Shown: positions 1-64,000 of the stretch, piece after piece | Numbering within the stretch: the first letter of the stretch is position 1 | How the letters are laid out: each line of letters begins with the position of its first letter | Assembly (NCBI RefSeq): GCF_030013595.1 | Contig: NZ_CP122768.1 | Origin: Escherichia coli | GTDB taxonomy: Bacteria > Pseudomonadota > Gammaproteobacteria > Enterobacterales > Enterobacteriaceae | Length of the DNA stretch: 64,000 bases | Strand: one strand, 5' to 3' | Made by a program: the position numbers and the translations under genes | Notes under the pieces: model-generated | What the model saw: the letters and a program-made list of their open reading frames with translations, nothing else | Told to the model about the DNA's origin: nothing | Databases searched by the model: none

Positions 1-161
1 TGGTTATCCAGAGGAACGCCACAATGAACCAGATGCAGCACAAGACAAACATGCGCGCACTCATGAGATAACCCGTAGTTTAATTTCGCTATAGCACATA
101 CGAAATCCCACTAATTCCCTGTCATTGCGCCCTATCGTCAGACAGACGATAGGGCATCGGG

Positions 162-1664
162 TTATTCCACCACCCACTGCGGATTTTTTGCCACTCTGCT
201 GCAATAGTTCTGGTAAATCGCCATCGCTAACAGCGAGAAGAAGACAGGGCCGCCAATCATCCACAATGTGCTGTCCCAGTCTCCGGCTTCAACCACAGGT
301 TGAATGATGGTGAAGACGTTCGCAAATGTCACAACCAGTACGACAACCACCGTCGCAATCATTGCCGACATACGCGTTTTGAAAATCACAAACGGTCTGT
401 CGAGATCCTGACGTGCTTTAAAGAATGGGAAAGCCAGCGCGAGGAACAAGTAAGGAAGCGTCATAGACACGTTCGCCATCAGAGTCAGTTTGTTAAAGAA
501 CGCCGATGCGGTGCCACCGCCAAACGAAACCAGCAGGATGAAGACAGTAACCAGCCCGCACTGCATCCACATGGCGATAGACGGCATACCCATCGTATTC
601 AGGCGCGTCATCGGTTCCGGCCACAATGCTTTCGGCGTTCCCTGGATGATGGCTTTCAGCGGTGAATAGCAAAGCGTAAAGAACGCACCGGTATAAGCGA
701 GGAACATCGAAAGCCCGGTAATACGCGCAAACCATACGCCCAGCGACAATGACGCTTCTGGTGACAAATGCAGTGCGTTACCCAGCGTCACCCCGAGGCT
801 CTTCATCAGCACATAGGTAATATTGCCGAGGTTAACGGAACCATTACTTAATACCTGCTGCCAGTTTGTGCTGACGCCCCATAAAAATATTGCCAGCGAA
901 TAACCGATTGAAATAACAATAGCGGCAAAAACAATACCTTTGGCAAAGTTCTTTTCTGGATTTTCCGTTTTATCGACCAGACCACCAACCGCTTCAATTC
1001 CGCCATAGGCAAAAATAGCAAATACCACAAACGATAGCATTGCCAGACCGGACTGATAACCCGGGTTCGGTGATGCAAGGAAATTAATATCCTGCGCGAA
1101 ATGCCCACCATTTAATAACAAAATAGTAATGCTTACTAACAGCAATACTAAATTCAGACACATTACTGCAATACCGCCCACCGCAGTAATGCGGGCAATT
1201 TTATTAATCCCTTTTGAAGCAACGACGGTGACCAGAATCATCCATGCCACTGCCAGCAGACCAACCACCTGCGTAGGCTCCAGTCCGGCAATATGCCAGT
1301 GCTGGGTCATGTCGCTACCATAGAGGAATGTTGAGAACGGTACCCAAACTTTCGCGGAGGTACTCACCATCCAGATGATATAAGAGGAAAACCACATAAA
1401 CGTACCAATGAAGGCAAAACGTGGTCCGACACTATTATTCATCCAGGAATAGATACCGCCTTCTTCTTTGCGATAAGCAGCTCCCATTTCAGCCATCATT
1501 AAGGCGAATGGAATAAAGAATAACAATGCAGAAAATATATAAAAGGGAATCGCACTATAACCCATTAAGTAATAAGCCGATGGGCTATTGGCAAATCCAA
1601 ATACGGAAGTAAAGATCATCAATATGAGTCCTATCAGACTCATCTTTTTTATCGTGTGAGGCAT
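162..1664 (-). CDS. yjeM: APC-superfamily amino acid/polyamine transporter YjeM
   Basis: Long hydrophobic multi-TM ORF; conserved position next to epmA; start set at MPHTIKK (500 codons) although the ORF extends to 1706. Confidence 0.8.
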   Translation of the reverse strand: MPHTIKKMSLIGLILMIFTSVFGFANSPSAYYLMGYSAIPFYIFSALLFFIPFALMMAEMGAAYRKEEGGIYSWMNNSVGPRFAFIGTFMWFSSYIIWMVSTSAKVWVPFSTFLYGSDMTQHWHIAGLEPTQVVGLLAVAWMILVTVVASKGINKIARITAVGGIAVMCLNLVLLLVSITILLLNGGHFAQDINFLASPNPGYQSGLAMLSFVVFAIFAYGGIEAVGGLVDKTENPEKNFAKGIVFAAIVISIGYSLAIFLWGVSTNWQQVLSNGSVNLGNITYVLMKSLGVTLGNALHLSPEASLSLGVWFARITGLSMFLAYTGAFFTLCYSPLKAIIQGTPKALWPEPMTRLNTMGMPSIAMWMQCGLVTVFILLVSFGGGTASAFFNKLTLMANVSMTLPYLFLALAFPFFKARQDLDRPFVIFKTRMSAMIATVVVVLVVTFANVFTIIQPVVEAGDWDSTLWMIGGPVFFSLLAMAIYQNYCSRVAKNPQWVVE

Positions 1665-1882
1665 GAAACCATCCTTCATTTCAGCGCGTGTATAAAACGC
1701 GCCCACTGAACTGCACTGCCCAACATTGAGCGGGCAGCGTAAAAACCAATACAGAATTGATACCTGGATGATATCAAATATCCAGTCTTAAATTGTGGCC
1801 TTTAGCGGAAAAATGAAAACATATGCTACAGAATGGCGCTTATCACGCCATTCTTCGCGGTTAATTCAGTAATTTTTCAGAA

Positions 1883-2860
1883 TTATGCCCGGTCAACGCT
1901 AAAGGCGATGACTTCAGCCAGTGTCTCCGCGCCCAGCGCCAACATCACCAGACGATCAACACCTAATGCCACGCCGGAACAGTCAGGCATACCGACTTTC
2001 AAGGCTTCAATCAGATTCTGGTCAATGGGGTGCTGCGGCAAACCGCGCGCCGCGCGCTTACGGTTATCTTGTTCAAAGCGTTGTTGCTGCTCACGGGCAT
2101 CCGTCAATTCATGGAAACCATTCGCCAGCTCAATACCTTTATAATAAACCTCAAAGCGTTCAGCGACCCGATGATCTTCGGTACTGATTTGCGCCAGTGA
2201 TGCCTGGCTGGCTGGAAAGTGGTACACAAAGGTCGGTTTTTCTTTGCCAATATTTGGCTCTACGCCAAAGGTAAACAGCAATTGTAGAAGCGTGTCGCGG
2301 TCTTCTTCAGTATCGGCAACGTTGCTCAAATCCAGTTTCGCTGCCACTTCCCGCAGTTGCGTTTTGTCGGCAGAGAGTGGGTCAATTTCCAGATAACGCA
2401 AGAAAGCTTGTTGATAAGAAAGGCTTTCTGCTGCCGGGCAGTCCAGCACTTGTTGTAAGAGATCGTCCACCTCGTTCATCAACCGGTACATATCATAGTG
2501 CGGTCGATACCACTCAAGCATAGTGAACTCAGGGTTGTGATAACGCCCCATCTCTTCATTACGGAAGCTGCGGCACAGCTGGAATACCGGCCCACAACCG
2601 GCAACCAGCAGGCGTTTCATATGGTATTCCGGGCTGGTCATTAACCAGAGATTCATCCCCTGCGAATGCCCAGGGCCAACGAAACGTGTCTCAAACGGGA
2701 CCAAATGAATATCGGTTACCGTCGCCTGGCTCATACAAGGCGTCTCCACCTCCAGCACTCCACGATCGGCAAAGAAACGACGGATCTCCGCCATAATCGC
2801 CGCGCGTTTTAATAAGTTAGGAATGGATGCGCTCGGCTGCCAGGATGCCGTTTCGCTCAT
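1883..2860 (-). CDS. epmA: EF-P beta-lysine ligase EpmA (PoxA/YjeA, class II LysRS paralogue)
   Basis: Translation recognised as EpmA; start set at MSETASW (325 aa), ORF track over-extends to 2905. Confidence 0.9.
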
Positions 2861-3184
2861 AGTTAAATCTCCAGTTTTTGACAAGGGCACGAAGTCTACT
2901 CGCAACGCGACGGCGAGACAAATTTTACGCAGGAATCAAACAAGGGTGGGCAGTGACTAAAAAAAGCACGATCTGATGGTTTAGTAATTAAATTAATCAT
3001 CTTCAGTGATAATTTAGCCCTCTTGCGCACTAAAAAAATCGATCTCGTCAAATTTCAGACTTATCCATCAGACTATACTGTTGTACCTATAAAGGAGCAG
3101 TGGAATAGCGTTCGCAGACCGTAACTTTCAGGCACTTACCCTGAAGTACGGGGCTGTGGGATAAAAACAATCTGGAGGAATGTC

Positions 3185-4985
3185 GTGCAAACCTTTCAAG
3201 CCGATCTTGCCATTGTAGGCGCCGGTGGCGCGGGATTACGTGCTGCAATTGCTGCCGCGCAGGCAAATCCAAATGCAAAAATCGCACTAATCTCAAAAGT
3301 ATACCCGATGCGTAGCCATACCGTTGCTGCAGAAGGGGGCTCCGCCGCTGTCGCGCAGGATCATGACAGCTTCGAATATCACTTTCACGATACAGTAGCG
3401 GGTGGCGACTGGTTGTGTGAGCAGGATGTCGTGGATTATTTCGTCCACCACTGCCCAACCGAAATGACCCAACTGGAACTGTGGGGATGCCCATGGAGCC
3501 GTCGCCCGGATGGTAGCGTCAACGTACGTCGCTTCGGCGGCATGAAAATCGAGCGTACCTGGTTCGCCGCCGATAAGACCGGCTTCCATATGCTGCACAC
3601 GCTGTTCCAGACCTCTCTGCAATTCCCGCAGATCCAGCGTTTTGACGAACATTTCGTGCTGGATATTCTGGTTGATGATGGTCATATTCGCGGCCTGGTA
3701 GCAATGAACATGATGGAAGGCACGCTGGTGCAGATCCGTGCTAACGCGGTCGTTATGGCTACCGGCGGTGCAGGTCGCGTTTATCGTTACAACACCAACG
3801 GCGGCATCGTTACCGGTGACGGTATGGGTATGGCGCTAAGCCACGGCGTTCCTCTGCGTGACATGGAATTCGTTCAGTATCACCCAACCGGTCTGCCCGG
3901 TTCCGGTATCCTGATGACAGAAGGCTGCCGCGGTGAAGGTGGTATTCTGGTCAACAAAAATGGCTACCGTTATCTGCAAGATTACGGCATGGGCCCGGAA
4001 ACTCCGCTGGGCGAGCCGAAAAACAAATATATGGAACTGGGGCCACGCGACAAAGTTTCTCAGGCCTTCTGGCACGAATGGCGTAAAGGCAACACCATCT
4101 CCACGCCGCGTGGCGATGTGGTTTATCTCGACCTGCGTCACCTCGGCGAGAAAAAACTGCATGAACGTCTGCCGTTCATCTGCGAACTGGCGAAAGCGTA
4201 CGTTGGCGTCGATCCGGTTAAAGAACCGATTCCGGTACGTCCGACCGCACACTACACCATGGGCGGTATCGAAACCGATCAGAACTGTGAAACCCGCATT
4301 AAAGGTCTGTTCGCCGTGGGTGAATGTTCCTCTGTTGGTCTGCACGGTGCAAACCGTCTGGGCTCCAACTCCCTGGCGGAACTGGTGGTCTTCGGTCGTC
4401 TGGCCGGTGAGCAAGCGACAGAGCGTGCAGCAACTGCTGGTAATGGCAACGAAGCGGCAATTGAAGCGCAGGCAGCTGGCGTTGAACAACGTCTGAAAGA
4501 TCTGGTTAACCAGGATGGCGGCGAAAACTGGGCGAAGATCCGCGACGAAATGGGCCTGGCTATGGAAGAAGGTTGCGGTATCTACCGTACGCCGGAACTG
4601 ATGCAGAAAACCATCGACAAGCTGGCTGAGCTGCAGGAACGCTTCAAGCGCGTGCGCATCACTGACACTTCCAGCGTGTTCAACACCGACCTGCTCTACA
4701 CCATTGAACTGGGCCACGGTCTGAACGTTGCTGAATGTATGGCGCACTCCGCAATGGCACGTAAAGAGTCCCGCGGCGCACACCAGCGTCTGGACGAAGG
4801 TTGCACCGAGCGTGACGACGTCAACTTCCTCAAACACACCCTCGCCTTCCGCGATGCTGATGGCACGACTCGCCTGGAGTACAGCGACGTGAAGATTACT
4901 ACGCTGCCGCCAGCTAAACGTGTTTACGGTGGCGAAGCGGATGCAGCCGATAAGGCGGAAGCAGCCAATAAGAAGGAGAAGGCGA

Positions 4986-4993
<8 letters not shown>
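3185..4993 (+). CDS. frdA: fumarate reductase flavoprotein subunit FrdA
   Basis: 602-aa ORF with N-terminal FAD-binding GAGGAG motif; full-length match to FrdA from memory; followed by frdBCD. Confidence 0.97.
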
Positions 4994-6126
<1,133 letters not shown>

Positions 6127-6136
6127 GGAGCCTGAG

Positions 6137-7692
<1,556 letters not shown>

Positions 7693-7780
7693 AATTTCAT
7701 CGGGTCCGAATTTTTGGACCTTTTCTCCGCTTTTCCTTGCTGTCATCTACAATTAGAAAAAAACCAGTAAGGAAACATTT

Positions 7781-8314
7781 ATGCGCCTGCTCCCTCTCGT
7801 TGCCGCAGCGACAGCTGCATTTCTGGTCGTTGCCTGCAGTTCTCCTACGCCGCCCCGTGGCGTGACCGTAGTGAATAATTTCGATGCTAAACGCTATCTC
7901 GGTACCTGGTATGAGATTGCCCGTTTTGATCACCGCTTTGAACGTGGACTGGAAAAAGTCACCGCAACATACAGCCTGAGGGATGATGGCGGCCTGAATG
8001 TCATTAATAAAGGCTATAACCCTGACAGAGAAATGTGGCAGCAGAGTGAAGGGAAAGCGTACTTTACCGGCGCACCAACTCGCGCTGCGCTGAAAGTGTC
8101 ATTCTTTGGTCCTTTCTATGGCGGTTATAACGTTATTGCACTCGATCGGGAATACCGCCATGCGCTGGTTTGCGGCCCGGACCGCGACTACCTGTGGATA
8201 CTCTCCCGCACGCCAACCATTTCTGACGAAGTGAAACAGGAGATGCTGGCAGTCGCGACCCGGGAAGGGTTTGATGTCAGTAAGTTTATTTGGGTACAAC
8301 AGCCCGGTAGTTAG
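7781..8314 (+). CDS. blc: outer-membrane lipocalin Blc
   Basis: 177 aa, lipoprotein signal with LVVACSS lipobox; conserved neighbour of ampC. Confidence 0.9.
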
Positions 8315-8628
8315 TGAGTGCTGAGTTTCAGACCAATAATCCCCAATACGATTAACGCCAGACTCGCCAGGCGCATCGGGTTAGCGGACTCGCCGAGCAG
8401 CACAATGCCGGTGATGGCCGCGCCGACTGCGCCAATACCCGTCCACACGGCATAAGCCGTCCCTACTGGTAACGATTTCATCGCCCAGGCAAGTAGCGCC
8501 ATACTGACAATCATCGCCGTCACGGTAATAACACTTGGCGTCAAACGACTAAAGCCGTGGGTATATTTCAGGCCAACGGCCCATACCACTTCCAGCAGAC
8601 CAGCAATAACTAAGATAATCCAGGACAT
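8311..8628 (-). CDS. sugE: SMR-family guanidinium/quaternary ammonium exporter SugE (Gdx)
   Basis: Four-TM small protein; start set at [10 protein letters not shown] (105 aa), ORF track over-extends. Confidence 0.88.
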
Positions 8629-8802
8629 ATCAGGCTCCGGAGAATTGGGGCCGTCCCCGGTGAAAAGAGGCGTTTGCAGGTCGTCCTGCAAAGCTGATGG
8701 TTGAACGGATATTTTGCCAGGTGGCAGGGGAATTTCAACTATTACCTTTGTGACTATCGCAAAAAAACAAACGGCACGACATAACTGTCGTACCGTTATT
8801 GC

Positions 8803-8949
8803 TTACTGCTGCGCTTTCGTTGCTGCGCCAGAAATCGCGTTACCGCCATCAGAAATGTCTTCACCAACGCCACGCGTGGTGTTGCAGGCAGTTAATACTG
8901 TTGAAAGCACCAGAACAGAAAAGATCGCTGCAATTGTCTTCTTCACCAT
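8803..8949 (-). CDS. ecnB: entericidin B lipoprotein
   Basis: 48-aa lipoprotein [48 protein letters not shown] read by hand from minus strand; not in ORF track because of its length. Confidence 0.85.
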
Positions 8950-9059
8950 AACGTCTTCCTTTTAGGTAATGTTATTTATGTTTGCCTATAGCAAATTAAT
9001 AATAGACAACATCACCAAAAATGATGGAAATCTGATGATTTTTCGGAAGAGAAGAAAAA

Positions 9060-9185
9060 TTAGCTGGCAGCGCGGGAGATGGAATTACCGAGATGTTTAA
9101 TGTCTTCACCAAAACCGCGAGCGGTGTTACAGCCCGTGAGCAGCGCACTGGCAAGCAAAACAAGAACGATAAGGCGTTTCATCAT
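9060..9185 (-). CDS. ecnA: entericidin A lipoprotein
   Basis: 41-aa lipoprotein MMKRLIVLVLLASALLTGCNTARGFGEDIKHLGNSISRAAS read by hand from minus strand. Confidence 0.85.
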   Translation of the reverse strand: MMKRLIVLVLLASALLTGCNTARGFGEDIKHLGNSISRAAS

Positions 9186-9236
9186 CTCTGACCTGAATAA
9201 GTGATGGTGCAGCCTGCAGGCCGCACCACAACCGCA

Positions 9237-9803
9237 TTACTTCACGCGAGAGACGTATTCACCAGAGCGGGTATCCACTTTGATGACTTCGCCGATTTGT
9301 ACAAACAGCGGAACTTTAACCACAGCGCCAGTAGACAGGGTAGCCGGTTTGCCGCCAGTACCTGCGGTATCACCTTTCAGGCCCGGATCGGTATCCACGA
9401 TTTCCAGTTCAACGAAGTTCGGCGGAGTAACGGAGATCGGCTGACCATTCCACAGAGTTACGATACACTCTGCCTGATCCAGCAGCCATTTCGCGTTGTC
9501 GCCAATTGCTTTTGCATCAGCAGACAGCTGCTCGAAAGTTTCGTTGTTCATGAAGTGCCAGAACTCACCGTCGTTGTACAGGTAAGTCAGGTTCATATCG
9601 ACAACATCAGCGCCTTCAGCGGAATCAGTAGATTTGAAGGTTTTTTCTACACGAGTACCGGTCAGCAGACGACGCAGTTTAACGCGAGCAAATGCCTGGC
9701 CTTTACCCGGTTTTACGAATTCACTCGCTTCAACCGCGTAAGGTTCGCCGTCTAACATGATTTTAAGACCAGCACGAAAATCGTTGCTATAGTACGTTGC
9801 CAT
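9237..9803 (-). CDS. efp: translation elongation factor P
   Basis: 188 aa, full-length match to EF-P including the modified-lysine loop region (PGKGQAF). Confidence 0.97.
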
Positions 9804-9844
9804 AAGGCCCTCTGAAATTTGTTAATTGGTAGCTAAGCCACAAA

Positions 9845-10873
9845 ATGGCGCATATTGTAACCCTAAATACCCCATCCAGAGAAGATTGGTTAACGCAACT
9901 TGCCGATGTTGTGACCGATCCTGATGAACTTCTGCGTCTTTTGAATATAGACGCGGACGAAAAACTGTTGGCCGGACGCAGCGCCAAAAAGCTTTTTGCC
10001 CTGCGTGTGCCCCGCTCATTTATCGATCGCATGGAGAAAGGCAATCCGGACGATCCTCTTTTGCGTCAGGTACTTACCTCGCAAGATGAGTTTGTCGTCG
10101 CGCCCGGATTCTCCACCGACCCACTGGAAGAACAGCACAGCGTAGTGCCTGGTTTGTTGCATAAATACCACAACCGGGCGCTTTTGCTGGTCAAAGGCGG
10201 CTGCGCGGTAAATTGCCGCTATTGCTTCCGTCGCCACTTCCCCTATGCCGAAAATCAGGGCAACAAGCGTAACTGGCAAACTGCACTTGAGTATGTTGCT
10301 GCGCATCCGGAACTGGACGAGATGATTTTCTCCGGCGGCGATCCGCTGATGGCGAAAGATCACGAGCTGGACTGGTTGCTCACACAACTGGAAGCCATCC
10401 CGCATATCAAACGTCTGCGGATTCACAGCCGTCTGCCGATTGTGATCCCGGCACGCATCACAGATGCGCTGGTTGAACGCTTTTCACATTCTACGCTGCA
10501 AATCTTGCTGGTGAATCACATCAACCATGCCAATGAGATAGATGAAACATTCCGTCAGGCGATGGCTAAGTTGCGCCGGGTCGGCGTTACTTTGCTCAAC
10601 CAGAGCGTTCTGTTACGTGGCGTGAACGATAACGCGCAAACGCTGGCAAACCTGAGTAATGCGTTGTTCGATGCCGGCGTGATGCCGTATTACCTGCATG
10701 TGCTCGATAAAGTACAGGGCGCGGCGCATTTTATGGTGAGTGATGACGAAGCACGGCAGATTATGCGTGAGTTGCTGACACTGGTGTCGGGATATCTGGT
10801 GCCTAAACTGGCGCGAGAAATTGGCGGCGAACCCAGCAAAACGCCGCTGGATCTCCAGCTACGCCAGCAGTAA
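9845..10873 (+). CDS. epmB: lysine 2,3-aminomutase-like radical SAM enzyme EpmB (YjeK)
   Basis: 342 aa with CAVNCRYCFRR radical-SAM cysteine motif; divergent from efp. Confidence 0.93.
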   Translation: MAHIVTLNTPSREDWLTQLADVVTDPDELLRLLNIDADEKLLAGRSAKKLFALRVPRSFIDRMEKGNPDDPLLRQVLTSQDEFVVAPGFSTDPLEEQHSVVPGLLHKYHNRALLLVKGGCAVNCRYCFRRHFPYAENQGNKRNWQTALEYVAAHPELDEMIFSGGDPLMAKDHELDWLLTQLEAIPHIKRLRIHSRLPIVIPARITDALVERFSHSTLQILLVNHINHANEIDETFRQAMAKLRRVGVTLLNQSVLLRGVNDNAQTLANLSNALFDAGVMPYYLHVLDKVQGAAHFMVSDDEARQIMRELLTLVSGYLVPKLAREIGGEPSKTPLDLQLRQQ

Positions 10874-11107
10874 CTGATTAAACAGGGAAGTTTAATCTTT
10901 GCACGTTGCATAACCTTTAATTATTCATATACATTGCTGTTATTACTTTTTATATAACCAACACCAATAATTAACCTTTCTTTTCTGTTTATATAGAGTG
11001 AGCACGGCTATTTATGTTATTTTAACAACTATTACTACCAAGCCCATTTATCTGGCTTATAAATTAAAATTAATTATTTAATTGAGAAATGGTTAGGGAG
11101 AACCTAC

Positions 11108-11977
11108 ATGGCCATAAGCATCAAGGGTGTTAATACCGGTGTTATTCGCAAGAGCAATAATTTCATTGCACTGGCGCTGAAAATTAAAGAGCCTCGCAAT
11201 AAAGAATCGTTGTTCTTTCTGTCTGTCATGGAACTGCGCGACCTTCTGATTGCGCTGGAAAGCCGTCTGCATCAAAAGCATAAACTGGATGCTGCTGCAC
11301 GCCTTCAGTATGAGCAAGCTCGCGATAAAGTCATTAAGAAAATGGCAGAAAACATCCCAGAAATTCTGGTTGATGAGCTTAAAAATGCCGATATTAATCG
11401 TCGGGTTAACACGCTGGAACTTACCGATAATCAAGGCGAAAATCTTACCTTCGTATTAACGCTACATGACGGTAGCAAATATGAGTTAGTCGTCAATGAG
11501 TTGCAGATTGAAATGCTGGCGCGAGCAATCATTCATGCAATTAATAATGCGGAAATGCGTGAACTGGCATTACGTATTACCTCACTGTTAGATTTCCTGC
11601 CGTTATATGACGTTGACTGCCAGGAAAATGGCAATCTGGAATATGACACCTATTCCCAACCGGAATGGAAACATAACTTGTTCGACCATTATCTGGCGGT
11701 GCTTTACCGCTTTAAAGATGAAAGTGGCAAAGAACAATTTAGCGGCGCAGTGGTGAAAACGCGTGAAGCAACGCCGGGTAAAGAAATAGAGGCGATCACT
11801 CGCCGAATGCTTGATTTCAGCCCACGACTGAAAAAACTCGCGGGTGTACCATGTCAGGTCTATGTTCGCACCGTAGCGGCAAATAACGCCCAACCGCTAA
11901 CCCAGGATCAATGCTTACGCGCGCTGCATCACTTACGTGTTCAATCCACCAGCAAAACTGCACCACAGGCGAAATAA
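11108..11977 (+). CDS. yjeJ: uncharacterised protein YjeJ
   Basis: 289-aa ORF in conserved position, preceded by an AT-rich leader. Confidence 0.75.
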   Translation: MAISIKGVNTGVIRKSNNFIALALKIKEPRNKESLFFLSVMELRDLLIALESRLHQKHKLDAAARLQYEQARDKVIKKMAENIPEILVDELKNADINRRVNTLELTDNQGENLTFVLTLHDGSKYELVVNELQIEMLARAIIHAINNAEMRELALRITSLLDFLPLYDVDCQENGNLEYDTYSQPEWKHNLFDHYLAVLYRFKDESGKEQFSGAVVKTREATPGKEIEAITRRMLDFSPRLKKLAGVPCQVYVRTVAANNAQPLTQDQCLRALHHLRVQSTSKTAPQAK

Positions 11978-12026
11978 TCCCATCTGTTTTACTACGAGGC
12001 TGGAAGTATCCAGCCTCTGGATCCCA

Positions 12027-12380
12027 TCAGTTCGGGCACTTATATACCTGGCCGATAATCTGGCTATCCGTCGGGACAAAACTGGACAACATCCCCTGCG
12101 ACGGGCTGCTGATGCCATAAATCACGTTACCGCCCATTGCAGCCGCCTGGTTGCGCAGATCGTTTGCTGCGCCGCGCATAGAACCGCCCTCTTCACCGTG
12201 TTGCCCGGAAAGCCAGTTGCTTTGCTTACCTGTCGCAGTACCAATCAGCTGGCACTCTGCGCCTGGCTGCTCGTCCACAATGCGTACACTCTGACCGGCA
12301 GCACTCAATTCGTTGCTGGAGCTACAACCCGCCATCAGTAGCGCGGCACCGACAATCCCTGCTAAGTATTTTACGTGCAT
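12027..12380 (-). CDS. yjeI: DUF-type lipoprotein YjeI
   Basis: Start set at MHVKYLAGIVGAALLMAGCSS (lipobox), 117 aa. Confidence 0.8.
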   Translation of the reverse strand: MHVKYLAGIVGAALLMAGCSSSNELSAAGQSVRIVDEQPGAECQLIGTATGKQSNWLSGQHGEEGGSMRGAANDLRNQAAAMGGNVIYGISSPSQGMLSSFVPTDSQIIGQVYKCPN

Positions 12381-12457
12381 GTTATTCCCCATAATCAATG
12401 AGCTGGACGCCACTCGCGTCGTCCGTGTCTGAATCTTATACTAGAAAGATGACCAAA

Positions 12458-12500
12458 AGAAAAACCCCCAGACATTTCTGCCCGGGGGTTTGTTTATTTC
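12458..12500. terminator. bidirectional rho-independent terminator downstream of groL
   Basis: Inverted repeat aaaccccc...gggggttt flanked by T/A runs on both strands. Confidence 0.6.
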
Positions 12501-12517
12501 TGCGAGGTGCAGGGCAA

Positions 12518-14176
<1,659 letters not shown>

Positions 14177-14207
14177 TTAAATTCGTATGTTCAGTGTCGT
14201 GCGCGGA

Positions 14208-14552
<345 letters not shown>

Positions 14553-14580
14553 TTACGTGGTTTCCCGGCTGGTGACCAGA

Positions 14581-14615
14581 GAAATGGGGATGAGGCTTCG
14601 CCCCTTCAAGGGGGA
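14581..14615 (-). promoter_or_regulatory. sigma-32 heat-shock promoter of groSL
   Basis: Minus-strand CCCCCTTGAA (-35) and CCCCATTTC (-10) elements upstream of groS, matching the sigma-32 consensus. Confidence 0.7.
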
Positions 14616-14775
14616 AAAAGAAAAAAATTCTGATCAGCACAAAATCGGGTGAAAACCCTGATTCACCTCACATTTCATCGCAATTTCTTCATCACCGTCA
14701 TAAGCGAATCTGATTGTGCTACCATCGAAAATCTACGCAGTTGCCCATAATTTGGGCGCAATCGGACATCAACCC

Positions 14776-16032
14776 ATGAGTGGACTCAAACAAGAACTGG
14801 GACTGGCCCAGGGCATTGGCCTGCTATCGACGTCATTATTAGGCACTGGCGTGTTTGCCGTTCCTGCGTTAGCTGCGCTGGTAGCGGGCAATAACAGCCT
14901 GTGGGCGTGGCCCGTTTTGATTATCTTAGTGTTCCCGATTGCGATTGTGTTTGCGATTCTGGGTCGCCACTATCCCAGCGCAGGCGGCGTCGCGCACTTC
15001 GTCGGTATGGCGTTTGGTTCGCGGCTTGAGCGAGTCACCGGCTGGCTGTTTTTATCAGTCATTCCCGTGGGTTTGCCTGCCGCACTACAAATTGCAGCCG
15101 GATTCGGCCAGGCAATGTTTGGCTGGCATAGCTGGCAACTGTTGTTGGCAGAACTCGGTACGCTGGCGCTGGTGTGGTATATCGGTACTCGCGGTGCTAG
15201 TTCCAGTGCTAATCTACAAACAGTTATTGCCGGACTTATCGTCGCGCTGATTGTCGCTATCTGGTGGGCGGGCGATATCAAACCTGCGAATATCCCCTTC
15301 CCTGCACCTGGTAATATCGAACTTACCGGGTTATTTGCTGCGTTATCAGTGATGTTCTGGTGCTTTGTCGGTCTGGAGGCATTTGCCCATCTTGCCTCGG
15401 AATTTAAAAATCCAGAGCGTGATTTTCCTCGTGCTTTGATGATTGGTCTGCTGCTGGCAGGATTAGTCTACTGGGGCTGTACGGTAGTCGTCTTACACTT
15501 CGACGCCTATGGTGAACAAATGGCCGCGGCAGCATCGCTTCCAAAAATTGTAGTGCAGTTGTTCGGTGTAGGAGCGTTATGGATTGCCTGCGTGATTGGC
15601 TATCTGGCCTGCTTTGCCAGTCTCAACATTTATATACAGAGCTTCGCCCGCCTGGTCTGGTCGCAGGCGCAACATAATCCTGACCACTACCTGGCACGCC
15701 TCTCTTCTCGCCATATCCCGAATAATGCCCTCAATGCGGTGCTCGGCTGCTGCGTGGTGAGCACGCTGGTGATTCATGCTTTAGAGATCAATCTGGACGC
15801 TCTTATTATTTATGCCAATGGCATCTTTATTATGATTTATCTGTTATGCATGCTGGCAGGTTGTAAATTATTGCAAGGACGTTATCGACTACTGGCGGTG
15901 GTTGGCGGGCTGTTATGCGTTCTGTTACTGGCAATGATCGGCTGGAAAAGTCTCTATGCGCTGATCATGCTGGCGGGGTTATGGCTGTTTCTGCCAAAAC
16001 GAAAAACGCCGGAAAATGGCATAACCACATAA
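14776..16032 (+). CDS. yjeH: APC-family amino acid exporter YjeH
   Basis: Start at MSGLKQELGLAQGIG (418 aa); multi-TM. Confidence 0.85.
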   Translation: MSGLKQELGLAQGIGLLSTSLLGTGVFAVPALAALVAGNNSLWAWPVLIILVFPIAIVFAILGRHYPSAGGVAHFVGMAFGSRLERVTGWLFLSVIPVGLPAALQIAAGFGQAMFGWHSWQLLLAELGTLALVWYIGTRGASSSANLQTVIAGLIVALIVAIWWAGDIKPANIPFPAPGNIELTGLFAALSVMFWCFVGLEAFAHLASEFKNPERDFPRALMIGLLLAGLVYWGCTVVVLHFDAYGEQMAAAASLPKIVVQLFGVGALWIACVIGYLACFASLNIYIQSFARLVWSQAQHNPDHYLARLSSRHIPNNALNAVLGCCVVSTLVIHALEINLDALIIYANGIFIMIYLLCMLAGCKLLQGRYRLLAVVGGLLCVLLLAMIGWKSLYALIMLAGLWLFLPKRKTPENGITT

Positions 16033-16047
16033 TCCGGCGTTTCGACA

Positions 16048-16524
16048 TTAATCCTGGCGATCGTCTTTATGATCAAGGCGGTCGCGGTCATCATCCTTTC
16101 GCTGGTACTCACCATCAAAAGTATTACCGCCACCGGTCCCGGCGCTAAAACCGCCGCCTGGCATGCGAGAAAAGCGCAAATGCGGCATCAACTTCACTGT
16201 CAGATGCTTTTGCACCGGCGGCAATAAAAGCAGAAGACCGAGGAAGTCGGTGAAAAAGCCCGGTAATAAAAGCAGCAAACCGGCAATGATCAGCGAAACA
16301 CTTTTAATCATCTCCGCCGCTGGGTTTTCACCCGCCGCCATTTTTTGCTGCATCAGCACGAAATTCTTAAAGCCCTGGTTGCGTACCAGTGACATACCGA
16401 TAACTGACGTGAATATAACCAGCACGAGGGTCAGCAATACCCCCAATACATGGGCAACCTGAATAAAGATTGAAATCTCAATATAGACATAAAGGAAAAT
16501 GGCAATAAAAGGTAACCAGCGCAA
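16048..16524 (-). CDS. fxsA: inner-membrane protein FxsA
   Basis: 158 aa, hydrophobic N-terminus and acidic/basic C-tail; conserved neighbour of aspA. Confidence 0.85.
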   Translation of the reverse strand: MRWLPFIAIFLYVYIEISIFIQVAHVLGVLLTLVLVIFTSVIGMSLVRNQGFKNFVLMQQKMAAGENPAAEMIKSVSLIIAGLLLLLPGFFTDFLGLLLLLPPVQKHLTVKLMPHLRFSRMPGGGFSAGTGGGNTFDGEYQRKDDDRDRLDHKDDRQD

Positions 16525-16860
16525 GGGTTTCTCCTGTAATAGCAGCCGGTTAACCCCGGCTACCTGAATGGGTTGCGAATCGCGTTTAGCTTATATTGTG
16601 GTCATTAGCAAAATTTCAAGATGTTTGCGCAACTATTTTTGGTAGTAATCCCAAAGCGGTGATCTATTTCACAAATTAATAATTAAGGGGTAAAAACCGA
16701 CACTTAAAGTGATCCAGATTACGGTAGAAATCCTCAAGCAGCATATGATCTCGGGTATTCGGTCGATGCAGGGGATAATCGTCGGTCGAAAAACATTCGA
16801 AACCACATATATTCTGTGTGTTTAAAGCAAATCATTGGCAGCTTGAAAAAGAAGGTTCAC

Positions 16861-18297
16861 ATGTCAAACAACATTCGTATCGAAGAAGATCTGTTGGGTA
16901 CCAGGGAAGTTCCAGCTGATGCCTACTATGGTGTTCACACTCTGAGAGCGATTGAAAACTTCTATATCAGCAACAACAAAATCAGTGATATTCCTGAATT
17001 TGTTCGCGGTATGGTAATGGTTAAAAAAGCCGCAGCTATGGCAAACAAAGAGCTGCAAACCATTCCTAAAAGTGTAGCGAATGCCATCATTGCCGCATGT
17101 GATGAAGTCCTGAACAACGGAAAATGCATGGATCAGTTCCCGGTAGACGTCTACCAGGGCGGCGCAGGTACTTCCGTAAACATGAACACCAACGAAGTGC
17201 TGGCCAATATCGGTCTGGAACTGATGGGTCACCAGAAAGGTGAATATCAGTACCTGAACCCGAACGACCATGTTAACAAATGTCAGTCCACTAACGACGC
17301 CTACCCGACCGGTTTCCGTATCGCAGTTTACTCTTCCCTGATTAAGCTGGTAGATGCGATTAACCAACTGCGTGAAGGCTTTGAACGTAAAGCTGTCGAA
17401 TTCCAGGACATCCTGAAAATGGGTCGTACCCAGCTGCAGGACGCAGTACCGATGACCCTCGGTCAGGAATTCCGCGCTTTCAGCATCCTGCTGAAAGAAG
17501 AAGTGAAAAATATCCAACGTACCGCTGAACTGCTGCTGGAAGTTAACCTTGGCGCAACAGCAATCGGTACTGGTCTGAACACGCCGAAAGAGTACTCTCC
17601 GCTGGCAGTGAAAAAACTGGCTGAAGTCACTGGCTTCCCATGCGTACCGGCTGAAGACCTGATCGAAGCGACCTCTGACTGCGGCGCTTATGTTATGGTT
17701 CACGGCGCGTTGAAACGCCTGGCTGTGAAGATGTCCAAAATCTGTAACGACCTGCGCTTGCTCTCTTCTGGTCCACGTGCCGGCCTGAACGAGATCAACC
17801 TGCCGGAACTGCAGGCGGGCTCTTCCATCATGCCAGCTAAAGTAAACCCGGTTGTTCCGGAAGTGGTTAACCAGGTATGCTTCAAAGTCATCGGTAACGA
17901 CACCACTGTTACCATGGCAGCAGAAGCAGGTCAGCTGCAGTTGAACGTTATGGAGCCGGTCATTGGCCAGGCTATGTTCGAATCCGTTCACATTCTGACC
18001 AACGCTTGCTACAACCTGCTGGAAAAATGCATTAACGGCATCACTGCTAACAAAGAAGTGTGCGAAGGTTACGTTTACAACTCTATCGGTATCGTTACTT
18101 ACCTGAACCCGTTCATCGGTCACCACAACGGTGACATCGTGGGTAAAATCTGTGCCGAAACCGGTAAGAGTGTACGTGAAGTCGTTCTGGAACGCGGTCT
18201 GTTGACTGAAGCGGAACTTGACGATATTTTCTCCGTACAGAATCTGATGCACCCGGCTTACAAAGCAAAACGCTATACTGATGAAAGCGAACAGTAA
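16861..18297 (+). CDS. aspA: aspartate ammonia-lyase
   Basis: Start at [17 protein letters not shown] (478 aa); fumarase/aspartase family signature [10 protein letters not shown] present. Confidence 0.96.
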
Positions 18298-18321
18298 TCG
18301 TACAGGGTAGTACAAATAGAG

Positions 18322-18350
18322 AAGGCACGTCAGATGACGTGCCTTTTTTC
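18322..18350 (+). terminator. rho-independent terminator after aspA
   Basis: aaggcacgtca-gat-gacgtgcctt hairpin followed by T-run. Confidence 0.75.
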
Positions 18351-18414
18351 TTGTGAGCAGTAACTTAAAAATAACAATCTAATATCAACTTGTTAAAAAA
18401 CAAGGAAGGCTAAT

Positions 18415-19716
18415 ATGCTAGTTGTAGAACTCATCATAGTTTTGCTGGCGATCTTCTTGGGCGCCAGATTGGGGGGAATAGGTATTGGTTTTGCAGGCGG
18501 ATTGGGGGTGCTGGTTCTTGCCGCTATTGGCGTTAAACCCGGTAACATCCCGTTCGATGTCATTTCCATTATCATGGCGGTTATCGCCGCTATTTCTGCC
18601 ATGCAGGTTGCTGGCGGTCTGGACTATCTGGTTCATCAGACAGAAAAGCTGCTGCGCCGTAACCCGAAATACATCACGATCCTCGCACCGATCGTGACCT
18701 ATTTCCTGACAATCTTTGCTGGTACTGGCAACATCTCTCTGGCGACACTGCCAGTTATCGCTGAAGTTGCGAAGGAACAAGGCGTTAAACCTTGCCGTCC
18801 GCTGTCTACTGCAGTGGTATCCGCGCAGATTGCGATCACCGCATCGCCAATCTCAGCGGCAGTGGTTTACATGTCTTCCGTAATGGAAGGTCATGGCATC
18901 AGCTACCTCCATCTGCTCTCCGTGGTCATCCCGTCCACCCTGCTGGCGGTTCTGGTGATGTCCTTCCTGGTCACTATGCTGTTCAACTCCAAACTCTCTG
19001 ACGATCCGATTTATCGCAAGCGTCTGGAAGAGGGCCTGGTTGAACTGCGCGGTGAAAAGCAGATTGAAATCAAATCCGGTGCAAAAACGTCCGTCTGGCT
19101 GTTCCTGCTGGGCGTAGTTGGCGTGGTTATCTATGCAATCATCAACAGCCCAAGCATGGGTCTGGTTGAAAAACCGCTGATGAACACCACCAACGCAATC
19201 CTGATCATTATGCTCAGCGTTGCAACTCTGACCACCGTTATCTGTAAAGTCGATACCGACAACATCCTCAACTCCAGCACCTTCAAAGCAGGTATGAGCG
19301 CCTGTATTTGTATCCTGGGTGTTGCGTGGCTGGGCGATACTTTCGTTTCCAACAACATCGACTGGATCAAAGATACCGCTGGTGAAGTGATTCAGGGTCA
19401 TCCGTGGCTGCTGGCCGTCATCTTCTTCTTTGCTTCTGCTCTGCTGTACTCTCAGGCTGCAACCGCAAAAGCACTGATGCCGATGGCTCTGGCACTGAAC
19501 GTTTCTCCGCTGACCGCTGTTGCTTCTTTCGCTGCGGTGTCAGGTCTGTTCATTCTGCCGACCTACCCGACGCTGGTTGCTGCGGTACAGATGGATGACA
19601 CGGGTACTACCCGTATCGGTAAATTCGTCTTCAACCATCCGTTCTTCATCCCGGGTACTCTGGGTGTTGCCCTGGCCGTTTGCTTCGGCTTCGTGCTGGG
19701 TAGCTTCATGCTGTAA
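18415..19716 (+). CDS. dcuA: anaerobic C4-dicarboxylate transporter DcuA
   Basis: 433 aa multi-TM protein, conserved downstream of aspA. Confidence 0.95.
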   Translation: MLVVELIIVLLAIFLGARLGGIGIGFAGGLGVLVLAAIGVKPGNIPFDVISIIMAVIAAISAMQVAGGLDYLVHQTEKLLRRNPKYITILAPIVTYFLTIFAGTGNISLATLPVIAEVAKEQGVKPCRPLSTAVVSAQIAITASPISAAVVYMSSVMEGHGISYLHLLSVVIPSTLLAVLVMSFLVTMLFNSKLSDDPIYRKRLEEGLVELRGEKQIEIKSGAKTSVWLFLLGVVGVVIYAIINSPSMGLVEKPLMNTTNAILIIMLSVATLTTVICKVDTDNILNSSTFKAGMSACICILGVAWLGDTFVSNNIDWIKDTAGEVIQGHPWLLAVIFFFASALLYSQAATAKALMPMALALNVSPLTAVASFAAVSGLFILPTYPTLVAAVQMDDTGTTRIGKFVFNHPFFIPGTLGVALAVCFGFVLGSFML

Positions 19717-19724
19717 TGATCAAT

Positions 19725-19751
19725 CGCGGGGCGTTCACGCCCCGCTTTCTT
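19725..19751 (+). terminator. rho-independent terminator after dcuA
   Basis: gcggggcg-ttca-cgccccgc hairpin followed by tttcttt. Confidence 0.75.
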
Positions 19752-19831
19752 TCCCGCCGACTAACATCCTTCCCCCGTCCGTTGTATAGTGACCTCTCTC
19801 TTGCGGTTCCATCTGTTCTTGCGAGGTGTTT

Positions 19832-20170
19832 ATGCTTGATGAAAAAAGTTCGAATACCGCGTCTGTCGTGGTGCTATGTACCGCACCGGATGAAGCGACA
19901 GCCCAGGATTTAGCCGCCAAAGTGCTGGCGGAAAAACTGGCGGCCTGCGCGACCTTGATCCCCGGCGCAACCTCTCTTTATTACTGGGAAGGTAAGCTGG
20001 AGCAAGAATACGAAGTGCAGATGATTTTAAAAACTACCGTATCTCTCCAGCAGGCACTGCTGGAATGCCTGAAGTCTCATCATCCATATCAAACCCCGGA
20101 ACTTCTGGTTTTACCTGTTACACACGGAGACACAGATTACCTCTCATGGCTCAACGCATCTTTACGCTGA
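19832..20170 (+). CDS. cutA: divalent-cation tolerance protein CutA
   Basis: Start at [14 protein letters not shown] (112 aa); overlaps dsbD start. Confidence 0.9.
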
Positions 20171-21843
20171 TCCTGCTACTTTGCAGCACTTCCGTTTTTG
20201 CCGGATTATTCGACGCGCCGGGACGTTCACAATTTGTCCCGGCGGATCAAGCCTTTGCTTTTGATTTTCAGCAAAACCAACATGACCTTAATCTGACCTG
20301 GCAGATCAAAGACGGTTACTACCTCTACCGTAAACAGATCCGCATTACGCCGGAACACGCGAAAATTGCCGACGTGCAGCTGCCGCAAGGCGTCTGGCAT
20401 GAAGATGAGTTTTACGGCAAAAGCGAGATTTACCGCGATCGGCTGACGCTTCCCGTAACCATCAACCAGGCGAGTGCGGGAGCGACGTTAACTGTCACCT
20501 ACCAGGGCTGTGCTGATGCCGGTTTCTGTTATCCGCCAGAAACCAAAACCGTTCCGTTAAGCGAAGTGGTCGCCAACAACGCAGCGTCACAGCCTGTGTC
20601 TGTTCCGCAGCAAGAGCAGCCCACCGCGCAATTGCCCTTTTCCGCGCTCTGGGCGTTGTTGATCGGTATTGGTATCGCCTTTACGCCATGCGTGTTGCCA
20701 ATGTACCCACTGATTTCTGGCATCGTGCTGGGCGGTAAACAGCGGCTTTCCACTGCCAGGGCATTGTTGCTGACCTTTATTTATGTGCAGGGGATGGCGC
20801 TGACTTACACGGCACTGGGTCTGGTGGTTGCCGCCGCAGGGTTACAGTTCCAGGCGGCGCTACAGCACCCATACGTGCTCATTGGCCTCGCTATCGTCTT
20901 TACCTTGCTGGCGATGTCAATGTTTGGCTTGTTTACTCTGCAACTCCCCTCTTCGCTGCAAACACGTCTCACGCTGATGAGCAATCGCCAACAGGGCGGC
21001 TCACCTGGCGGTGTGTTTGTTATGGGAGCGATTGCCGGACTGATCTGTTCACCATGCACCACCGCACCGCTTAGCGCGATTCTGCTGTATATCGCCCAAA
21101 GCGGGAACATGTTGCTGGGGGGCGGCACGCTTTATCTCTATGCGTTGGGCATGGGCCTGCCGCTGATGCTAATAACCGTCTTTGGTAACCGCCTGCTGCC
21201 GAAAAGCGGCCCGTGGATGGAACAAGTCAAAACCGCGTTTGGTTTTGTGATCCTCGCACTGCCGGTCTTCCTGCTGGAGCGAGTGATTGGTGATATATGG
21301 GGATTACGCTTGTGGTCGGCGCTTGGTGTCGCATTCTTTGGCTGGGCCTTTATCACCAGCCTACAGGCCAAACGCGGCTGGATGCGCGTGGTGCAAATAA
21401 TCCTGCTGGCAGCGGCATTGGTTAGCGTGCGCCCACTTCAGGATTGGGCATTTGGTGCGACGCATACCGCGCAAACTCAGACGCATCTCAACTTTACACA
21501 AATCAAAACGGTAGATGAGTTAAATCAGGCGCTCGTTGAAGCCAAAGGCAAACCAGTGATGTTAGATCTCTATGCCGACTGGTGCGTCGCCTGTAAAGAG
21601 TTTGAGAAATACACCTTCAGCGACCCGCAGGTGCAAAAAGCGTTAGCAGACACGGTCTTACTTCAGGCTAACGTCACTGCCAACGACGCCCAAGATGTGG
21701 CGCTGTTAAAGCATCTTAATGTCCTTGGCCTACCGACAATTCTCTTTTTTGACGGACAAGGCCAGGAGCATCCACAAGCACGCGTCACGGGCTTTATGGA
21801 TGCTGAAACCTTTAGCGCACATTTGCGCGATCGCCAACCGTGA
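20146..21843 (+). CDS. dsbD: thiol:disulfide interchange protein DsbD (DipZ)
   Basis: Start at [19 protein letters not shown] (565 aa); central TM domain and C-terminal thioredoxin-like domain with WCVAC motif. Confidence 0.95.
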
Positions 21844-21879
21844 ACGACACTTGCAGTGGGAAAGACGGAGGAAAATAGC

Positions 21880-22455
21880 GTGCAACGTGAAGATGTACTG
21901 GGAGAAGCCCTGAAATTATTAGAATTACAAGGGATTGCCAACACCACGCTGGAGATGGTTGCTGAACGTGTGGATTATCCACTGGACGAGCTACGCCGCT
22001 TCTGGCCAGACAAAGAGGCAATCCTCTACGATGCGCTGCGTTATCTTAGCCAACAGATAGATGTCTGGCGTCGTCAGCTGATGCTGGACGAAACGCAAAC
22101 CGCCGAACAAAAGTTGCTGGCACGTTATCAGGCGTTATCGGAGTGCGTTAAAAACAACCGCTATCCGGGCTGTCTGTTTATCGCTGCCTGTACGTTTTAT
22201 CCCGATCCTGGCCACCCTATTCATCAACTGGCCGATCAGCAAAAAAGCGCGGCCTACGATTTCACCCACGAACTGTTAACCACACTGGAAGTTGACGATC
22301 CGGCGATGGTAGCAAAGCAGATGGAACTGGTGCTGGAAGGCTGTTTAAGCCGAATGCTGGTGAATCGTAGCCAGGCGGATGTCGACACCGCACATCGGCT
22401 GGCGGAAGATATCCTGCGCTTCGCCCGCTGCCGCCAGGGTGGTGCTTTGACCTGA
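21880..22455 (+). CDS. yjdC: TetR-family transcriptional regulator YjdC
   Basis: GTG start chosen for the 191-aa product; N-terminal HTH region; last backbone gene before tRNA-Phe. Confidence 0.75.
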
Positions 22456-22561
22456 CAGAAACACAGAAAAGAAGCGATTTGCCGCAATCTTAAGCAGTTG
22501 AATCGCTTTTACTGAAATTAGGTTGACGAGATGTGCAGATTACGGTTTAATGCGCCCCGTT

Positions 22562-22637
22562 GCCCGGATAGCTCAGTCGGTAGAGCAGGGGATTGAAAAT
22601 CCCCGTGTCCTTGGTTCGATTCCGAGTCCGGGCACCA
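22562..22637 (+). tRNA. pheU: tRNA-Phe (anticodon GAA)
   Basis: 76-nt sequence GCCCGGATAGCTCAGTCGGTAGAGCAGGGGATTGAAAATCCCC...GGGCACCA with GAA anticodon loop and encoded CCA; whether this is the pheU or the identical pheV copy is inferred from the flanking yjdC/cadC context. Confidence 0.97.
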
Positions 22638-22650
22638 AATTCATATCAAC

Positions 22651-22678
22651 GGACCTCCACGGAGGTCCGTTTTTCGTT
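22651..22678 (+). terminator. putative terminator downstream of tRNA-Phe
   Basis: ggacctccacggaggtcc hairpin followed by gtttttcg. Confidence 0.5.
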
Positions 22679-22834
22679 TCAGAACACCATGATTTAAGTG
22701 TTCTTCCTCCAAATCAATTCTACCGAACTCAACCAAATTCTCCCCACATCAACCTCATTGTGTGGGTATAATTGCGGGTATACCCCAGTTCGACAGAATT
22801 TGTACCCTCTTTAACGCATTCAGAAGGCTGAACT

Positions 22835-24097
22835 ATGGCACTGACTGACGCAAAAATCCGGGCTGCAAAGCCCACTGACAAGGCTTATAAACTCACTGAC
22901 GGGGCCGGCATGTTCCTGCTGGTTCATCCTAATGGTTCCCGTTACTGGCGTCTCCGTTATCGTATTCTGGGTAAGGAGAAGACTCTGGCACTTGGTGTGT
23001 ATCCGGAAGTTTCTCTCTCCGAAGCTCGTACAAAACGGGATGAGGCCCGAAAACTGATTTCAGAGGGGATTGACCCTTGCGAACAGAAAAGAGTTAAAAA
23101 AGTTGTCCCTGATTTACAGCTCTCTTTTGAACATATTGCACGACGCTGGCATGCCAGTAATAAACAATGGGCACAATCACACAGCGATAAAGTACTCAAA
23201 AGCCTCGAGACACACGTTTTCCCCTTTATCGGCAACCGGGATATCACAACACTCAATACCCCGGACCTGCTTATCCCTGTTCGTGCTGCAGAAGCAAAAC
23301 AAATTTATGAAATCGCCAGTCGTCTGCAGCAAAGAATATCTGCTGTAATGCGTTATGCCGTACAGTCTGGCATCATCAGATATAACCCGGCTCTGGATAT
23401 GGCTGGTGCATTGACCACGGTAAAACGCCAGCATCGCCCTGCTCTGGATCTTTCACGCCTGCCTGAACTTCTGTCGCGTATTGACGGTTATAAAGGCCAG
23501 CCTGTCACCCGACTGGCAGTTATGCTGAATTTACTGGTTTTTATTCGTTCCAGTGAACTCAGATATGCCCGCTGGTCTGAAATTGATATTGACAATGCCA
23601 TGTGGACTATTCCAGCCGAACGCGAACCTCTGCCAGGCGTAAAATTTTCATACCGGGGCTCCAAGATGCGAACACCACATCTTGTGCCACTCAGCCAACA
23701 GGCTGTAGCCATACTGGCAGAACTTCAGACATGGGCAGGTGAAAATGGTCTGATCTTTACGGGAGCACATGACCCACGTAAACCAATCAGTGAAAACACC
23801 GTAAATAAAGCCCTGAGGGTTATGGGGTATGACACAACCCAGGATGTCTGTGGTCATGGATTCCGGGCGATGGCATGTAGTGCATTAATAGAATCAGGTT
23901 TGTGGTCCCGCGATGCTGTGGAACGCCAGATGAGCCATCAGGAGCGTAATGGTGTACGTGCTGCGTATATCCATAAAGCCGAACATCTGGAAGAACGTCG
24001 ACTTATGCTACAGTGGTGGGCAGATTTTCTGGATGCGAACAGAGAACAATGTATCAGCCCGTTTGAATATGCAAAGATTAACAATCCATTAAAATAG
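22835..24097 (+). CDS. P4-type tyrosine integrase (island integrase)
   Basis: 420 aa; N-terminal MALTDAKIRAAKPTDKAYKLTDGAGMFLLVHPNGSRYWRLRYR arm-binding domain and C-terminal HGFRAMACSAL catalytic region typical of CP4/P4 integrases; sits directly 3' of a tRNA gene. Confidence 0.9.
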   Translation: MALTDAKIRAAKPTDKAYKLTDGAGMFLLVHPNGSRYWRLRYRILGKEKTLALGVYPEVSLSEARTKRDEARKLISEGIDPCEQKRVKKVVPDLQLSFEHIARRWHASNKQWAQSHSDKVLKSLETHVFPFIGNRDITTLNTPDLLIPVRAAEAKQIYEIASRLQQRISAVMRYAVQSGIIRYNPALDMAGALTTVKRQHRPALDLSRLPELLSRIDGYKGQPVTRLAVMLNLLVFIRSSELRYARWSEIDIDNAMWTIPAEREPLPGVKFSYRGSKMRTPHLVPLSQQAVAILAELQTWAGENGLIFTGAHDPRKPISENTVNKALRVMGYDTTQDVCGHGFRAMACSALIESGLWSRDAVERQMSHQERNGVRAAYIHKAEHLEERRLMLQWWADFLDANREQCISPFEYAKINNPLK

Positions 24098-24282
24098 TAA
24101 TCATCCCGGGCAGCTAGCCCGGGAATTATTTTCTGAATATTTTTCTTTGTGAGTAACTGGAAAAAGGATAGCGAAGTAAATTACTTTAATGAATTATTCC
24201 AGGGGCTCATTAAAGTTCTTTCGTAATACTTTGTAGTCAAACACGTTATGGCTGGCATCAAAAACCAGGTAATGACTCCAAC

Positions 24283-24780
24283 TTATTGATAGTGTTTTAT
24301 GTTCAGATAATGCCCGATGACCTTGTCATGCAGCTCCACCGATTTTGAGAACGACAGTGACTTCCGTCCCAGCCTTGCCAGATGTTGTCTCAGATTATGT
24401 CGCTCAATGCGCTGAGTGTAACGCTTGCTGATAACGTGCAGCTTTCCCTTCAGGCGTGATTCATACAGCGGCCAGCCATCCGTCATCTATACCACGACCT
24501 CAAAGGCCGACAGCAGGCTCAGAATACGCTCCAGTGTGGCCAGAGTGCGTTCACCGAAGACGTGCGCCACAACCGTCCTCCGTATCCTGTCATACGCGTA
24601 AAACAGCCAGCGCTGACGTGATTTAGCACCGACGTAGCCCCACTGTTCGTCCATTTCAGCGCAGACAATCACATCACTGCCCGGTTGTATGCGCGAGGTT
24701 ACCGACTGCGGCCTGAGTTTTTTAAGTGACGTAAAACCGTGTTGAGGCCAACGCCCATAATGCGTGCACTGGCGCGACAT
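24283..24780 (-). pseudogene. insB: IS1 insB, disrupted
   Basis: Split into 97-aa and 67-aa ORFs by a premature stop where copy B has Trp (VVV*MTDGW), and HNLRQ instead of HNLNLRQ. Confidence 0.8.
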
Positions 24781-24974
24781 CCGACGCCATTCATGGCCAT
24801 ATCAATGATTTTCTGGTGCTTACCGGGCTGAGAGGCGGTGTAAGTGAACTGTAGTTGCCATGTTTTACGGCAATGAGAGCAGAGATAGCGCTGATGTCCG
24901 GCAGTGCTTTTGCCGTTACGCACCACGCCTTCAGTAGCGGAGCAGGAAGGACATCTGATGGAAATGGAAGCCAC
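24699..24974 (-). CDS. insA: IS1 InsA
   Basis: 91-aa zinc-finger/HTH protein [23 protein letters not shown]... Confidence 0.9.
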
Positions 24975-25194
24975 GCAAGCACCTTAAAATCACCATCATA
25001 CACTAAATCAGTAAGTTGGCAGCATTACCGAAATCCCCATCCTTTAGGGCAGTGAGAATGTCAATAATAGCAGACCACATCATGAGTCATTTTGACCGAC
25101 ACATGCAGAAGCAGAGGCTCCATCCCATTTTATACCTACCCTATAACACTTAGAAAAACAACATGTTAAAAATGTCTATTGGAAACAATTTTAT

Positions 25195-25250
25195 TTCCAA
25201 TTGTAATGATAACCATTCTCATATTAATATGGCTACGTGATAATTAACTT
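25195..25250 (+). promoter_or_regulatory. fecI promoter region with Fur box
   Basis: tgtaatgataaccattctc (25202..25220) resembles the Fur-box consensus GATAATGATAATCATTATC; immediately upstream of fecI. Confidence 0.6.
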
Positions 25251-25264
25251 TTGATGCACTCCGC

Positions 25265-25782
25265 ATGTCTGACCGCGCCACTACCACAGCTTCCTTAACG
25301 TTCGAGTCGCTTTATGGCACACATCACGGCTGGTTGAAAAGCTGGCTGACGCGCAAACTCCAGTCTGCTTTTGATGCAGATGACATTGCCCAGGACACTT
25401 TTTTGCGGGTAATGGTCAGCGAAACGCTCTCGACGATCCGCGATCCTCGCTCCTTCCTGTGCACTATCGCCAAACGCGTGATGGTGGACCTGTTTCGCCG
25501 AAACGCGCTGGAAAAAGCGTATCTGGAGATGCTGGCGCTTATGCCGGAGGGGGGAGCGCCTTCACCTGAGGAACGCGAAAGCCAACTCGAGACCCTACAA
25601 CTCCTCGACAGCATGCTGGACGGGCTAAACGGCAAAACACGTGAAGCGTTTCTGCTTTCGCAACTGGATGGTCTGACATACAGCGAGATTGCGCACAAAC
25701 TCGGTGTTTCCATCAGCTCCGTGAAAAAATACGTGGCGAAAGCCGTCGAGCACTGCCTGCTGTTCCGTCTGGAGTATGGGTT

Positions 25783-25786
<4 letters not shown>
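25265..25786 (+). CDS. fecI: ECF sigma factor FecI
   Basis: 173 aa, sigma-70 region 2 and 4 features; followed by fecR. Confidence 0.95.
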
Positions 25787-29147
<3,361 letters not shown>

Positions 29148-29191
29148 TGTGTTAACGCCCGGCTTGCCGGGCTTTTAGCTGGAATGTGATT

Positions 29192-30094
29192 ATGTTGGCA
29201 TTTATCCGTTTTCTTTTTGCAGGCCTGCTGCTGGTGATCAGCCACGCCTTTGCCGCCACGGTTCAGGACGAACACGGCACGTTTACACTCGAAAAAACGC
29301 CACAACGGATTGTGGTGCTGGAACTCTCGTTCGCCGATGCGCTGGCCGCCGTGGACGTCAGCCCGATCGGTATTGCCGACGATAACGATGCAAAACGCAT
29401 CCTGCCCGAAGTGCGTGCGCACCTGAAACCGTGGCAGTCCGTCGGAACGCGCGCGCAGCCGAGCCTGGAAGCCATTGCCGCTCTGAAACCAGACCTGATC
29501 ATTGCCGACAGCAGTCGCCATGCGGGGGTTTACATCGCCTTGCAGCAAATCGCGCCGGTACTGCTGCTTAAGTCCCGCAACGAAACCTACGCTGAAAATT
29601 TGCAATCTGCGGCTATCATCGGCGAAATGGTGGGTAAAAAGCGAGAGATGCAGGCACGTCTGGAACAACATAAAGAGAGGATGGCGCAGTGGGCCAGCCA
29701 GCTTCCCAAAGGGACACGCGTGGCCTTTGGCACATCACGCGAACAGCAATTCAACCTGCATACTCAGGAGACCTGGACCGGCAGCGTGCTGGCCTCTCTG
29801 GGGCTGAACGTTCCCGCTGCGATGGCGGGTGCGTCCATGCCGTCCATCGGCCTGGAGCAACTGCTGGCGGTCAATCCTGCCTGGCTGCTGGTTGCCCACT
29901 ATCGCGAAGAGAGCATTGTTAAACGCTGGCAACAAGATCCGCTCTGGCAGATGTTAACCGCCGCGCAGAAGCAGCAGGTTGCTTCGGTCGACAGTAACAC
30001 CTGGGCGCGGATGCGCGGTATTTTTGCTGCAGAGCGTATTGCCGCTGACACGGTAAAAATCTTCCACCATCAGCCGCTTACCGTTGTGAAATGA
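29192..30094 (+). CDS. fecB: periplasmic ferric citrate-binding protein FecB
   Basis: Start at MLAFIRFLFAGLLLVISHAFA (300 aa). Confidence 0.93.
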   Translation: MLAFIRFLFAGLLLVISHAFAATVQDEHGTFTLEKTPQRIVVLELSFADALAAVDVSPIGIADDNDAKRILPEVRAHLKPWQSVGTRAQPSLEAIAALKPDLIIADSSRHAGVYIALQQIAPVLLLKSRNETYAENLQSAAIIGEMVGKKREMQARLEQHKERMAQWASQLPKGTRVAFGTSREQQFNLHTQETWTGSVLASLGLNVPAAMAGASMPSIGLEQLLAVNPAWLLVAHYREESIVKRWQQDPLWQMLTAAQKQQVASVDSNTWARMRGIFAAERIAADTVKIFHHQPLTVVK

Positions 30095-31089
30095 CCGCGA
30101 TAAAACACCCGGTGCTGCTGTGGGGGCTTCCCGTTGCAGCACTTATTATTATTTTCTGGCTGAGTCTGTTTTGCTACTCGGCCATTCCTGTTTCCGGAGC
30201 AGATGCAACCCGCGCCCTGCTGCCTGGACACACGCCAACGCTACCAGAAGCGCTGGTGCAAAACCTTCGTTTGCCACGAAGCCTCGTCGCCGTTCTGATC
30301 GGCGCAAGCCTGGCGCTCGCGGGCACGCTGCTGCAAACCCTGACCCACAACCCAATGGCCTCTCCTTCACTGCTCGGCATTAACAGCGGCGCGGCGCTGG
30401 CTATGGCGCTTACCAGCGCGCTGAGTCCGACGCCGATTGCAGGCTATTCTCTGTCGTTCATCGCGGCATGCGGGGGCGGCGTGAGCTGGCTGCTGGTCAT
30501 GACCGCAGGAGGCGGATTTCGTCATACCCATGACAGAAACAAACTGATCCTCGCGGGTATCGCGCTGTCGGCCTTTTGTATGGGCCTTACCCGCATCACC
30601 CTGCTGCTGGCCGAAGATCATGCTTACGGCATCTTTTACTGGCTGGCAGGCGGAGTGTCCCACGCCCGCTGGCAGGATGTCTGGCAGCTCTTGCCGGTGG
30701 TGGTCACTGCAGTCCCTGTCGTGTTGCTGCTGGCGAATCAACTGAACCTGCTCAACCTCAGCGACAGCACCGCCCATACGCTGGGAGTGAACCTGACGAG
30801 GCTACGTTTGGTCATCAATATGTTAGTGCTGCTTCTGGTTGGTGCGTGCGTCAGCGTGGCAGGTCCGGTGGCATTTATCGGTCTGCTGGTGCCACATCTG
30901 GCGCGCTTCTGGGCAGGCTTCGATCAGCGCAACGTACTGCCAGTGAGCATGCTGCTGGGGGCCACGCTGATGCTGCTGGCAGATGTACTCGCACGCGCGC
31001 TGGCCTTCCCCGGAGATCTGCCCGCAGGCGCAGTGCTGGCGCTGATTGGCAGCCCTTGCTTTGTCTGGCTTGTGAGGAGGCGAGGATGA
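30091..31089 (+). CDS. fecC: ferric citrate ABC permease FecC
   Basis: 332 aa FecCD-family permease. Confidence 0.93.
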   Translation: MTAIKHPVLLWGLPVAALIIIFWLSLFCYSAIPVSGADATRALLPGHTPTLPEALVQNLRLPRSLVAVLIGASLALAGTLLQTLTHNPMASPSLLGINSGAALAMALTSALSPTPIAGYSLSFIAACGGGVSWLLVMTAGGGFRHTHDRNKLILAGIALSAFCMGLTRITLLLAEDHAYGIFYWLAGGVSHARWQDVWQLLPVVVTAVPVVLLLANQLNLLNLSDSTAHTLGVNLTRLRLVINMLVLLLVGACVSVAGPVAFIGLLVPHLARFWAGFDQRNVLPVSMLLGATLMLLADVLARALAFPGDLPAGAVLALIGSPCFVWLVRRRG

Positions 31090-32042
31090 AAATTGCGCTG
31101 GTTATTTTCATCACCCTTGCCCTGGCGGGCTGTGCGCTGTTATCACTCCATATGGGAGTGATCCCCGTGCCGTGGCGCGCGCTGCTGACCGACTGGCAGG
31201 CCGGACGCGAGCATTATTATGTATTGATGGAGTACCGACTGCCGCGCTTGCTGCTGGCACTGTTTGTCGGTGCAGCCCTCGCCGTGGCGGGTGTGCTGAT
31301 ACAGGGGATTGTGCGCAACCCTCTGGCATCACCGGATATTCTCGGCGTTAACCATGCCGCCAGCCTGGTCTCTGTGGGGGCTCTACTTCTTATGCCGTCA
31401 CTGCCCGTGATGGTGCTGCCGCTGCTGGCCTTTGCGGGCGGCATGGCGGGGTTGATATTGCTGAAGATGCTGGCAAAGACCCACCAGCCGATGAAGCTGG
31501 CGCTCACCGGCGTGGCGCTTTCTGCATGCTGGGCCAGCCTGACGGATTATCTGATGCTCTCGCGCCCGCAGGATGTGAACAACGCCCTGCTGTGGCTGAC
31601 CGGCAGCTTATGGGGCCGTGACTGGAGCTTTGTGAAGATTGCCATCCCGCTGATGATTTTATTTCTGCCGCTGAGCCTGAGTTTTTGCCACGATCTCGAC
31701 CTCCTTGCACTCGGCGATGCGCGCGCCACCACGCTCGGTGTGTCGGTGCCCCATACCCGATTCTGGGCTTTGTTACTAGCTGTCGCCATGACATCTACCG
31801 GCGTGGCCGCCTGCGGCCCGATTAGCTTTATTGGTCTCGTGGTGCCGCATATGATGCGTAGCATCACCGGTGGACGTCACCGCAGACTGCTGCCTGTTTC
31901 GGCCCTGACAGGTGCGTTGCTGTTGGTGGTTGCCGATCTGCTGGCGAGAATTATTTATCCCCCACTGGAGCTCCCGGTTGGCGTGCTGACCGCCATTATC
32001 GGTGCGCCGTGGTTTGTCTGGTTGCTTGTGAGAATGCGATAA
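31086..32042 (+). CDS. fecD: ferric citrate ABC permease FecD
   Basis: Start at MKIALVIFITLALAG overlapping fecC stop; the 488-aa ORF in the track is an upstream over-extension in this GC-rich region. Confidence 0.92.
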   Translation: MKIALVIFITLALAGCALLSLHMGVIPVPWRALLTDWQAGREHYYVLMEYRLPRLLLALFVGAALAVAGVLIQGIVRNPLASPDILGVNHAASLVSVGALLLMPSLPVMVLPLLAFAGGMAGLILLKMLAKTHQPMKLALTGVALSACWASLTDYLMLSRPQDVNNALLWLTGSLWGRDWSFVKIAIPLMILFLPLSLSFCHDLDLLALGDARATTLGVSVPHTRFWALLLAVAMTSTGVAACGPISFIGLVVPHMMRSITGGRHRRLLPVSALTGALLLVVADLLARIIYPPLELPVGVLTAIIGAPWFVWLLVRMR

Positions 32043-32810
32043 ATGACTTTACGAACTGAAAATCTGACGGTCAGTTACGGGACAGACAAGGTACTTAACG
32101 ACGTTTCACTCTCACTGCCAACGGGGAAGATCACCGCCCTGATCGGTCCTAACGGTTGCGGGAAATCGACGCTGTTAAACTGTTTTTCGCGGCTTTTAAT
32201 GCCGCAGTCTGGCACCGTATTTCTCGGCGATAATCCCATAAATATGCTCTCATCGCGCCAGTTGGCCCGCAGGCTTTCGCTGCTGCCTCAGCACCATTTA
32301 ACGCCAGAGGGGATCACAGTCCAGGAGCTGGTTTCGTATGGTCGTAATCCCTGGCTGTCACTCTGGGGGCATCTCTCCGCTGAAGACAATGCACGAGTTA
32401 ATGTCGCCATGAACCAGACCCGGATTAATCATCTTGCCGTTCGTCGGTTAACCGAGCTTTCCGGCGGTCAGCGCCAGCGCGCATTTCTGGCGATGGTCCT
32501 GGCCCAGAATACGCCCGTTGTATTACTTGATGAACCAACCACCTATCTTGATATCAATCACCAGGTGGACCTGATGCGGTTGATGGGCGAACTCCGGACT
32601 CAGGGGAAAACGGTGGTCGCTGTGCTGCACGACCTTAATCAGGCTAGCCGGTACTGCGATCAACTGGTGGTAATGGCAAACGGGCATGTTATGGCGCAAG
32701 GCACACCAGAAGAGGTGATGACCCCAGGATTGCTGAGAACAGTATTCAGCGTGGAAGCGGAAATACACCCCGAGCCGGTATCTGGCAGGCCGATGTGCCT
32801 AATGAGGTAG
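32043..32810 (+). CDS. fecE: ferric citrate ABC ATPase FecE
   Basis: 255 aa with Walker A GPNGCGKST and ABC signature LSGGQRQR. Confidence 0.95.
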   Translation: MTLRTENLTVSYGTDKVLNDVSLSLPTGKITALIGPNGCGKSTLLNCFSRLLMPQSGTVFLGDNPINMLSSRQLARRLSLLPQHHLTPEGITVQELVSYGRNPWLSLWGHLSAEDNARVNVAMNQTRINHLAVRRLTELSGGQRQRAFLAMVLAQNTPVVLLDEPTTYLDINHQVDLMRLMGELRTQGKTVVAVLHDLNQASRYCDQLVVMANGHVMAQGTPEEVMTPGLLRTVFSVEAEIHPEPVSGRPMCLMR

Positions 32811-33347
32811 ATTGCACAGGCCGTAAGAACCAAACCACGACTGAATGAAACTGGACTGGCGCCAGCAAGCCAGTTCAGACTGGGGCTGAACTTTTCCGGA
32901 CTCTGAAAGATTACCAATACTCATCGTCCATCCGCTTGCTTTAGGCTGACAGGTTCATAATCAACGCAAACCAGAGCTGTACAGGCTTGGGCGCGGCTTT
33001 CAAACCAGTCGTGATCACGGCAATCAATTTTGAACTCTGCTTAACGGACATTTCTGTATAACCCTTACGGCAACGAAAAACGCGAAGTTAAAATTTTAGA
33101 AACCCAAAAACGTGACATGACTAAGTTTAGATTTCAGGGGGGAGATCAAAAAATTTCGCTCTGTGCCAGAGCGGACATTCATGGAGCTGGTTCATTACCA
33201 ATGAGGTTGGGCTTTTGAGGATAAATCAATGATCAGACGCCAACGTAAATCAAAAGCAACCCTGGAACGGAATTGCTAATCCAGTTTCTGACCATCGATT
33301 TTTCTAAAAAGTGTGCGTTTGCTACTACTTAGGTAGGTGCAGCTTTC

Positions 33348-34662
33348 TTAATCACCGGCAGCCACGCTGGTCTGTTTACTGTCGTACTTACTGGTGTCCT
33401 GCTGGCTGCTTATCAGCAGGTCGTGGCCCACATCGGCGATAATCCTGTTGCCGTTGACCTGAGCACCGTTCAGTACCGTATCCCGACCACTGTTGATGGT
33501 GACGGTTTTACCGCTGTCTGTTGTGGTTTCAGTCCACTCAGTACCGTTACCTTTCTCGCTGCCTTTTGCCGCATTAACGCTGGCAAAGACGCTGATACCG
33601 GCACCGTTACCACCGGCACCGATACTGACACCCACGCCACCGCCAGCCCCGGTTATCAATGGTGCTGAGGTAGTCACTCCATGAATACGTGTAATCCACC
33701 AGGGTATAGCCATACGGCAGACTGACACCGGCGGCAAAATTCCTCGCATCATGTGACACCGAAAAGTCACTGCTCCGTCCCCCGCTGACAAACCAGTTGT
33801 CAGCCAGCCCCAGAGGATTATTAAAGGAAAGGACACCATTTAACTGCCCCGTACCGGTATTCTTCTGCCCGCTGTTGTCGATGCCCACGCTCCCTGTGAC
33901 TGGCCATTCCGGCAATGCCGTCAGTGTCACCACCGACCATCCCTCACGGTCACCGGGCGATATTTCAATCTGTACCGGTTCCGTACGCAGACGATTAATC
34001 TGCTCCATCCCCTGCTCAATATCCCGCAGGTTCAGAACCTTCCCCTCCATTCCCGGGAAAACCATCTTCAGGGTGCGGGCAGGAAGGTCAGCGCCTTCCG
34101 CCCGGATTTGCTGCAGCCTGCCTTCCATGACCGTTATGTGCAGTACGCCCCCTGAAAGGTCCTGCTCTGTCAGAAAGGCCCGGCTGGTGATATATCCCCG
34201 GCGTATATAGCCGTCCGTCACGGCATCCGTGACCGCAGTCAGGCCGGTGATATTCAGACACTGATTCACCCACGGTGCCACCAGTCTGTCGGTTTCTGCA
34301 GACGTCAGTCGGGTGGCCCCACTGACAACAATGCGTGACACCGTAAAGCAGGGGCCTTCAGTACCGGCAGACGTTTCCGGAGACGGCGTGATAGTCAGCG
34401 GCGCACTGCGCTCCAGCGCATCACGCTGATGCTGGTTTTCATCCAGCAACTGCTGCTGTTGCTGCTGAATTGCACTGCGGTCACCCGGAGACAGCATGGC
34501 TGCCGGAGACGAAAATGCGGGGATAAAAAAACCAGAAAAAACGGAGAGGGAGAGATAGCATATCCACGGAGAGCCACGCCGGAACATATCACAACAGGGG
34601 ACAGACAACGCACGGGATAAAAGGGACGTTTTCGTCAGAATGTTGTTCTGCCGGCGCTGCAT
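33348..34662 (-). pseudogene. two-partner-secretion locus remnant: truncated TpsB (ShlB/FhaC/CdiB-family) transporter plus out-of-frame glycine-rich hemagglutinin-like fragment
   Basis: 351-aa ORF has signal-peptide region, poly-Gln stretch and POTRA-like N-terminal half but ends prematurely; an overlapping 163-aa ORF in another frame is Gly/Thr/Asn-rich like TpsA passenger repeats. Confidence 0.6.
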
Positions 34663-35177
34663 GTTCTCCCCGTATTCTGGCCTGTGTGATGCCAGTGTAA
34701 ATTCATGTCAAAAAGTGTCAGCGAGAAAATTTACACCTGAAAAAGTCTGTCATGAAACAGTTTTATGACAAGACATCAAAAAAATGTCAAAAACGTGATC
34801 TTTCTTCAGCTTTTCAGAATATTGAGTACCAGGAAGTCAATATCAATTCTGGGACACATATGCATTTACCATTAAAACCGGGCACAACAAGCTGTTCAGT
34901 CTCAATCCATACCCCGTGTTTTATCAATATCAGAATAAGAATATCTGCGGATAAATAAAAAAGGAATGTCGAGGGAGCTTACCGCAGAGGGCTCTCCACC
35001 TCACAAACCATTTACAAAAATGATACCGGCATATCTTTGGTCCCTGTCACAACCAGACATTGACAATCCAATATAACCCCAAATATATTTCGGGTAAGAA
35101 GTCTGGGATTTATACAGATATACTGTCTGTTATTACTATTTAATTATATAATTGTATTGCATACATAAGAGGCACTA

Positions 35178-35567
35178 ATGAAACGTTATATAAAATGGTT
35201 TGCCATCACAATTTTTATCAGTATGTTGAGTGCCTGTGCCCGTACGGCCCCAGTGCAACAGATAAGCACCACTGTCAGTGTGGGTCATACTCAGGAGCAG
35301 GTTAAAAATGCCATTTTGAAAGCAGGTGCGCAGCGCAAGTGGATTATGACGCAAGTGTCCCCTGGAGTTATTAAAGCTCGCTATCAAACACGAAATCACG
35401 TTGCAGAGGTTCGTATTACATATACAGCTACCTACTATAACATCAAATATGACAGTAGCCTGAATCTGCAGGCTTCTGATGGAAAAATTCATAAAAACTA
35501 TAACCGCTGGGTGCGTAACCTAGATAAAGATATACAGGTTAACTTATCTACAGGAGCAACGTTATAG
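35178..35567 (+). CDS. apeA: small lipoprotein, first gene of the APE-type cluster
   Basis: 129 aa with lipobox ISMLSAC; sits 64 bp upstream of the methyltransferase gene; symbol assigned by gene order in the published ape nomenclature. Confidence 0.6.
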   Translation: MKRYIKWFAITIFISMLSACARTAPVQQISTTVSVGHTQEQVKNAILKAGAQRKWIMTQVSPGVIKARYQTRNHVAEVRITYTATYYNIKYDSSLNLQASDGKIHKNYNRWVRNLDKDIQVNLSTGATL

Positions 35568-35631
35568 TGATGCTGATATCGGGCTGGAATGGCCCGATAG
35601 TATTTAACTTTCTCTATAAGAATGGTTATAT

Positions 35632-36690
35632 ATGTACGAACAGGACACGCTCAGCGCACTGGATGCCATCACCGAAGCACAGCGGATTGCCTTTGCTCCT
35701 ATGCTTTTCCAGGCAGCTTTGTGCCTGCGCAATGCAGGAATATTAGATTATTTGGATCAACAGGGTAAACAGGGAGCTCCCCTTAATGCGATTACTGAGC
35801 ACACAGTCCTGAATGAATATGCCGTGGGTGTGTTACTGGATATGGGCTTAAGCGGGCGAATTATTACCTGTAAAGAGGGAATTTATTACCTGGCGAAAAT
35901 CGGTCATTACCTCCTGCATGACACTATGACTCGCGTGAATATGGATTTCACCCAGGATGTCTGTTACCAGGGGCTCTTCTTCCTTGCCGATTCACTCAAT
36001 GAAGGAAAACCTTCCGGGTTAAAAGTATTTGGCGACTGGCCGACGATATATCCGGCACTTTCGCAATTACCAGACGCCGCACGTGATAGCTGGTTTGCGT
36101 TTGATCATTACTATTCAGATGGCGCATTTAACGCCGCACTGCCTTATGTATTCGCCAACAACCCCACAACCTTGTACGATGTGGGTGGCAATACGGGTAA
36201 GTGGGCTTTGCGCTGCTGCAAATTCAATGAAAACATCGCCGTTACGTTATTAGATCTGCCACAACAAATCGTACTGGCGAAAGAAAATATCGCGAATGCA
36301 GGTTTTTCTGATCGCATAGATTTCCATGCGGTGGATATGCTAAGCGATGCCCCATTACCAGGCGAGGCTGATATCTGGTGGATGAGCCAATTTTTAGACT
36401 GTTTTTCACCCGAACAAATAATTAGCATACTCAGCAAAATTGCCAGCGTAATGAAGCCTGGCGCAAAACTTTGCATCATGGAGTTGTTCTGGGATGCACA
36501 GCGGTTTGAAGCGACATCGTTTAGCCTGAATGCATCCTCACTTTATTTTACCTGCATGGCAAACGGTAACAGCCGTTTCTATAGTGCAGAGAAATTTTAC
36601 GACTATCTGAATAAAGCAGGATTCCAGGTAGCAGAGTGTCACGATAATTTAGGCGTTGGGCATACACTTTTGATATGCCAAAAGAAATAA
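35632..36690 (+). CDS. apeB: class I SAM-dependent O-methyltransferase
   Basis: 352 aa; motif I LYDVGGNTGKWAL and overall plant-type O-MT-like length with N-terminal dimerisation region. Confidence 0.75.
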   Translation: MYEQDTLSALDAITEAQRIAFAPMLFQAALCLRNAGILDYLDQQGKQGAPLNAITEHTVLNEYAVGVLLDMGLSGRIITCKEGIYYLAKIGHYLLHDTMTRVNMDFTQDVCYQGLFFLADSLNEGKPSGLKVFGDWPTIYPALSQLPDAARDSWFAFDHYYSDGAFNAALPYVFANNPTTLYDVGGNTGKWALRCCKFNENIAVTLLDLPQQIVLAKENIANAGFSDRIDFHAVDMLSDAPLPGEADIWWMSQFLDCFSPEQIISILSKIASVMKPGAKLCIMELFWDAQRFEATSFSLNASSLYFTCMANGNSRFYSAEKFYDYLNKAGFQVAECHDNLGVGHTLLICQKK

Positions 36691-36730
36691 TCGTCACTTA
36701 ATAATTTTGGTTTACCGCGGGCGCGCGTTG

Positions 36731-37453
36731 ATGAAATTTGCATTAAATATTACCAACTGGCAGGCACTGGCGCCTGGACTTAGCGATGTGCAGCAATGGC
36801 AAGCATGGTCGCGCCAGCCGTGGGCGATTGACCCTGCCGCGCCGTTGGCAAAATTAAGTGAACTGCCAATGATGACCGCTCGTCGTCTCAGTTCAGGCAG
36901 CAAACTGGCTGTTGAATGCGGTCTGACAATGCTACGCCGCCATCAGCCAGACGCTGTTTTGTATACCAGTCGTCATGGCGAACTGGAGCGCAATTACCGC
37001 ATTGTTCATGCACTGGCAACCGAACAGGCGCTTTCTCCGACGGACTTCGCGCTTTCCGTACACAACTCTTCCGTGGGTAACCTGACCATTGTGGCCAAAC
37101 AGCCGATCGTTTCGTCATCGCTTTCGGCTGGTCGCGACAGTTTCCAGCAAGGTTTGTGTGAAGTGCTTAGCCTGCTACAAGCGGGATACCAGCGCGTGTT
37201 GATGGTCGATTTTGATGGCTTTCTACCTGAGTTTTATCACCCGCAACTGCCCGCAGAAATGCCTACCTGGCCGTACGCCGTCGCGCTGGTGATTGAAGCT
37301 GGCGATGACTGGCAATGTGAAACGCAGCCAGCCATTGCGGTAAATGAAACAACACTGCCGCAAAGCATCTTGTTTTTACAGCACTATTTACAAAATGCAG
37401 ATGCTTTTTCACTGCCTGGCGAGCGCGTGCAATGGCGCTGGAGCCGCAGATGA
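36731..37453 (+). CDS. apeC: ketosynthase-like protein lacking active-site Cys (chain-length-factor candidate)
   Basis: 241 aa KS N-terminal-like fold without the ACSSS Cys motif or HGT/GHT histidines; start set at MKFALNITNW. Confidence 0.65.
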   Translation: MKFALNITNWQALAPGLSDVQQWQAWSRQPWAIDPAAPLAKLSELPMMTARRLSSGSKLAVECGLTMLRRHQPDAVLYTSRHGELERNYRIVHALATEQALSPTDFALSVHNSSVGNLTIVAKQPIVSSSLSAGRDSFQQGLCEVLSLLQAGYQRVLMVDFDGFLPEFYHPQLPAEMPTWPYAVALVIEAGDDWQCETQPAIAVNETTLPQSILFLQHYLQNADAFSLPGERVQWRWSRR

Positions 37454-38271
37454 GTAAGCTGATGTCGCGCCTGGGATGGGCATGGCGACTGGTCATGACC
37501 GGGTTATGTTTTGTCCTGTTTGGTCTCGGCGGCCTGCTGCTTTCAGTCGTGTGGTTTAACATATTGTTAGTTTTGGTGTGGGATACTTCCCGCCGCCGTC
37601 GTTTGGCACGTCGCAGCATTGCCGCCAGTTTTCGCCTGTTTTTAACTGTCGCGAAAGGGCTTGGCGTGCTGGATTATCGTATTGATGGCGCTGAAATTTT
37701 ACGTCAGGAACGCGGTTGCCTCGTCGTAGCCAATCATCCCACGCTGATCGATTACGTGCTGCTGGCATCAGTCATGCCAGAAACTGACTGCCTGGTGAAA
37801 AGCGCGCTGTTAAAAAATCCTTTTCTTGGCGGCGTCGTGCGAGCGGCAGATTATTTAATCAACAGCGAAGCAGAAACCCTGTTACCCCGCTGCCAACAGC
37901 GACTGGCACAGGGTGACACTATCCTGATTTTCCCCGAAGGCACACGAACGAAGCCCGGTGAAAAAATGACGTTACAGCGCGGTGCAGCGAATATTGCCGT
38001 GCGCTGCACCAGCGATTTACGCATCGTGACGATCGGCTGTAGCGAGCATCTGCTGGATAAACAAAGTAAGTGGTATGACGTCCCGCCTGCCAGGCCGTTT
38101 TTTACGGTTGAAGTCCGTGGGCGGGTAGAAATCAATAAATTTTACGATGCAACTTCACAAGAGCCGACGCTGGCTGCAAGACAGTTAAACCGGCATCTTT
38201 TGCTTCAATTACAGCAAGGTTGTTTACCTCTATCAGGAATAAATAATGCAAGCGCTTTATCTGGAAATTAA
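37450..38271 (+). CDS. apeD: PlsC-family lysophospholipid acyltransferase
   Basis: HX4D motif (ANHPTLIDY) and FPEGTR motif; N-terminal TM segment; ATGA overlap with apeC stop. Confidence 0.75.
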   Translation: MSKLMSRLGWAWRLVMTGLCFVLFGLGGLLLSVVWFNILLVLVWDTSRRRRLARRSIAASFRLFLTVAKGLGVLDYRIDGAEILRQERGCLVVANHPTLIDYVLLASVMPETDCLVKSALLKNPFLGGVVRAADYLINSEAETLLPRCQQRLAQGDTILIFPEGTRTKPGEKMTLQRGAANIAVRCTSDLRIVTIGCSEHLLDKQSKWYDVPPARPFFTVEVRGRVEINKFYDATSQEPTLAARQLNRHLLLQLQQGCLPLSGINNASALSGN

Positions 38272-38503
38272 AAACCTCATCATCAGCACCCTCAATCTGG
38301 ACGACTTGACTCCTGATGATATTGATATCAATGCGCCACTGTTTGGCGACGGTTTAGGGCTGGACTCTATCGATGCACTGGAACTGGGACTGGCAGTAAA
38401 AAATGAGTACGGCATCGTGCTCTCTGCGGAAAGCGAAGAAATGCGTCAGCACTTTTTCTCCGTCGCCACTCTGGCCTCTTTCATTGCTGCGCAACGTGCC
38501 TGA
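38246..38503 (+). CDS. apeE: acyl carrier protein
   Basis: 85 aa with phosphopantetheine attachment motif LGLDSIDALEL. Confidence 0.8.
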   Translation: MQALYLEIKNLIISTLNLDDLTPDDIDINAPLFGDGLGLDSIDALELGLAVKNEYGIVLSAESEEMRQHFFSVATLASFIAAQRA

Positions 38504-38514
38504 GGAAAACCATC

Positions 38515-38766
38515 ATGACAGACCAACAAACCATTTATCAGGAAGTCTCAGCCCTGCTGGTTAAGCTGTTTGAAATCGATCCGCAGGACATCAAACCTGA
38601 AGCGCGACTGTACGAAGATCTGGAACTGGACAGCATCGACGCCGTTGACATGATTGTGCACCTGCAAAAGAAAACCGGTAAGAAAATCAAGCCGGAAGAG
38701 TTTAAAGCAGTGCGTACAGTCCAGGATGTTGTCGAGGCTGTAGAACGCCTGCTACAAGAAGGCTAA
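38515..38766 (+). CDS. apeF: acyl carrier protein (second copy)
   Basis: 83 aa with LELDSIDAVDM motif. Confidence 0.8.
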   Translation: MTDQQTIYQEVSALLVKLFEIDPQDIKPEARLYEDLELDSIDAVDMIVHLQKKTGKKIKPEEFKAVRTVQDVVEAVERLLQEG

Positions 38767-38770
38767 TTTG

Positions 38771-39352
38771 ATGTCGGGCATTCGCTCGCTACCGATGATT
38801 AAGTTGCTGACCGGATTATTGCTGCTCGTCTGGCCTTTTTTAATCTGGCTAGGTTTGGTGCATAACAGCCTGCACTGGCTGTTGCCGCTGATGGCGCTGT
38901 TGCTTTTATTGCGCCTGCGCCAGCCCCGTCGCCAGACGGGGCCGCTCCAGGTCGTCACAAAAATCGTTGCTGTTGTGGGCATTGTATTGTGTGTCTCCAG
39001 TTTTCTGTTGAAAACGTACCAGTTACTGCTGTTTTACCCGGTAGTGGTTAACGCAGTCATGCTGGCGGTTTTTGGCGGTTCGCTGCGGTCGACAATGCCG
39101 ATAGTTGAGCGGCTGGCACGTTTGCAGGAGCCAGACCTCCCGGAAAAGGCCGTGCGATATACCCGCCGCGTAACGCAGGTCTGGTGCCTGTTTTTTATTT
39201 TCAATGGCAGTATTGCGTTATTTACCACCTTGTATGGCAACATGCCCTTGTGGACAGCCTGGAACGGTATCATTGCTTACCTTCTGATAGGTTTCCTGAC
39301 TGCAGGGGAATGGCTGATACGTCGTAAGATGATCAAACGGAAAACACCATGA
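38771..39352 (+). CDS. apeG: integral membrane protein (COG4648-like)
   Basis: Four or more hydrophobic segments; ATG at 38771 preferred over the TTG at 38768 used by the ORF track. Confidence 0.6.
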   Translation: MSGIRSLPMIKLLTGLLLLVWPFLIWLGLVHNSLHWLLPLMALLLLLRLRQPRRQTGPLQVVTKIVAVVGIVLCVSSFLLKTYQLLLFYPVVVNAVMLAVFGGSLRSTMPIVERLARLQEPDLPEKAVRYTRRVTQVWCLFFIFNGSIALFTTLYGNMPLWTAWNGIIAYLLIGFLTAGEWLIRRKMIKRKTP

Positions 39353-40707
39353 ATCAGACTCTCTCACTTTCACAGTGGTTGACAGCCTCTCGCCCTGTAA
39401 CAACTCCTGTTGCCTGGCTTGGGGAATATACCTGGACACTGGGGCATCTGCGGCATGATGTAGCGCTTTTGATCGACCATTTACGCGACCAGCCAGGCAA
39501 TCGCTGGGCACTTTGTTTTGAAAACAGCTATCTTTTTATTGTAGCGTTGTTGGCCACGCTACACTCAGGTAAAATCCCGGTAATCCCGGGCCATAATCGC
39601 GCCGCTTTGTTAAATGTACAACGCTCTTTGTTTGATTGCGTCCTGAGTGATAAAAGGCTGGGCTGGAACGGTCCACAGTTTGTTGTAAGCACATCTCACC
39701 AGATGACGACCAGCACGATAGCCTTTGATGATATTGCTTCTGACGCGTTTATTGAACTTTTCACATCGGGTTCAACCGGACAACCAAAACAAATTGCAAA
39801 ACCTGTTATCAGCCTTGATCAAGAAGCAAACATGCTGGCAACTCACTTTGCAGACCGACTACTGGGCTGTCGTTTTGTAGCATCCGTGATGCCTCAGCAC
39901 CTGTATGGGCTAACTTTCCGTATTTTTTTACCCATGGCACTTGGCCTGCCATTGCATGCCGCAATGCTCTGGTATTCTGAGCAACTTGCCGCATTAAGCC
40001 ATACCTACCGCTATGCCTTTGTCAGCAGCCCGGCGTTCCTTAAGCGACTCGACCTTCATCTGACGCCTCCCCCAGTGGAAATGATTCTCTCTGCCGGCGG
40101 TATGCTACCATGGCAGGATGTAGAGAAAACTTCCACCTGGCTGAATATATGGCCCGATGAAATCTATGGTAGTACCGAAACAGGTATTCTCGCATGGCGT
40201 TACCGTCAACAGGATAATATCCCCTGGTTTACTTTTTCTGATGTTCATCTTTCACAGGAAAGTGAGGGGGTTCGTGTCTTTTCGCCACTAATCCCTGCTG
40301 AAGGATTGGTGCTTGACGATATGTTGCAATTCAATGAAAACGGTCAGTTCCACCTGATCGGACGACGTGGTCGAGTGGTAAAAATAGAGGAGAAGCGGAT
40401 ATCACTGGTTGAAATCGAACAACGACTTCTGGCACTTGACGGTATTATGGATGTCGCTGCAATACCATTAATACGCAATGGCCGCCAGGCTATCGGTGTC
40501 GTGGTTGTACCAAATAAAGAGGCCCGTCAAATATGGCAATGCTCCGGAGGGAAAACTCTGGAGTTGTCCTGGCGCAAAGCACTATTACCATGGCTTGAAC
40601 CTGTTGCAGTACCTCGTTACTGGCGCATTATTGATGAAATACCAGTAAACAGTATGAACAAGCGTGTCTATGCGCAATTACAGGAGTTATTTCATGATAC
40701 GCCATGA
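39349..40707 (+). CDS. apeH: adenylate-forming acyl/aryl-ACP (or CoA) ligase
   Basis: 452 aa with AMP-binding core motifs TSGSTGQPK and YGSTETG; ATGA overlap with apeG. Confidence 0.8.
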   Translation: MNQTLSLSQWLTASRPVTTPVAWLGEYTWTLGHLRHDVALLIDHLRDQPGNRWALCFENSYLFIVALLATLHSGKIPVIPGHNRAALLNVQRSLFDCVLSDKRLGWNGPQFVVSTSHQMTTSTIAFDDIASDAFIELFTSGSTGQPKQIAKPVISLDQEANMLATHFADRLLGCRFVASVMPQHLYGLTFRIFLPMALGLPLHAAMLWYSEQLAALSHTYRYAFVSSPAFLKRLDLHLTPPPVEMILSAGGMLPWQDVEKTSTWLNIWPDEIYGSTETGILAWRYRQQDNIPWFTFSDVHLSQESEGVRVFSPLIPAEGLVLDDMLQFNENGQFHLIGRRGRVVKIEEKRISLVEIEQRLLALDGIMDVAAIPLIRNGRQAIGVVVVPNKEARQIWQCSGGKTLELSWRKALLPWLEPVAVPRYWRIIDEIPVNSMNKRVYAQLQELFHDTP

Positions 40708-41047
40708 AATTGAGCGCCATCTGGTTCAACCGCAGGAGATGGAAATCGTTCTATACCTTGACCCGATGCTCTACTGGTTTAATGGTCATTTTGCCGTACA
40801 GCCTCTGTTACCAGGCGTGGCCCAGTTGGACTGGGTAATGCATTATGCTACCACGCTGCTTGCTCCGGGCTGGCGTTTTCGTAGTATCCAGAATGTTAAA
40901 TTTCTGGCGCCACTTATACCTGAGACGACTGTTACCCTGCAATTAACATGGCAGGAAACAAGTCAGGTACTCACTTTCTGCTATCAGCGTCACGACGGTG
41001 ACGCCCGCCACACCGCCAGTAGCGGGAAGATCCGTCTATGTCGGTAA
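40694..41047 (+). CDS. apeI: hotdog-fold 3-hydroxyacyl-ACP dehydratase
   Basis: About 117 aa FabA/FabZ-like size; start set at MIRHEIER overlapping apeH end. Confidence 0.6.
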   Translation: MIRHEIERHLVQPQEMEIVLYLDPMLYWFNGHFAVQPLLPGVAQLDWVMHYATTLLAPGWRFRSIQNVKFLAPLIPETTVTLQLTWQETSQVLTFCYQRHDGDARHTASSGKIRLCR

Positions 41048-42714
41048 ACTTTTCTCCCTGCGTGTTGATCCCCTGCTACAACCACGGCGCGATGATGCCG
41101 GGCGTGCTGGCGCGTCTTAAGCCATTTAATCTGCCCTGTATTGTGGTGGATGACGGCAGCGATGCCGCCACGCAACAGCAACTGGATAATCTGGTTAGCG
41201 AACAGCCTGGCGTGACCTTAATTCGCCTGGCAGAAAACGCAGGTAAAGGCGCAGCGGTGATGCGTGGCTTGCAGGCAGCGGCAGACGCAGGGTTCAGCCA
41301 TGCGGTGCAGGTGGATGCTGACGGTCAACATGCGATTGAAGATATCCCCAAACTGCTGGCACTCGCTGAACAACACCCTGTGGCGCTGATCTCCGGTCAG
41401 CCAATTTACGATGACTCCATTCCCCGCTCACGGCTGTACGGGCGCTGGGTCACCCACGTCTGGGTATGGATCGAAACGCTCTCCCTGCAACTGAAAGACA
41501 GCATGTGCGGTTTTCGCGTTTATCCGGTTGCGCCGACGCTGCAACTGGCAAAACGCGCCACCATCGGCAAGCGGATGGATTTCGACACCGAAGTGATGGT
41601 GCGCCTCTACTGGCAGGGAAATACCAGCTATTTCGTGCCGACCCGCGTCACCTATCCACTGGACGGGCTTTCGCATTTTGATGCCCTGAAAGATAACGTC
41701 CGCATCTCGCTCATGCACACGCGTCTGTTTTTCGGCATGTTGCCGCGTATTCCTTCACTGCTGATGTGCCACTCTTCCAGCCACTGGGCGCGGCAGAGTG
41801 AAGTTAAAGGGTTATGGGGAATGCGCCTGATGCTGCTGGTCTGGCGTCTGCTGGGAAGAACGGCGTTTACCGCGCTGCTTTACCCGGTGGTTGGCGTCTA
41901 CTGGCTCACCGCTGCTCGTGCGCGTAAAGCGTCGCAAGACTGGCTCGCCCGTGTGCGCCAACAACAACCACAGGCAGCAAAAATCAACAGCTATCAGCAC
42001 TTTCTACGTTTCGGCAACGCCATGCTCGACAAAATCGCCAGCTGGCGCGGCGAGCTGCAACTCGGGCGTGATGTGCTGTTTGCGCCAGGCGCAGAAGCGG
42101 CGCTTGACGTCCGCGATCCGCGCGGCAAATTGCTGCTGGCCTCACATCTTGGCGATGTGGAAGTGTGCCGGGCGCTGGCAAAAATTGAGGGCTACAAAAC
42201 CATTAACGCGCTGGTGTTTAGCGAAAACGCCCAACGCTTTAAACAGATAATGCAGGAGATGGCTCCCCAGGCAGGCATTAACCTGATGCCGGTAACAGAT
42301 ATCGGCCCGGAAACCGCCATCCTGCTGAAAGAGAAGCTGGATAACGGCGAATGGGTGGCGATTGTCGGTGACCGCATCGCCGTCACCCCGCAACGCGGCG
42401 GCGACTGGCGCGTCTGCTGGAGTCCGTTTATGGGCCAGCCTGCGCCCTTCCCACAGGGGCCGTTTATTCTCGCCTCTATTTTGCGCTGCCCGGTGAATCT
42501 GATTTTCGCCCTACGCCAGCACGGCAAGCTGCATATTCACTGCGAAACCTTTGCCGACCCGCTGCTGTTGCCGCGTGGCGAACGCCAACAGGCGCTGCAA
42601 AACGCTATCGACCACTACGCCGCGCGTCTGGAACATTACGCGCTCCAGTCGCCCCTCGACTGGTTTAATTTTTTCGATTTCTGGCAACTGCCGGAAATTC
42701 AGGACAAGGAGTAA
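41038..42714 (+). CDS. apeJ: bifunctional GT2 glycosyltransferase / LpxL-like lipid A-type acyltransferase fusion
   Basis: N-terminal family-2 GT features (CVLIPCYNHG, VVDDGSD, VDADGQH) followed by a C-terminal half resembling HtrB/MsbB late acyltransferases. Confidence 0.7.
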   Translation: MSVNFSPCVLIPCYNHGAMMPGVLARLKPFNLPCIVVDDGSDAATQQQLDNLVSEQPGVTLIRLAENAGKGAAVMRGLQAAADAGFSHAVQVDADGQHAIEDIPKLLALAEQHPVALISGQPIYDDSIPRSRLYGRWVTHVWVWIETLSLQLKDSMCGFRVYPVAPTLQLAKRATIGKRMDFDTEVMVRLYWQGNTSYFVPTRVTYPLDGLSHFDALKDNVRISLMHTRLFFGMLPRIPSLLMCHSSSHWARQSEVKGLWGMRLMLLVWRLLGRTAFTALLYPVVGVYWLTAARARKASQDWLARVRQQQPQAAKINSYQHFLRFGNAMLDKIASWRGELQLGRDVLFAPGAEAALDVRDPRGKLLLASHLGDVEVCRALAKIEGYKTINALVFSENAQRFKQIMQEMAPQAGINLMPVTDIGPETAILLKEKLDNGEWVAIVGDRIAVTPQRGGDWRVCWSPFMGQPAPFPQGPFILASILRCPVNLIFALRQHGKLHIHCETFADPLLLPRGERQQALQNAIDHYAARLEHYALQSPLDWFNFFDFWQLPEIQDKE

Positions 42715-42717
42715 AGG

Positions 42718-43140
42718 GTGCTTAACGATCCCCGATTTACCGCTGAAGTCGAGCTGACCATTCCCTTTCACGACGTCGATATGATGGGCGTGGCCTGGCA
42801 CGGTAACTATTTTCGCTACTTTGAAGTGGCCCGCGAGGCGCTGCTCAACCAGTTCAATTACGGCTATCGGCAGATGAAAGAGTCCGGTTATTTGTGGCCA
42901 GTGGTCGATGCGCGGGTGAAATATCGCCACGCCCTCACCTTTGAGCAACGCATCCGCGTGCGTGCGCATATCGAAGAGTTCGAAAACCGTCTGCGGATTG
43001 GCTATCAGATTTTCGATGCCGAAACGGGCAAACGCGCCACCACCGGATACACCATTCAGGTCGCAGTCGACGAGCAAAGCCGCGAACTGTGCTTTGTCAG
43101 CCCCGATATTCTGTTTGAACGCATGGGAGTCAAACCATGA
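42718..43140 (+). CDS. apeK: 4HBT/YbgC-type hotdog thioesterase
   Basis: 140 aa, GTG start; conserved N-terminal HDVD...GVAWHGNYFRYFE region typical of 4-hydroxybenzoyl-CoA thioesterase family. Confidence 0.75.
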   Translation: MLNDPRFTAEVELTIPFHDVDMMGVAWHGNYFRYFEVAREALLNQFNYGYRQMKESGYLWPVVDARVKYRHALTFEQRIRVRAHIEEFENRLRIGYQIFDAETGKRATTGYTIQVAVDEQSRELCFVSPDILFERMGVKP

Positions 43141-43742
43141 AATTTTTACCGCTGCTGGCGCTGCTGATTAGCCCGTTTGTGAGCGCCCTGACCCGGGACG
43201 ATCTTCAGCAACGCTTTACCGAACAACCGGTGATCCGCGCCCATTTCGATCAAACCCGGACGATTAAAGATCTGCCGCAGCCGCTGCGATCTCAGGGTCA
43301 GATGTTGATCGCCCGCGACCAGGGGTTATTGTGGGATCAAACCTCACCGTTCCCCATGCAACTATTACTGGACGATAAACGCATGGTGCAGGTGATCAAC
43401 GGTCAGCCGCCGCAAATCATCACGGCAGAAAACAACCCACAGATGTTCCAGTTTAACCACCTGCTGCGCGCGCTGTTCCAGGCCGATCGCAAAGTGCTGG
43501 AACAAAACTTCCGCGTCGAATTTGCCGACAAAGGCGAAGGCCGCTGGACGCTGCGCCTGACGCCGACCACCACGCCGCTGGACAAAATTTTCAACACCAT
43601 CGATCTCGCCGGGCAAACCTATCTGGAGAGCATTCAGCTTAATGATAAACAGGGCGATCGCACCGATATCGCTCTTACCCAACATCAACTGACACCAGCG
43701 CAACTGACCGATGACGAACGCCAACGCTTTGCCACCCAGTAA
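43137..43742 (+). CDS. apeL: LolA-like outer-membrane lipoprotein carrier protein
   Basis: 201 aa with signal peptide MKFLPLLALLISPFVSA; size and composition of LolA/LolB fold. Confidence 0.65.
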   Translation: MKFLPLLALLISPFVSALTRDDLQQRFTEQPVIRAHFDQTRTIKDLPQPLRSQGQMLIARDQGLLWDQTSPFPMQLLLDDKRMVQVINGQPPQIITAENNPQMFQFNHLLRALFQADRKVLEQNFRVEFADKGEGRWTLRLTPTTTPLDKIFNTIDLAGQTYLESIQLNDKQGDRTDIALTQHQLTPAQLTDDERQRFATQ

Positions 43743-46029
43743 ACGCCCCGCGCTGTTATGGGGGCTAGTCTGCCTGGTCATGGCGGCGGCGTTGCTGATC
43801 CTGCTGCCACAATCACGACTGAACAGTAGCGTGCTGGCTATGTTACCCAAACAGGCGATGGGCGATATTCCTCCGGCGCTGAATGACGGCTTTATGCAGC
43901 GTCTGGACCGCCAACTGGTGTGGCTGGTCAGCCCCGGTAAAGAGGCTAATCCCAGGGTGGCTCAGGAGTGGCTGACGCTGCTGCAAAAATCCGCTGCGCT
44001 CGGCGACATTAAAGGGCCAATGGATGCCGCCAGCCAGCAGGCGTGGGGAGCGTTTTTCTGGCAGCACCGCAACGGCCTGATTGACCCCGACACCCGCGCC
44101 CGCCTGCAAAATGGCGGCGAAGCGCAGGCGAAGTGGATCCTCTCCCAGCTTTATTCTGCGTTCTCCGGGGTAAGCGGCAAGGAGCTGCAAAACGATCCGC
44201 TGATGTTAATGCGCGGCTCGCAGCTGGCGATGGCGAAAAATGGCCAGCGTTTACGACTAATGGACGGCTGGCTGGTGACGCAGGATCCCCAGGGCAATTA
44301 CTGGTATCTGCTGCACGGCGAACTGGCGGGATCGTCGTTTGATATGCAGCAAACCCACCAGCTCATCACGACCCTGAATACGCTGGAAAAGGCTCTGAAA
44401 ACGCGTTACCCGCAGGCGCAGTTGCTCTCACGCGGCACGGTGTTTTACAGCGATTACGCCAGCCAACAGGCGAAGCAGGATATCTCCACCCTGGGCGTGG
44501 CAACGCTGCTGGGGGTGATATTGCTGATTGTGGCGGTGTTCCGCTCTTTGCGCCCGTTGCTGCTTTGCGTGATTTCCATCGGCATCGGCGCGCTGGCGGG
44601 AACGGCCGCCACATTGTTGATTTTCGGTGAATTACACCTGATGACGCTGGTGATGAGCATGAGCGTTATCGGCATTTCCGCTGACTACACGCTCTATTAT
44701 CTCACCGAGCGGATGGTGCACGGCAACGACGTTTCGCCGTGGCAAAGCCTGGCGAAAGTACGCAATGCCCTGCTGCTGGCGCTGCTCACAACCGTGGCGG
44801 CATATCTGATTATGATGCTCGCCCCCTTCCCCGGCATTCGCCAGATGGCGATTTTTGCCGCCGTCGGGTTGAGCGCCTCTTGTCTGACCGTCCTGTTCTG
44901 GCATCCGTGGCTGTGCCGTGGTCTGCCGGTGCGCCCGGTTCCGGCGATGGCGCTGATGCTACGCTGGCTGGCAGCGTGGCGGCGCAATAAAAAACTGTCG
45001 CGGGGTCTGCCCGTTGCGCTGGCGCTGTTTTCGCTGGCGGGGATGTCAATGCTGCGCGTCGATGACGATATCTCGCAGTTACAGGCGCTGCCGCAGCACA
45101 TTCTGGCGCAGGAGAAAGCCATTACCGCCCTGACCGGACAAAGCGTCGATCAAAAATGGTTTGTAGTTTACGGCGACTCCCCACAGCAAACATTGCGGCG
45201 ACTGGAGAAATATACCGCCTCACTTGAGTATGCGAAAAAAGAGGGGCTTATCAGCAACTACCGCACTATTCCGCTGAACTCCCTGGCGCGGCAGGAGGAA
45301 GACTTAGACCTGCTGAAAACGGCTGCCCCGACGGTAACAAAAGCACTGCAAAATGCAGGGCTGACGGCGGTGAAACCAGATCTCAACGCCATGCCGGTGA
45401 AGGTCGATGAATGGCTGGCAAGCCCCGCCAGTGAAGGCTGGCGTCTGCTGTGGCTGACGCTGGAAAACGGCGAAAGCGGTGTACTGGTGCCGGTTGAAGG
45501 GGTTAAAAGTAGCGCATTGTTGCAGGAAATCGCCAGCTATTACCCTTGCGGCATTGCCTGGGTTGATCGCAAAAGCTCCTTTGATGAATTGTTCGCACTT
45601 TACCGCTACGTCTTAACCGGCTTGTTGCTGGTGGCGCTGGCAGTGATTGCCTGCGGCGCAGTGGCCCGTCTCGGCTGGCGCAAAGGGCTTATCAGCCTGG
45701 TGCCTTCGGTGCTTTCGCTGGGCTGTGGTCTGGCGGTGCTGGCGATGAGCGGGCAGGCGGTGAATCTCTTTTCGCTGCTGGCGCTGGTGCTGGTGCTTGG
45801 CATCGGTATCAACTACACGCTGTTTTTCAGTAATCCGCGCGGTACACCGTTAACTTCGCTACTGGCGATCGCGCTGGCAATGCTCACCACCTTGCTGACG
45901 CTGGGAATGCTGGTATTCAGCGCCACCCAGGCCATCAGCAGTTTTGGCATTGTGCTGGTGAGCGGTATTTTCACCGCCTTCCTGCTTTCGCCGCTGGCTA
46001 TGCCCGATAAAAAGAGAACAAAAAAATGA
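43711..46029 (+). CDS. apeM: MMPL/RND-superfamily membrane exporter
   Basis: 772 aa with two hydrophobic TM bundles separated by soluble domains; start uncertain (ATG at 43711 or TTG at 43729). Confidence 0.75.
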   Translation: MTNANALPPSKRPALLWGLVCLVMAAALLILLPQSRLNSSVLAMLPKQAMGDIPPALNDGFMQRLDRQLVWLVSPGKEANPRVAQEWLTLLQKSAALGDIKGPMDAASQQAWGAFFWQHRNGLIDPDTRARLQNGGEAQAKWILSQLYSAFSGVSGKELQNDPLMLMRGSQLAMAKNGQRLRLMDGWLVTQDPQGNYWYLLHGELAGSSFDMQQTHQLITTLNTLEKALKTRYPQAQLLSRGTVFYSDYASQQAKQDISTLGVATLLGVILLIVAVFRSLRPLLLCVISIGIGALAGTAATLLIFGELHLMTLVMSMSVIGISADYTLYYLTERMVHGNDVSPWQSLAKVRNALLLALLTTVAAYLIMMLAPFPGIRQMAIFAAVGLSASCLTVLFWHPWLCRGLPVRPVPAMALMLRWLAAWRRNKKLSRGLPVALALFSLAGMSMLRVDDDISQLQALPQHILAQEKAITALTGQSVDQKWFVVYGDSPQQTLRRLEKYTASLEYAKKEGLISNYRTIPLNSLARQEEDLDLLKTAAPTVTKALQNAGLTAVKPDLNAMPVKVDEWLASPASEGWRLLWLTLENGESGVLVPVEGVKSSALLQEIASYYPCGIAWVDRKSSFDELFALYRYVLTGLLLVALAVIACGAVARLGWRKGLISLVPSVLSLGCGLAVLAMSGQAVNLFSLLALVLVLGIGINYTLFFSNPRGTPLTSLLAIALAMLTTLLTLGMLVFSATQAISSFGIVLVSGIFTAFLLSPLAMPDKKRTKK

Positions 46030-46610
46030 TCAAATCCACATTCTGGCGAGCGTTCGCCCTGACCGCTACGCTTATCCTCACCGGCTGTAGCCACTCGCAA
46101 CCAGAACAGGAAGGCCGCCCGCAGGCGTGGCTGCAACCTGGCACGCGCATCACGCTGCCGGCACCAGGGATTTCACCCGCAGTCAATTCGCAGCAACTGT
46201 TGACCGGCAGCTTCAACGGCAAAACCCAGTCGCTGTTAGTGATGCTTAACGCCGACGATCAGAAAATCACCCTTGCCGGGCTGTCGTCGGTCGGCATTCG
46301 CCTGTTTCTGGTGACCTACGATGCGCAAGGGCTACGCGCCGAGCAATCCATCGTCGTCCCACAGTTACCGCCCGCAAGTCAGGTACTGGCTGACGTGATG
46401 CTCAGCCACTGGCCGATTAGCGCCTGGGAGGCGCAACTTCCCGCAGGATGGACACTTCGCGACAACGGTGACAAACGCGAGCTGCGTAACGCCAGCGGCA
46501 AACTGGTCACGGAAATCACCTATCTGAATCGCCAGGGAAAACGCGTGCCAATCAGAATTGAGCAGCATGTCTTTAAATACCACATCACCATTCAATACTT
46601 AGGTGAATGA
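46026..46610 (+). CDS. apeN: DUF3261-type lipoprotein
   Basis: 194 aa, lipobox LTGCSHS; ATGA overlap with apeM. Confidence 0.6.
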   Translation: MIKSTFWRAFALTATLILTGCSHSQPEQEGRPQAWLQPGTRITLPAPGISPAVNSQQLLTGSFNGKTQSLLVMLNADDQKITLAGLSSVGIRLFLVTYDAQGLRAEQSIVVPQLPPASQVLADVMLSHWPISAWEAQLPAGWTLRDNGDKRELRNASGKLVTEITYLNRQGKRVPIRIEQHVFKYHITIQYLGE

Positions 46611-46611
46611 T

Positions 46612-47781
46612 ATGATTTATATTTCCGCCGTCGGCATGATCAACGCCCTGGGAAATAACCTTGACGAAATCGCAGCCAACCTGGCTCGCGGTGTCGCCCC
46701 CGGCATGCGCCCACGCGCAGGCTGGTTGCAGGGGCATCCGCAGGCGGTCCTGGCTGGCGTGGATGGCGAGCTTCCGCTTATCCCGGAAAAATTCGCTGCG
46801 CATCGCTCGCGCAACAATCAGATCCTGCTGGCGGCGCTGGCGCAGCTCCAGCCGCAGGTTGATGACGCTATCGCGAAATATGGCTGCGAGCGCATCGCGA
46901 TTGTGCTTGGCACCAGCACCTCCGGCCTGCATGAAGGCGACACGCACGTTAACCTGCACACCCACGGGCAGCCGAGCACCACGTGGCACTATGCACAACA
47001 AGAACTCGGCGATCCGTCGCGTTTTCTCAGCCACTGGCTGGCGCTCGACGGCCCGGCTTATACCCTTTCAACCGCCTGCTCCTCCAGTGCCAGAGCAATG
47101 ATCAGCGGGCGCAGGCTTATCGAAGCGGGGCTGGTCGATGCCGCCATTGTGGGTGGCGCAGACACCCTGAGCCGAATGCCGATTAACGGTTTTCACAGCC
47201 TCGAATCGCTCTCGCCAACCTTATGTCAGCCGTTTAGTCGTGACCGCGCAGGTATCACCATTGGTGAAGGGGCGGGGCTAATGCTGCTGACCCGGGAACC
47301 GCAGCCCATCGCGTTGCTGGGCGTTGGTGAATCGAGCGACGCTTACCATATTTCAGCCCCGCATCCGCAGGGCGAAGGAGCGATCCGCGCTATTAATCAG
47401 GCGCTGACCGATGCGCAGCTTACGCCGGATGACGTCGGCTATATCAACCTGCACGGCACCGCCACACAGCTCAACGACCAGATTGAATCAATGGTGGTTA
47501 ACGCCCTGTTTGGCGAACGCGTACCGTGCAGCTCCACCAAACATTTGACCGGACACACGCTCGGCGCGGCTGGCATTACCGAGGCGGCAATTAGTATGTT
47601 GATTTTACAGCGTGATTTACCGCTGCCCGCTCAGGACTTCAGCCTGTCGCCGCGCGATCCCACGCTGCCACCGTGTGGCATTATCGAAAAACCGCAGCCG
47701 CTGGCACGTCCGGTGATCCTGTCCAATTCCTTCGCCTTTGGCGGCAATAACGCCAGCATTCTGCTCGGGAGGGTTTCGTGA
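46612..47781 (+). CDS. apeO: beta-ketoacyl-ACP synthase (KS)
   Basis: Active-site motif STACSSSARAM plus LHGTATQ and GHTLGAAG histidines; start set at MIYISAVG (ORF track starts at GTG 46603). Confidence 0.85.
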   Translation: MIYISAVGMINALGNNLDEIAANLARGVAPGMRPRAGWLQGHPQAVLAGVDGELPLIPEKFAAHRSRNNQILLAALAQLQPQVDDAIAKYGCERIAIVLGTSTSGLHEGDTHVNLHTHGQPSTTWHYAQQELGDPSRFLSHWLALDGPAYTLSTACSSSARAMISGRRLIEAGLVDAAIVGGADTLSRMPINGFHSLESLSPTLCQPFSRDRAGITIGEGAGLMLLTREPQPIALLGVGESSDAYHISAPHPQGEGAIRAINQALTDAQLTPDDVGYINLHGTATQLNDQIESMVVNALFGERVPCSSTKHLTGHTLGAAGITEAAISMLILQRDLPLPAQDFSLSPRDPTLPPCGIIEKPQPLARPVILSNSFAFGGNNASILLGRVS

Positions 47782-48242
47782 GCCACTATTTATCCCCCGG
47801 CGCTTATCTGCCCCACGACGCGCCCATGTTACTGCTGGAAGACGTGGTGAGCGTCAGCGATGACAGCGCGGTGTGCCGCGTGACGGTTTCGCCCAGTGGC
47901 GTACTGGCACCGTTTCTCGACCCGGACGGCAATCTCCCTGGCTGGTTTGCCCTTGAACTGATGGCGCAAACCGTCGGCGTCTGGTCTGGCTGGCATCGCC
48001 ACCAGCAGGGCAAAAACAGTATTGAGTTAGGGATGATACTGGGCGCGCGTGAATTGCTTTGCACCACTGGCATTCTGCCCGCAGGCCAGACGCTGACCAT
48101 TACCGTCAAACTGCTGATGCAGGACGATCGCTTCGGCAGCTTTGAGTGCAGCATCAACGACGGCGAGGCGACGGGCCGCATTAACACCTTCCAGCCGACC
48201 GCGGAAGAACTTACCACCCTGTTTCAACAAGGAGCGTCCTGA
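47778..48242 (+). CDS. apeP: hotdog-fold 3-hydroxyacyl-ACP dehydratase
   Basis: 154 aa FabA-like; GTGA overlap with apeO stop. Confidence 0.65.
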   Translation: MSHYLSPGAYLPHDAPMLLLEDVVSVSDDSAVCRVTVSPSGVLAPFLDPDGNLPGWFALELMAQTVGVWSGWHRHQQGKNSIELGMILGARELLCTTGILPAGQTLTITVKLLMQDDRFGSFECSINDGEATGRINTFQPTAEELTTLFQQGAS

Positions 48243-48973
48243 TGAGTCGTTCAGTTCTGGTTACTGGTGCCAGCAAAGGCATTGGTCGCGCCATCGCCTG
48301 CAAGCTTGCGGCAGACGGCTTTAACATTGGCGTTCACTATCACCGTGACGCCACAGGCGCTCAGGAAACGCTGAATGCCATTGTCGCCAACGGGGGTAAC
48401 GGGCGTTTGCTCAGTTTCGACGTCGCAAACCGCGAACAGTGTCGGGAAGTGCTGGAGCATGAGATCGCGCAACACGGTGCCTGGTACGGCGTGGTCAGTA
48501 ACGCCGGGATCGCCCGCGATGCCGCTTTTCCGGCTTTAAGCGATGACGACTGGGATGCGGTGATCCACACCAACCTCGACAGTTTCTACAACGTCATTCA
48601 GCCGTGCATTATGCCAATGATCGGCGCGCGCCAGGGTGGGCGCATCATCACGCTGTCCTCGGTTTCCGGCGTAATGGGCAATCGCGGCCAGGTGAATTAC
48701 AGCGCAGCCAAAGCCGGAATTATCGGCGCAACAAAAGCACTGGCTATCGAACTCGCAAAGCGCAAAATCACCGTCAATTGCATCGCGCCAGGGCTTATTG
48801 ATACCGGGATGATCGAAATGGAAGAAAGCGCTCTGAAAGAGGCAATGTCGATGATCCCCATGAAACGTATGGGCCAGGCGGAAGAAGTTGCCGGGCTTGC
48901 CAGTTATTTAATGTCTGATATTGCGGGTTACGTCACCCGCCAGGTTATTTCCATCAACGGAGGGATGTTATGA
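48242..48973 (+). CDS. apeQ: SDR-family 3-oxoacyl-ACP reductase (FabG-like)
   Basis: Rossmann motif VTGASKGIGRAIA and catalytic YSAAK. Confidence 0.85.
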   Translation: MSRSVLVTGASKGIGRAIACKLAADGFNIGVHYHRDATGAQETLNAIVANGGNGRLLSFDVANREQCREVLEHEIAQHGAWYGVVSNAGIARDAAFPALSDDDWDAVIHTNLDSFYNVIQPCIMPMIGARQGGRIITLSSVSGVMGNRGQVNYSAAKAGIIGATKALAIELAKRKITVNCIAPGLIDTGMIEMEESALKEAMSMIPMKRMGQAEEVAGLASYLMSDIAGYVTRQVISINGGML

Positions 48974-50199
48974 CACGTCGCGTAGTGATTACAGGAATGG
49001 GCGGCGTGACTGCCTTTGGTGAAAACTGGCAGGACGTTTCTGCACGCTTACTGGCGTATGAAAATGCGGTGCGCAAAATGCCGGAGTGGCAGGTCTACGA
49101 TGGGCTGCACACCCTGCTTGGCGCGCCTGTTGATGATTTCACGCTACCGGAGCACTACACCCGCAAGCGTATCCGTGCGATGGGCCGCGTGTCGCAAATG
49201 TCGACCCGTGCCAGCGAGCTGGCGTTAGAGCAGGCAGGGTTGATTGGCGATCCGATATTAACCAGCGGCGAAACGGGCATTGCGTACGGTTCATCGACCG
49301 GCAGTACCGGTCCGGTGAGCGAATTTGCCACCATGCTGACTGAAAAGCACACGAACAACATCACTGGCACCACCTATGTGCAGATGATGCCGCACACCAC
49401 CGCTGTTAATACTGGCCTCTTTTTCGGCCTGCGCGGGCGGGTGATCCCAACCTCCAGCGCCTGTACCTCCGGCAGCCAGGCGATCGGTTATGCGTGGGAA
49501 GCCATTCGCCACGGTTATCAAACGGTGATGGTTGCCGGTGGTGCCGAAGAGTTATGCCCTTCAGAAGCAGCAGTGTTTGATACCCTTTTTGCCACCAGCC
49601 AGCACAATGATGCGCCGAAAACCACACCTTCACCGTTCGATGAAAACCGCGACGGACTGGTGATTGGTGAAGGCGCAGGTACGCTCATTCTCGAAGAACT
49701 GGAGCATGCCAAAGCGCGCGGCGCGACCATTTACGGTGAAATCGTCGGCTTTGCGACGAACTGCGACGCGGCACATATTACCCAGCCGCAGCGCGAAACC
49801 ATGCAGTATTGTATGGAGCAATCGCTGAAAATCGCAGGGTTAAGCGCACAAGATATCGGCTATATTTCAGCGCATGGTACGGCGACCGATCGCGGTGATA
49901 TGGCAGAAAGTCTGGCGACAGCAACCATTTACGGTGATAATGTGCCGCTCTCCTCGCTGAAAAGTTATTTTGGTCATACGCTTGGTGCCTGTGGCGCGCT
50001 CGAAGCCTGGATGAGTCTGCAAATGATGCGCGAAGGTTGGTTTGCGCCTACGCTAAACCTGAATAAACCAGACCCGAATTGTGGCGCGCTGGATTACATC
50101 ATGCATGAAGCCCGCAGGGTTGATTGTGAGTTTTTGCAGAGTAACAACTTTGCCTTTGGCGGCATTAATACATCCATCATTATTAAGCGCTGGCCCTGA
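48970..50199 (+). CDS. apeR: beta-ketoacyl-ACP synthase (FabB/FabF-like)
   Basis: 409 aa with TSSACTSGSQAIG active-site Cys, AHGTATD and GHTLGACG histidines; ATGA overlap with apeQ. Confidence 0.85.
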   Translation: MTRRVVITGMGGVTAFGENWQDVSARLLAYENAVRKMPEWQVYDGLHTLLGAPVDDFTLPEHYTRKRIRAMGRVSQMSTRASELALEQAGLIGDPILTSGETGIAYGSSTGSTGPVSEFATMLTEKHTNNITGTTYVQMMPHTTAVNTGLFFGLRGRVIPTSSACTSGSQAIGYAWEAIRHGYQTVMVAGGAEELCPSEAAVFDTLFATSQHNDAPKTTPSPFDENRDGLVIGEGAGTLILEELEHAKARGATIYGEIVGFATNCDAAHITQPQRETMQYCMEQSLKIAGLSAQDIGYISAHGTATDRGDMAESLATATIYGDNVPLSSLKSYFGHTLGACGALEAWMSLQMMREGWFAPTLNLNKPDPNCGALDYIMHEARRVDCEFLQSNNFAFGGINTSIIIKRWP

Positions 50200-51038
50200 G
50201 TTATACAACCACATGGACATCCCATGTGGTGATTCTTCAAAAAATCTGAATCAATGAATATGAACCTCAAATTCTCTTACGCATACTGAAGAGCATTCCG
50301 TATAACGATTCAGCAGACAAAACTTTATCAGTCCACACGAATCAACGGATGCACAGATGACACGCCCGGTTATCACCGGGCAATGGTTGCCATAACGGGT
50401 AACATAAGGGACTGAACAGTTGTCTTTAGCGCAACGAACTGATCTAACGTACCTGAACGGACAACCTGAAAACAGTCTTTCACCCTGCATTGTCCGCCAG
50501 TGCTTATTACCAACCACGTCTGTTGCAGTAAAGTAATCAGTTGCGAACATTATTTATCAATCGTGACGCTGGCTCGCGCATGGCAGAAAAGGTCCTGACT
50601 GAGCAACAACAGGCATCGTACTGTTGCTGCTCCATGTTGTTTATATGAACGCATCCCGTTTGCAAGGCTTCCGTGTTTTTGACGTTGACGGTAGATTGCT
50701 GCTCTATATCCTTATTGCAGCCGGTGCTGCGGGCCTCAATGAGATTCGCTGACTCTCGCCTTATTCACGCAACGAGCTTTAAGCTCAGAAAAACATCCAA
50801 GTTTGGTGAGTCACAGTCTTACCTGTCGTTGTCATCAATATAGGAATGGATAATCTGGAGAGCGATACTGCAGGCTGATATTGCGGTTTTGCGACAAGTT
50901 TTTAGCATCCGCTTCTACGCCAAATACCTGAAGTAGGAATGGATGCGTTAGCAGCATACATCCGGAACTGCGCGGGGAATAGCCGGAAACGGCTATCCCT
51001 ACCACAATAGCTAACTTTGTAATAGCGCTCTTTTAGGC

Positions 51039-52070
51039 TCATGTACTCTGACGTAATTCTATCTGGTAGTTGAATTGCACGATACGCGACTCTTCTGATT
51101 CATCATGATTATTATTCAATAGTCCAATCAGTAACTTACCTGTCTCTATCCCCATTTTTTTGTAGTCAATACGGATGGATGTCAAAGTTGGGTGTGTTTG
51201 ATCGCAATTGTCTGAACCGTCAAGACAAGCTACAGCGATATTTCCAGGGATTTTTAACAAACGCCGCTGGCACTCAAACATTATACCCAGCGCAATCTCT
51301 TCGTGGCTGCAAATCACAGCATCCAGCTCTGGTTGTCGCAGTAATATCTCGTTTAATGCGTAACGCCCCAATTGCAGACTTGCGGCATCCGGCATGGTGA
51401 TAACAAGATCAGTGTTCTGGTAATGGCTCAGCATTGCTTTATGCCAGCCGTTCAGTTGCTGACGTTGCAGGCGGTTGTCCATATGCGCACCGATAAATCC
51501 GATATTCTTATAACCCTGCTCCAGCAGATGTTCGGTCAGTTTATGTGATGCTTCAAAAAATGCTGTTTCGATGGTAATTTGAGCCGGACTGAAAGGGGAA
51601 CCGATAACGTTAATGGTAGGTATATTTGTTTTCTCGAGTATCTGGTGAGTTTTATCAGCCAACTGAGAACCAAAAATAACTAACGCCGCCGGGTTGCCTT
51701 GAAGAAGCGTCATCAGAATTTCAGCTTCTTTGAGCTGATTATACTCATGACACCCAAGCAGTAGCTGGAATTCATTTTTATTAAGCACCTGCTGTAATGA
51801 CTGCATAAAGCGGGAGCTGGCTTTATCTGTCAGGGAAGGAACCAGTACGGCGACTGTATGACTGTGACCAGATGCAAGGGCGCCAGCAGTTCTGTTGGGA
51901 ATATAACCCAACTCTTCTACGGCCTGTTCTATCTTTTCCCTCAGCTTGTCAGAAACCTGTTCCGGTGTTCTCAGCGCGCGGGAAACGGTCATAGTTCCGA
52001 CACCTGCAAAGTTAGCGACCTCCTGCAGCGTCACCCGTCCGGTACCACGGCGCTTACGTGTTTTTTCCAT
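51039..52070 (-). CDS. LacI-family transcriptional regulator
   Basis: N-terminal HTH VTLQEVANFAGVGTMTVSRAL and periplasmic-binding-protein-like effector domain; divergent from the PTS genes. Confidence 0.85.
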   Translation of the reverse strand: MEKTRKRRGTGRVTLQEVANFAGVGTMTVSRALRTPEQVSDKLREKIEQAVEELGYIPNRTAGALASGHSHTVAVLVPSLTDKASSRFMQSLQQVLNKNEFQLLLGCHEYNQLKEAEILMTLLQGNPAALVIFGSQLADKTHQILEKTNIPTINVIGSPFSPAQITIETAFFEASHKLTEHLLEQGYKNIGFIGAHMDNRLQRQQLNGWHKAMLSHYQNTDLVITMPDAASLQLGRYALNEILLRQPELDAVICSHEEIALGIMFECQRRLLKIPGNIAVACLDGSDNCDQTHPTLTSIRIDYKKMGIETGKLLIGLLNNNHDESEESRIVQFNYQIELRQST

Positions 52071-52340
52071 TTCGACTCCATGGATAATTACAACCAGCTG
52101 TTTTCATTACTTTTATTTCACCATTACTCTTTCCAGTTTTTGCCCACGGTAGCAAATATCCTGTTGCATTGTATATGCAGGAACCGAATATAGCCAAAGC
52201 ATGGCGGCAGAGAAATGATAGCGCTATCACAAAGATTGGTAGCGTTATCAGATAGCGCTATCAAATGCGACAATCATCACATTAATTAATGCGTAAAATA
52301 TCTACTCTCCTGTTAATTATCATCGGGAGTTATCAGTAGC

Positions 52341-52784
52341 ATGTTAAAAAATCTATTAAATACAGAGGTCGTTCAGGTCGTGGAACAGGTCAAAGACTGG
52401 CGGGAAGCCGTGGCGATTTCATGCCGACCGTTGATTGAAAACGGCTCTATCGAACCGCGTTATGTTGATGCGATCTATCACTCGCACGACACTATCGGTC
52501 CGTACTATGTGGTTGGCCCTGGTATTGCGATGCCTCATGCGCGCCCGGAAGAGGGGGCTAACAAGCTGTCATTAGCACTGACCCTGATCCCTTCAGGTGT
52601 GAATTTTGATGCCGATGAAAACGATCCAGTGAAATTACTGATTGTGCTGGCTGCAACCGACAGTACCAGCCACATTGAAGCGATTTCTCAACTCGCCAAG
52701 TTATTCGATAACGAAAAAGACATACAGGCCATTTTGACGGCCAAAACGACGCAGGACATTTTGTCTGTTATTGCGCGCTATTAA
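52341..52784 (+). CDS. PTS EIIA component (PTS_EIIA_2 type)
   Basis: 147 aa, phosphorylatable His in GIAMPHARP. Confidence 0.8.
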   Translation: MLKNLLNTEVVQVVEQVKDWREAVAISCRPLIENGSIEPRYVDAIYHSHDTIGPYYVVGPGIAMPHARPEEGANKLSLALTLIPSGVNFDADENDPVKLLIVLAATDSTSHIEAISQLAKLFDNEKDIQAILTAKTTQDILSVIARY

Positions 52785-52799
52785 TCCAGAGGAACATTT

Positions 52800-53087
52800 A
52801 TGAAAATTACAGTGGTTTGCGGTAACGGCTTAGGCACCAGCCTGATGATGGAAATGAGCATTAAAAGCATTTTGAAGGATTTGTCCGTCAGCGCTGATGT
52901 TGATCACGTCGACCTGGGCTCCGCGAAAGGGACGCCGAGTGATATCTATGTCGGCACCAAAGACATTGCCGAGCAGTTAGCCGCGCAGTCTGTCGCAGGC
53001 AAAATCGTCGCACTGGAAAATATGATTGATAAGAAAGCCATGAGAGAACGTTTGTCCGTGGTATTAACCGAATTAGGCGCACTGTAA
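52800..53087 (+). CDS. PTS EIIB component (ascorbate/SgaB-like)
   Basis: 95 aa, active-site Cys in VVCGNGLGTS. Confidence 0.8.
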   Translation: MKITVVCGNGLGTSLMMEMSIKSILKDLSVSADVDHVDLGSAKGTPSDIYVGTKDIAEQLAAQSVAGKIVALENMIDKKAMRERLSVVLTELGAL

Positions 53088-53099
53088 GCTGGGGGCGAT

Positions 53100-54356
53100 A
53101 TGGATTTCTTTCGTTTTTTGATGAGCGATGTACTTTCCGAACCCGCAGTGCTGGTCGGTTTAATCGCCCTGATTGGCCTGATTGCACAGAAAAAACCGGT
53201 AACCGAATGCATTAAAGGTACCGTCAAGACCATTATGGGGTTTGTGATTTTAGGCGCAGGGGCGGGTTTAGTTGTGTCGTCACTGGGTGACTTCGCAAAC
53301 ATTTTCCAGCATGCCTTTGGTATTCAGGGTGTAGTGCCGAACAATGAAGCCATTGTTTCCGTAGCGCAGAAAAGCTTCGGGAAAGAAATGGCGATGATTA
53401 TGTTCTTTGCGATGGTTATCAACATTATGATTGCCCGTTTCACACCGTGGAAATTTATCTTCCTGACCGGTCATCACACGTTGTTTATGTCGATGATGGT
53501 AGCGGTAATTCTGGCAACAGCAGGCATGACCGGCATTACGCTTATAGCCGTTGGCTCTTTGGTTGTTGGCGTGGCAATGGTCTTTTTCCCGGCTATTGCG
53601 CATCCGTACATGAAGAAAGTGACCGGTTCTGATGACGTTGCCATCGGCCACTTCTCAACATTATCTTATGTATTGGCCGGTTTCATCGGCAGCAAGTTTG
53701 GTAATAAAGAGCACTCGACTGAAGACATGAATGTGCCGAAAAGTCTGCTGTTCTTGCGCGACACGCCGGTTGCTATCTCTTTTACCATGAGCATAATTTT
53801 CCTGGTGACGTGCCTGTTTGCGGGTGCAGATGCGGTGAAAGAGCTTAGCGGTGGTAAAAACTGGTTCATGTTCTCTATCATGCAATCCATTACCTTCGCA
53901 GCTGGCGTGTACATCATTCTGCAGGGTGTGCGCATGGTGATTGCGGAGATTGTCCCGGCATTCAAAGGTATTTCAGACAAGCTGGTTCCGAATGCCAGAC
54001 CTGCTCTCGATTGCCCGGTCGTCTTCCCTTACGCACCTAACGCTGTACTGGTTGGTTTCCTGAGTAGCTTTGCTGCAGGTTTAATCGGTATGTTCACGTT
54101 GTATCTGCTGAACATGATCGTGATTATTCCTGGTGTGGTGCCGCACTTCTTCGTAGGTGCAGCTGCAGGGGTATTCGGTAATGCAACGGGTGGACGTCGT
54201 GGTGCGATTTTGGGTGCCTTCGCTCAGGGCTTGCTTATTACCTTCCTGCCAGTATTCTTATTGCCGGTGCTGGGTGATATTGGTTTTGCTAACACCACCT
54301 TCAGTGATGCTGACTTTGGCGCACTGGGTATTTTGTTAGGGATTATCGTTCGCTAA
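53100..54356 (+). CDS. PTS EIIC permease (ascorbate/UlaA-SgaT family)
   Basis: 418 aa polytopic membrane protein directly after EIIB. Confidence 0.8.
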   Translation: MDFFRFLMSDVLSEPAVLVGLIALIGLIAQKKPVTECIKGTVKTIMGFVILGAGAGLVVSSLGDFANIFQHAFGIQGVVPNNEAIVSVAQKSFGKEMAMIMFFAMVINIMIARFTPWKFIFLTGHHTLFMSMMVAVILATAGMTGITLIAVGSLVVGVAMVFFPAIAHPYMKKVTGSDDVAIGHFSTLSYVLAGFIGSKFGNKEHSTEDMNVPKSLLFLRDTPVAISFTMSIIFLVTCLFAGADAVKELSGGKNWFMFSIMQSITFAAGVYIILQGVRMVIAEIVPAFKGISDKLVPNARPALDCPVVFPYAPNAVLVGFLSSFAAGLIGMFTLYLLNMIVIIPGVVPHFFVGAAAGVFGNATGGRRGAILGAFAQGLLITFLPVFLLPVLGDIGFANTTFSDADFGALGILLGIIVR

Positions 54357-54571
54357 TATTTTGATGACATTAATATCCTCCAGGATTTCAGGAACGTGGA
54401 GGATATTAATTCCTCTTATTTTCTCCATTTTTCTTTCTTCCAGTCAGGACTGCATCCGATTAATCGTAAGCGCTCCGAGAAGTACGTAGCGTAAGGATTA
54501 TTTTACAGCTGAGAAGTTTCAGTGCAGCAGTTCATGCACACGGTTCGACGGCTAGTCATTGATCTTCATAA

Positions 54572-54856
54572 TTACCTCGCGTAAAAAACGGGGTAAGGCC
54601 GCTCATCCAGCGTCATCTCCACAGGTAATAATTCAACGCCAATGCCAGAAGAGTTCGTTACCGGAAGACGCCGTGATATACGCCCTTTGATCAGCGAGAG
54701 CCTGAGCCATTTGAACAGAAGATTATCATTGATATCATGCTCCCGGGCAATACGGGCAACAGAACCCCTTGGTTGTAAAGCCAGTTTAACCATTTGAAGT
54801 TTAAACTCATTTGAAAATGACCTGCGGGGTTCAACTGATAATGTTTTTTGTTCCAT
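54572..54856 (-). mobile_element. IS3-family transposase OrfA-like fragment
   Basis: 94-aa ORF with HTH transposase-8 pattern (FSNEFKLQMVKLALQPRGSVARIAREHDINDNLLFKWLR) but no adjacent OrfB or inverted repeats identified. Confidence 0.5.
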
Positions 54857-55277
54857 AACAGGTGTCCACTAGTTGAAAAGGTGGGTACCTATGTTACCAA
54901 TACTGGCTTAATGGCTACATACAGCAGTCGGTTTACGCATACACTTTTATAGTGCACTCCGGCCTCATGAATATAACGGTGGATTACCGCCGAACGAATC
55001 GGAAAATAGATACTGGAAAAAAACTGAAATTGTGACCAGTTTTTGTTGACCACTACAAATAAATAAAAGAGTTGCAGTGCTTGCTCGGTAAGAAAACAAT
55101 GGAGGTTAAGCTCCTCAAAGAAGCTGTGGAGTACACCACTCTACAGTAGTTGCGCAAATTTGGAGTGGACGATAATGTGATCGTCTATAAGGGCAACGCT
55201 ATCATAGTCTTGTCCTGGCGGGTAAAAAAACGCGCTTACCTTAACGATAAGCGCGCCGCTGTTCAGGCCTTGAGTGG

Positions 55278-56291
55278 TTATTCAATTCCTGTGGTGACTG
55301 TAAAAGTGCGCGTTTGCTGCGGTGCAACCTGAATCAGCGTGCCATTACGTTGCGCGGCAAGATACCCCTCAGGCCGACAGGTTGCAGGTAATGCAAAGGC
55401 GGCTACCTGTTGCTCTCCGTTATAAAGGATCCAGCGTGTCACATAATTTAGTTCAGCACTGTAGAAACGAGTAACAAACGTAGTGCCATCGGGAGAGATC
55501 ATGCGAAACTCTGGCTGATCTGTATAAGCGTCCAGTTTGTCTGCAAAGAAGACAATTTCTGGATCATAAAATTCCGGTTGACTCAGCGTCGACAGAGAGG
55601 CTTCTCCCTGCATAATCCGTTGATTAAACGCCAGCCACTGAGCGGTGGGATTAACATGCGAAGGCACTGATTCACGCAATCTTAATATTTCGTCCGGGAT
55701 ATTCTGGCTGAATGTAGCATTTGGTATATATGCATAATTCATGTGGCACATATATTGTAGTGGCATATCTACAGAAGCCAGATTGGTTACGGCCATCTTA
55801 ATATCGAACAGTGTAGAGGATTTGTGAAGGACCACTGTTGGCTGAGCCAGATAATGATGACCGAAACCCATTACATACTCGTAACGCCCGTTAAGGCGTA
55901 ACATATCTCCGTCTAATTCCAGCCATGCTTCATCCATCGCGGCACAGGCCATTTCACCGTGTAGCAGATGAGTATCTTCCACAGATGGGCAGCCATTAGC
56001 CAGCAAACCTGAATGAAAAGCAAAACAGCCATAGGTCTCTATCACCTCTGTCGCCGGTTTAGGCTGGCGAAACATATTGCACATGGTGAGGCCGTGTCCA
56101 TCAAATTGCGCATCCCAAATCATCTGCCCCATCCAGGGAAGAATAATCAAATGTCCACGACTGTTTGCAATTTTAAGCCCCTCGACACCGCTGTCATATC
56201 GAAAAGACGTGACAGTAAAATCACTATTTTCCAGCAAGATACGAGGTTTCTCGCCAAAAAGCGCCCGCCACAAATTAATACGCGTACTCAT
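55278..56291 (-). CDS. deoX: DeoX-like protein of unknown function (third gene of deoKPX-type module)
   Basis: 337-aa ORF downstream of the permease gene; assignment by operon context and recollection of the deoQKPX organisation; fold not verified. Confidence 0.45.
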   Translation of the reverse strand: MSTRINLWRALFGEKPRILLENSDFTVTSFRYDSGVEGLKIANSRGHLIILPWMGQMIWDAQFDGHGLTMCNMFRQPKPATEVIETYGCFAFHSGLLANGCPSVEDTHLLHGEMACAAMDEAWLELDGDMLRLNGRYEYVMGFGHHYLAQPTVVLHKSSTLFDIKMAVTNLASVDMPLQYMCHMNYAYIPNATFSQNIPDEILRLRESVPSHVNPTAQWLAFNQRIMQGEASLSTLSQPEFYDPEIVFFADKLDAYTDQPEFRMISPDGTTFVTRFYSAELNYVTRWILYNGEQQVAAFALPATCRPEGYLAAQRNGTLIQVAPQQTRTFTVTTGIE

Positions 56292-56302
56292 AACGATTCT
56301 CC

Positions 56303-57619
56303 TCAGGACGCTGTGACTTCAGCCAGTGCGGTACGTACTTTGCTTTCACGCCAGAAGTAGACTCCGACATAGACAAAGCAGAGCATAGAAACCAGGAATG
56401 AAAGCTGTAGTGAGTGGAACATATCTGCAATATATCCCTGAATTGCCGGAACCACCGCGGCACCGACAATAGCCATAACAATGACTGCTCCTGCCATTTC
56501 TGTATGTTCGTTATCAACTGTATCCAGTGTTCCTGCATAGATCGTCGCCCAGCAAGGGCCAAACAAAACACTTACCAGGACGGCGACATAGACCGCGCTG
56601 AAACTTGGAGCCAGTGCAACATATGCCAGGAACAGCGCCCCTATAACGGAATAGAGAATCAATACTTTTTCCGGATTAAAACGCGTCATAAGGATATTGG
56701 CTATAAACTTGCCAATAAAGAAGCAGGCAAAGCTATAGACCATGAAGTTTGAAGCATCACGTTCGTTGATATCGCCCAACTCCAGCGCCAGACGGATGGT
56801 AAATGACCATACTGCGACCTGCATACCCACATAAAGGAACTGCGCCACAATACCGCGACGAAAGCGCGGATTTCTAGCCAGATAGCGCAGCGTATCCATT
56901 GCTGACGGGCGTTTATGGTGACTTGTCTGTGCCACTTTACAGGTTGGGAAGCGGGTTAAAAGGAACAACACCATGACCACAACCAGAATCATAATCATAT
57001 ACTTATACGGTTCAAGGGTGTTCTCTAACATCAGCACCTTAAAGTTGTGAATTTGCTCGGCGTTCATTCCTGACATCTGCTTTTCAAGGCTTTCCCCCTC
57101 GGAGAAAACCAGATATTTGCCCAATAAAATACCAGACGCAGCACCAATCGGATAAAAGGTCTGGCTGATATTGAGCCGCAATGTGGCATAGGCTTTTGGA
57201 CCGATCATTGAACTGTATGTGTTCGCTGCAGTTTCAAGGAAACTCAGGCCAATCGCAATCGCAAAAATAGCTGCAAGGAACATAGTGTAGGTTGCCATAT
57301 GCGAGGCAGGGAAAAAAAGTGTACAACCACCAATATACAGCGTCAGGCCAATTAAAATTGCCACCTTATAACTGGTCTTTTTAATCACAAGGGATGCTGG
57401 TATTGCAATTAAAAAATAACCTCCATAAAATGCGCTCTGCACCAATGCTGAAGCAAAGTTACTTAGCGAAAATACACTTTTGAATTGAGTGATTAATATG
57501 TCATTTAATGCAGCTGCGCATCCCCATAGCGGGAATAAACACGATAACAAAATAAACTGGAACAAGGGAGTCTTATTCAGATACCCATCAGGCATCTGAA
57601 TGATGTTTTTATCGTTCAT
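56303..57619 (-). CDS. deoP: MFS sugar permease (FucP-like), putative deoxyribose permease
   Basis: 438 aa, 12-TM MFS profile; between kinase and deoX-like genes. Confidence 0.6.
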   Translation of the reverse strand: MNDKNIIQMPDGYLNKTPLFQFILLSCLFPLWGCAAALNDILITQFKSVFSLSNFASALVQSAFYGGYFLIAIPASLVIKKTSYKVAILIGLTLYIGGCTLFFPASHMATYTMFLAAIFAIAIGLSFLETAANTYSSMIGPKAYATLRLNISQTFYPIGAASGILLGKYLVFSEGESLEKQMSGMNAEQIHNFKVLMLENTLEPYKYMIMILVVVMVLFLLTRFPTCKVAQTSHHKRPSAMDTLRYLARNPRFRRGIVAQFLYVGMQVAVWSFTIRLALELGDINERDASNFMVYSFACFFIGKFIANILMTRFNPEKVLILYSVIGALFLAYVALAPSFSAVYVAVLVSVLFGPCWATIYAGTLDTVDNEHTEMAGAVIVMAIVGAAVVPAIQGYIADMFHSLQLSFLVSMLCFVYVGVYFWRESKVRTALAEVTAS

Positions 57620-57646
57620 AGTGCTACCTTTAACTGTGCAGGATGA

Positions 57647-58540
57647 TTATTCGTTTAAGGTTAAAAATTCATTAAATTGTTCAATACTCGGATAAGATGA
57701 TTGCGTACCTTTCCCTGTGACGCTGAAAGCGGCAAAGAGAGCGGCTTTTTTCAAAGCGGCTTCAACATCACCGCTTTGAACATAATAATGGGAAAAGCAA
57801 CCAATAAATGCGTCACCAGCGCCACTAGTATCAACAGCATTTACTTTGAATGCAGGAACATGGACTTCCTGATCGCGGGTCATCCATAATGCGCCTTTTT
57901 CGCTCATGGTAACAATAATATTGTTCAGCCCTTTATCAACTAACGAACGTGCGGCCAAACGAATATGATCATAAGTATCAACCGACATACCGGTTAATAT
58001 TTCCAGTTCTGTTTCATTCGGGATAAAGAAATCACATTTGCAGGCATAAGACATATCTAACTCACGCAATGCCGGAGCCGGATTTAATAACACTTCAATA
58101 CCATTTTTCTTACCAAACTCAATCGCGTGGTAAACTGTTTCCAGTTGAACTTCCAGTTGTAAAACGATCAATTTGCATTTTTTCAGATCTTCTGCAGCTC
58201 GATCGATATCTTCCGGGGAAAGAAATTTATTCGCTCCCTTAATTATTAATATACTATTGCTCGAGTTGGCATTAACAAAGATCGGTGCAACACCACTGCT
58301 GGTACAGGGGACTTTCTCAACATAAGTGGTATTAATTCCCCATGATTCGAGATTACGAATAGTATTATCCGCAAAAATATCATCACCTACTTTAGTCAGC
58401 ATCAGGACTTTTGAATTCAATTTAGCCGCCGCCACCGCTTGATTAGCACCTTTCCCACCACATCCGATTTTGAAGGCAGGTGCTTCCAGAGTTTCTCCTT
58501 CTTTAGGCATCTGATTAGTGTAAGTAATGAGATCCACCAT
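57647..58540 (-). CDS. deoK: ribokinase-family sugar kinase, putative deoxyribokinase; 5' end cut by IS1
   Basis: Ribokinase motifs GGKGANQAVAAA and DTSGAGDAF; upstream in-frame codons ...VIGSN run straight into the IS1 terminal repeat, so the native start codon and promoter are missing. Confidence 0.65.
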   Translation of the reverse strand: MVDLITYTNQMPKEGETLEAPAFKIGCGGKGANQAVAAAKLNSKVLMLTKVGDDIFADNTIRNLESWGINTTYVEKVPCTSSGVAPIFVNANSSNSILIIKGANKFLSPEDIDRAAEDLKKCKLIVLQLEVQLETVYHAIEFGKKNGIEVLLNPAPALRELDMSYACKCDFFIPNETELEILTGMSVDTYDHIRLAARSLVDKGLNNIIVTMSEKGALWMTRDQEVHVPAFKVNAVDTSGAGDAFIGCFSHYYVQSGDVEAALKKAALFAAFSVTGKGTQSSYPSIEQFNEFLTLNE

Positions 58541-58572
58541 ATTGGAACCAATAACTGGGTAATGACTCCAAC

Positions 58573-59076
58573 TTACTGATAGTGTTTTATGTTCAGATAA
58601 TGCCCGATGACCTTGTCATGCAGCTCCACCGATTTTGAGAACGACAGTGACTTCCGTCCCAGCCTTGCCAGATGTTGTCTCAGATTCAGGTTATGCCGCT
58701 CAATGCGCTGAGTATAACGCTTGCTGATAACGTGCAGCTTTCCCTTCAGGCGTGATTCATACAGCGGCCAGCCATCCGTCATCCATACCACGACCTCAAA
58801 GGCCGACAGCAGGCTCAGAAGACGCTCCAGTGTGGCCAGAGTGCGTTCACCGAAGACGTGCGCCACAACCGTCCTCCGCATCCTGTCATACGCGTAAAAC
58901 AGCCAGCGCTGACGTGATTTAGCACCGACGTAGCCCCACTGTTCGTCCATTTCAGCGCAGACAATCACATCACTGCCCGGTTGTATGCGCGAGGTTACCG
59001 ACTGCGGCCTGAGTTTTTTAAGTGGCGGAAAATCGTGTTGAGGCCAACGCCAATAATGCGTGCACTGGCGCGACAT
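58573..59076 (-). CDS. insB: IS1 InsB (expressed as InsAB' by frameshifting)
   Basis: 167-aa ORF overlapping insA in the -1 frame. Confidence 0.85.
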
Positions 59077-59270
59077 CCGACGCCATTCATGGCCATATCA
59101 ATGATTTTCTGGTGCGTACCGGGCTGAGAGGCGGCGTAAGTGAACTGTAGTTGCCATGTTTTACGGCAGTGAGAGCAGAGATAGCGCTGATGTCCGGCGG
59201 TGCTTTTGCCGTTACGCACCACCCCGTCAGTAGCTGAACAGGAGGGACAGCTGATAGAAACAGAAGCCAC
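58995..59270 (-). CDS. insA: IS1 InsA
   Basis: 91-aa [23 protein letters not shown]... Confidence 0.9.
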
Positions 59271-59325
59271 TGGAGCACCTCAAAAACACCATCATACACT
59301 AAATCAGTAAGTTGGCAGCATCACC

Positions 59326-60027
59326 GACAATGCAGATGGTTCAACCATGCTGGATAAACGTTATGTCATCACTAACGGTAATCAGCTGGCGATTCAAAAT
59401 GATTTACTGGAGAGTTTATCAAAAGCGTTAAACCAACCGTGGCCACAACGAATGCAGGAGATGCTCCAGCAAATTTTGCCTCATCGTGGTGCGTTATTAA
59501 CTAATTTTTATCAGGCACATGATTATTTACTGCATGGCGATGATAAATCATTGAACCGTGCCAGTGAATTATTAGGTGAGATTGTTCAATCATCCCCAGA
59601 ATTTACCTACGCGAGAGCAGAAAAAGCATTAGTTGATATCGTGCGCCATTCTCAACATCCTTTAGATGAAAAACAATTAGCAGCACTGAACACAGACATA
59701 GATAACATTGTTACACTACCGGAATTGAATAACCTGTCCATTATATATCAAATAAAAGCGGTCAGTGCTCTGGTAAAAGGTAAAACAGATGAGTCTTACC
59801 AGGCGATAAATACTGGCATTGATCTTGAAATGTCCTGGCTAAATTATGTGTTGCTTGGCAAGGTTTATGAAATGAAGGGGATGAACCGGGAAGCAGCTGA
59901 TGCATATCTCACCGCCTTTAATTTACGCCCAGGGGCAAACACCCTTTACTGGATTGAAAATGGTATATTCCAGACTTCTGTTCCTTATGTTGTACCTTAT
60001 CTCGACAAATTTCTCGCTTCAGAATAA
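59326..60027 (+). pseudogene. cadC: cadC 3' fragment (C-terminal periplasmic sensor domain only), truncated by IS1
   Basis: Reading frame continues from the IS1 boundary and ends ...NTLYWIENGIFQTSVPYVVPYLDKFLASE, the CadC C-terminus; the N-terminal DNA-binding and TM regions are absent. Confidence 0.85.
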
Positions 60028-60392
60028 GTAACTCCCGGGTTGATTTATGCTCGGCAAGATTTGTTGTTGAGTTTTTGTATGTTTCTGTTGGTATAATATG
60101 TTGCGGCAATTTATTTGCCGCATAATTTTTATTACATAAATTTAACCAGAAAATGTCCCACAATCCATTGTAAATATTGAATGTTTATCTTTTCATGATA
60201 TCAACTTGCGATCCTGATGTGTTAATAAAAAACCTCAAGTTCTCACTTACAGAAACTTTTGTGTTATTTCACCTAATCTTTAGGATTAATCCTTTTTTCG
60301 TGAGTATTCTTAGCGCCAGTTTGGTCTGGTCAGGAAATAGTTATACATCATGACCCGGACTCCAAATTCAAAAATGAAATTAGGAGAAGAGC
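60028..60392 (+). promoter_or_regulatory. cadBA promoter region (Pcad, CadC-dependent)
   Basis: AT-rich 365-bp intergenic region between cadC remnant and cadB; individual binding sites not mapped. Confidence 0.5.
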
Positions 60393-61727
60393 ATGAGTTC
60401 TGCCAAGAAGATCGGGCTATTTGCCTGTACCGGTGTTGTTGCCGGTAATATGATGGGGAGCGGTATTGCATTATTACCTGCGAACCTAGCAAGTATCGGT
60501 GGTATTGCTATCTGGGGTTGGATTATCTCTATTATTGGTGCAATGTCGCTGGCGTATGTATATGCCCGACTGGCAACAAAAAACCCGCAACAAGGTGGCC
60601 CAATTGCTTATGCCGGAGAAATTTCCCCTGCATTTGGTTTTCAGACAGGTGTTCTTTATTACCATGCTAACTGGATTGGTAACCTGGCGATTGGTATTAC
60701 CGCTGTATCTTATCTTTCCACCTTCTTCCCAGTATTAAATGATCCTGTTCCGGCGGGTATCGCCTGTATTGCTATCGTCTGGGTATTTACCTTTGTAAAT
60801 ATGCTCGGCGGTACCTGGGTAAGCCGTTTAACCACTATTGGTCTGGTGCTGGTTCTTATTCCTGTGGTAATGACAGCTATTGTTGGCTGGCATTGGTTTG
60901 ATGCTGCGACTTATGCTGCTAACTGGAATACTGCGGATACCACCGATGGTCATGCGATCATTAAAAGTATTCTGCTCTGCCTGTGGGCCTTCGTGGGTGT
61001 TGAATCCGCAGCTGTAAGTACTGGTATGGTTAAAAACCCGAAACGTACCGTTCCGCTGGCAACCATGCTGGGTACTGGTTTAGCAGGTATTGTTTATATC
61101 GCTGCGACTCAGGTGCTTTCCGGTATGTATCCGTCTTCTGTAATGGCAGCTTCCGGTGCTCCGTTTGCAATCAGTGCTTCAACTATCCTCGGTAACTGGG
61201 CTGCGCCGCTGGTTTCTGCATTCACCGCCTTTGCGTGCCTGACCTCTCTGGGCTCCTGGATGATGTTGGTAGGCCAGGCAGGTGTACGTGCCGCTAACGA
61301 CGGTAACTTCCCGAAAGTTTATGGTGAAGTCGACAGCAACGGTATTCCGAAAAAAGGTCTGCTGCTGGCTGCAGTGAAAATGACTGCCCTGATGATCCTC
61401 ATCACTCTGATGAACTCTGCCGGTGGTAAAGCATCTGACCTGTTCGGTGAACTGACCGGTATCGCAGTACTGCTGACTATGCTGCCGTACTTCTACTCTT
61501 GCGTTGACCTGATTCGTTTTGAAGGCGTTAACATCCGCAACTTTGTCAGCCTGATCTGCTCTGTACTGGGTTGCGTGTTCTGCTTCATCGCGCTGATGGG
61601 CGCAAGCTCCTTCGAGCTGGCAGGTACCTTCATCGTCAGCCTGATTATCCTGATGTTCTACGCTCGCAAAATGCACGAGCGCCAGAGCCACTCAATGGAT
61701 AACCACACAGCGTCTAACGCACATTAA
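60393..61727 (+). CDS. cadB: lysine/cadaverine antiporter CadB
   Basis: 444 aa APC-family transporter upstream of cadA. Confidence 0.95.
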   Translation: MSSAKKIGLFACTGVVAGNMMGSGIALLPANLASIGGIAIWGWIISIIGAMSLAYVYARLATKNPQQGGPIAYAGEISPAFGFQTGVLYYHANWIGNLAIGITAVSYLSTFFPVLNDPVPAGIACIAIVWVFTFVNMLGGTWVSRLTTIGLVLVLIPVVMTAIVGWHWFDAATYAANWNTADTTDGHAIIKSILLCLWAFVGVESAAVSTGMVKNPKRTVPLATMLGTGLAGIVYIAATQVLSGMYPSSVMAASGAPFAISASTILGNWAAPLVSAFTAFACLTSLGSWMMLVGQAGVRAANDGNFPKVYGEVDSNGIPKKGLLLAAVKMTALMILITLMNSAGGKASDLFGELTGIAVLLTMLPYFYSCVDLIRFEGVNIRNFVSLICSVLGCVFCFIALMGASSFELAGTFIVSLIILMFYARKMHERQSHSMDNHTASNAH

Positions 61728-61742
61728 TTAAAAGTATTTTCC

Positions 61743-61790
61743 GAGGCTCCTCCTTTCATTTTGTCCCATGTGTTGGGAGGGGCCTTTTTT
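61743..61790 (+). terminator. putative attenuating terminator between cadB and cadA
   Basis: Imperfect GC-rich inverted repeat ggctcctcc...gggaggggcc followed by tttttt. Confidence 0.45.
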
Positions 61791-61806
61791 ACCTGGAGAT
61801 ATGACT

Positions 61807-63954
61807 ATGAACGTTATTGCAATATTGAATCACATGGGGGTTTATTTTAAAGAAGAACCCATCCGTGAACTTCATCGCGCGCTTGAACGTCTGAACTTCC
61901 AGATTGTTTACCCGAACGACCGTGACGACTTATTAAAACTGATCGAAAACAATGCGCGTCTGTGCGGCGTTATTTTTGACTGGGATAAATATAATCTCGA
62001 GCTGTGCGAAGAAATTAGCAAAATGAACGAGAACCTGCCGTTGTACGCGTTCGCTAATACGTATTCCACTCTCGATGTAAGCCTGAATGACCTGCGTTTA
62101 CAGATTAGCTTCTTTGAATATGCGCTGGGTGCTGCTGAAGATATTGCTAACAAGATCAAGCAGACCACTGACGAATATATCAACACTATTCTGCCTCCGC
62201 TGACCAAAGCACTGTTTAAATATGTTCGTGAAGGTAAATATACTTTCTGTACTCCTGGTCACATGGGCGGTACTGCATTCCAGAAAAGCCCGGTAGGTAG
62301 CCTGTTCTATGATTTCTTTGGTCCGAACACCATGAAATCTGATATTTCCATTTCAGTATCTGAACTGGGTTCTCTGCTGGATCACAGTGGTCCACACAAA
62401 GAAGCAGAACAGTATATCGCTCGCGTCTTTAACGCAGACCGCAGCTACATGGTGACCAACGGTACTTCCACTGCGAACAAAATTGTTGGTATGTACTCTG
62501 CTCCAGCAGGCAGCACCATTCTGATTGACCGTAACTGCCACAAATCGCTGACCCACCTGATGATGATGAGCGATGTTACGCCAATCTATTTCCGCCCGAC
62601 CCGTAACGCTTACGGTATTCTTGGTGGTATCCCACAGAGTGAATTCCAGCACGCTACCATTGCTAAGCGCGTGAAAGAAACACCAAACGCAACCTGGCCG
62701 GTACATGCTGTAATTACTAACTCTACCTATGATGGTCTGCTGTACAACACCGACTTCATCAAGAAAACACTGGATGTGAAATCCATCCACTTTGACTCCG
62801 CGTGGGTGCCTTACACCAACTTCTCACCGATTTACGAAGGTAAATGCGGTATGAGCGGTGGCCGTGTAGAAGGGAAAGTGATTTACGAAACCCAGTCTAC
62901 TCACAAACTGCTGGCGGCGTTCTCTCAGGCTTCCATGATCCACGTTAAAGGTGACGTAAACGAAGAAACCTTTAACGAAGCCTACATGATGCACACCACC
63001 ACTTCTCCGCACTACGGTATCGTGGCGTCCACTGAAACCGCTGCGGCGATGATGAAAGGCAATGCAGGTAAGCGTCTGATCAACGGTTCCATTGAACGTG
63101 CGATCAAATTCCGTAAAGAGATCAAACGTCTGAGAACGGAATCTGATGGCTGGTTCTTTGATGTATGGCAGCCGGATCATATCGATACGACTGAATGCTG
63201 GCCGCTGCGTTCTGACAGCACCTGGCACGGCTTCAAAAACATCGATAACGAGCACATGTATCTTGACCCGATCAAAGTCACCCTGCTGACTCCGGGGATG
63301 GAAAAAGACGGCACCATGAGCGACTTTGGTATTCCGGCCAGCATCGTGGCGAAATACCTCGACGAACATGGCATCGTTGTTGAGAAAACCGGTCCGTATA
63401 ACCTGCTGTTCCTGTTCAGCATCGGTATCGATAAGACCAAAGCACTGAGCCTGCTGCGTGCTCTGACAGACTTCAAACGTGCGTTCGATCTGAACCTGCG
63501 TGTGAAAAACATGCTGCCGTCTCTGTATCGTGAAGATCCTGAATTCTATGAAAACATGCGTATTCAGGAACTGGCTCAGAATATCCACAAACTGATTGTT
63601 CACCACAATCTGCCGGATCTGATGTATCGCGCATTTGAAGTTCTGCCGACCATGGTAATGACTCCGTATGCTGCGTTCCAGAAAGAGCTGCACGGTATGA
63701 CCGAAGAAGTTTACCTCGACGAAATGGTAGGTCGTATTAACGCCAATATGATCCTTCCGTATCCGCCGGGAGTTCCTCTGGTAATGCCGGGTGAAATGAT
63801 CACCGAAGAAAGCCGTCCGGTTCTGGAGTTCCTGCAGATGCTGTGTGAAATCGGCGCTCACTATCCGGGCTTTGAAACCGATATTCACGGTGCATACCGT
63901 CAGGCTGATGGCCGCTATACCGTTAAGGTATTGAAAGAAGAAAGCAAAAAATAA
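61807..63954 (+). CDS. cadA: inducible lysine decarboxylase CadA
   Basis: Start at MNVIAILNHMGVYFKEEP (715 aa); PLP-binding region with STHKLL present. Confidence 0.97.
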   Translation: MNVIAILNHMGVYFKEEPIRELHRALERLNFQIVYPNDRDDLLKLIENNARLCGVIFDWDKYNLELCEEISKMNENLPLYAFANTYSTLDVSLNDLRLQISFFEYALGAAEDIANKIKQTTDEYINTILPPLTKALFKYVREGKYTFCTPGHMGGTAFQKSPVGSLFYDFFGPNTMKSDISISVSELGSLLDHSGPHKEAEQYIARVFNADRSYMVTNGTSTANKIVGMYSAPAGSTILIDRNCHKSLTHLMMMSDVTPIYFRPTRNAYGILGGIPQSEFQHATIAKRVKETPNATWPVHAVITNSTYDGLLYNTDFIKKTLDVKSIHFDSAWVPYTNFSPIYEGKCGMSGGRVEGKVIYETQSTHKLLAAFSQASMIHVKGDVNEETFNEAYMMHTTTSPHYGIVASTETAAAMMKGNAGKRLINGSIERAIKFRKEIKRLRTESDGWFFDVWQPDHIDTTECWPLRSDSTWHGFKNIDNEHMYLDPIKVTLLTPGMEKDGTMSDFGIPASIVAKYLDEHGIVVEKTGPYNLLFLFSIGIDKTKALSLLRALTDFKRAFDLNLRVKNMLPSLYREDPEFYENMRIQELAQNIHKLIVHHNLPDLMYRAFEVLPTMVMTPYAAFQKELHGMTEEVYLDEMVGRINANMILPYPPGVPLVMPGEMITEESRPVLEFLQMLCEIGAHYPGFETDIHGAYRQADGRYTVKVLKEESKK

Positions 63955-63965
63955 TTAGCTCGTAC

Positions 63966-63996
63966 AAGGGAAGTGGCTTGCCACTTCCCTTTTTTG
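63966..63996 (+). terminator. rho-independent terminator after cadA
   Basis: aagggaagtggc-ttg-ccacttccctt hairpin followed by ttttttg. Confidence 0.8.
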
Positions 63997-64000
63997 CTCA

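Follow-up and report, generated by a model that had tools for sequence, protein, structure and literature searches.

Predicted lipid-attachment genes apeD and apeJ in a complete aryl polyene cluster of Escherichia coli

Among the biosynthetic gene clusters of Gram-negative bacteria, those for aryl polyenes (APE) have been described as the most widespread family, and aryl polyene lipids protect from oxidative stress and favor biofilms in pathogenic E. coli (bioRxiv 10.1101/2020.12.19.423268; PMC8253772; 2026 preprint). In X. doucetiae, whose cluster was termed "highly similar" to that of E. coli CFT073 by the authors, the pathway ends in aryl polyene lipids whose backbone is glycerol-phosphate-GalNAc. 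Of the acyl chains on the glycerol, one is saturated and the other is a conjugated C26:5 chain, while GalNAc bears the aryl polyene in ester linkage. The purified products were protein-free lipids of m/z 1220-1350, and deletion of apeJ led to the build-up of an acyl-cFA-G3P intermediate that lacked the aryl polyene (Grammbitter et al., bioRxiv 10.1101/2020.12.19.423268). From such deletion profiles, the authors proposed that ApeD moves the second, conjugated fatty acid, not the aryl polyene, to the sn-2 position and that ApeJ adds GalNAc, after which its C-terminal domain places the aryl polyene on that sugar (bioRxiv 10.1101/2020.12.19.423268). ApeE and ApeF have been proposed as acyl donors for both acyltransferases, and apeK-apeN have been assigned proposed roles in release of the lipid and its export to the outer membrane (PMC8253772; bioRxiv 10.1101/2020.12.19.423268).

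In E. coli CFT073, deletion of apeD or of apeJ removed the mature APE-lipid peak and caused late intermediates to pile up; pigmentation was partly kept in the apeD mutant and equal to wild type in an apeA mutant (Johnston et al. 2021, PMC8253772). Dependence of the yellow aryl polyene lipid on apeD and apeJ has been published for CFT073 and for X. doucetiae. The anchor of the E. coli aryl polyene was "still not known" as of that study (PMC8253772), and the 2026 preprint still names it "an anchor molecule." Our literature search found no later biochemistry on ApeJ or aryl polyene lipids beyond Grammbitter 2020, Johnston 2021, and the 2026 preprint.

We analyzed a stretch of 64,000 nucleotides (hereafter, the window), which is E. 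coli DNA with 100% identity to strains ETEC1731 and P13-6. It is colinear with P13-6 from position 12010 through the aryl polyene cluster; colinearity over the full window was rejected, since before 12010 the blocks are offset by ~315 and ~154 bases, with an identity of 97.5-98.3%. Positions 34478-50269 aligned with CFT073 c1204-c1186 without gaps at 98.25% DNA identity, and all 18 ape reading frames had the CFT073 lengths and no internal stops (Table 1). The cluster encodes ketosynthases, a chain-length factor, two acyl carrier proteins (ACPs), a ketoreductase, and dehydratases (among the PGAP names are "ApeI family dehydratase" and "ApeP family dehydratase"), together with an adenylating enzyme, a thioesterase, and LolA-like, MMPL, and DUF3261 genes, all in CFT073 order; NCBIfam matches for apeK-apeM were to a YbgC/FadM-type thioesterase, LolA, and an HpnN/MMPL-like family. 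From apeC to apeR, the frames lie on the same strand and either overlap or are separated by gaps of at most 11 nt. This content and spacing bear out the initial annotation's description of a polyketide-like operon, and its coordinates for two acyltransferase genes agree with those called by RefSeq in a nearly identical strain. Sequence identifies the pair as apeD and apeJ, to which lipid attachment is ascribed in the E. coli aryl polyene cluster. The ape gene names for the CFT073 cluster reportedly follow the nomenclature of Cimermancic 2014.

Table 1. Positions of the aryl polyene cluster and of the lipid-attachment features within the window
Feature	Coordinates	Strand	Basis or remark
Aryl polyene cluster apeA-apeR, complete	35178..50199	+	18 intact genes, colinear with CFT073 c1204-c1186
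apeA	35178..35567	+	Predicted lipoprotein in Johnston et al. 2021 (PMC8253772)
apeD, predicted membrane-bound PlsC-type (LPLAT) acyltransferase, 273 aa	37450..38271	+	PF01553, PlsC 5KYM match
ApeD HX4D catalytic motif HPTLID, residues 96-101	37735..37752	+	Translation; aligned to PlsC "HQSLMD"
ApeD FPEGTR motif (LPLAT block III), residues 161-166	37930..37947	+	Translation; aligned to PlsC "FPEGTR"
apeE and apeF, two acyl carrier proteins	38246..38766	+	RefSeq "phosphopantetheine-binding protein", "acyl carrier protein"
apeJ, predicted bifunctional glycosyltransferase/acyltransferase, 558 aa	41038..42714	+	554/558 identical to CFT073 c1194
ApeJ GT-A/GT2 domain, residues 1 to about 245, lipid-phosphate glycosyltransferase type	41038..41772	+	PF00535
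ApeJ LpxL/LpxM/PatA-type acyltransferase domain, residues about 258-558	41809..42714	+	Homologue profile, fold
apeK thioesterase, apeL LolA-like, apeM MMPL/RND transporter, apeN DUF3261	42718..46610	+	NCBIfam, RefSeq names

At the protein level, ApeD is identical to CFT073 c1201 at 272 of 273 residues and ApeJ is comparably close to c1194, while apeM (744/772 identical) and apeN (185/194) are somewhat more diverged. The two strains hold the 18 genes in the same order and have in common a flank with two-partner-secretion pseudogenes. However, the chromosomal sites are unlike: the cluster of the window lies in an island that starts at tRNA-Phe and includes an integrase and the fec operon, whereas that of CFT073 lies in an island adjoining dgcT. 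At least 80% of this cluster was present in 820 of 5426 complete E. coli genomes.

We then compared the two proteins with characterized enzymes. ApeD matched the Pfam Acyltransferase family (PF01553, E=2.1e-19, residues 83-203 of a 279-aa ORF), and in a phmmer alignment with T. maritima PlsC (5KYM, E=2.9e-11) both its HX4D and FPEGTR motifs were aligned, as the initial annotation's PlsC-type reading of this product had it. The N-terminus holds one strongly hydrophobic segment, at about residues 12-47. Against the PlsC equivalog model (TIGR00530), ApeD scored 56 bits, under the cut-off of 102.95, which places it in the LPLAT family without making it a PlsC equivalog or the housekeeping PlsC. 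A further difference from PlsC lies in the proposed donor of ApeD, a dedicated ACP bearing the conjugated C26 chain (bioRxiv 10.1101/2020.12.19.423268).

The structure model of ApeJ has two domains, with a low-confidence linker at residues 247-257. Residues 8-132 matched Pfam Glycos_transf_2 (PF00535, E=4.3e-20), and the N-terminal domain was found to have a GT-A fold, with a DDGS motif at 41149-41160 and a DADGQH motif at 41314-41331 (residues 93-98); the family-2 glycosyltransferase domain that had been proposed for this part of the protein is thus present. DADGQH aligned to DADLQH of DPMS, and the DxD motif in its DADxQH context was invariant in 42 homologues. The closest solved relatives, DPMS, GtrB, and ArnC, all have a lipid phosphate acceptor, and the best curated family was the polyprenyl-phosphate GalNAc synthase (PpgS, NF058614), a best resemblance only, at 54.9 bits against an equivalog cut-off of 370. 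Together, these acceptors and the likeness to PpgS fit a sugar-1-phosphate-lipid bond and GalNAc as the sugar. ApeJ resembles these GT2 enzymes in its fold, in its metal/nucleotide-sugar motif, and in a lipid monophosphate acceptor, but its proposed acceptor is phosphatidic acid, not polyprenyl phosphate, and its glycosyltransferase domain is fused to an acyltransferase. DPMS, GtrB, ArnC, and PpgS are inverting enzymes. The published aryl polyene lipid is a sugar-phosphate-diacylglycerol reported to be alpha-linked (bioRxiv 10.1101/2020.12.19.423268), which suggests that both the acceptor and the stereochemistry of ApeJ probably differ from those of the inverting polyprenyl-phosphate glycosyltransferases.

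For the remainder of ApeJ, Pfam returned no acyltransferase match with either the full-length protein or residues 241-558 alone, and we therefore used a representative-library search, alignment, and profile and structure comparisons. A word-indexed homologue search with full-length ApeJ gave relatives too close for a useful profile, the best 120 all being at least 81% identical. Among the best 150 representatives of the C-terminal domain, 44 were of fused size (D.D.QH present in 44/44) and 78 were stand-alone; other fusions were to an ApeH-like ligase or an ApeM-like transporter. Taken one by one, 37 of 44 domain homologues matched Pfam Lip_A_acyltrans (PF03279; best 3e-14), and the profile of these homologues matched A. 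baumannii LpxM (5KN7) at E=1e-6. The LpxL/HtrB-like assignment made in the initial annotation was therefore not recovered by Pfam on ApeJ itself but stands through its homologues and the LpxM profile.

ApeJ residues H370 and E375 (HLGDVE) aligned on HFGTWE of LpxM as a predicted HX4D/E dyad. Among homologues, H370 was invariant and E375 at least 90% conserved, and the E375 column corresponds to the residue changed to A in the LpxM catalytic-residue mutant entry 5KNK. The structure comparison likewise found the LpxL/LpxM/PatA fold. Identity between this domain and the lipid A secondary acyltransferases LpxL and LpxM or PatA (PF03279) is 13-17%, and ApeJ differs from them in its acyl group, which would be an aryl polyene and probably ACP-bound, and in that its acyltransferase domain is found joined to a GT2 domain. 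PatA is a PIM acyltransferase whose acceptor is the 6-OH of a phospholipid-borne sugar.

In colinear clusters elsewhere, the apeD position is taken by a PF01553 gene and the apeJ position by a GT2 plus an acyltransferase. The cluster architecture recurs in Opitutaceae bacterium TAV5, with GT2 and acyltransferase fused, and in a metagenome contig, with the two split into adjacent genes. What the sequence analysis shows directly is which genes these are, their domain families, active-site motifs, and folds, and that the apeD/apeJ pair is conserved. The mechanistic model derives from ApeD and ApeJ of X. doucetiae, whose cluster is of the same type according to its authors.

We consider it highly probable that apeD and apeJ build the aryl polyene into a membrane glycolipid in the following way. 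Type II PKS/FAS-like enzymes would make two acyl chains on ApeE and ApeF, one being the aryl polyene and the second, for Xenorhabdus at least, a conjugated long-chain fatty acid. Membrane-bound ApeD, through its HX4D site, would acylate the sn-2 hydroxyl of 1-acyl-glycerol-3-phosphate to give an unusual phosphatidic acid. The N-terminal domain of ApeJ would then move GalNAc from a nucleotide sugar onto the phosphate of this lipid, its C-terminal domain would esterify the aryl polyene onto GalNAc, and ApeG, ApeL, ApeM, and ApeN would bring the product to the outer membrane. We infer this order of steps and the assignment of domains to them, and E. coli probably makes the same lipid as Xenorhabdus. 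The initial annotation had argued that the pathway product is placed on a glycerolipid or a glycosylated lipid carrier instead of leaving as a free metabolite; the Xenorhabdus GalNAc-phosphoglycerolipid, the loss of APE-lipid in the CFT073 deletions, and the near identity of the proteins support that view, with the refinement that, following the published model, transfer of the aryl polyene would fall to ApeJ, not ApeD.

Could the aryl polyene of E. coli instead be attached to lipid A or to some other LPS-type glycolipid, where the LpxL-like domain of ApeJ would serve as late acyltransferase for a lipid based on glucosamine? The homology of its C-terminal domain to LpxM points that way, the GalNAc-phosphoglycerolipid structure comes from Xenorhabdus, not E. 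coli, and the first suggestion of Johnston et al. was "potentially lipid A or a derivative thereof" (PMC8253772). LpxL and LpxM act in lipid A acylation, on Kdo2-lipid IVA; the acceptor in the published ApeJ model is GalNAc on a phospholipid (bioRxiv 10.1101/2020.12.19.423268). We judge a lipid A anchor very unlikely. A similarly low probability attaches to ApeD itself putting the aryl polyene on a lysophospholipid, with ApeJ merely decorating the head group, which is what the initial annotation would mean if taken at its simplest. ApeD genuinely belongs to the LPLAT family, and the phenotype of its deletion in CFT073 (partial pigment, late intermediates) is compatible with either acyl chain (PMC8253772), but the Xenorhabdus aryl polyene sits on GalNAc with a different conjugated fatty acid as the sn-2 chain, and the intermediate accumulating upon apeJ deletion lacks the aryl polyene. 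Johnston et al. also raised the alternative that the aryl polyene is the lipid anchor of ApeA, predicted there to be a lipoprotein (PMC8253772), in which case the Lol-like ApeL and ApeN would move a lipoprotein, not a free lipid. While ApeL matches LolA models, the apeA deletion keeps wild-type pigment (PMC8253772) and the Xenorhabdus products are protein-free, leaving this reading scarcely credible.

Within the preferred scheme, in which ApeJ glycosylates a phosphatidic acid and then acylates the sugar, ApeJ may form an alpha GalNAc-1-phosphate-diacylglycerol despite its inverting relatives, or, separately, the E. coli anchor may differ from that of Xenorhabdus; we regard such departures as doubtful. 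For a DPMS-like scaffold to give an alpha product, its mechanism would have to be retaining or atypical in some other way, or the donor unusual. If true, an alpha-linking ApeJ or a different E. coli anchor would add new biochemistry to a pathway that is already known.

The lipid-attachment reading of apeD and apeJ is correct and was already known from the literature, to which the window adds no new element. The remaining value is biochemical and lies in reconstitution of ApeD and ApeJ, the structure of the E. coli lipid, and the stereochemistry of glycosyl transfer. Since apeD and apeJ together convert the pigment acid to an outer-membrane lipid, they are logical targets for blocking its display.

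The source of the window is an Escherichia coli chromosome, and positions 35000-50500 are a 100% match to the complete genomes of E. coli ETEC1731 and P13-6. In the RefSeq annotation of P13-6, the two acyltransferase genes, apeD and apeJ, have the same coordinates as in the initial annotation, and both lie in a run of 18 same-strand genes (Table). RefSeq also lists here a methyltransferase, a ketosynthase chain-length factor, two carrier proteins, an acyl-CoA-synthetase-like enzyme, "ApeI family" and "ApeP family" dehydratases, a thioesterase, a LolA-like protein, an MMPL transporter, a DUF3261 protein, two further ketosynthases, and a FabG-type reductase. The locus, initially described as a polyketide-like operon, is an aryl polyene (APE) gene cluster, and this gene content bears the description out. 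From apeC to apeR, neighbouring reading frames overlap or lie ≤11 nt apart; this spacing indicates a single operon.

Table. Features of the APE cluster, its upstream flank and a colinear locus
Feature	Coordinates	Remark
tRNA-Phe	22562-22637	Island start
Tyrosine integrase	22835-24097	
Degraded IS1		After integrase, before fec operon
fecIRABCDE	25265-32810	Complete ferric-citrate operon
Two-partner secretion system	33354-34662	Pseudogene remnants
Run of 18 same-strand genes	35178..50199	RefSeq, P13-6; holds apeD and apeJ
"Lysophospholipid acyltransferase family protein"	37450..38271	RefSeq, P13-6; apeD
"Glycosyltransferase family 2 protein"	41038..42714	RefSeq, P13-6; apeJ
Split apeJ (GT2, 256 aa; acyltransferase, 326 aa)	9234-10981	Metagenome contig L005

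We then compared the cluster with the c1186-c1204 segment of E. coli CFT073. Window 34478-50269 aligned gap-free at 98.25% identity, and all 18 proteins were equal in length to their counterparts, with no internal stops; ApeD was identical to c1201 at 272/273 residues and ApeJ to c1194 at 554/558. While 16 genes were ≥98% identical to CFT073, apeM (744/772) and apeN (185/194), at 43711-46610, were more diverged, a pattern that recombination, or more rapid evolution of the export components, may explain. At least 80% of the cluster is present in 820 of 5426 complete E. coli genomes. In two near-identical strains (NZ_CP122816.1 and NZ_CP035882.1), the match to 35000-50500 falls into two pieces spanning ~1.3 kb beyond the query, with an IS3-family/IS2 transposase annotated beneath, indicating an IS element inserted within the matched region; the window copy is uninterrupted.

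The cluster is part of a genomic island, whose upstream portion occupies 22562-34662. In CFT073, the cluster again has this secretion-system remnant next to apeA but sits in another island, adjoining dgcT, indicating that the cluster has moved between chromosomal sites. Two IS1-like copies (58543-59331 and about 24253-25034; ~95% mutual identity) flank fec, ape, and a PTS/sugar-utilisation region. Upstream of about 12010, window 1-12016 is not position-for-position colinear with P13-6: blocks there are offset by ~315 and 154 bases at 97.5-98.3% identity, compared to 99.5% downstream, which points to a core-genome flank from a somewhat different lineage.

ApeD matched Pfam PF01553 (2.1e-19) and carries HPTLID (residues 96-101) and FPEGTR (residues 161-166), both in register with the solved Thermotoga maritima PlsC (5KYM; 2.9e-11), in agreement with its initial reading as a PlsC-type enzyme with HX4D and FPEGTR motifs. 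Its strongly hydrophobic N-terminal segment fits a membrane enzyme. ApeD scored 56 bits against the NCBI curated PlsC model (threshold 102.95), and therefore represents a separate branch of the family rather than a second housekeeping PlsC.

The proposed family-2 glycosyltransferase domain of ApeJ was recovered at residues 8-132 (PF00535, 4.3e-20), with DDGS and DADGQH motifs that are invariant in 42 homologues. By sequence, its closest solved relatives are dolichol-phosphate mannose synthase, ArnC, and GtrB, and its top curated family, scoring far under the cut-off, is PpgS (polyprenyl-phosphate GalNAc synthase); all four transfer a sugar to the phosphate of a membrane lipid. The nearest lipid-phosphate glycosyltransferases are inverting. 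In contrast, the Xenorhabdus APE lipid was reported with an alpha-GalNAc-1-phosphate linkage (preprint, bioRxiv 10.1101/2020.12.19.423268), a stereochemical puzzle for this domain (41038-41772).

The LpxL/HtrB-like assignment of the ApeJ C-terminal domain is the portion of the initial annotation most in need of a test. Pfam searches with whole ApeJ and with residues 241-558 alone gave no match in this region. When residues 241-558 were searched against 1.84 billion representative proteins, 3009 relatives came back (E ≤0.001), and we aligned the query with 43 stand-alone ones. Of these 44 sequences, 37 individually matched PF03279 (Lip_A_acyltrans), and the alignment profile matched Acinetobacter LpxM (5KN7) at 1e-6, with ApeJ H370 and E375 (HLGDVE) falling on LpxM HFGTWE. 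In structure 5KNK, a catalytic-residue mutant, it is the glutamate column of this motif that is changed. These matches uphold the assignment. PatA, an enzyme acylating a phospholipid-linked sugar, and the lipid A enzymes are equally close to this domain. AlphaFold, run with 42 full-length homologues, gave a confident model (mean pLDDT 88.5) of two domains with a disordered linker between them (residues 247-257).

Among the best 150 of the 3009 representatives, 78 were of stand-alone and 44 of fused size, and D.D.QH occurred near the N-terminus in 44/44 of the latter. The fully colinear cluster of L005 has a GT2 gene that overlaps, by 4 nt, the stand-alone acyltransferase gene that follows it, while Opitutaceae bacterium TAV5 carries fused apeJ; in both clusters the apeD position is occupied by a PF01553 gene. 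In L005, apeR is followed by a phosphopantetheinyl transferase gene (18470-19054), which the E. coli cluster lacks. Two larger fusions were also seen: P0127 (1185 aa) joins an ApeH-like adenylating enzyme, GT2, and acyltransferase, and P0211 (1082 aa) an ApeM-like MMPL/RND transporter and acyltransferase. Such fusions link the acyltransferase functionally with the remaining pathway, and P0211 suggests physical coupling of acylation and export.

The lipid structure comes from a preprint by Grammbitter et al. (bioRxiv 10.1101/2020.12.19.423268), who isolated what the X. doucetiae cluster finally makes; they describe this cluster as highly similar to the CFT073 one. The purified products have a glycerol-phosphate-GalNAc backbone, with the aryl polyene esterified to GalNAc. 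On the glycerol, a conjugated C26:5-3-OH chain occupies sn-2, alongside a saturated chain of C14 or C16. From single deletions, they propose that ApeD loads the conjugated chain on sn-2 and that ApeJ, without which acyl-cFA-G3P builds up, adds GalNAc first, then the aryl polyene from ApeE (bioRxiv 10.1101/2020.12.19.423268). Johnston et al. 2021 (PMC8253772) singly deleted every gene of the CFT073 cluster; apeD and apeJ mutants kept partial pigment, lost the mature APE-lipid peak, and accumulated late intermediates.

Our domain results agree with this division of labour. PlsC-type ApeD would acylate sn-2, the lipid-phosphate glycosyltransferase domain of ApeJ (best resemblance GalNAc-type) would form the sugar-phosphate bond, and its PatA/LpxM-type domain would O-acylate the sugar; this allocation of single steps to single domains is what we infer, the literature searched containing no in vitro work on the ApeD/ApeJ steps. 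All essentials have been known since 2014-2021, and for a specialist the finding is an ordinary one. Together, the X. doucetiae lipid structure and the CFT073 apeD/apeJ deletion phenotypes support the initial proposal that the product is lipid-attached rather than released free, with the refinement that ApeD probably transfers a second acyl chain, and ApeJ the pigment itself.

Follow-up and report, generated by a model that had tools for sequence, protein, structure and literature searches.

Two adjacent genes on the plus strand of a stretch of Escherichia coli DNA (the window, which is the whole 64,000 nucleotides that were analyzed) are virtually certain to be apeE (38246..38503) and apeF (38515..38766), which encode the dedicated acyl carrier proteins (ACPs) of the type II polyketide-like pathway for aryl polyene (APE) in E. 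coli. The best overall explanation for the presence of two ACPs, and a highly probable one, is that ApeE is the ACP that carries the starter and the growing chain while ApeF is the ACP that delivers the extender units, and the functional split taken on its own, with ApeE as chain carrier and ApeF as extender donor, is likewise probable. The identity of the two proteins, their motifs, their modifiable serines, their gene context and the lack of a phosphopantetheinyl transferase in the window are established here. Activation of the two carriers, loading of the starter on ApeE, malonylation of ApeF and the essentiality of ApeE are predicted for the window proteins from published work on identical or orthologous proteins.

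Both genes are open reading frames with ATG starts, they are the fifth and sixth of the 18 genes in the cluster, and they encode proteins of 85 (ApeE) and 83 (ApeF) residues. They lie at exactly the position where a preliminary description of the window, made from its letters alone, had placed two neighboring ACP genes (38246-38766), and both have a Shine-Dalgarno-like sequence ahead of the start codon, namely AGGA at 38235-38238 for apeE and GAGGA at 38502-38506 for apeF, the latter overlapping the stop codon of apeE. Both products match the Pfam phosphopantetheine-binding family PF00550 (ApeE, 32.3 bits, E 1.2e-7; ApeF, 50.4 bits, E 2.6e-13) at scores that exceed its gathering cutoff of 20.8 bits, and a tblastn search of the 64 kb window revealed no carrier proteins besides these two. 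The motif L-D-S-I-D-A is present in both proteins, and the modifiable serine is Ser41 in ApeE (codon TCT, 38366-38368) and Ser40 in ApeF (codon AGC, 38632-38634). In a multiple alignment these residues are in register with S41 of the structure 9LS6, S40 of the structure 9L1V and the serine of the DSL motif in E. coli AcpP. The DSID/DSL phosphopantetheine serine that had been reported for both proteins is therefore borne out by alignment to the solved structures and AcpP, which also rules out that one of the ACPs lacks this residue. From their sequences, 4′-phosphopantetheinylation is predicted to occur at Ser41 of ApeE and Ser40 of ApeF.

Curated family models separate the two ACPs: the score of ApeE on NCBIfam NF006617 is 89.5 bits (cutoff 70) and that of ApeF on NF003757 is 146.6 bits (cutoff 65), while the cross-scores of the pair, 24.1 and 32.7 bits, are far under cutoff. 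The ApeE-type family has thousands of members, since a protein search gave at least 8000 candidates, the best 120 of which are all from Enterobacterales and have at least 82% identity. That the pair represents a recent tandem duplication with one copy decaying, or that one of the two is a chance open reading frame, has a negligible probability. The two genes adjoin each other, are of similar size and have the LDSIDA motif in common, but their products are just 30% identical (81 aligned residues with 10 gap positions, BLASTP E 5e-9; 32% in the multiple alignment) and are closer to their orthologs in Acinetobacter baumannii (58% identity for ApeE and 42% for ApeF) than they are to each other. 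Both proteins score above curated family cutoffs and both have the serine, and the pair is conserved in 824 E. coli genomes and in Serratia, where the tandem arrangement is likewise present and gene order is unchanged. A recent duplication or a decaying copy is refuted by the 30% identity, by an ortholog similarity that exceeds that of the paralogs and by the separate curated families, and the preliminary description was correct both in noting that the two proteins differ substantially and in concluding that they are not recent tandem duplicates.

The genomic context of the pair is a complete aryl polyene cluster, apeA-apeR (35178..50199, plus strand), which consists of 18 co-oriented and closely packed genes separated by intergenic gaps of −32 to +64 nt. 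The first four genes encode a lipoprotein(-like) product, an O-methyltransferase, a ketosynthase chain-length factor and a lysophospholipid acyltransferase. These are followed by the two ACPs, a membrane protein without a Pfam family (ApeG) and an AMP-binding enzyme (ApeH), and then by an ApeI-like dehydratase (PF22818), a fusion of a family 2 glycosyltransferase with an acyltransferase, a 4HBT thioesterase, a LolA-like protein and an MMPL transporter. The last five are a gene for a DUF3261 protein and two ketosynthase genes, the latter separated by genes for an ApeP-like dehydratase (PF22817) and an SDR ketoreductase. The core APE gene set, as listed in bioRxiv 10.1101/2020.12.19.423268, is complete by Pfam, including the ApeI-like and ApeP-like families: it comprises two ketosynthases with a chain-length factor, a pair of ACPs, the dehydratases ApeI and ApeP, a ketoreductase, the adenylating enzyme and the MMPL transporter. 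The possibility that ApeE and ApeF are peptidyl carrier proteins of a nonribosomal peptide synthetase (NRPS) was ruled out, as the cluster is without a condensation domain or an NRPS adenylation module, and the neighboring ketosynthase, ketoreductase and dehydratase genes also oppose it.

The genes nearest to the pair are apeD, apeG and apeH. The lysophospholipid acyltransferase gene apeD (37450..38271, plus strand, with the start taken from the RefSeq annotation of strain H10407; Pfam Acyltransferase, 70.7 bits) overlaps apeE by 26 nt at its 3′ end (38246..38271). Such overlaps occur at 10 of the 17 gene junctions in the cluster, and the stop codon of apeE falls within the Shine-Dalgarno sequence of apeF (38501..38506). 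The apeD-apeE overlap and the overlap of stop codon and Shine-Dalgarno sequence are signs of translational coupling. Directly 3′ of apeF is apeG (38771..39352, plus strand), which encodes a membrane protein assigned to the COG4648 family by RefSeq and listed as ApeG in Table 1 of PMC8253772; searches of its product against Pfam and NCBIfam gave no match. The gene at 39349..40707 (plus strand), from which an adenylating enzyme had been expected, is apeH, encoding an adenylating acyl-ACP synthetase, as judged by its Pfam AMP-binding match (43.9 bits) and by a position equivalent to that of c1197 of E. coli CFT073, which is ApeH in Table 1 of PMC8253772 and to which it has 99.5% nucleotide identity.

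The role of ApeE is approached through its closest structural counterpart. The top PDB match of ApeE is 9LS6 (E 5.7e-25) and that of ApeF is 9L1V (E 7.6e-19), which according to their depositors are ApeE and ApeF of A. baumannii, respectively (Lee et al. 2025, PMC12624758). In vitro, ApeH adenylates 4-hydroxybenzoate and loads it directly onto an ACP, with a strong preference for ApeE and minimal activity with ApeF, and in NMR titrations ApeE was perturbed by ApeH while ApeF was not (PMC12624758). A result on the loading preference in Xenorhabdus, as cited in PMC8253772, agrees. ApeE was shown to have three insertions, a blocked internal cavity and a surface pocket; variants without the LED loop, the glycine-rich motif or the NAE lid gave lower ApeH loading and lower polyene formation, and the glycine-rich motif is required for the binding of ApeO-ApeC (PMC12624758). 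All of the ApeE-specific motifs defined in that study are kept in the window protein, which has the glycine-rich (G-x-G-x-G) segment G34-D-G-L-G38 ahead of the serine, a three-residue insertion, L18-D-D20, in the loop from helix 1 to helix 2, the central helix 2 glycine G48 and a 'lid' insertion, S60-A-E62, in the loop from helix 2 to helix 3, conserves F33, A44 and F70 with A. baumannii ApeE and, in the alignment, has a longer loop in the lid region than either ApeF or AcpP. By analogy with its orthologs, ApeE of the window is predicted to be the preferred acceptor of 4-hydroxybenzoate.

Genetic evidence for ApeE comes from the CFT073 cluster, in which an in-frame single deletion of apeE was pigment-negative and all APE metabolites were gone (PMC8253772). 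ApeE is more than a starter ACP, as in the published model it carries the growing polyene through all cycles. Hence the suggestion in the preliminary description that the two ACPs are specialized is the leading published model in so far as it concerns a split of functions, whereas its wording, one ACP for the starter and one for elongation, is better replaced by chain carrier and extender donor. Specialization also agrees with the presence of both serines and with the published single deletions, neither of which leaves the product unchanged.

For ApeF, the evidence includes its interaction with FabD, which binds ApeF (by ITC and NMR) and malonylates it, together with a shallow cavity, formed by V38, A43, F63, K64 and V66, that was described as suited to a malonyl group (PMC12624758). 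These cavity residues are kept at four of the five positions in the window protein (A43, F63, K64 and V66), with a conservative replacement of V38 by L38 at the fifth. Polyene synthesis has been reconstituted in vitro with ApeE, ApeF, FabD, ApeH, ApeO-ApeC and ApeQ (PMC12624758). The role of ApeF as a malonyl shuttle has been demonstrated in vitro only, with the A. baumannii and Xenorhabdus doucetiae proteins rather than those of E. coli, and we infer that E. coli ApeF is mainly a malonyl donor in vivo. The corresponding deletion in the CFT073 cluster, ΔapeF, gave partial pigment and a series of abnormal yellow intermediates, and the peak of the mature APE lipid was seen only in extracts of the APE+ and ΔapeR strains (PMC8253772). 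As E. coli that lacks apeF still makes a pigmented polyene, another ACP, either ApeE or AcpP, can therefore deliver malonyl units.

A ΔapeF strain without the mature lipid peak also fits a function of ApeF in the lipid-anchor branch of the pathway. According to a proposal postulated for Xenorhabdus from the structure of the X. doucetiae APE lipid and from deletion mutants, ApeD joins a conjugated fatty acid borne by ApeF to lysophosphatidylglycerol (bioRxiv 10.1101/2020.12.19.423268). The main task of ApeF would then be to hold the conjugated fatty acid, which forms the second acyl chain of the APE lipid, during its assembly and to hand it to ApeD, while ApeE carries the aryl polyene and malonyl units are provided by ApeE, by AcpP or incidentally by ApeF. 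This is unlikely to be its main role in E. coli. The E. coli deletion phenotype of pigmented intermediates without the mature lipid peak (PMC8253772) is compatible with such a role, and apeF is near apeD and apeE in one tightly coupled block, but the shallow cavity suited to malonyl, the residues of which are kept here, and the binding of FabD speak against it, as does the inclusion of ApeF in the in vitro polyene reconstitutions, and for E. coli a lipid of similar kind, with a conjugated fatty acid, is described only as 'feasible' (PMC8253772). It is similarly doubtful that the tandem ACPs mark two parallel lines, with the chromophore assembled on ApeE and the lipid tail on ApeF by shared ketosynthase, ketoreductase and dehydratase enzymes. 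If true, that arrangement would be a confirmation in E. coli of the Xenorhabdus proposal and no new concept.

The partial pigment kept in ΔapeF, and the occurrence of only one ACP in some APE-family clusters such as that for xanthomonadin (PMC8253772), might also be taken to mean that ApeF is a largely redundant spare carrier with no unique task, the loss of which only lowers flux. This is very improbable, as proteins of the ApeF type form a conserved family of their own (NF003757, on which the window protein reaches 146.6 bits), and ApeF of E. coli is 42% identical to that of A. baumannii compared with 30-32% to the adjacent ApeE. Moreover, apeF shows no nucleotide difference from its CFT073 counterpart despite 272 sites that differ elsewhere in the cluster, and the deletion of apeF alters the product profile and not only its amount (PMC8253772). 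Delivery of extender units by ApeF is the preferred reading.

With ApeE as chain carrier and ApeF as extender donor, the pathway would proceed as follows. Both apo-ACPs would be converted to the holo form, on Ser41 of ApeE and Ser40 of ApeF, by a phosphopantetheinyl transferase whose gene lies beyond the window; the enzyme reported for this step is AcpT. ApeH would then adenylate 4-hydroxybenzoate and transfer it directly to holo-ApeE, which would retain the growing chain through repeated cycles that involve the ketosynthases ApeO-ApeC and ApeR, the ketoreductase ApeQ and the dehydratases ApeI and ApeP. The two-carbon extender units would be given by ApeF after its malonylation by the housekeeping enzyme FabD. 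The finished aryl polyene on ApeE would be joined to its lipid anchor by the action of ApeD, ApeJ and ApeK and exported by ApeL, ApeM and ApeN.

The first of these steps would depend on a gene located elsewhere in the genome. No phosphopantetheinyl transferase was found in the window by tblastn with AcpT (best E 1.4), in the Pfam matches of flanking open reading frames or in the RefSeq annotation. All but one of 5426 complete E. coli genomes (5425) carry acpT. Because acpT is nearly universal and the window is without such an enzyme, the island-borne cluster presumably relies on the unlinked AcpT of the core genome. Activation of the homologous ACPs of E. coli O157:H7 by AcpT has been described (De Lay and Cronan 2006, as cited in PMC8253772).

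The APE cluster of the window is part of a genomic island of ∼36 kb (22562..60027) that begins with a tRNA-Phe gene at 22562..22637. After this gene come an integrase, an IS1 remnant and fecIRABCDE, then a truncated two-partner-secretion remnant and apeA-apeR, followed by a LacI-family regulator and by PTS and sugar genes. Its left flank, yjeH/aspA/dcuA/dsbD, is the pheU context. The same island core is found in H10407 at pheV, beside yqgA, and pheV was rejected as the left context of the window as the blastn match to H10407 begins only at 22514. Just 5′ of apeA is an open reading frame for a transporter of the ShlB/FhaC type of two-partner secretion (33607..34662, minus strand), in which the POTRA domains are kept but the ShlB barrel is limited to its first third. 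Its counterpart in H10407 is an annotated pseudogene beside a hemagglutinin-repeat fragment, and the corresponding hemagglutinin gene of CFT073 is longer and is disrupted too. At the right end of the island is an IS1 transposase gene (58573..59076, minus strand), followed by a 5′-truncated cadC (59347..60027), which is reduced to the C-terminal CadC_C1 part; beyond it, cadB and cadA are intact. From its sequence, cadC, which encodes the activator of lysine decarboxylase, appears to be inactivated. The exact junction of sugar kinase, IS1 and truncated cadC was found in one piece in none of the 5426 complete E. coli genomes, the best coverage being 67%.

The APE cluster itself is found in 824 of the 5426 complete E. 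coli genomes. By identity of the ACP pair, the records fall into three bands, with 231 at 99% or above, 436 at 95-99% and 158 at 90-95%, and a few E. coli genomes have two copies of it. The 3.4 kb that surround the ACP genes are 100% identical to many complete genomes, among them that of the ETEC strain H10407, and Nissle 1917 matches the ACP pair at 100% over its 521 nt. The cluster occurs in at least four contexts in E. coli, namely the pheU island (the window), the pheV island (H10407), after dgcT (CFT073) and between yhhT and acpT (O157:H7).

One of the closest known systems is that of CFT073. Its ApeE (c1200) and ApeF (c1199), named as such in Table 1 of PMC8253772, are 100% identical to the window proteins, and the DNA is identical through apeE, apeF and apeG. 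Over the 15,022 nt of the cluster (c1204-c1186), which is colinear and of unchanged gene order, nucleotide identity is 98.2%; the 272 sites that differ include none in apeF. Divergence is unevenly distributed, with 99.1-100% DNA identity from apeA to apeK and 95.5-99.1% from apeL to apeR (43137..50199), where apeM (95.5%, 28 amino acid changes) and apeN (95.9%, nine changes) stand out. This mosaic pattern suggests that recombination may have taken place within the cluster. The two islands also differ in location, that of CFT073 being after dgcT while that of the window is at tRNA-Phe near dsbD and cadC (the pheU context). For the CFT073 aryl polyene cluster, see Cimermancic et al. 2014 and Johnston et al. 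2021 (PMC8253772).

The ACP pair of O157:H7, which we take to be the Z4853/Z4854-type proteins of O-island 138, has 96.7% DNA identity to that of the window, and the proteins differ by three and four residues. The O157:H7 cluster is flanked by yhhT and acpT, the latter starting 2 nt past apeR, whereas in the window a pseudogene remnant and the LacI-family regulator come after apeR, with no phosphopantetheinyl transferase.

The ApeE/ApeF pair is hence already known, with its genetics, biochemistry and structure all published. Single ACP deletions have been reported for CFT073 proteins that are identical to those of the window (PMC8253772), loading by ApeH has been published for the Xenorhabdus and Acinetobacter proteins, and phosphopantetheinylation, according to work cited in PMC8253772, for the O157:H7 homologs. 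In E. coli, APE confers protection from oxidative stress and promotes biofilm formation (PMC8253772), and the potential of ApeE as a target for anti-virulence agents has been considered (PMC12624758). Because its two ACPs are identical to ones that have already been deleted and phenotyped, the window adds nothing new to this picture. The two alternative in vivo roles of ApeF have likewise both been put forward in earlier publications.

Neither a structure nor in vitro loading data for ApeE and ApeF of E. coli turned up in searches of the PDB and the literature. The A. baumannii proteins are orthologs, with which the window proteins have in common the serines S41 and S40, the glycine-rich motif, G48 and both ApeE loop insertions. 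The differences in these segments, from A. baumannii to the window, are LED to LDD, NAE to SAE, K67 to R67 and V38 to L38. More distantly related are AcpP, which has 23-27% identity to the window ACPs, and the ACPs of type II polyketide synthases such as the actinorhodin ACP, all of which share the four-helix phosphopantetheine-binding domain and a serine within a D-S-L/I motif at the start of helix 2. Compared with carriers of the AcpP type, ApeE is distinguished by its three insertions and by a blocked cavity with a surface pocket, and ApeF by its shallow cavity.

Follow-up and report, generated by a model that had tools for sequence, protein, structure and literature searches.

A predicted 4-hydroxybenzoate:ACP ligase and a putative editing thioesterase in an aryl polyene gene cluster of Escherichia coli

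According to published descriptions, no other family of biosynthetic gene clusters is as widespread in Gram-negative bacteria as the aryl polyene (APE) clusters. The E. coli ape cluster produces an aryl polyene lipid of the membrane that is yellow and acts as an antioxidant; in uropathogenic E. coli this lipid confers protection against oxidative stress and increases biofilm formation. The cluster of strain CFT073 has been heterologously expressed and also deleted gene by gene, and its product bears a 4-hydroxy-3-methylphenyl head group. In this system ApeH was assigned as a 4-hydroxybenzoate (4-HBA) acyl-ACP synthetase, and a ΔapeE strain is unpigmented (Johnston 2021, PMC8253772), and for ApeF a role as carrier of the lipid's second, conjugated fatty acyl chain has been proposed. 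ApeH of Xenorhabdus doucetiae activates 4-HBA by adenylation and transfers it to the ACP directly rather than via CoA (Grammbitter 2019, summarized in PMC8253772), and ApeH of Acinetobacter baumannii preferentially loads p-hydroxybenzoate onto ApeE (PMC12624758).

Here we describe a locus from a 64,000-nucleotide stretch of E. coli DNA (assembly GCF_030013595.1, contig NZ_CP122768.1), termed the window. By sequence comparison, positions 39349..43140 are identified as apeH-apeI-apeJ-apeK, the middle part of an 18-gene E. coli APE cluster, apeA–apeR, which spans positions 35178..50199:

35178..35567, + strand: apeA, small predicted lipoprotein, first gene of the cluster and equivalent of c1204 (ORF, RefSeq CDS, gene table of PMC8253772)
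35632..36690, + strand: apeB, SAM-dependent methyltransferase, methylates the aryl head group (NCBIfam, PMC8253772)
36731..37453, + strand: apeC, ketosynthase chain-length factor (RefSeq annotation; PF13723 in orthologous loci)
37450..38271, + strand: apeD, lysophospholipid acyltransferase (RefSeq annotation, NCBIfam)
38246..38503, + strand: apeE, starter acyl carrier protein, acceptor of the ApeH product (PDB 9ls6 match, PMC8253772, PMC12624758)
38515..38766, + strand: apeF, second acyl carrier protein (NCBIfam ACP PRK05350, E 1.8e-43)
38771..39352, + strand: apeG, COG4648 membrane protein (RefSeq annotation)
39349..40707, + strand: apeH, ATG start, 452 aa, adenylate-forming predicted 4-hydroxybenzoate:ACP ligase (acyl-ACP synthetase type)
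40694..41047, + strand: apeI, hotdog dehydratase subunit, partner of ApeP (PDB matches; RefSeq "ApeI family dehydratase")
41038..42714, + strand: apeJ, bifunctional, GT2 glycosyltransferase (residues 8-132; PF00535, E 4.3e-20) plus a C-terminal domain
42718..43140, + strand: apeK, GTG start, 140 aa, hotdog thioesterase of the YbgC/FadM/4HBT class (RefSeq coordinates identical)
43137..43742, + strand: apeL, LolA-like carrier (RefSeq annotation)
43711..46029, + strand: apeM, MMPL/RND exporter (RefSeq annotation)
46026..46610, + strand: apeN, DUF3261, LolB-like (RefSeq annotation)
46612..47781, + strand: apeO, elongating ketosynthase (RefSeq annotation)
47778..48242, + strand: apeP, dehydratase (RefSeq "ApeP family dehydratase")
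48242..48973, + strand: apeQ, ketoreductase, FabG2 (RefSeq annotation)
48970..50199, + strand: apeR, ketosynthase, last gene of the cluster (RefSeq annotation)

The 15-kb cluster DNA is 98.25% identical to that of CFT073 over window positions 34478..50269, and both clusters contain the same 18 genes, with gene order and gene lengths conserved, in agreement with Table 1 of PMC8253772. The 18 genes also occur in this order in Edwardsiella, Pantoea and Serratia, between unrelated flanking regions, and the cluster is present in 841 of 5426 complete E. coli genomes (~15%). An earlier, sequence-only reading had placed the adenylation enzyme and the thioesterase within one operon, and this holds: the genes form a co-directional, tightly packed string, with apeG/H, H/I, I/J, J/K and K/L junctions of -4, -14, -10, +3 and -4 nt. 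The same span comprises apeI and apeJ, which that reading left undescribed. A promoter and terminator scan of the cluster yielded sites not above shuffled controls (17 versus 13.2±4.9; 22 versus 18.9±5.4), including no convincing internal terminator in 39349..43140.

Among the neighbouring proteins, ApeB matches the NCBIfam FlxJ-family methyltransferase model over residues 2-351 of 352 aa (E 1.1e-141), with 471.8 bits against a cut-off of 560. ApeE matches PDB 9ls6, which we take to be A. baumannii ApeE, with an E of 5.7e-25 and 58% identity, including the glycine-rich GDGLGLDS around the phosphopantetheine serine. ApeI matches PDB 3esi (E 1.8e-40) and PDB 6qsr_A (E 3.6e-40, 62.5% identity); the latter entry is presumably X. 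doucetiae ApeI, and the PDB table names the molecule “AMP-dependent synthetase and ligase” and gives no organism. With these attributions, the ApeE and ApeI matches serve as proxies for orthology, at the level of the cluster, to the systems that have been characterised biochemically. The C-terminal domain of ApeJ is an acyltransferase according to the literature.

The location of apeH–K within an APE cluster, together with an ApeH-first 4-HBA pathway and subsequent lipid assembly, very probably provides the best explanation of the region; gene identities and the conservation of catalytic motifs stem from this analysis, and the chemistry from published work on CFT073, X. doucetiae and A. baumannii. 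According to this scheme, 4-HBA would be supplied by the E. coli ubiquinone pathway via UbiC and adenylated by ApeH, which would hand over the acyl group, without a CoA thioester, straight to the phosphopantetheine arm of ApeE. Starter and malonyl units would then be converted to a hexaene by type II PKS-like enzymes, the predicted extension set comprising the ketosynthases ApeO:ApeC and ApeR, the ketoreductase ApeQ and the dehydratase ApeI:ApeP. Ring methylation by ApeB would yield the 4-hydroxy-3-methylphenyl head group. ApeD and ApeJ would build the lipid, with ApeJ taking the polyene from ApeE and adding GalNAc, and ApeG, L, M and N would carry the lipid to the outer membrane.

A known pathway is recovered here from sequence alone. 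ApeK is identical to CFT073 c1193 in 140 of 140 residues. The sequence-only reading had attributed the gene at 42718..43140 to the 4-hydroxybenzoyl-CoA thioesterase fold family, in line with matches to Pfam 4HBT_2 (PF13279, E 1.3e-16, residues 16-131) and 4HBT (PF03061, E 7.8e-8); the best PDB match is 6fdg (E 4.7e-18, 35.5% identity over 107 residues). One residue aligns with the aspartate of the ETD motif in 6fdg and 2egi:

42778..42780, + strand: codon of ApeK Asp21 (FHDVDMMGV), predicted catalytic aspartate

Asp21 is invariant across four genera, and its presumed catalytic role is that of the corresponding aspartate in the YbgC/4HBT family. The position of apeK between apeJ and apeL is kept in three further genera, where ApeK is 83-86% identical. 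For every NCBIfam model matched, ApeK scores below the cut-off (TIGR00051, 61 bits versus 68.7; MenI, 76 versus 225; YbgC, 47 versus 141). An AlphaFold2 model based on a 4-sequence alignment was poor (mean pLDDT 40.2).

ApeK is an Asp-type hotdog thioesterase, and we tentatively favour the view that it is an editing hydrolase, which might clear wrongly acylated or stalled ApeE/ApeF. Proofreading by ApeK is a published proposal (PMC8253772), and a literature search for recent work on ApeK returned Johnston 2021 only. 4-Hydroxybenzoate is mis-loaded onto ApeF by ApeH at low efficiency; ApeK would remove, for example, such a 4-hydroxybenzoyl group and thus keep both lipid-assembly branches running. 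A ΔapeK strain partly keeps its pigment and lacks the mature lipid (PMC8253772). This loss of mature lipid is equally compatible with a late role in assembly.

Such a late role would be that of a chain-release or hand-over thioesterase, which cuts the completed polyene chain (or the conjugated fatty acyl chain) from the ACP for attachment to the lipid anchor, an assignment that is possible if doubtful. Johnston 2021 lists release as an option, puts apeK with the attachment genes apeD and apeJ, and finds that immature APE carboxylic acids pile up in ΔapeK, ΔapeA and ΔapeB strains, where the final lipid is absent (PMC8253772). Moreover, apeK immediately follows apeJ and precedes the export genes apeL/apeM, and a weak homologue is Orf6 (PDB 3r87/4i45; E 3.4e-4 to 7.5e-4), a hotdog thioesterase encoded in the cluster for a polyunsaturated fatty acid synthase. 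However, the X. doucetiae enzyme reportedly hydrolysed neither 4-HBA-CoA nor ACP-bound APE intermediates in vitro, and free APE acids appear even without ApeK (PMC8253772). Furthermore, in the APE-lipid model ApeJ takes the polyene straight from ApeE, leaving no part for ApeK.

ApeK could also represent the step that separates the two carrier-protein branches, rather than a simple, dispensable proofreading of starter loading or a release enzyme, a view that we consider rather unlikely. If 4-hydroxybenzoyl-ApeF, or another mis-acylated form of ApeF or ApeE, is specifically hydrolysed by ApeK, the ApeF branch would be blocked in a ΔapeK strain, which would therefore still form aryl polyene acids in free form while lacking the mature lipid. 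Likewise, if ApeK is specific to mis-acylated carriers, the negative assays on 4-HBA-CoA and ApeE-bound intermediates would follow.

The analysis supports ApeH as a compact ANL-superfamily enzyme that is predicted to load 4-hydroxybenzoate directly onto ApeE. The protein is identical to CFT073 c1197 in 450 of 452 residues (99.6%, full length, ungapped), and the two exchanges, V153L and S435N, are both conservative. The AMP-binding enzyme singled out by the sequence-only reading through its motifs TSGSTGQPK and YGSTETG is indeed the 452-aa ORF 39349..40707, which contains both:

39763..39789, + strand: ApeH motif A3 / P-loop TSGSTGQPK, residues 139-147, with T139-G144 and P146 invariant
40165..40185, + strand: ApeH motif A5 YGSTETG, residues 273-279, invariant in 14 orthologues
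40660..40662, + strand: codon of ApeH Lys438, the A10 lysine (PVNSMNKRV), invariant in 14 orthologues

In the ANL superfamily, the A10 lysine catalyses the adenylation half-reaction. Across the 14 orthologues used for motif conservation (63-87% identity), residue 147 is K or R, and A7 (D323/D324) as well as A8 (GRRGRVVKI, residues 338-346, including G338-R-R…K345) are invariant. The enzyme had been noted as shorter than usual fatty acyl-CoA ligases (E. coli FadD has 561 aa); orthologues measure 449-466 aa (120 full-length, among the matches listed), and therefore the short length is a family trait rather than a truncation. The best 120 homologues listed all belong to the Enterobacterales and share at least 63% identity. 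The gene is located between apeG (COG4648) and apeI, 3' of the tandem ACPs, and likewise in Edwardsiella, Pantoea and Serratia. The match to Pfam AMP-binding (PF00501) is divergent (E 6.5e-7), the match to the C-terminal domain falls short of significance, and RefSeq names the identical gene acyl-CoA synthetase or class I adenylate-forming enzyme. A PDB sequence search retrieved distant NRPS, DltA and CoA-ligase matches only (best E 8.7e-9), which are uninformative on the substrate, and an AlphaFold2 model from a 14-sequence alignment was poor (mean pLDDT 57.7; residues 166-271 below 50).

The sequence-only reading had proposed that a 4-hydroxybenzoate-type aryl acid is activated and loaded onto an ACP as the methylated head group. 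This proposal is supported and matches the published pathway for the near-identical cluster; the idea of starter loading with 4-hydroxybenzoate is right but already known from earlier publications. A start from 4-coumarate, as in flexirubin-type pathways, is very unlikely. The top NCBIfam model for ApeH is the short 4-coumarate-CoA ligase TIGR02372 (E 3.3e-21), yet the score of 75.4 bits falls far below the cut-off of 334.7. In vitro, A. baumannii ApeH can use p-coumarate as well, giving p-coumaroyl-ApeE (PMC12624758), and its specificity is therefore not absolute; nevertheless, an ammonia-lyase gene is absent from the cluster and the window, and published reconstitution and pathway models begin at 4-HBA supplied by UbiC.

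The term “4HBT” denotes a fold, not a substrate. The sequence-only reading had also derived the aryl substrate from the “4HBT” fold of the thioesterase, a step that is invalid because ApeK is remote from the authentic enzyme and the 4-HBA-CoA assay with the X. doucetiae orthologue was reportedly negative. For the same reasons, it is highly improbable that ApeK is a genuine 4-hydroxybenzoyl-CoA thioesterase controlling the pool of a 4-HBA-CoA starter, a reading that the reported assay has already largely refuted. The Pfam 4HBT and 4HBT_2 matches might suggest this function, as might 6fdg, which was deposited as “4-hydroxybenzoyl-CoA thioesterase”; however, this deposited name mirrors the fold family only, and the pathway contains no CoA intermediate (PMC8253772). 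A profile of four ApeK orthologues matches the authentic Pseudomonas enzyme 1bvq only marginally (E 0.021, 17.8 bits), with YbgC and many uncharacterised proteins ranking higher, and among NCBIfam models the S. aureus DHNA-CoA hydrolase MenI comes nearest, its cut-off being missed by a wide margin. Finally, it is hardly conceivable that ApeH is an ordinary fatty acyl-CoA or acyl-ACP ligase providing an aliphatic chain, since the RefSeq label “acyl-CoA synthetase”, weak local matches to Aas and FadD-type NCBIfam models and the conjugated fatty acyl branch of the lipid with its fatty-acid primer are set against scores of 20-30 bits versus cut-offs of 476-886 for all such models (PRK06187, 24.8 versus 476; PRK08314, 21.8 versus 705; PRK09274, 30.3 versus 478), which leave ApeH outside the FadD-type families, against the crediting of the second-branch primer to the housekeeping enzyme AasS, and against the loading of 4-HBA by ApeH orthologues (PMC8253772, PMC12624758).

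Given the role of the APE lipid in uropathogenic E. coli and the position of ApeH at the committed first step, ApeH is a plausible anti-virulence target.

Among known systems, the locus corresponds to APE(Ec) of CFT073, c1204-c1186 (Cimermancic 2014; Johnston 2021, PMC8253772), where ApeH is c1197 and ApeK is c1193. The genomic setting differs: the window cluster resides in a tRNA-Phe island behind fecIRABCDE, whereas the CFT073 cluster lies in an island that adjoins pgaABC/dgcT and has its own integrase. The ape cluster of X. doucetiae (10.1101/2020.12.19.423268) belongs to a different genus, but shares the gene set apeB-R and the nomenclature with the window, and its product has the same head group and hexaene as that of CFT073; the classification of ApeH as a 4-HBA acyl-ACP synthetase goes back to biochemical work on this system (Grammbitter 2019, according to later work), whose ApeH and ApeK proteins are WP_045972716 and WP_045972722. 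The A. baumannii ApeH/ApeE pair (PMC12624758) is more distant, and its ApeH is named “benzoyl-ACP synthetase” there. By description, the XanA2/XanC pair of Xanthomonas is similar: there, too, an aryl polyene is begun on its own ACP, which receives hydroxybenzoate from an adenylate-forming ligase (Cao 2018, summarized in PMC6859482); yet the xanthomonadin pathway differs in using 3-hydroxybenzoate from the cluster-encoded chorismatase XanB2, in its brominated product and in its cluster layout. The thioesterase of the Pseudomonas sp. CBS3 type (1bvq) belongs with 4-chlorobenzoate dehalogenation genes, whereas the context of apeK is the ape cluster. ApeK shares the fold family and the N-terminal catalytic Asp motif with the YbgC/FadM/MenI Asp-type hotdog acyl-CoA thioesterases (6fdg, 2egi, 1z54, 1s5u); it differs from them in that its gene lies within a PKS-like lipid cluster.

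The region belongs to a known and already named system that has been dissected by experiment, and it is all but identical to the E. coli reference. The chromosome of strain CFT073 (NC_004431.1) carries the same 18 genes at 1143727..1158748, and window 34478..50269 aligns with CFT073 1143658..1159448 at 98.25% DNA identity. At the protein level, the ligase is identical to its CFT073 counterpart in 450 of 452 residues and the thioesterase in 140 of 140. The CFT073 genes c1204-c1186 constitute the reference E. coli aryl polyene (APE) cluster apeA-apeR, in which c1197 encodes the acyl-ACP synthetase ApeH and c1193 the thioesterase ApeK (Johnston et al. 2021, Table 1; PMC8253772). The RefSeq neighbour names “ApeI family dehydratase” and “ApeP family dehydratase” agree with this assignment. 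The window ape genes are intact, orthologous to the reference cluster and retain the catalytic motifs. The 3.8-kb span from apeH to apeK is 100% identical to several complete E. coli genomes. Of 5426 complete genomes of this species, 841 carry the entire 15-kb cluster, exclusively on chromosomes; its allelic groups show at least 99%, about 98% and about 94% identity, and O157:H7 falls in the third of these groups. The APE finding is already known, and ApeK is the residual point of interest.

A long series of co-directional, overlapping open reading frames (ORFs) was called on the plus strand of the window from 35178 to 50199. The span under study comprises the following genes, among which apeI and apeJ were absent from the sequence-only reading.

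Genes in window 39349..43140
39349..40707, plus strand: apeH, 452 aa, ATG start; Pfam AMP-binding, E 6.5e-7 (weak)
40694..41047, plus strand: apeI, small hotdog dehydratase
41038..42714, plus strand: apeJ, GT2 glycosyltransferase domain at residues 8-132
42718..43140, plus strand: apeK, 140 aa, GTG start; Pfam 4HBT_2, 1.3e-16, and 4HBT, 7.8e-8

The coordinates originally proposed for the ligase and thioesterase genes are exact, and the ORFs agree with the RefSeq boundaries of apeH and apeK in an E. coli genome 100% identical over 39349..43140. The junctions apeG/H, H/I, I/J, J/K and K/L measure -4, -14, -10, +3 and -4 nt, and a promoter/terminator scan of the cluster found no internal terminators in 39349..43140 exceeding shuffled controls. 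Given these tight junctions and the lack of an outstanding internal terminator, it is fair to describe both genes as embedded in the operon.

Published ApeH/ApeE chemistry and orthology to the reference cluster also bear out the proposal that the ligase activates an aryl acid for loading onto an acyl carrier protein (ACP), with a methyltransferase as partner. X. doucetiae ApeH adenylates 4-hydroxybenzoate (4-HBA) and transfers it to the ACP with no CoA thioester in between (PMC8253772). According to the text of the E. coli study, pigment is lost in most core-gene mutants, and apeH is not among the exceptions it names (PMC8253772). In E. coli, 4-HBA derives from UbiC (PMC8253772). Both in vivo and in vitro, the carrier protein ApeE is preferred as acceptor over its companion ApeF (PMC8253772, PMC12624758). 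A. baumannii ApeH yields p-hydroxybenzoyl-ApeE and is also able to form p-coumaroyl-ApeE (PMC12624758).

The motifs TSGSTGQPK and YGSTETG recognized in the AMP-binding enzyme occupy ApeH residues 139-147 and 273-279. A protein search retrieved 1387 relatives at E <= 1e-10, the best 120 of which all belong to Enterobacterales (63-99% identity); since the full-length members among these comprise 449-466 aa, the short length noted for the ligase is a stable family property. Across 14 aligned orthologues, the core of the adenylate-forming (ANL) superfamily is invariant, including T139-S-G-S-T-G, Y273-G-S-T-E-T-G, D323/D324, G338-R-R…K345 and the A10 lysine K438. Residue 147, at the end of the A3 motif, is K or R among these orthologues. 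The A8 “hinge” position in ANL enzymes is usually Asp (GRxD); in ApeH (residues 338-342, window 40360..40374) and most orthologues it is Gly (GRRGR), and 3 of the 14 have Asp (GRRDR). As a fatty acyl-CoA ligase or 4-coumarate-CoA ligase, ApeH stays below the curated NCBIfam cut-offs, which is consistent with a separate subfamily. The predicted structures of ApeH and ApeK were of too poor a quality to draw on.

The final X. doucetiae lipid is built on a glycerol-phosphate-GalNAc scaffold, with ApeD and ApeJ as proposed attachment enzymes (10.1101/2020.12.19.423268). An intermediate consisting of a conjugated fatty acyl chain on glycerophosphate (cFA-glycerophosphate) has been observed in ΔapeJ. 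The C-terminal 308 residues of ApeJ (251-558, window 41788..42714) are termed an acyltransferase in the literature. Neither Pfam nor NCBIfam has a model matching this portion, and a PDB sequence search gave no relative at E < 0.26; thus the domain proposed to join the polyene to GalNAc is unclassified by sequence.

The term 4HBT denotes a fold family, members of which cleave many different acyl thioesters. ApeK belongs to this family, as had been proposed; reading a 4-hydroxybenzoate substrate from the fold is unsound, since the authentic Pseudomonas 4-hydroxybenzoyl-CoA thioesterase (1bvq) matches ApeK at E 0.021 at best, profile search included. The step from 4HBT to substrate is therefore weaker than the conclusion drawn from it. 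The best PDB match is 6fdg, a Staphylococcus protein deposited as 4-hydroxybenzoyl-CoA thioesterase (E 4.7e-18, 35.5% identity), and among NCBIfam models the top hit is MenI, the DHNA-CoA hydrolase of S. aureus, with a score far under the cut-off. Among four ApeK proteins (window, Edwardsiella, Pantoea and Serratia; 83-86% identity to the window’s ApeK), the aspartate D21 of the FHDVD motif is invariant; in YbgC/4HBT-class thioesterases of known structure, the residue aligned with it is the aspartate of the catalytic motif.

An E. coli ΔapeK mutant is still partly pigmented and builds up immature APE acids, and the mature lipid is missing from it (PMC8253772). We tentatively rank editing as the most likely role of ApeK. 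ApeH mis-loads ApeF with low efficiency (PMC8253772, PMC12624758), and ApeF is the proposed carrier of the second acyl chain (10.1101/2020.12.19.423268). In a candidate variant, ApeK would clear 4-hydroxybenzoyl-ApeF; such clearance, if real, would account for both negative assays of X. doucetiae ApeK, reported inactive on 4-HBA-CoA and on ACP-bound APE intermediates, as well as for the lipid loss in ΔapeK. Release or hand-over of the product by ApeK ranks second and appears rather doubtful; the biosynthetic scheme of 2020 assigns no function to ApeK and proposes that ApeJ receives the polyene straight from ApeE (10.1101/2020.12.19.423268). A literature search found no later work on ApeK. A true 4-HBA-CoA hydrolase, the activity under which 6fdg was deposited, is highly improbable.

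The APE cluster looks as if it sits in a tRNA-Phe genomic island.

Island features upstream of apeA (window coordinates; gene names for 22562..35000 taken from strain P13-6, 99.5-99.98% identical)
22562..22637: tRNA-Phe
about 22835..24097: tyrosine integrase, next after tRNA-Phe
between integrase and fec operon: degenerate IS1
about 25265..32810: fecIRABCDE ferric citrate operon
about 33354..34662: truncated two-partner-secretion pseudogenes (hemagglutinin fragment, ShlB/FhaC), followed by apeA

The segment shared with CFT073 starts within the ShlB pseudogene and stops about 70 nt past the apeR stop, whereas outside this segment the two strains differ completely, the CFT073 island adjoining pgaABC/dgcT and carrying its own integrase. 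Owing to these wholly different surroundings, the APE cluster and the ShlB remnant seem to form one module moving between islands. Within window 34000..50000 the GC content steps from about 0.47-0.50 (apeA-apeH, 34-40 kb) to about 0.57-0.60 (apeJ-apeR, 42-50 kb); the downstream flank has about 0.45-0.48. Upstream of apeA, 89 nt from its start, is a near-consensus sigma-70 promoter-like site (35060..35089; TTGACA, 18 nt, TATATT; 11/12 matches), the top match of a 16.5-kb scan in which the total number of sites was not above shuffled expectation.

The sequence link to the X. doucetiae and A. baumannii systems was made through ApeI and ApeE. ApeI matches PDB 6qsr_A (E 3.6e-40, 62.5% identity), which we take to be X. 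doucetiae ApeI; the PDB table for 6qsr lists no source organism, and the molecule name there is “AMP-dependent synthetase and ligase”. For ApeE the match is 9ls6 (E 5.7e-25, 58% identity), presumably A. baumannii ApeE. Along its entire length, ApeB fits a FlxJ-family model from flexirubin synthesis (E 1.1e-141), slightly under the equivalog cut-off. The three orthologues traced, on Edwardsiella, Pantoea allii and Serratia contigs, all retain the 18-gene order amid unrelated flanks, and in each a 4HBT_2 protein of 140 aa is encoded between the GT2 and LolA-like genes. Directly after apeR, the P. allii contig (L006, 20952..21362) carries a phosphopantetheinyl transferase gene (PF01648); at this place, window 50200..51040 has only a pseudogene fragment and a divergent gene for a LacI regulator, accompanied by PTS genes. 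ApeE/ApeF activation in E. coli reportedly depends on the unlinked AcpT (PMC8253772). Closest in mechanism are the ApeH/ApeE pairs of X. doucetiae and A. baumannii, together with Xanthomonas XanA2/XanC, a 3-HBA:ACP ligase (PMC6859482).

Follow-up and report, generated by a model that had tools for sequence, protein, structure and literature searches.

The three consecutive plus-strand genes at positions 43137 to 46610 of the window (the whole 64,000-nucleotide stretch of Escherichia coli DNA that was analysed) are the apeL-apeM-apeN trio of the aryl polyene (APE) cluster known from E. coli, and their products, judged from sequence, probably form a relay in which ApeM, ApeL and ApeN move the presumed APE glycolipid from the inner to the outer membrane. 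Trafficking of this kind had been put forward in the preliminary description of this DNA, and it is supported by the agreement of the ApeN fold and lipobox, the ApeM aspartate and the gene order detailed below. It is in essence the published model: delivery of the pigment lipid to the outer membrane by ApeL, ApeM and ApeN was proposed in Johnston et al. 2021 (PMC8253772, Table 1 and Fig. 8), and the same export route was proposed by Grammbitter et al. 2020 (bioRxiv 10.1101/2020.12.19.423268). The genes, too, had been annotated before; the finding is correct but ordinary, in that it re-identifies annotated genes and restates a hypothesis already in print. The products of APE clusters are reported to protect pathogens against oxidative stress and to affect biofilm formation (PMC8253772; bioRxiv 10.1101/2020.12.19.423268).

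The DNA is 100% identical to that of E. coli O141:H4 P13-6, and the segment is single-copy and chromosomal in 825 of the 5426 complete E. coli genomes. As annotated in RefSeq for the record with 100% identity (locus coordinate plus 31136 gives the window coordinate), the 18 genes apeA to apeR occupy 35178..50199 on the plus strand and encode, beside apeA, a methyltransferase, CLF, acyltransferase, two ACPs, a COG4648 protein, an acyl-CoA synthetase and the ApeI dehydratase, followed by a GT2, thioesterase, LolA, MMPL and DUF3261 proteins, a KS, the ApeP dehydratase, FabG2 and a second KS. This is the gene order of Table 1 of PMC8253772, and the APE core genes, as quoted from Grammbitter et al. 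2020 (bioRxiv 10.1101/2020.12.19.423268), are all in place: KS (apeO/apeR), CLF (apeC), ACPs (apeE/apeF), DH (apeI/apeP), KR (apeQ) and transporter (apeM). At the amino acid level, identity to the CFT073 orthologues is 98.0% for ApeL, 96.4% for ApeM and 95.4% for ApeN, the apeLMN DNA being 96% identical to that of the CFT073 cluster, for which pigment production has been shown by heterologous expression (PMC8253772).

Three further members of the cluster bear on the export question. The apeA gene (35178..35567, plus strand) encodes a 129-aa lipoprotein with the lipobox LSAC and Ala at +2, named "hypothetical" by RefSeq and "lipoprotein" in Table 1 of PMC8253772, which might instead be what ApeL and ApeN carry, or might act as their partner. 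The product of apeG (38771..39352, plus strand) is a polytopic COG4648 membrane protein with five hydrophobic segments, and has been proposed to assist or energise export (PMC8253772; bioRxiv 10.1101/2020.12.19.423268). ApeJ (41038..42714, plus strand), a GT2 protein for RefSeq, matched NCBIfam models for GT2 in its N-terminal part and, weakly, for acyltransferase in its C-terminal part; this glycosyltransferase/acyltransferase would build the lipid cargo upstream of export, a role in APEL assembly proposed by Grammbitter et al. 2020 (bioRxiv 10.1101/2020.12.19.423268). Because the published model also takes in ApeG and possibly ApeA, the three-gene module may be larger. When positions 34600-51100 were scanned, 17 promoter matches (13.2 expected from shuffled sequence) and 22 terminator matches (18.9 expected) were returned, which does not stand out from the shuffled expectation, and no convincing internal promoter or terminator signal was found around apeL-N. 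The sole noteworthy promoter match (11/12) lies at 35060-35089, upstream of apeA.

Open reading frames and profile matches confirmed the three genes as first described: (i) apeL, 43137..43742, 201 aa, a LolA-family periplasmic carrier with a Sec signal peptide, (ii) apeM, 43711..46029, 772 aa, an inner-membrane transporter of the RND superfamily and of the aryl polyene pigment exporter type, and (iii) apeN, 46026..46610, 194 aa, a DUF3261 lipoprotein with a LolB-like fold and a predicted outer-membrane anchor. All three are on the plus strand, and RefSeq names them "LolA family protein", "MMPL family transporter" and "DUF3261 domain-containing protein", respectively. The apeK/apeL and apeM/apeN junctions are ATGA overlaps, while apeL and apeM overlap by 32 nt, which suggests translational coupling across apeK-apeL-apeM-apeN. 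Antisense open reading frames in 43137-46610 (e.g. 43365-43850 and 44697-45122) were dismissed, being nested wholly within the sense genes and lacking RefSeq annotation.

ApeL matched the Pfam families LolA (PF03548; 1.6e-11) and LolA_3 (PF19574; 7.6e-11) as well as the "LolA family protein" of PDB entry 8t5j (E 1.2e-22), and its N-terminus, MKFLPLLALLISPFVSA/LT, was read by eye as a Sec-type signal peptide with no lipobox Cys. By these features it is a soluble periplasmic protein of the LolA family, as the preliminary description had it. It scored 61.5 bits with the NCBIfam LolA equivalog, below the cut-off of 112, and 55.5 bits (E 4.7e-15) with the flexirubin LolA2 model (LolA2_flexi), below the cut-off of 125. 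A literature search on PDB entries 8T5J, 9COZ and 9CWL returned irrelevant matches only.

For ApeN, described beforehand as a DUF3261 lipoprotein, the sole significant Pfam match was indeed DUF3261 (PF11659; 4.8e-39), and a lipobox, L-T-G-C, ends in Cys21 with Ser at +2. Cys21 is kept in at least 90% of sequences. A lipobox was found in 91 of the 109 ApeN homologues, none of these 91 having Asp at +2. In E. coli, Asp at +2 retains a lipoprotein in the inner membrane, and other residues there lead to outer-membrane sorting; under this rule the ApeN homologues would be sorted to the outer membrane, and ApeN is predicted to be an outer-membrane lipoprotein. Its fold is that of a LolB-type open beta-barrel. 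Membership of a LolB sequence family was not found in Pfam (DUF3261 only), NCBIfam (no family) or PDB (no sequence match).

ApeM matched the Pfam family MMPL (PF03176; 1.4e-8) over residues 251-402 and the HpnN structure in PDB entry 5khn (E 1.9e-6), while its NCBIfam scores all lay below the respective cut-offs (MMPL, 27.8 bits against 874.7; HpnN, 48.9 against 751.85; HAE3, 47.4 against 351.9; BstA, 32.8 against 1400). A hydropathy scan, crude in that some neighbouring helices were merged, gave TM1, a loop at 33-257, a TM cluster at 258-450, a second loop at 451-633 and a second TM cluster at 634-759, and the N-terminal half aligned with the C-terminal half (E 7e-4), GISADYTLYY pairing with GIGINYTLFF. 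The topology therefore appears RND-like, with 12 TM helices, large periplasmic loops after TM1 and TM7 and an internal two-fold repeat. In the literature ApeM is assigned to the aryl polyene pigment exporter (APPE) family of the RND superfamily (bioRxiv 10.1101/2020.12.19.423268). Of the 772-aa MMPL/RND-type transporter described at the outset, the RND membrane protein thus stands, and "MMPL" is a loose label, since the scores fall far below the MMPL, HpnN and HAE3 cut-offs and these RND proteins have the separate APPE family. As ApeL and ApeM are both far under the curated cut-offs, the biochemistry of LolA and HpnN is not simply transferable to them.

ApeM D325 aligned to the aspartate within GLGVDF, the TM4 motif of HpnN, and D325-Y326 is invariant across four homologues of 36-43% identity. 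The corresponding TM10 position is Asn701 in E. coli and closer relatives and Asp in distant homologues, a comparison that drew also on C-terminal ApeM fragments from short contigs. Of a potential pair of relay aspartates, ApeM of E. coli and its closer relatives has just D325, a point against the relay. A keyword search of literature passages found in them no mention of this TM10 difference.

Even where ApeN has only 26-40% identity, the loci show the unchanged order thioesterase-LolA-RND-DUF3261-KS-ApeP-KR-KS, such distant loci having been found by searching contigs with individual representatives from a 110-sequence DUF3261 alignment. The same thioesterase-to-KS order is seen in Enterobacter.

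The probable relay may be pictured as follows. The cluster enzymes would build an aryl-polyene-bearing glycolipid (in Xenorhabdus, APEL) at the cytoplasmic membrane, from which ApeM, as a 12-TM RND protein of the APPE family, would extract the lipid into its own periplasmic domains, driven by the proton gradient through the TM4 Asp325-Tyr326 relay. Next, ApeL, soluble and with a LolA fold, would take the lipid through the periplasm, keeping the acyl and polyene chains covered, and pass it to ApeN. This LolB-fold lipoprotein, with its anchor in the inner leaflet of the outer membrane, would accept the lipid and insert it into that membrane. Such a route would be Lol-like, with an RND pump standing in for the ABC transporter LolCDE and with a lipid as cargo where the Lol system has a lipoprotein. 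The fuller statement, namely that ApeLMN is a true Lol-like relay from RND pump to LolA-fold carrier to LolB-fold receiver with a glycolipid cargo, and that enterobacterial ApeM works with D325 as its single relay Asp, since Asn701 takes the place of the TM10 Asp seen in distant homologues, is quite possible and is offered here tentatively. If true, this would be the first time that a lipid cargo had been shown to travel by a Lol-type route, one already hypothesised in print.

The genetic data tell in part against the relay and favour an alternative that we regard as unlikely, in which ApeLMN would serve mainly biosynthesis or assembly at the inner membrane (as a scaffold, by feedback-relieving removal of product, or by flipping) and the LolA-like carrier would be dispensable for pigment placement. 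Deletion of apeM in E. coli abolishes most APE metabolites without accumulation (PMC8253772), a loss that is not direct evidence of a transport block; in-frame deletions of apeL and apeN are reported to be unobtainable in E. coli. In line with a role in assembly, every apeB-R deletion in Xenorhabdus shifts the product profile (bioRxiv 10.1101/2020.12.19.423268), and a Lysobacter enzymogenes mutant deleted for the LolA-like ORF10 is still yellow and protected against UV and H2O2 (PMC3691225). However, the signal peptide of ApeL and the outer-membrane-type lipobox and LolB fold of ApeN put both of these proteins beyond the cytoplasmic membrane, and the strict co-conservation of apeLMN is hard to square with scaffolding alone.

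Somewhat less probable still is that ApeL and ApeN traffic the lipoprotein ApeA, with the aryl polyene possibly as its acyl group and ApeM having a separate role. Lipoproteins are a known cargo for proteins with LolA and LolB folds, ApeA carries the lipobox LSAC, the possibility was raised explicitly by Johnston et al. (PMC8253772), and the paper on Bacteroidota LolA2/LolB2 poses the same question of lipoprotein versus lipid. Against this cargo, the final Xenorhabdus product, APEL, is a glycerol-phosphate-GalNAc lipid and not a lipoprotein (bioRxiv 10.1101/2020.12.19.423268), the E. coli apeA deletion mutant still makes pigmented intermediates (PMC8253772), and the housekeeping Lol system already sorts lipoproteins. 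That ApeM, by virtue of its place in the RND superfamily, serves as an efflux pump for drugs or solvents in general and lies in the cluster by chance is highly improbable, as it is closest to the lipid-moving HpnN, HAE3 and BstA and not to AcrB, and was always within APE clusters in the loci examined. No gene for a membrane-fusion protein or a TolC-like channel, as in the tripartite AcrAB-TolC system, was found either in the 18-gene cluster or in its flanks.

Compared with known systems, the glycolipid relay favoured here has its closest counterpart in CFT073, where c1192, c1191 and c1190 (ApeL, ApeM and ApeN) have the same lengths, order and neighbours and differ by 4, 28 and 9 aa, respectively. 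The locations differ: in this DNA the cluster shares an island adjoining tRNA-Phe with the fec operon, whereas the CFT073 cluster lies in a different island, beside dgcT and with its own integrase. The same genes, with the same published functional proposal, are found in Xenorhabdus doucetiae. The xanthomonadin exporter of Xanthomonas oryzae is the founding and naming member of the APPE family, in which ApeM is placed by the literature and not by direct sequence comparison. Goel et al. reportedly dealt in 2002 with pigment localisation in Xanthomonas.

HpnN (hopanoid), BstA (sterol) and MmpL3 (mycolate) resemble ApeM in being 12-TM RND proteins with a conserved TM4 Asp and in moving lipid outward, as ApeM presumably does. 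The similarity is weak and local (E 1e-6 to 1e-13), the periplasmic domains (HpnN) remain unaligned, and the partner proteins differ; BstA works with periplasmic and outer-membrane partners. The flexirubin loci of Flavobacterium johnsoniae and other Bacteroidota likewise hold a LolA/LolB-like pair, LolA2/LolB2, inside an aryl-polyene-type pigment locus; the ApeL match is below the LolA2 model cut-off, and the function of LolA2/LolB2 is itself putative. With the Lol pathway (LolCDE-LolA-LolB), ApeLMN shares a LolA-fold periplasmic carrier and a LolB-fold outer-membrane lipoprotein, with ApeL under the LolA equivalog cut-off and ApeN lacking a sequence match to LolB families. The engine of the Lol pathway is an ABC transporter, whereas that of ApeLMN is an RND protein, and the presumed cargo of ApeLMN is a glycolipid.

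The three consecutive open reading frames at 43137-46610, all on the + strand, are apeL (43137-43742; 201 codons), apeM (43711-46029; 772 codons) and apeN (46026-46610; 194 codons) of the aryl polyene (APE) cluster. Pfam matches were LolA (1.6e-11) and LolA_3 (7.6e-11) for ApeL, MMPL (1.4e-8; residues 251-402 only) for ApeM, and DUF3261 (4.8e-39) for ApeN, while ApeL begins with a typical Sec signal peptide and ApeN displays an L-T-G-C lipobox with Cys21. Reading frames, domains and N-termini thus bear out, in all details, the gene content given in the preliminary description (three genes, a signal peptide, a 772-aa MMPL protein and a lipoprotein). An ATGA stop/start overlap occurs at both apeK/apeL and apeM/apeN, and 32 nt are common to the apeL and apeM frames, as is typical of operon stretches that are translated together. 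The proteins equal their CFT073 orthologues in length and are 98.0% (ApeL), 96.4% (ApeM) and 95.4% (ApeN) identical to them; the 3.5-kb apeLMN segment was found, single-copy and chromosomal, in 825 of 5426 complete E. coli genomes, with E. coli O141:H4 P13-6 carrying it at 100% identity.

In the annotated record, converted to window coordinates, apeLMN lie inside a run of 18 same-direction (+) genes (35178-50199) encoding, in order, a small hypothetical protein, a methyltransferase, a KS chain-length factor, a lysophospholipid acyltransferase, two ACPs, a COG4648 protein, an acyl-CoA synthetase, an ApeI-family dehydratase, a GT2 glycosyltransferase, a thioesterase, the LolA-family protein (apeL), the MMPL transporter (apeM), the DUF3261 protein (apeN), a KS, an ApeP-family dehydratase, FabG2 and a KS. 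Gene for gene, this run matches apeA-apeR of CFT073 (c1204-c1186), as tabulated in Johnston et al. 2021 (PMC8253772). The order thioesterase-LolA-RND-DUF3261-KS-ApeP-KR-KS is shared by the Enterobacter locus and by loci with an ApeN of just 26-40% identity. On the metagenomic contig L008 (3079-5775), a DUF3261 gene (27% identical) heads a KS-ApeP segment; the genes directly preceding it are unrelated, neither LolA nor RND among them, so the cluster may be divided in some organisms. A sigma-70 promoter-like site (35060-35089, +; TTGACA, 18 nt spacer, TATATT; 11/12) precedes apeA by about 90 nt and is the top match of a 16.5-kb promoter scan in which the total number of matches was not above chance.

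The cluster is carried by a ~36-kb genomic island (~22560-59330), which starts at a tRNA-Phe gene (~22562-22637) and also holds a tyrosine integrase (~22835-24097), the fecIRABCDE ferric-citrate operon (~25265-32810), an IS1 remnant, a LacI regulator and an ascorbate-type PTS. Truncated pseudogenes for a hemagglutinin-repeat protein and a ShlB/FhaC/HecB two-partner-secretion transporter occupy 33354-34662 (-), between fecE and apeA. An IS1 copy (58543-59331) forms the right end, with cadB and cadA beyond it toward 64000. The cadC gene seems to be disrupted by this element and has a two-part annotation in the pig isolates that match best; this junction is best matched by the porcine strains EC556, EC571 and EC581, not by P13-6. 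In CFT073, by contrast, the same cluster resides in a different island, beside dgcT and with its own integrase, indicating that it moves between islands.

ApeL matched the solved 'LolA family' structure PDB 8t5j (E 1.2e-22), and PDB 9coz and 9cwl are likewise solved ApeL-type LolA proteins; our literature search found no paper mentioning an 8t5j-type ApeL structure. As ApeL falls under the curated cut-offs of both housekeeping LolA and flexirubin LolA2, it represents a distinct LolA subfamily.

The hydropathy profile of ApeM has the RND layout (TM1, loop 33-257, helix cluster, loop 451-633, second helix cluster), and its N-terminal half can be aligned to its C-terminal half (E 7e-4). Its closest solved relatives are structures of the hopanoid transporter HpnN (E 1.9e-6); NCBIfam gave weak matches to HpnN, HAE3, the sterol transporter BstA and MMPL, all far under cut-off. 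In the alignment to HpnN, ApeM D325 falls on the TM4 motif Asp, which is the relay residue. Among ApeM homologues of 36-43% identity, D325-Y326 is invariant and the symmetric TM10 position is also Asp-Tyr, whereas E. coli and Enterobacter have Asn701-Tyr702 there (45811-45816). Asn-Tyr recurs in three further relatives, two of intermediate divergence, with ApeN at 63% and 49% identity, and a distant one, with ApeN at 25%. Both E. coli and Enterobacter, together with two metagenomic relatives, carry the motif as GIGINY; a third such relative (contig L007) has GISVNY, and more distant ApeM homologues have G(I/V)DY. With the TM4 pair invariant, the TM10 Asn means that half of a possible double Asp-Tyr relay has been neutralised in the E. 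coli lineage. This Asn-for-Asp difference, seen in E. coli and Enterobacter as well as in some further homologues, is a small addition of the present analysis.

ApeN has been labelled 'LolB-like' in the literature on the basis of 'weak homology', and sequence methods retrieved nothing beyond DUF3261. Its AlphaFold model is confident (pLDDT 93.3, pTM 0.84), and Foldseek placed LolB first, LolA-family proteins, 8t5j among them, coming after the top matches in further comparison. This structural confirmation that DUF3261/ApeN adopts a LolB fold is our second small addition. Homologues numbered 792 representatives at E <= 0.001; in an alignment of 110 sequences Cys21 is near-invariant, and 91 of 109 diverse homologues have a recognisable lipobox, none with Asp at +2. 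In E. coli, the +2 rule allows this residue to be read as a sorting signal, so that outer-membrane release is predicted for ApeN. The outer-membrane-type lipobox across the family belongs to that same second addition.

A lipid route from ApeD/ApeJ through ApeM and ApeL to ApeN is, as a whole, the most likely reading. At the inner membrane, ApeD and ApeJ would load a glycolipid with polyene acyl chains; ApeM would lift the lipid into its own periplasmic domains, using the proton gradient via D325; ApeL would shield it across the periplasm; and ApeN, with its anchor in the outer membrane's inner leaflet, would accept and then insert it. The identity of the genes, the families and folds of their products, the targeting signals and the conservation are established; the nature of the E. 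coli cargo, the direction of transport, its energy coupling and the contacts of ApeL with ApeM and with ApeN are inferred. One rival makes the lipoprotein ApeA the cargo of ApeL and ApeN; the product solved in Xenorhabdus is a glycerol-phosphate-GalNAc lipid bearing APE and a conjugated fatty acyl (Grammbitter et al. 2020, bioRxiv 10.1101/2020.12.19.423268). Another assigns the ApeLMN trio more to assembly than to trafficking. Against transport, PMC8253772 reports that deleting apeM in E. coli removed almost all APE metabolites instead of making them accumulate, and that no clean deletion of apeL or apeN could be had. A Lysobacter mutant lacking a LolA-like gene remained yellow and protected against UV/H2O2, although localisation was not measured in that work (PMC3691225). 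An unrelated efflux function of ApeM is very unlikely, and a tripartite drug pump was rejected, since the annotated cluster has no membrane-fusion or TolC-like gene.

The lipid route is supported but already known: in proposing an outer-membrane trafficking module for an acylated product, the preliminary description rediscovered a published hypothesis. In a whole-word literature search for ApeL, ApeM and ApeN, no subsequent experimental work on the transport step was found. PMC8253772 names ApeL a 'LolA-like molecular chaperone', ApeM an 'RND family transporter' and ApeN a 'DUF3261 - LolB-like membrane protein', proposes (Fig. 8) 'a dedicated transport system' placing the APE lipid in the outer membrane, and offers ApeG as a possible energy source. 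The same route is proposed in 10.1101/2020.12.19.423268, which puts ApeM in the 'aryl polyene pigment extrusion' (APPE) family of RND proteins, reportedly defined on a Xanthomonas oryzae pigment exporter. Xanthomonadin, arcuflavin and flexirubin clusters are described in the literature as sharing conserved LolA-like genes with an adjoining exporter, and the Bacteroidota LolA2/LolB2 pair within flexirubin loci is discussed in like terms.

Follow-up and report, generated by a model that had tools for sequence, protein, structure and literature searches.

The spacer between an aryl-polyene-type cluster and a lacI-family gene in an Escherichia coli tRNA-Phe island resolves almost completely into truncated genes, insertion sequence pieces, and a group II intron tail

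The window analyzed here is a stretch of 64,000 nucleotides from Escherichia coli (contig NZ_CP122768.1, assembly GCF_030013595.1), and the region studied is a mosaic tRNA-Phe genomic island with its own integrase. The tRNA-Phe gene and the tyrosine integrase gene are followed, in order, by an IS1 pseudogene, the fec operon, truncated cdiA and cdiB genes, an aryl-polyene cluster, the spacer described below, and a lacI-PTS module. Beyond the latter lie a transposase fragment, sugar-utilization genes, and a YagK/YfjJ gene that IS2 interrupts. This arrangement resembles that of other mosaic tRNA-Phe (pheU/pheV) islands of E. coli, which hold decayed insertion sequences (ISs) and pseudogenes at their module joints: tRNA-Phe comes first and a tyrosine integrase second, and the cargo modules (fec, cdiBA remnants, aryl-polyene, and lacI-PTS) are separated by fragments of the IS1, IS2, IS110-family, and YagK/YfjJ types. 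We found no difference in kind from such islands. Specific to this one are the combination and order of the fragments and a RefSeq annotation that records just one of the fragments in the spacer.

Several other elements were observed elsewhere in the window. The YagK/YfjJ-domain gene split by IS2 (61633-63538) is, like the pseudogene in the spacer, an island-backbone gene inactivated by an IS. Across the lacI-PTS module from the spacer, a weak match to the Rfam AfaR small RNA (54839-55043, plus strand; 33 bits against a gathering threshold of 100, E = 0.065) adjoins a 285-bp transposase remnant, and positions 54947-55058 are an 82% match to IS-associated DNA on plasmid pTW14425. A Guanidine-II (mini-ykkC) riboswitch at 8646-8692 (minus strand; 50.4 bits, above threshold) lies upstream of sugE and is a known, expected element.

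The spacer is bounded by a ketoacyl-ACP synthase gene on the plus strand and a LacI-family regulator gene on the minus strand, which converge on it. Because the β-ketoacyl-ACP synthase gene, the last of the aryl-polyene-type cluster, ends at 50199 and the stop codon of the LacI-family gene occupies 51039-51041, the gap extends from 50200 to 51038 (839 bp). The lacI promoter is on the opposite side of its gene, in a region common with the divergent PTS genes. The spacer sequence is 100% identical over the query in E. coli O141:H4 strain P13-6, for which PGAP annotates only one feature in it, a pseudogene at the equivalent of window positions 50373-50642. The longest open reading frame (ORF) encodes 99 amino acids (50251-50550, minus strand). 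The original prediction had seen no convincing coding potential here beyond this ORF, and we likewise found no intact gene; the comparison with other genomes that it had proposed as a way of detecting a lost gene uncovered truncated genes and no intact conserved gene in the spacer. The features that we assigned are as follows.

22562-22637: tRNA-Phe, the island integration site, followed by the tyrosine integrase gene
50200-50269, plus strand: 3' non-coding tail of the aryl-polyene-type module with hairpin 1 (comparison with FEA3 and AST216)
50270-50284, minus strand: first five codons (MRKRI) of an ECs1377-family gene, truncated at the module junction (codons read from the sequence)
50285-50372 (88 bp), no strand: backbone intergenic DNA from the stop of the PF27752 gene to the start of the ECs1377 gene, collinear with loci L002, L003, and L004
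50373-50642, minus strand: PF27752-family pseudogene, retaining 90 C-terminal codons out of 170 (PGAP, tblastn)
50643-50840, minus strand: ISEc11-like IS1111-group element (IS110 family), of which the terminal 198 bp at the right end remain (homology, mapped terminus)
50841-50912, minus strand: internal codons 133-157 of an ISEc21-like IS110-family transposase (blastn, tblastn)
50910-51008, plus strand: 3' end of a group II intron, truncated at its 5' side (alignment to relatives, RNAalifold)
50910-50936, plus strand: last eight reverse transcriptase (RT)/maturase codons and the stop codon, RFYAKYLK-stop
50937-50968, plus strand: intron domain V, with the catalytic AGC triad destroyed
50969-51008, plus strand: intron domain VI, the stem of which (50976-50999) is hairpin 2
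51009-51038, no strand: 30 bp of lacI flank, from the intron 3' end to the lacI-family stop codon

Two of the pieces are remnants of island-backbone genes. The ECs1377 remnant (50284-50270, minus strand) consists of an ATG and four further codons, with a stop provided by the aryl-polyene tail. In strain FEA3, the ECs1377-family coding sequence (L002 5384-6007) encodes 207 aa, scores 317.9 bits against NF052300 (cutoff 190), and starts at the equivalent of window position 50284; a protein of about 207 aa is what this family calls for, and five codons of it are left in the spacer. The FEA3 protein also gave a weak winged-helix match. The PF27752 pseudogene lacks its N terminus and is interrupted by one internal stop codon at 50550-50552, in agreement with the PGAP annotation of P13-6, so that in place of an intact ORF of about 170 codons the spacer holds 90. 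The gene is intact in strain 3908 (WP_001167450.1, 170 aa; tblastn against the pseudogene, E = 2e-44). The translated pseudogene reads KQHGAATVRCLLLLSQDLFCHARASVTIDK, stop, CSQLITLLQQTW and ends in LMLPVMATIAR, and the intact 3908 protein reads EQHGEATIRCLLLLSQASICHLRVSATVDEECSQVVDLLQQTW and has the same LMLPVMATIAR end. The PF27752 assignment was taken from precomputed family labels of homologues, some of which are named "inovirus Gp2 family protein"; the intact 170-aa protein itself had no match in NCBIfam or in a Pfam set that did not contain the PF27752 model. An extension of the pseudogene to about 50699, to which the tblastn alignment ran (residue 53), was rejected because IS DNA with 78-87% identity to its relatives and an exact terminus begins at 50643. 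A scar of gene loss, one of the possibilities raised in the original prediction, is what these two truncated genes represent.

The DNA from 50643 to 50840 is 78-84% identical to segments of DA33137 (L008) and pTW14425 (L007) that follow a 339-aa IS110-family transposase gene. A further match is to pINV (L009), a Serratia plasmid carries the stretch at 87% identity, and relatives (78-87%) occur on many enterobacterial plasmids and some chromosomes. In DA33137, the related segment is located between ydhF and ydhL, directly downstream of an intact 339-aa transposase. Mapped against the empty K-12 site, the intact DA33137 element measures 1430 bp (L008 3000-4429), has 13-nt subterminal inverted repeats (ATGAACGCATCCC and GGGATGCGTTCAT), and contains a 273-bp non-coding region (NCR) after tnp. 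The architecture of this element shows the hallmarks of the IS1111 group and matches ISEc11. The latter combines a 339-aa transposase with a downstream NCR encoding a seekRNA in a total of 1443 bp; the NCR-derived RNA functions in trans, and its native promoter is formed at the circular junction only, or else transcription reads through from tnp (Siddiquee et al. 2024, PMC11187229).

The intact relative shares with ISEc11 the 339-aa transposase, an NCR (here 273 bp) downstream of tnp, the subterminal inverted repeats, insertion without a clear target duplication, and short NCR stretches complementary to the flank. It differs in its length (1430 bp as mapped here compared with the 1443 bp reported) and in its targets, which do not resemble the one published for ISEc11 (GTGAAAATACTG, a sequence also absent from the window). 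Because length and targets differ, we regard the parent element as a relative of ISEc11 and not demonstrably as ISEc11 itself.

Of such an element, the window retains just 198 of the 273 bp that make up the 3' non-coding region and the right end. Their terminus at 50643 (TATATGAACGCATCCC) matches the end mapped in DA33137 against the K-12 empty site, and the 13-nt subterminal inverted repeat ATGAACGCATCCC at 50647-50659 recurs without change at both ends of the intact copy. The subterminal repeat and defined terminus of the IS1111 group are thereby both present, but the DEDD transposase and the full seekRNA-type NCR are not, as 198 of 273 bp are left; no transposase similarity for an IS1111-type element was found within the window. 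The other edge, at about 50840, was considered as a natural boundary of the element and rejected, being a breakpoint of the window's own inside the IS non-coding region. The stretch that best complements the right flank occupies the same NCR position, beside a conserved hairpin, in all four copies that were compared; it is 8 nt long in pTW14425 (L007), 7 nt in DA33137 (L008), 5 nt in pINV (L009), and 5 nt in the window. This guide-like segment suggests that insertion at this site was RNA-guided.

As a separate observation, in three unrelated contexts 8-10 nt separate the ISEc11-like right end from the start codon of a gene that follows in the same orientation, namely ydhF, vapB, and ushA (right-end sites L008 2991-3000, L007 2993-3001, and L009 2992-3001, with 50634-50643 in the window). 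At the empty ydhF site of K-12, the insertion point falls between a Shine-Dalgarno-like AAGAGGA and the ATG. Insertion immediately before start codons suggests that the element either targets sites resembling a ribosome-binding site or drives expression outward into the gene that follows.

Adjoining this remnant is a fragment of a second IS. Positions 50841-50912 share 87% identity with ISEc21 in blastn (L006 2501-2576) and encode, on the minus strand, RMLKTCRKTAISACSIALQIIHSYI, of which 20 of 25 residues are identical to ISEc21 residues 133-157 (tblastn, E = 2e-8). BLAST placed the left edge at 50837, leaving an ambiguous or microhomologous overlap of 1-4 nt with the IS1111 piece. About 800 genomes hold 324 bp of this IS110 fragment; in one of them, strain 1283 (L005), PGAP annotates it as an IS110-family pseudogene. 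In the window, the IS110 sequence to the left of about 50840 has been replaced by the backbone and IS1111 pieces. The fragment is therefore ISEc21-like in sequence (87% DNA and 80% protein identity over codons 133-157) but differs from ISEc21 in that 25 codons are all that is left: the full IS110-group transposase gene with its catalytic domain, the upstream non-coding region, and the element ends are missing.

The last piece before the lacI flank was identified through a 24-nt domain V core. A first pattern, TTCTACGCCAAATACCN{14,18}ATGCGTTAGCAGC, had given no match in a scan of genome contigs, and the 24-nt core, scanned in one genome per species, matched 24 loci across Gammaproteobacteria, Betaproteobacteria, Desulfobacterota, and Planctomycetota, many of them multi-copy or at contig ends. 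In Psychromonas arctica (L036), the motif falls inside an Rfam RF00029 match (domains V-VI; 41.7 bits, cutoff 40), with a D1-D4-6 match and a 476-aa ORF upstream. This ORF scores 342 bits against TIGR04416 and has the C terminus PRIVHPYPEQRFYAKYPR (QRFYAKYPR-stop). The RF00029 match ends in CCGCGAC, equivalent to the CCACAAT that ends at 51008 in the window, a homologous 3' end. When ten copies (the window and nine relatives) were folded together with RNAalifold, the helices of domains V and VI were recovered, with seven compensatory pairs in domain VI; the stem of domain VI (50976-50999) is hairpin 2, gggaatagccggaaacggctatccc.

Compared with D1-D4-6-type group II introns such as the one in P. 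arctica, the window copy is alike in its C-terminal RT/maturase codons, its domain V sequence, its domain VI helix, and its 3' end at the homologous position. It differs in lacking domains I-IV and nearly all of the ORF, the intact RT/maturase being reduced to its last eight codons, and in the loss of the AGC triad. Domain V should be a hairpin of about 34 nt with a catalytic AGC triad and a 2-nt bulge; here, GAGCCGG has become GAA-TGG through a 1-nt deletion and substitutions, and pairing is lost at alignment columns 14/44 and 16/42. No D1-D4 match from Rfam was obtained in the spacer and no RF00029 match in the window at E ≤ 1. As the RF00029 model does not report the window copy, its assignment is based on the alignment to relatives. 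A domain V devoid of the AGC triad means that the remnant is dead, and, judging by its sequence, the window copy is an intron fragment and not a functional member of the class, incapable of splicing or mobility.

The intron remnant and the lacI flank travel together: 937 genomes cover at least 80% of 50905-51045, and the 30-bp flank always accompanies the lacI-family gene. The intron stretch also occurs in two unrelated intergenic regions of E. coli at 83% and 76% identity. A REP-like or MITE repeat, considered for 50913-51008 on account of these 76-83% copies, was superseded by the group II intron identification.

Further relatives of this intron were seen in other genomes. Two similar 3' remnants of about 95 bp and of the same intron type are present in other E. 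coli (L012 3786-4758 and L013 3803-4201), one in the gap downstream of cdiA, among short ORFs that include one annotated "hemagglutinin," and the other next to a locus for a fimbrial usher; frameshifted C-terminal RT codons are still recognizable in the L012 copy. Strain 1283 has a second, almost complete group II intron (L005 1955-3752) with Rfam D1-D4 matches, an RF00029 match at 3681-3752, and an RT/maturase gene broken into two ORFs; at its 3' end, this intron borders directly on the IS110 fragment, which is flanked there by intron sequence on both sides. In Desulfobotulus alkaliphilus, seven copies of the domain V motif were found (L027-L033), and in one of them (L029 1827-2496) a D1-D4 match (1827-2048) and domain V (from about 2390) are about 350 bp apart, which implies that multi-copy, ORF-less group II intron derivatives are probably present in this genome. 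The 24-nt domain V core is identical across bacteria of several phyla.

The left part of the spacer belongs to the aryl-polyene-type module, the limits of which were set by comparison with two strains. The window and FEA3 (L002) align at 98% identity as far as 34741, and the match resumes from 50270; where the window carries 34742-50269 (15,528 bp), FEA3 has 751 bp with the ECs1377-family gene (L002 5242-5992). AST216 (L014) has the module in common at 99.6% identity up to exactly 50269, beyond which it carries a divergent (76%) allele of the next gene, full-length but frameshifted. The module tail at 50200-50269 has a GC content of 0.36, and no direct or inverted repeats were seen at the two module junctions. 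Of 5426 complete E. coli genomes, 144 cover at least 80% of a 91-bp probe across the right junction, and others contain its left half or its right half only. At this island position, the alternative in other genomes is cdiBA together with the ECs1377-family gene; truncated cdiA and cdiB genes were noted just upstream of the module in the window (33354-34662). A joint between two acquired modules had also been foreseen in the original prediction, and it is real, with the aryl-polyene module ending at 50269; the complexity of the site was understated, as it is built of at least six pieces and not two.

The junctions between these pieces are nested by frequency. The intron remnant with the lacI flank is found in 937 genomes, the junctions of the PF27752 remnant, IS1111 end, and IS110 fragment in about 350-361, and the aryl-polyene junction, innermost of the set, in 144. 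This nesting suggests that decay of the intron and IS110 came first, fusion to the backbone second, and arrival of the aryl-polyene module last, an order read from the genome counts per junction alone and not from a phylogeny. In such a history, the 3' end of the lacI-PTS module would have gained two neighbors, a group II intron (or a copy already truncated at its 5' side) and an IS110 element of the ISEc21-like type, both of which were truncated there. Separately, an ISEc11-like IS1111-group element would have inserted into about codon 82 of the PF27752-family gene. An illegitimate deletion or recombination may then have joined a point 198 bp inside the IS1111 element to codon 157 of IS110, so that the PF27752 gene lost its N-terminal half and each of the two elements its transposase gene. 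In the last step, the 15.5-kb aryl-polyene module would have replaced 751 bp with the ECs1377-family gene, creating the 50269/50270 junction.

The spacer thus resolves almost completely into dead pieces, namely truncated island genes, two IS pieces, and the tail of a group II intron, and as such it is an ordinary feature of an already known kind. We consider it very probable that it is non-functional debris at a recombination-prone joint in a genomic island, and it is expected to give rise to neither a protein nor a dedicated regulatory RNA.

The alternative that fares best concerns the inverted repeats that the original prediction had pointed out near 50210 and 50975, both of which are present. 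Hairpin 1 has arms at 50208-50216 and 50222-50230 with nine perfect pairs and begins 9 nt after the synthase stop codon; hairpin 2 has 10-nt arms at 50976-50985 and 50990-50999 that are 90% complementary. When the spacer was shuffled 500 times with its dinucleotide content preserved, only 2.2% of the shuffles produced a perfect 9-bp stem, indicating that the hairpins go beyond chance. They could have been co-opted as transcription stops or 3'-end stabilizers, hairpin 1 for the aryl-polyene operon and domain VI, on the minus strand, for the lacI-family gene. Each lies just downstream of the respective stop codon (9 nt for hairpin 1, about 40 nt on the minus strand for domain VI), hairpin 1 accompanies the aryl-polyene module in AST216, and the 152 nt from 50887 to 51038 fold modestly better than shuffled sequences (z = -2.0 and -2.4, the minus strand giving -2.4). 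Such a use would also be compatible with an origin as debris. An intrinsic (Rho-independent) terminator, however, consists of a GC-rich hairpin and a U-run after it, and neither hairpin is followed by a U-run; terminator-like sites in 50100-51150 numbered 0, compared with 1.0 expected in shuffles. Moreover, the domain VI stem is conserved in the relatives because it is part of the intron and not because of lacI. We hold this co-option to be unlikely; the hairpins would, at most, slow read-through from the two convergent genes.

A functional regulatory RNA, in the form of either a divergent molybdenum cofactor (Moco) riboswitch at 50887-51028 on the plus strand or an orphan seekRNA guiding a transposase supplied in trans, is very improbable. 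The riboswitch was suggested by a match to Rfam RF01055 of 24.8 bits (E = 0.0013 when 601 bases were searched), in which two similarly spaced hairpins and a GGAAAC loop resemble the family. This score is below the gathering threshold of 36, and over the whole window E rises to 0.14. The columns of P1 are flagged as non-pairs, the conserved CCUCC is altered, and the plus strand continues into the antisense strand of lacI, not into a molybdenum-related gene. The matched bases belong to the IS110 fragment and to intron domains V and VI, and we rejected the match as a chance resemblance to the intron hairpins. For an orphan seekRNA speak the conserved hairpin region retained in the IS remnant, the flank complement at the same NCR position in all four copies, and the activity in trans of the RNA derived from the ISEc11 NCR (PMC11187229). 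Against it, about 75 bp of the NCR are missing on the transposase-proximal (5') side, and both native sources of a promoter, the circular junction and tnp (PMC11187229), are absent here. Promoter-like sites were no more frequent than chance (one, compared with 1.7 expected in shuffles). The small-RNA locus that had also been proposed for this spacer found no support, as neither the promoter nor the terminator scan rose above the shuffles and the sole Rfam match was below threshold.

Because the IS1111-type remnant keeps the whole conserved hairpin and the guide-like part, a residual RNA can nevertheless be imagined. If read-through from the lacI-family gene were to reach the remnant (50643-50840, minus strand), an orphan seekRNA-like RNA might result, and domain VI may in addition have been co-opted as the 3' hairpin of the lacI-family mRNA. 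We would assign this scenario only a slight chance; if it were true, the RNA could load onto a related transposase encoded elsewhere, on the chromosome or a plasmid, and bias the targeting of that element.

Least credible of all is a genuine small protein gene, whether the 99-aa minus-strand ORF (50251-50550) or one of the ORFs of 42-56 aa: the ORFs exist and one RefSeq genome, FCI1, has a "hypothetical protein" call at the equivalent of 50643-51038, but the 99-aa ORF is an artefact that lies out of frame over the true PF27752 pseudogene and crosses the 50269/50270 module junction, the small ORFs fall on DNA that is non-coding in the IS or forms RNA domains of the intron, and PGAP leaves all of these ORFs unannotated in the identical genome.

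With non-functional debris as the preferred reading, the spacer is unsuited to mining for small RNAs or small proteins in spite of its "empty" look. Its value lies in annotation and in a caution against over-reading sub-threshold RNA matches in such regions, a tempting riboswitch match being explained here as the relic of a group II intron. The boundaries of the aryl-polyene module are now fixed at base level, on the left at 34741/34742 and on the right at 50269/50270, and the module is an alternative to the ECs1377-family gene at this island position. The nested junctions provide markers that could serve to trace the assembly of the tRNA-Phe island across E. coli lineages.

Follow-up and report, generated by a model that had tools for sequence, protein, structure and literature searches.

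The locus studied here, part of an analysed stretch of 64,000 nucleotides of Escherichia coli DNA (the window), consists of a LacI-type repressor gene that is divergent from the genes for EIIA, EIIB and EIIC of a PTS transporter. This arrangement, proposed in the initial annotation, is confirmed by the open reading frames and their Pfam domains, as is the absence of catabolic genes downstream: none follows EIIC. The EIIA gene (vpeA-type; 52341..52784, + strand) encodes a 147-aa protein matching PTS_EIIA_2 (PF00359) at 125.7 bits, with His66 read from the sequence in an AMPHAR motif. The 95-aa product of the EIIB gene (vpeB-type; 52800..53087, + strand) matches PTS_IIB (PF02302) at 49.3 bits; its Cys7 lies in VVCGNGLGTS, within the MKITVVCGNGLGTS motif, and is the cysteine that had been assigned earlier to CGNGLGTS. 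EIIC (vpeC-type; 53100..54356, + strand) is a 418-aa permease of the UlaA-type fold family that covers the EIIC-GAT profile (PF03611, 500.6 bits) over its full length, positions 1-394 of 394. Its score of 628 bits against NCBIfam NF006919 exceeds the cut-off of 380, its score of 592 bits against the UlaA equivalog NF009549 falls below the cut-off of 890, and it matches PDB 4rp8 (UlaA) at 175 bits. More distant EIIC relatives were retrieved by a search of a representative library, a word-indexed search having returned near-identical E. coli entries. By these profile matches the three proteins, called Vpe from here on, are a PTS EII complex of the L-ascorbate/galactitol family (TC 4.A.7-like) and, as members of that family, would phosphorylate their substrate.

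Located 12 nt past the EIIC stop codon is a hairpin (54369..54410, + strand) detected by inverted-repeat search and RNA folding. A strong inverted repeat had been claimed at 54371..54409; it is present and extends over 54369-54410. The two 14-nt arms (54369-54382 and 54397-54410) are 100% complementary, stand 14 nt apart and are followed by a T-rich tract. Folded as RNA, the hairpin reaches -21.3 kcal/mol (z = -2.7), and 3 of 200 shuffled sequences fold as well. The stem is AT-rich, the loop is long (14 nt), the tail, TTCCTCTTATTTTCTCC, is an imperfect U tract, and the one hairpin picked out by a terminator scan was a shorter alternative at 54398-54416. To judge from its sequence, the hairpin is probably the transcription terminator of the three-gene operon; it lies outside the unit conserved across species and inside the E. 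coli vpe block. Two other RNA elements, a Moco riboswitch and AfaR, had sub-threshold Rfam matches and were not accepted.

What is this locus? By its gene order and the accounts in two citing papers, it is very probably the vpe island locus already described in pathogenic E. coli (strain AL511). Martinez-Jehanne et al. reportedly described vpe in 2012 as a regulator plus EIIA, EIIB and EIIC in extraintestinal pathogenic E. coli, and the mutant phenotype in that study is said to concern capsule-like surface material and virulence. The gene order in the window runs from a polyketide/aryl-polyene-type cluster through the four vpe ORFs and one transposase ORF to deoX-deoP-deoK(-deoQ)-ilvN'. Both citing papers give four vpe ORFs, then one transposase ORF, then four deoK ORFs (PMC6455142, PMC5382810), and the position of the four PTS-locus ORFs, immediately next to the deoK operon, agrees with their description of vpe on pheU/pheV islands. 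According to one of the two (PMC5382810), the vpe PTS locus adjoins the deoK operon and O104:H4 2009EL-2050 is a carrier; in the related O104:H4 2009EL-2071 the locus is 99.1% identical to that of the window. CFT073 also carries it, and a complete vpe locus is present in 935 of 5,426 complete E. coli genomes. The published locus and that of the window show no structural difference, although the island in the window is ended by an IS1 just past deoK and its upstream flank is the aryl-polyene-type cluster, where CFT073 has cdiBA. Mutants of vpe are reported to be attenuated in mice, as cited in PMC5023641 and in bioRxiv 10.1101/2020.08.12.249037, and this literature names no substrate. Searches of the literature with the gene names vpeA, vpeB and so forth matched only unrelated abbreviations.

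The repressor gene (vpeR-type; 51039..52070, - strand) encodes a 343-aa protein of the LacI family, in a GntR/IdnR-like clade, with an N-terminal LacI HTH (PF00356, 69 bits) and an effector domain resembling periplasmic binding proteins (Peripla_BP_3/_1; PF13377, 88.5 bits). Its best NCBIfam matches, each below the equivalog cut-off, are Pseudomonas GntR (278.6 bits against 400), IdnR (207 against 500) and E. coli GntR (175 against 433). In the PDB it matches best the Vibrio effector domain 3d8u (231 bits), probably an orthologue, and 3h5o, which is named GntR. By these scores the repressor is a sister group of GntR/IdnR and not an orthologue. The GntR/IdnR/PtxS group, regulators of the gluconate, idonate and 2-ketogluconate regulons, thus supplies its best profile matches, but those regulators control a GntP-type permease and a kinase, whereas the Vpe repressor controls a PTS.

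Three putative operators lie between the repressor and EIIA genes. The predicted O1 is a perfect palindrome, TGATAGCGCTATCA (52216..52229), and those related loci that have the regulator gene conserve it between that gene and EIIA. O2, TGGTAGCGTTATCA (52237..52250), and O3, AGATAGCGCTATCA (52250..52263), are likewise predicted and differ from O1 by two mismatches and one mismatch, respectively. Most loci of Enterobacterales and Vibrio have an equivalent of O2, likewise offset by +21, and that of O3, at +34, is conserved from Aeromonas to E. coli. Almost all related loci with a repressor gene possess two or three operators at these fixed offsets, and none of the eight loci that lack the gene has any (five Xenorhabdus, Fukatsuia, Serratia microhaemolytica and Yersinia pestis). 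The LacI regulation claimed in the initial annotation is well supported by this co-occurrence. Directly after O3 lies a candidate CRP-like site, TGCGAcaatcaTCACA (52266..52281), matching 9 of 10 core positions; cores with at least 9 of 10 matches were detected in 39 of 80 upstream regions (the window and 79 related loci), compared with 0.6% of shuffled sequences. Further sites of the regulon were sought in the window and about 1.6 Mb of related loci, yielding a handful with one or two mismatches, approximately the chance expectation, and the full-text literature held nothing relevant to the operator sequence itself. The operator core is that of P. aeruginosa GntR, TAGCGCT, a repressor whose effectors are gluconate and 6-phosphogluconate (PMC5902321).

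With one genome per species, relatives of the module were collected from about 80 species besides E. coli. In these Enterobacterales, Vibrionaceae and Aeromonas, among them Buttiauxella, Yersinia, Proteus, Photorhabdus and Vibrio, EIIC is 83-99% identical, and the regulator, EIIA and EIIB are syntenic with it in all but a few loci. Buttiauxella contains the closest relatives of the E. coli module that we found. DNA homology to the window is limited by the two outer stop codons, that of the repressor and that of EIIC. Beyond them lie unrelated housekeeping genes that vary by genus, such as pta-ackA with yfcD-yfcE in Yersinia, Brenneria and Proteus, or yieH with phoU-pstB in Buttiauxella, and 49 of 80 loci have their own, non-homologous terminator-like hairpin directly after EIIC. 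EIIC has a dN/dS ratio of 0.01-0.02, EIIA and EIIB one of about 0.05. No enzyme genes are conserved beside the module in the 79 related loci examined outside E. coli, and no deoK-type genes adjoin it in the approximately 80 other species.

On the E. coli island the boundary with the deoK operon is marked by two IS scars. The ORF at 54572-54856 (- strand), taken initially for an IS3-like OrfA fragment beside the repeat, is instead a truncated tnpA of the IS66 family. It matches only NCBIfam models of the IS66 accessory protein TnpA; with no more than about 85 codons left, its score stays under the curated cut-off. DNA and profile matches assign 54601..54942 (- strand) to an IS66-family (IS682-like) remnant that comprises the left terminal repeat, ending at 54942, and tnpA codons 1 to about 85; its DNA shows 89.5% identity to the same parts of an IS66-family element of the IS682 type. 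The remnant is cut off at 54601, on its vpe-facing side. Since nothing beyond tnpA codon ~85 is left facing EIIC, the deletion ended at 54601, and a deletion between 54600 and the interior of an IS66-family element did occur. The second scar, at about 55053..55134 (+ strand), resembles the tail of an IS2 OrfA (...LLGKKTMEVKLLKEAVEY), which suggests the IS3 family, and flanks the deoK module, a separate unit, on the left. The vpe and deoK modules are convergent, with the two scars and a uhpA-flank remnant between them, and in the window the deoK operon, which has its own permease, is disrupted by IS1. Blastx and tblastx comparison of the E. coli flanks (50200-51040 and 54357-55290) with the neighbours of related loci revealed no gene remnants, Pfam searches of all small flank ORFs in the window gave nothing credible, and the flank searches did not find the source of the 237 bp from the EIIC stop to the IS scar or of the 770 bp past the repressor stop.

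Why does a complete transporter lack enzyme genes? The initial annotation offered two answers, that the enzymes were lost by IS-mediated deletion or that the pathway is encoded elsewhere. The second is favoured by the evidence, in that Vpe is most probably a self-contained four-gene module, horizontally acquired and transporter-only ancestrally, whose product is handled by enzymes elsewhere. From the limits of homology, the unrelated flanks, the conserved EIIC, the low dN/dS and the co-occurrence of operators and repressor, we therefore infer that the transporter-only arrangement is an ancestral and selected state. Synteny comparison finds homologues elsewhere that also consist of the transporter and its regulator and are functional, as judged from dN/dS (0.01-0.05) and from the reported attenuation of mutants; the initial annotation had named such loci as what would refute its reading. 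Genes such as ptsG and manXYZ, which belong to other PTS families and have known substrates, are like Vpe in that they encode uptake without linked enzymes. They can do without them because their phosphorylated product enters core metabolism as a substrate.

Could dedicated catabolic genes nevertheless have been removed from the E. coli lineage by an IS66-associated deletion, leaving an orphan transporter? The IS66 remnant has indeed lost its EIIC-facing side beyond tnpA codon ~85, with a deletion end at 54601, and among the nearest EIIC relatives outside the Vpe group, which share at most 53% identity, some are linked to genes for transketolase, SIS isomerase or transaldolase. However, not one of the 79 related loci outside E. 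coli has conserved enzyme genes, homology goes no further than the EIIC stop and the flanking genes vary from genus to genus. In addition, terminator-like hairpins follow EIIC in 49 of 80 loci, that of E. coli beginning 12 nt past the stop; no remnant of an enzyme gene or of any other was detected in the E. coli flanks; and selection on the transporter is strong. Loss by IS-mediated deletion is thus unsupported and already largely refuted, and we consider it extremely improbable. Hardly more credible is a partnership with the neighbouring genes, in which deoxyribose or a related pentose would enter through the PTS and be processed by the deoxyribose genes or DeoC. It is true that deoX-deoP-deoK-deoQ lies directly downstream in every examined E. 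coli locus with a complete vpe, but the modules are convergent and set apart by two IS scars and the uhpA-flank remnant, deoK is also present in E. coli without vpe, some 80 other species have the module without deoK-type genes beside it, and the deoK operon has a permease of its own and is itself disrupted by IS1 in the window. A coupling of vpe to deoK was rejected because the modules occur apart in other genomes. A catabolic pathway would also be dispensable if the EII complex sensed a compound and altered surface or virulence traits through the phosphorylation state of the PTS. The published mutant phenotype, in capsule-like surface material and virulence, fits such signalling, as does the absence of a reported substrate; yet a LacI-type repressor with operators and a CRP-like site is the classical architecture of catabolic uptake, the phosphorylation residues are intact and the substrate pocket is strictly conserved. 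We regard a signalling function as unlikely.

What, then, is transported? Among the closest known systems is UlaABC (SgaTBA), the L-ascorbate PTS of E. coli, whose EIIC (PF03611), EIIB (PF02302, N-terminal Cys) and EIIA (PF00359) are separate proteins as in Vpe. Vpe differs in having a LacI-type regulator in place of UlaR, which is of the DeoR type, and neither the window nor any of the 79 related loci outside E. coli has ulaG/ulaDEF genes next to the module. Vpe EIIC aligns with UlaA (structures 4RP8/4RP9) across the whole core and keeps His135, His194, Asp314 and Phe362. Nevertheless, six of the ten residues reported to contact ascorbate in UlaA (PMC6048161) are changed (T86N, Y87E, I136H, Q139F, Q195F and I358V), and all ten equivalent positions are invariant across 80 Vpe-type sequences. 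Of the earlier assignment to an ascorbate family, the fold and the family stand; ascorbate as the substrate was rejected as unlikely because of this pocket comparison, and the score against the UlaA equivalog points the same way. Residue and profile comparisons suggest that the database label of ascorbate transporter is probably wrong for Vpe.

Taken with the transporter-only module that we favour, these data are consistent with the following scheme. By family membership, phosphate would pass from PEP via EI and HPr to His66 of EIIA and on to Cys7 of EIIB, while EIIC, with its UlaA-type elevator fold, would import a carbohydrate and release it phosphorylated. Comparative evidence predicts that the repressor binds the divergent promoter region at its three 14-bp palindromes (TGATAGCGCTATCA); the substrate or its phosphate presumably frees it from them, and the CRP-like site beside the operators suggests catabolite control. 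Transcription of the operon would end at the hairpin 12 nt past EIIC, and the phosphorylated product would be handled by enzymes encoded elsewhere, most simply those of core metabolism. E. coli would have gained the 3.3-kb module horizontally, and the module would have been welded to a Salmonella-type deoK (deoxyribose) module through the IS66-/IS3-family scar junction. One tentative and rather doubtful candidate is a PTS that takes up an aldonic sugar acid, for instance gluconate, delivering 6-phosphogluconate to the Entner-Doudoroff and pentose-phosphate pathways. If true, it would account for enzyme genes that are never linked to the module, for a repressor that groups with the gluconate repressors and has a GntR-like operator core, and for a pocket unlike the ascorbate one together with the poorer gut colonisation of mutants. 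The lack of a reported growth phenotype would also be explained, as E. coli has several other gluconate permeases.

The vpe locus has already been published as a determinant of fitness and virulence in pathogenic E. coli. To this our analysis adds that the module is an ancient and very strongly conserved unit of many animal-associated Gammaproteobacteria, not a damaged island fragment, and that its regulation may be read from a conserved, predicted triple operator. The absence of enzyme genes would itself be informative, narrowing the substrate to compounds that existing metabolism can use once they are phosphate esters and so leaving a short list of candidates.

The window covers part of an E. 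coli/Shigella-type chromosome in which a tRNA-Phe gene (22562-22637) is the site of a genomic island holding an integrase, fec genes and an aryl-polyene/polyketide-type cluster (ending at 50199), then the vpe region and then the deoK genes. The four genes of the phosphotransferase (PTS) module reported in the initial annotation are present and intact with the expected domains: a LacI-family regulator (51039-52070, minus strand), EIIA (52341-52784), EIIB (52800-53087; Cys7 within VVCGNGLGTS) and EIIC (53100-54356). The reported inverted repeat is likewise genuine, with perfectly complementary 14-nt arms (54369-54382 and 54397-54410) that begin 12 nt past the EIIC stop codon and precede a T-rich stretch; its RNA has a folding energy of -21.3 kcal/mol (z = -2.7). 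Gene order is the same as in the published vpe PTS locus, which adjoins deoK and for which O104:H4 is cited as a carrier (PMC5382810). On synteny and the secondary accounts of vpe, the window locus is this already described locus. The passages on vpe in citing papers describe mutants attenuated in mouse models and give the transported carbohydrate as unknown (PMC5023641; bioRxiv 10.1101/2020.08.12.249037).

Of 5,426 complete E. coli genomes, 935 carry the locus with all four genes (98.6-100% identity), CFT073 and O104:H4 among them, and every full-locus genome inspected has the same IS scar downstream, followed by deoX-deoP-deoK-deoQ-ilvN'. About 414 further E. coli genomes have EIIC reduced to the last 932 bp (window 53479-54410), so the locus is also often destroyed. 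At one such stub (Ecol_542; L083, 6003-6878), EIIC adjoins what is left of a transposase and a sugar-acid-type cluster of another kind, with an IclR regulator, DHDPS-, UxaA- and PdxA-family genes and an MFS transporter.

The transposase fragment beside the inverted repeat had been read as an IS3 OrfA. It belongs instead to the IS66 family: at 54601-54942 the DNA shares 89.5% identity with an IS682-type element over the latter's left end and first ~85 tnpA codons, the encoded protein matches IS66 TnpA models only, and the window copy is truncated on its EIIC-facing side. Downstream, what remains of an IS2-like OrfA (its tail, ~55053-55134) and a segment similar to the uhpA 3' flank (55144-55274) form part of the deoK module's left border; other E. 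coli carry this module without the PTS genes. The AfaR small RNA family (RF02515) is weakly matched at 54839-55043 (plus strand), with 33 bits where the gathering score is 100, and the match was rejected as AfaR proper. Its AfaR-matching 5' half overlaps the left-end region of the IS66 remnant, which suggests that AfaR of afa-8 islands derived from the same kind of scar.

At the far side of the deoK module lies an IS1 copy (58558-59325), where the first 10 nt of deoK (57647-58557), its promoter, deoQ and the remainder of the island are gone. Beyond IS1 the sequence restarts within cadC, lacking the N-terminal part (3' part, 59347-60027), followed by cadB and cadA (60393-63954). With the deoK start lost and cadC truncated, the deoxyribose operon and the lysine-decarboxylase activator both look inactivated, as in Shigella and enteroinvasive E. 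coli. Window 40000-64000, at a coverage of at least 80%, was found in no complete E. coli genome of the collection. A second perfect IS1 terminal repeat (25007-25029, minus strand), close to the island integrase and fec region, indicates a further IS1 copy or remnant.

Did vpe once include catabolic enzymes? The initial annotation saw an orphan PTS whose enzymes had been lost by IS-mediated deletion or whose product feeds a pathway encoded elsewhere. A deletion did take most of the IS66 element, and nothing suggests that vpe-linked enzymes went with it. Scanning one genome per bacterial species, we found EIIC in ~80 species at 83-99% amino-acid identity, in genera including Buttiauxella, Yersinia, Brenneria, Proteus, Providencia, Photorhabdus, Xenorhabdus, Edwardsiella, Vibrio, Photobacterium, Grimontia and Aeromonas, with the regulator, EIIA and EIIB arranged as in the window in nearly all. 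DNA homology to the window extends from the regulator stop codon (~51031-51041) to the EIIC stop codon (~54355-54363). The neighbors are housekeeping genes that vary by genus: in Yersinia, Brenneria and Proteus the module lies between pta-ackA and yfcD-yfcE-yfcH; in Buttiauxella its neighbors are an adenine-permease-like gene, yieH and phoU-pstB; and in Photorhabdus and each Vibrio they are other, unrelated genes. In 49 of 80 loci, a non-homologous terminator-like hairpin of their own lies at most 120 nt past the EIIC stop, and the E. coli vpe flanks contain no remnant of the relatives' neighbor genes and no recognizable protein domain. The vpe genes are under strong selection, with dN/dS against Buttiauxella and Yersinia of 0.01-0.02 for EIIC and ~0.05 for EIIA and EIIB. 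Together these observations argue that the transporter-only layout is ancestral and maintained. The orphan-PTS observation is thus largely right, apart from its IS family label; loss of enzymes by deletion is unsupported, since the relatives are likewise transporter-only and under constraint, and a pathway encoded elsewhere is the best reading.

The same aryl-polyene-type cluster as in the window (50199-40859) lies convergent and directly after EIIC in a rabbit-gut Enterobacteriaceae metagenome-assembled genome (L015, 11890-21254) and at the repressor end in E. coli, so relative to this cluster the PTS module is inverted between the two genomes. In Yersinia pestis NCTC5923 (L026, 8653-11257), EIIC is the sole survivor, with an IS256-family-like transposase gene in place of the regulator, EIIA and EIIB; in other Yersinia species the module is complete and lies between pta and yfcD.

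The 270-bp divergent regulator-EIIA region contains three operator-like sites: TGATAGCGCTATCA (52216-52229), TGGTAGCGTTATCA (52237-52250) and AGATAGCGCTATCA (52250-52263). Nearly all related loci possessing the regulator have two or three of these sites at the same offsets (0, +21 and +34), and the 8 loci without it (five Xenorhabdus, Fukatsuia, Serratia microhaemolytica and Yersinia pestis) have none. That sites and regulator occur together is good comparative evidence for action of the regulator at these sites. Seven of these loci (Xenorhabdus L068, L074, L075, L077 and L078; Fukatsuia L071; S. microhaemolytica L080) keep EIIA, EIIB and EIIC with neither a LacI-type regulator gene nor operators, and the operon there is presumably constitutive or under different control. 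After the third site lies a CRP-like site, TGCGAcaatcaTCACA (52266-52281), whose core (at least 9 of 10 positions) recurs in 39 of 80 upstream regions versus 0.6% of shuffles. Just past the repressor stop codon, on the opposite strand and pointing into the repressor gene, is a sub-threshold molybdenum-cofactor riboswitch match (RF01055; 50887-51028, plus strand; 24.8 bits versus a gathering score of 36). Its conserved GGG...AGCCGGAAACGGCU...CCU hairpin fits well and its P1 stem is unformed; a former neighbor may have left it as a relic, or the match may be due to chance.

What does Vpe transport? The ascorbate permease UlaA is only a distant relative of Vpe EIIC (175 bits). Of its published ascorbate-contact residues (PMC6048161), ten could be aligned: four are kept (His135, His194, Asp314 and Phe362) and six changed (T86N, Y87E, I136H, Q139F, Q195F and I358V), and all ten equivalent positions are invariant across 80 Vpe-type sequences. 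Ascorbate is accordingly an unlikely substrate, and the clade would share a single fixed specificity. The next closest EIIC clusters (at most 53% identity) occur in varied contexts: with transketolase and SIS isomerases, with a transaldolase/FSA-type gene, with polyol dehydrogenases plus a DeoC-type aldolase and transketolase, or as another transporter-only set. Among profiles, the regulator scores best against Pseudomonas GntR, IdnR and E. coli GntR, each time below the equivalog cut-off. Its operator shares the core TAGCGCT with that of P. aeruginosa GntR, a repressor whose effectors are gluconate and 6-phosphogluconate (PMC5902321). Sugar acids of the gluconate type are attractive, if rather improbable, candidates. 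In Buttiauxella (L002-L008), yieH, named 6-phosphogluconate phosphatase by NCBIfam (420 bits), stands beside the repressor; the arrangement there (adenine-permease-like gene, yieH ... phoU) resembles normal synteny of the core genome and was set aside as support for gluconate. The most economical reading is that the phosphate ester of the substrate enters core metabolism directly. What is new here is comparative: a conserved four-gene unit, a triple operator, an apparently non-ascorbate pocket and a repressor of the gluconate-type clade.
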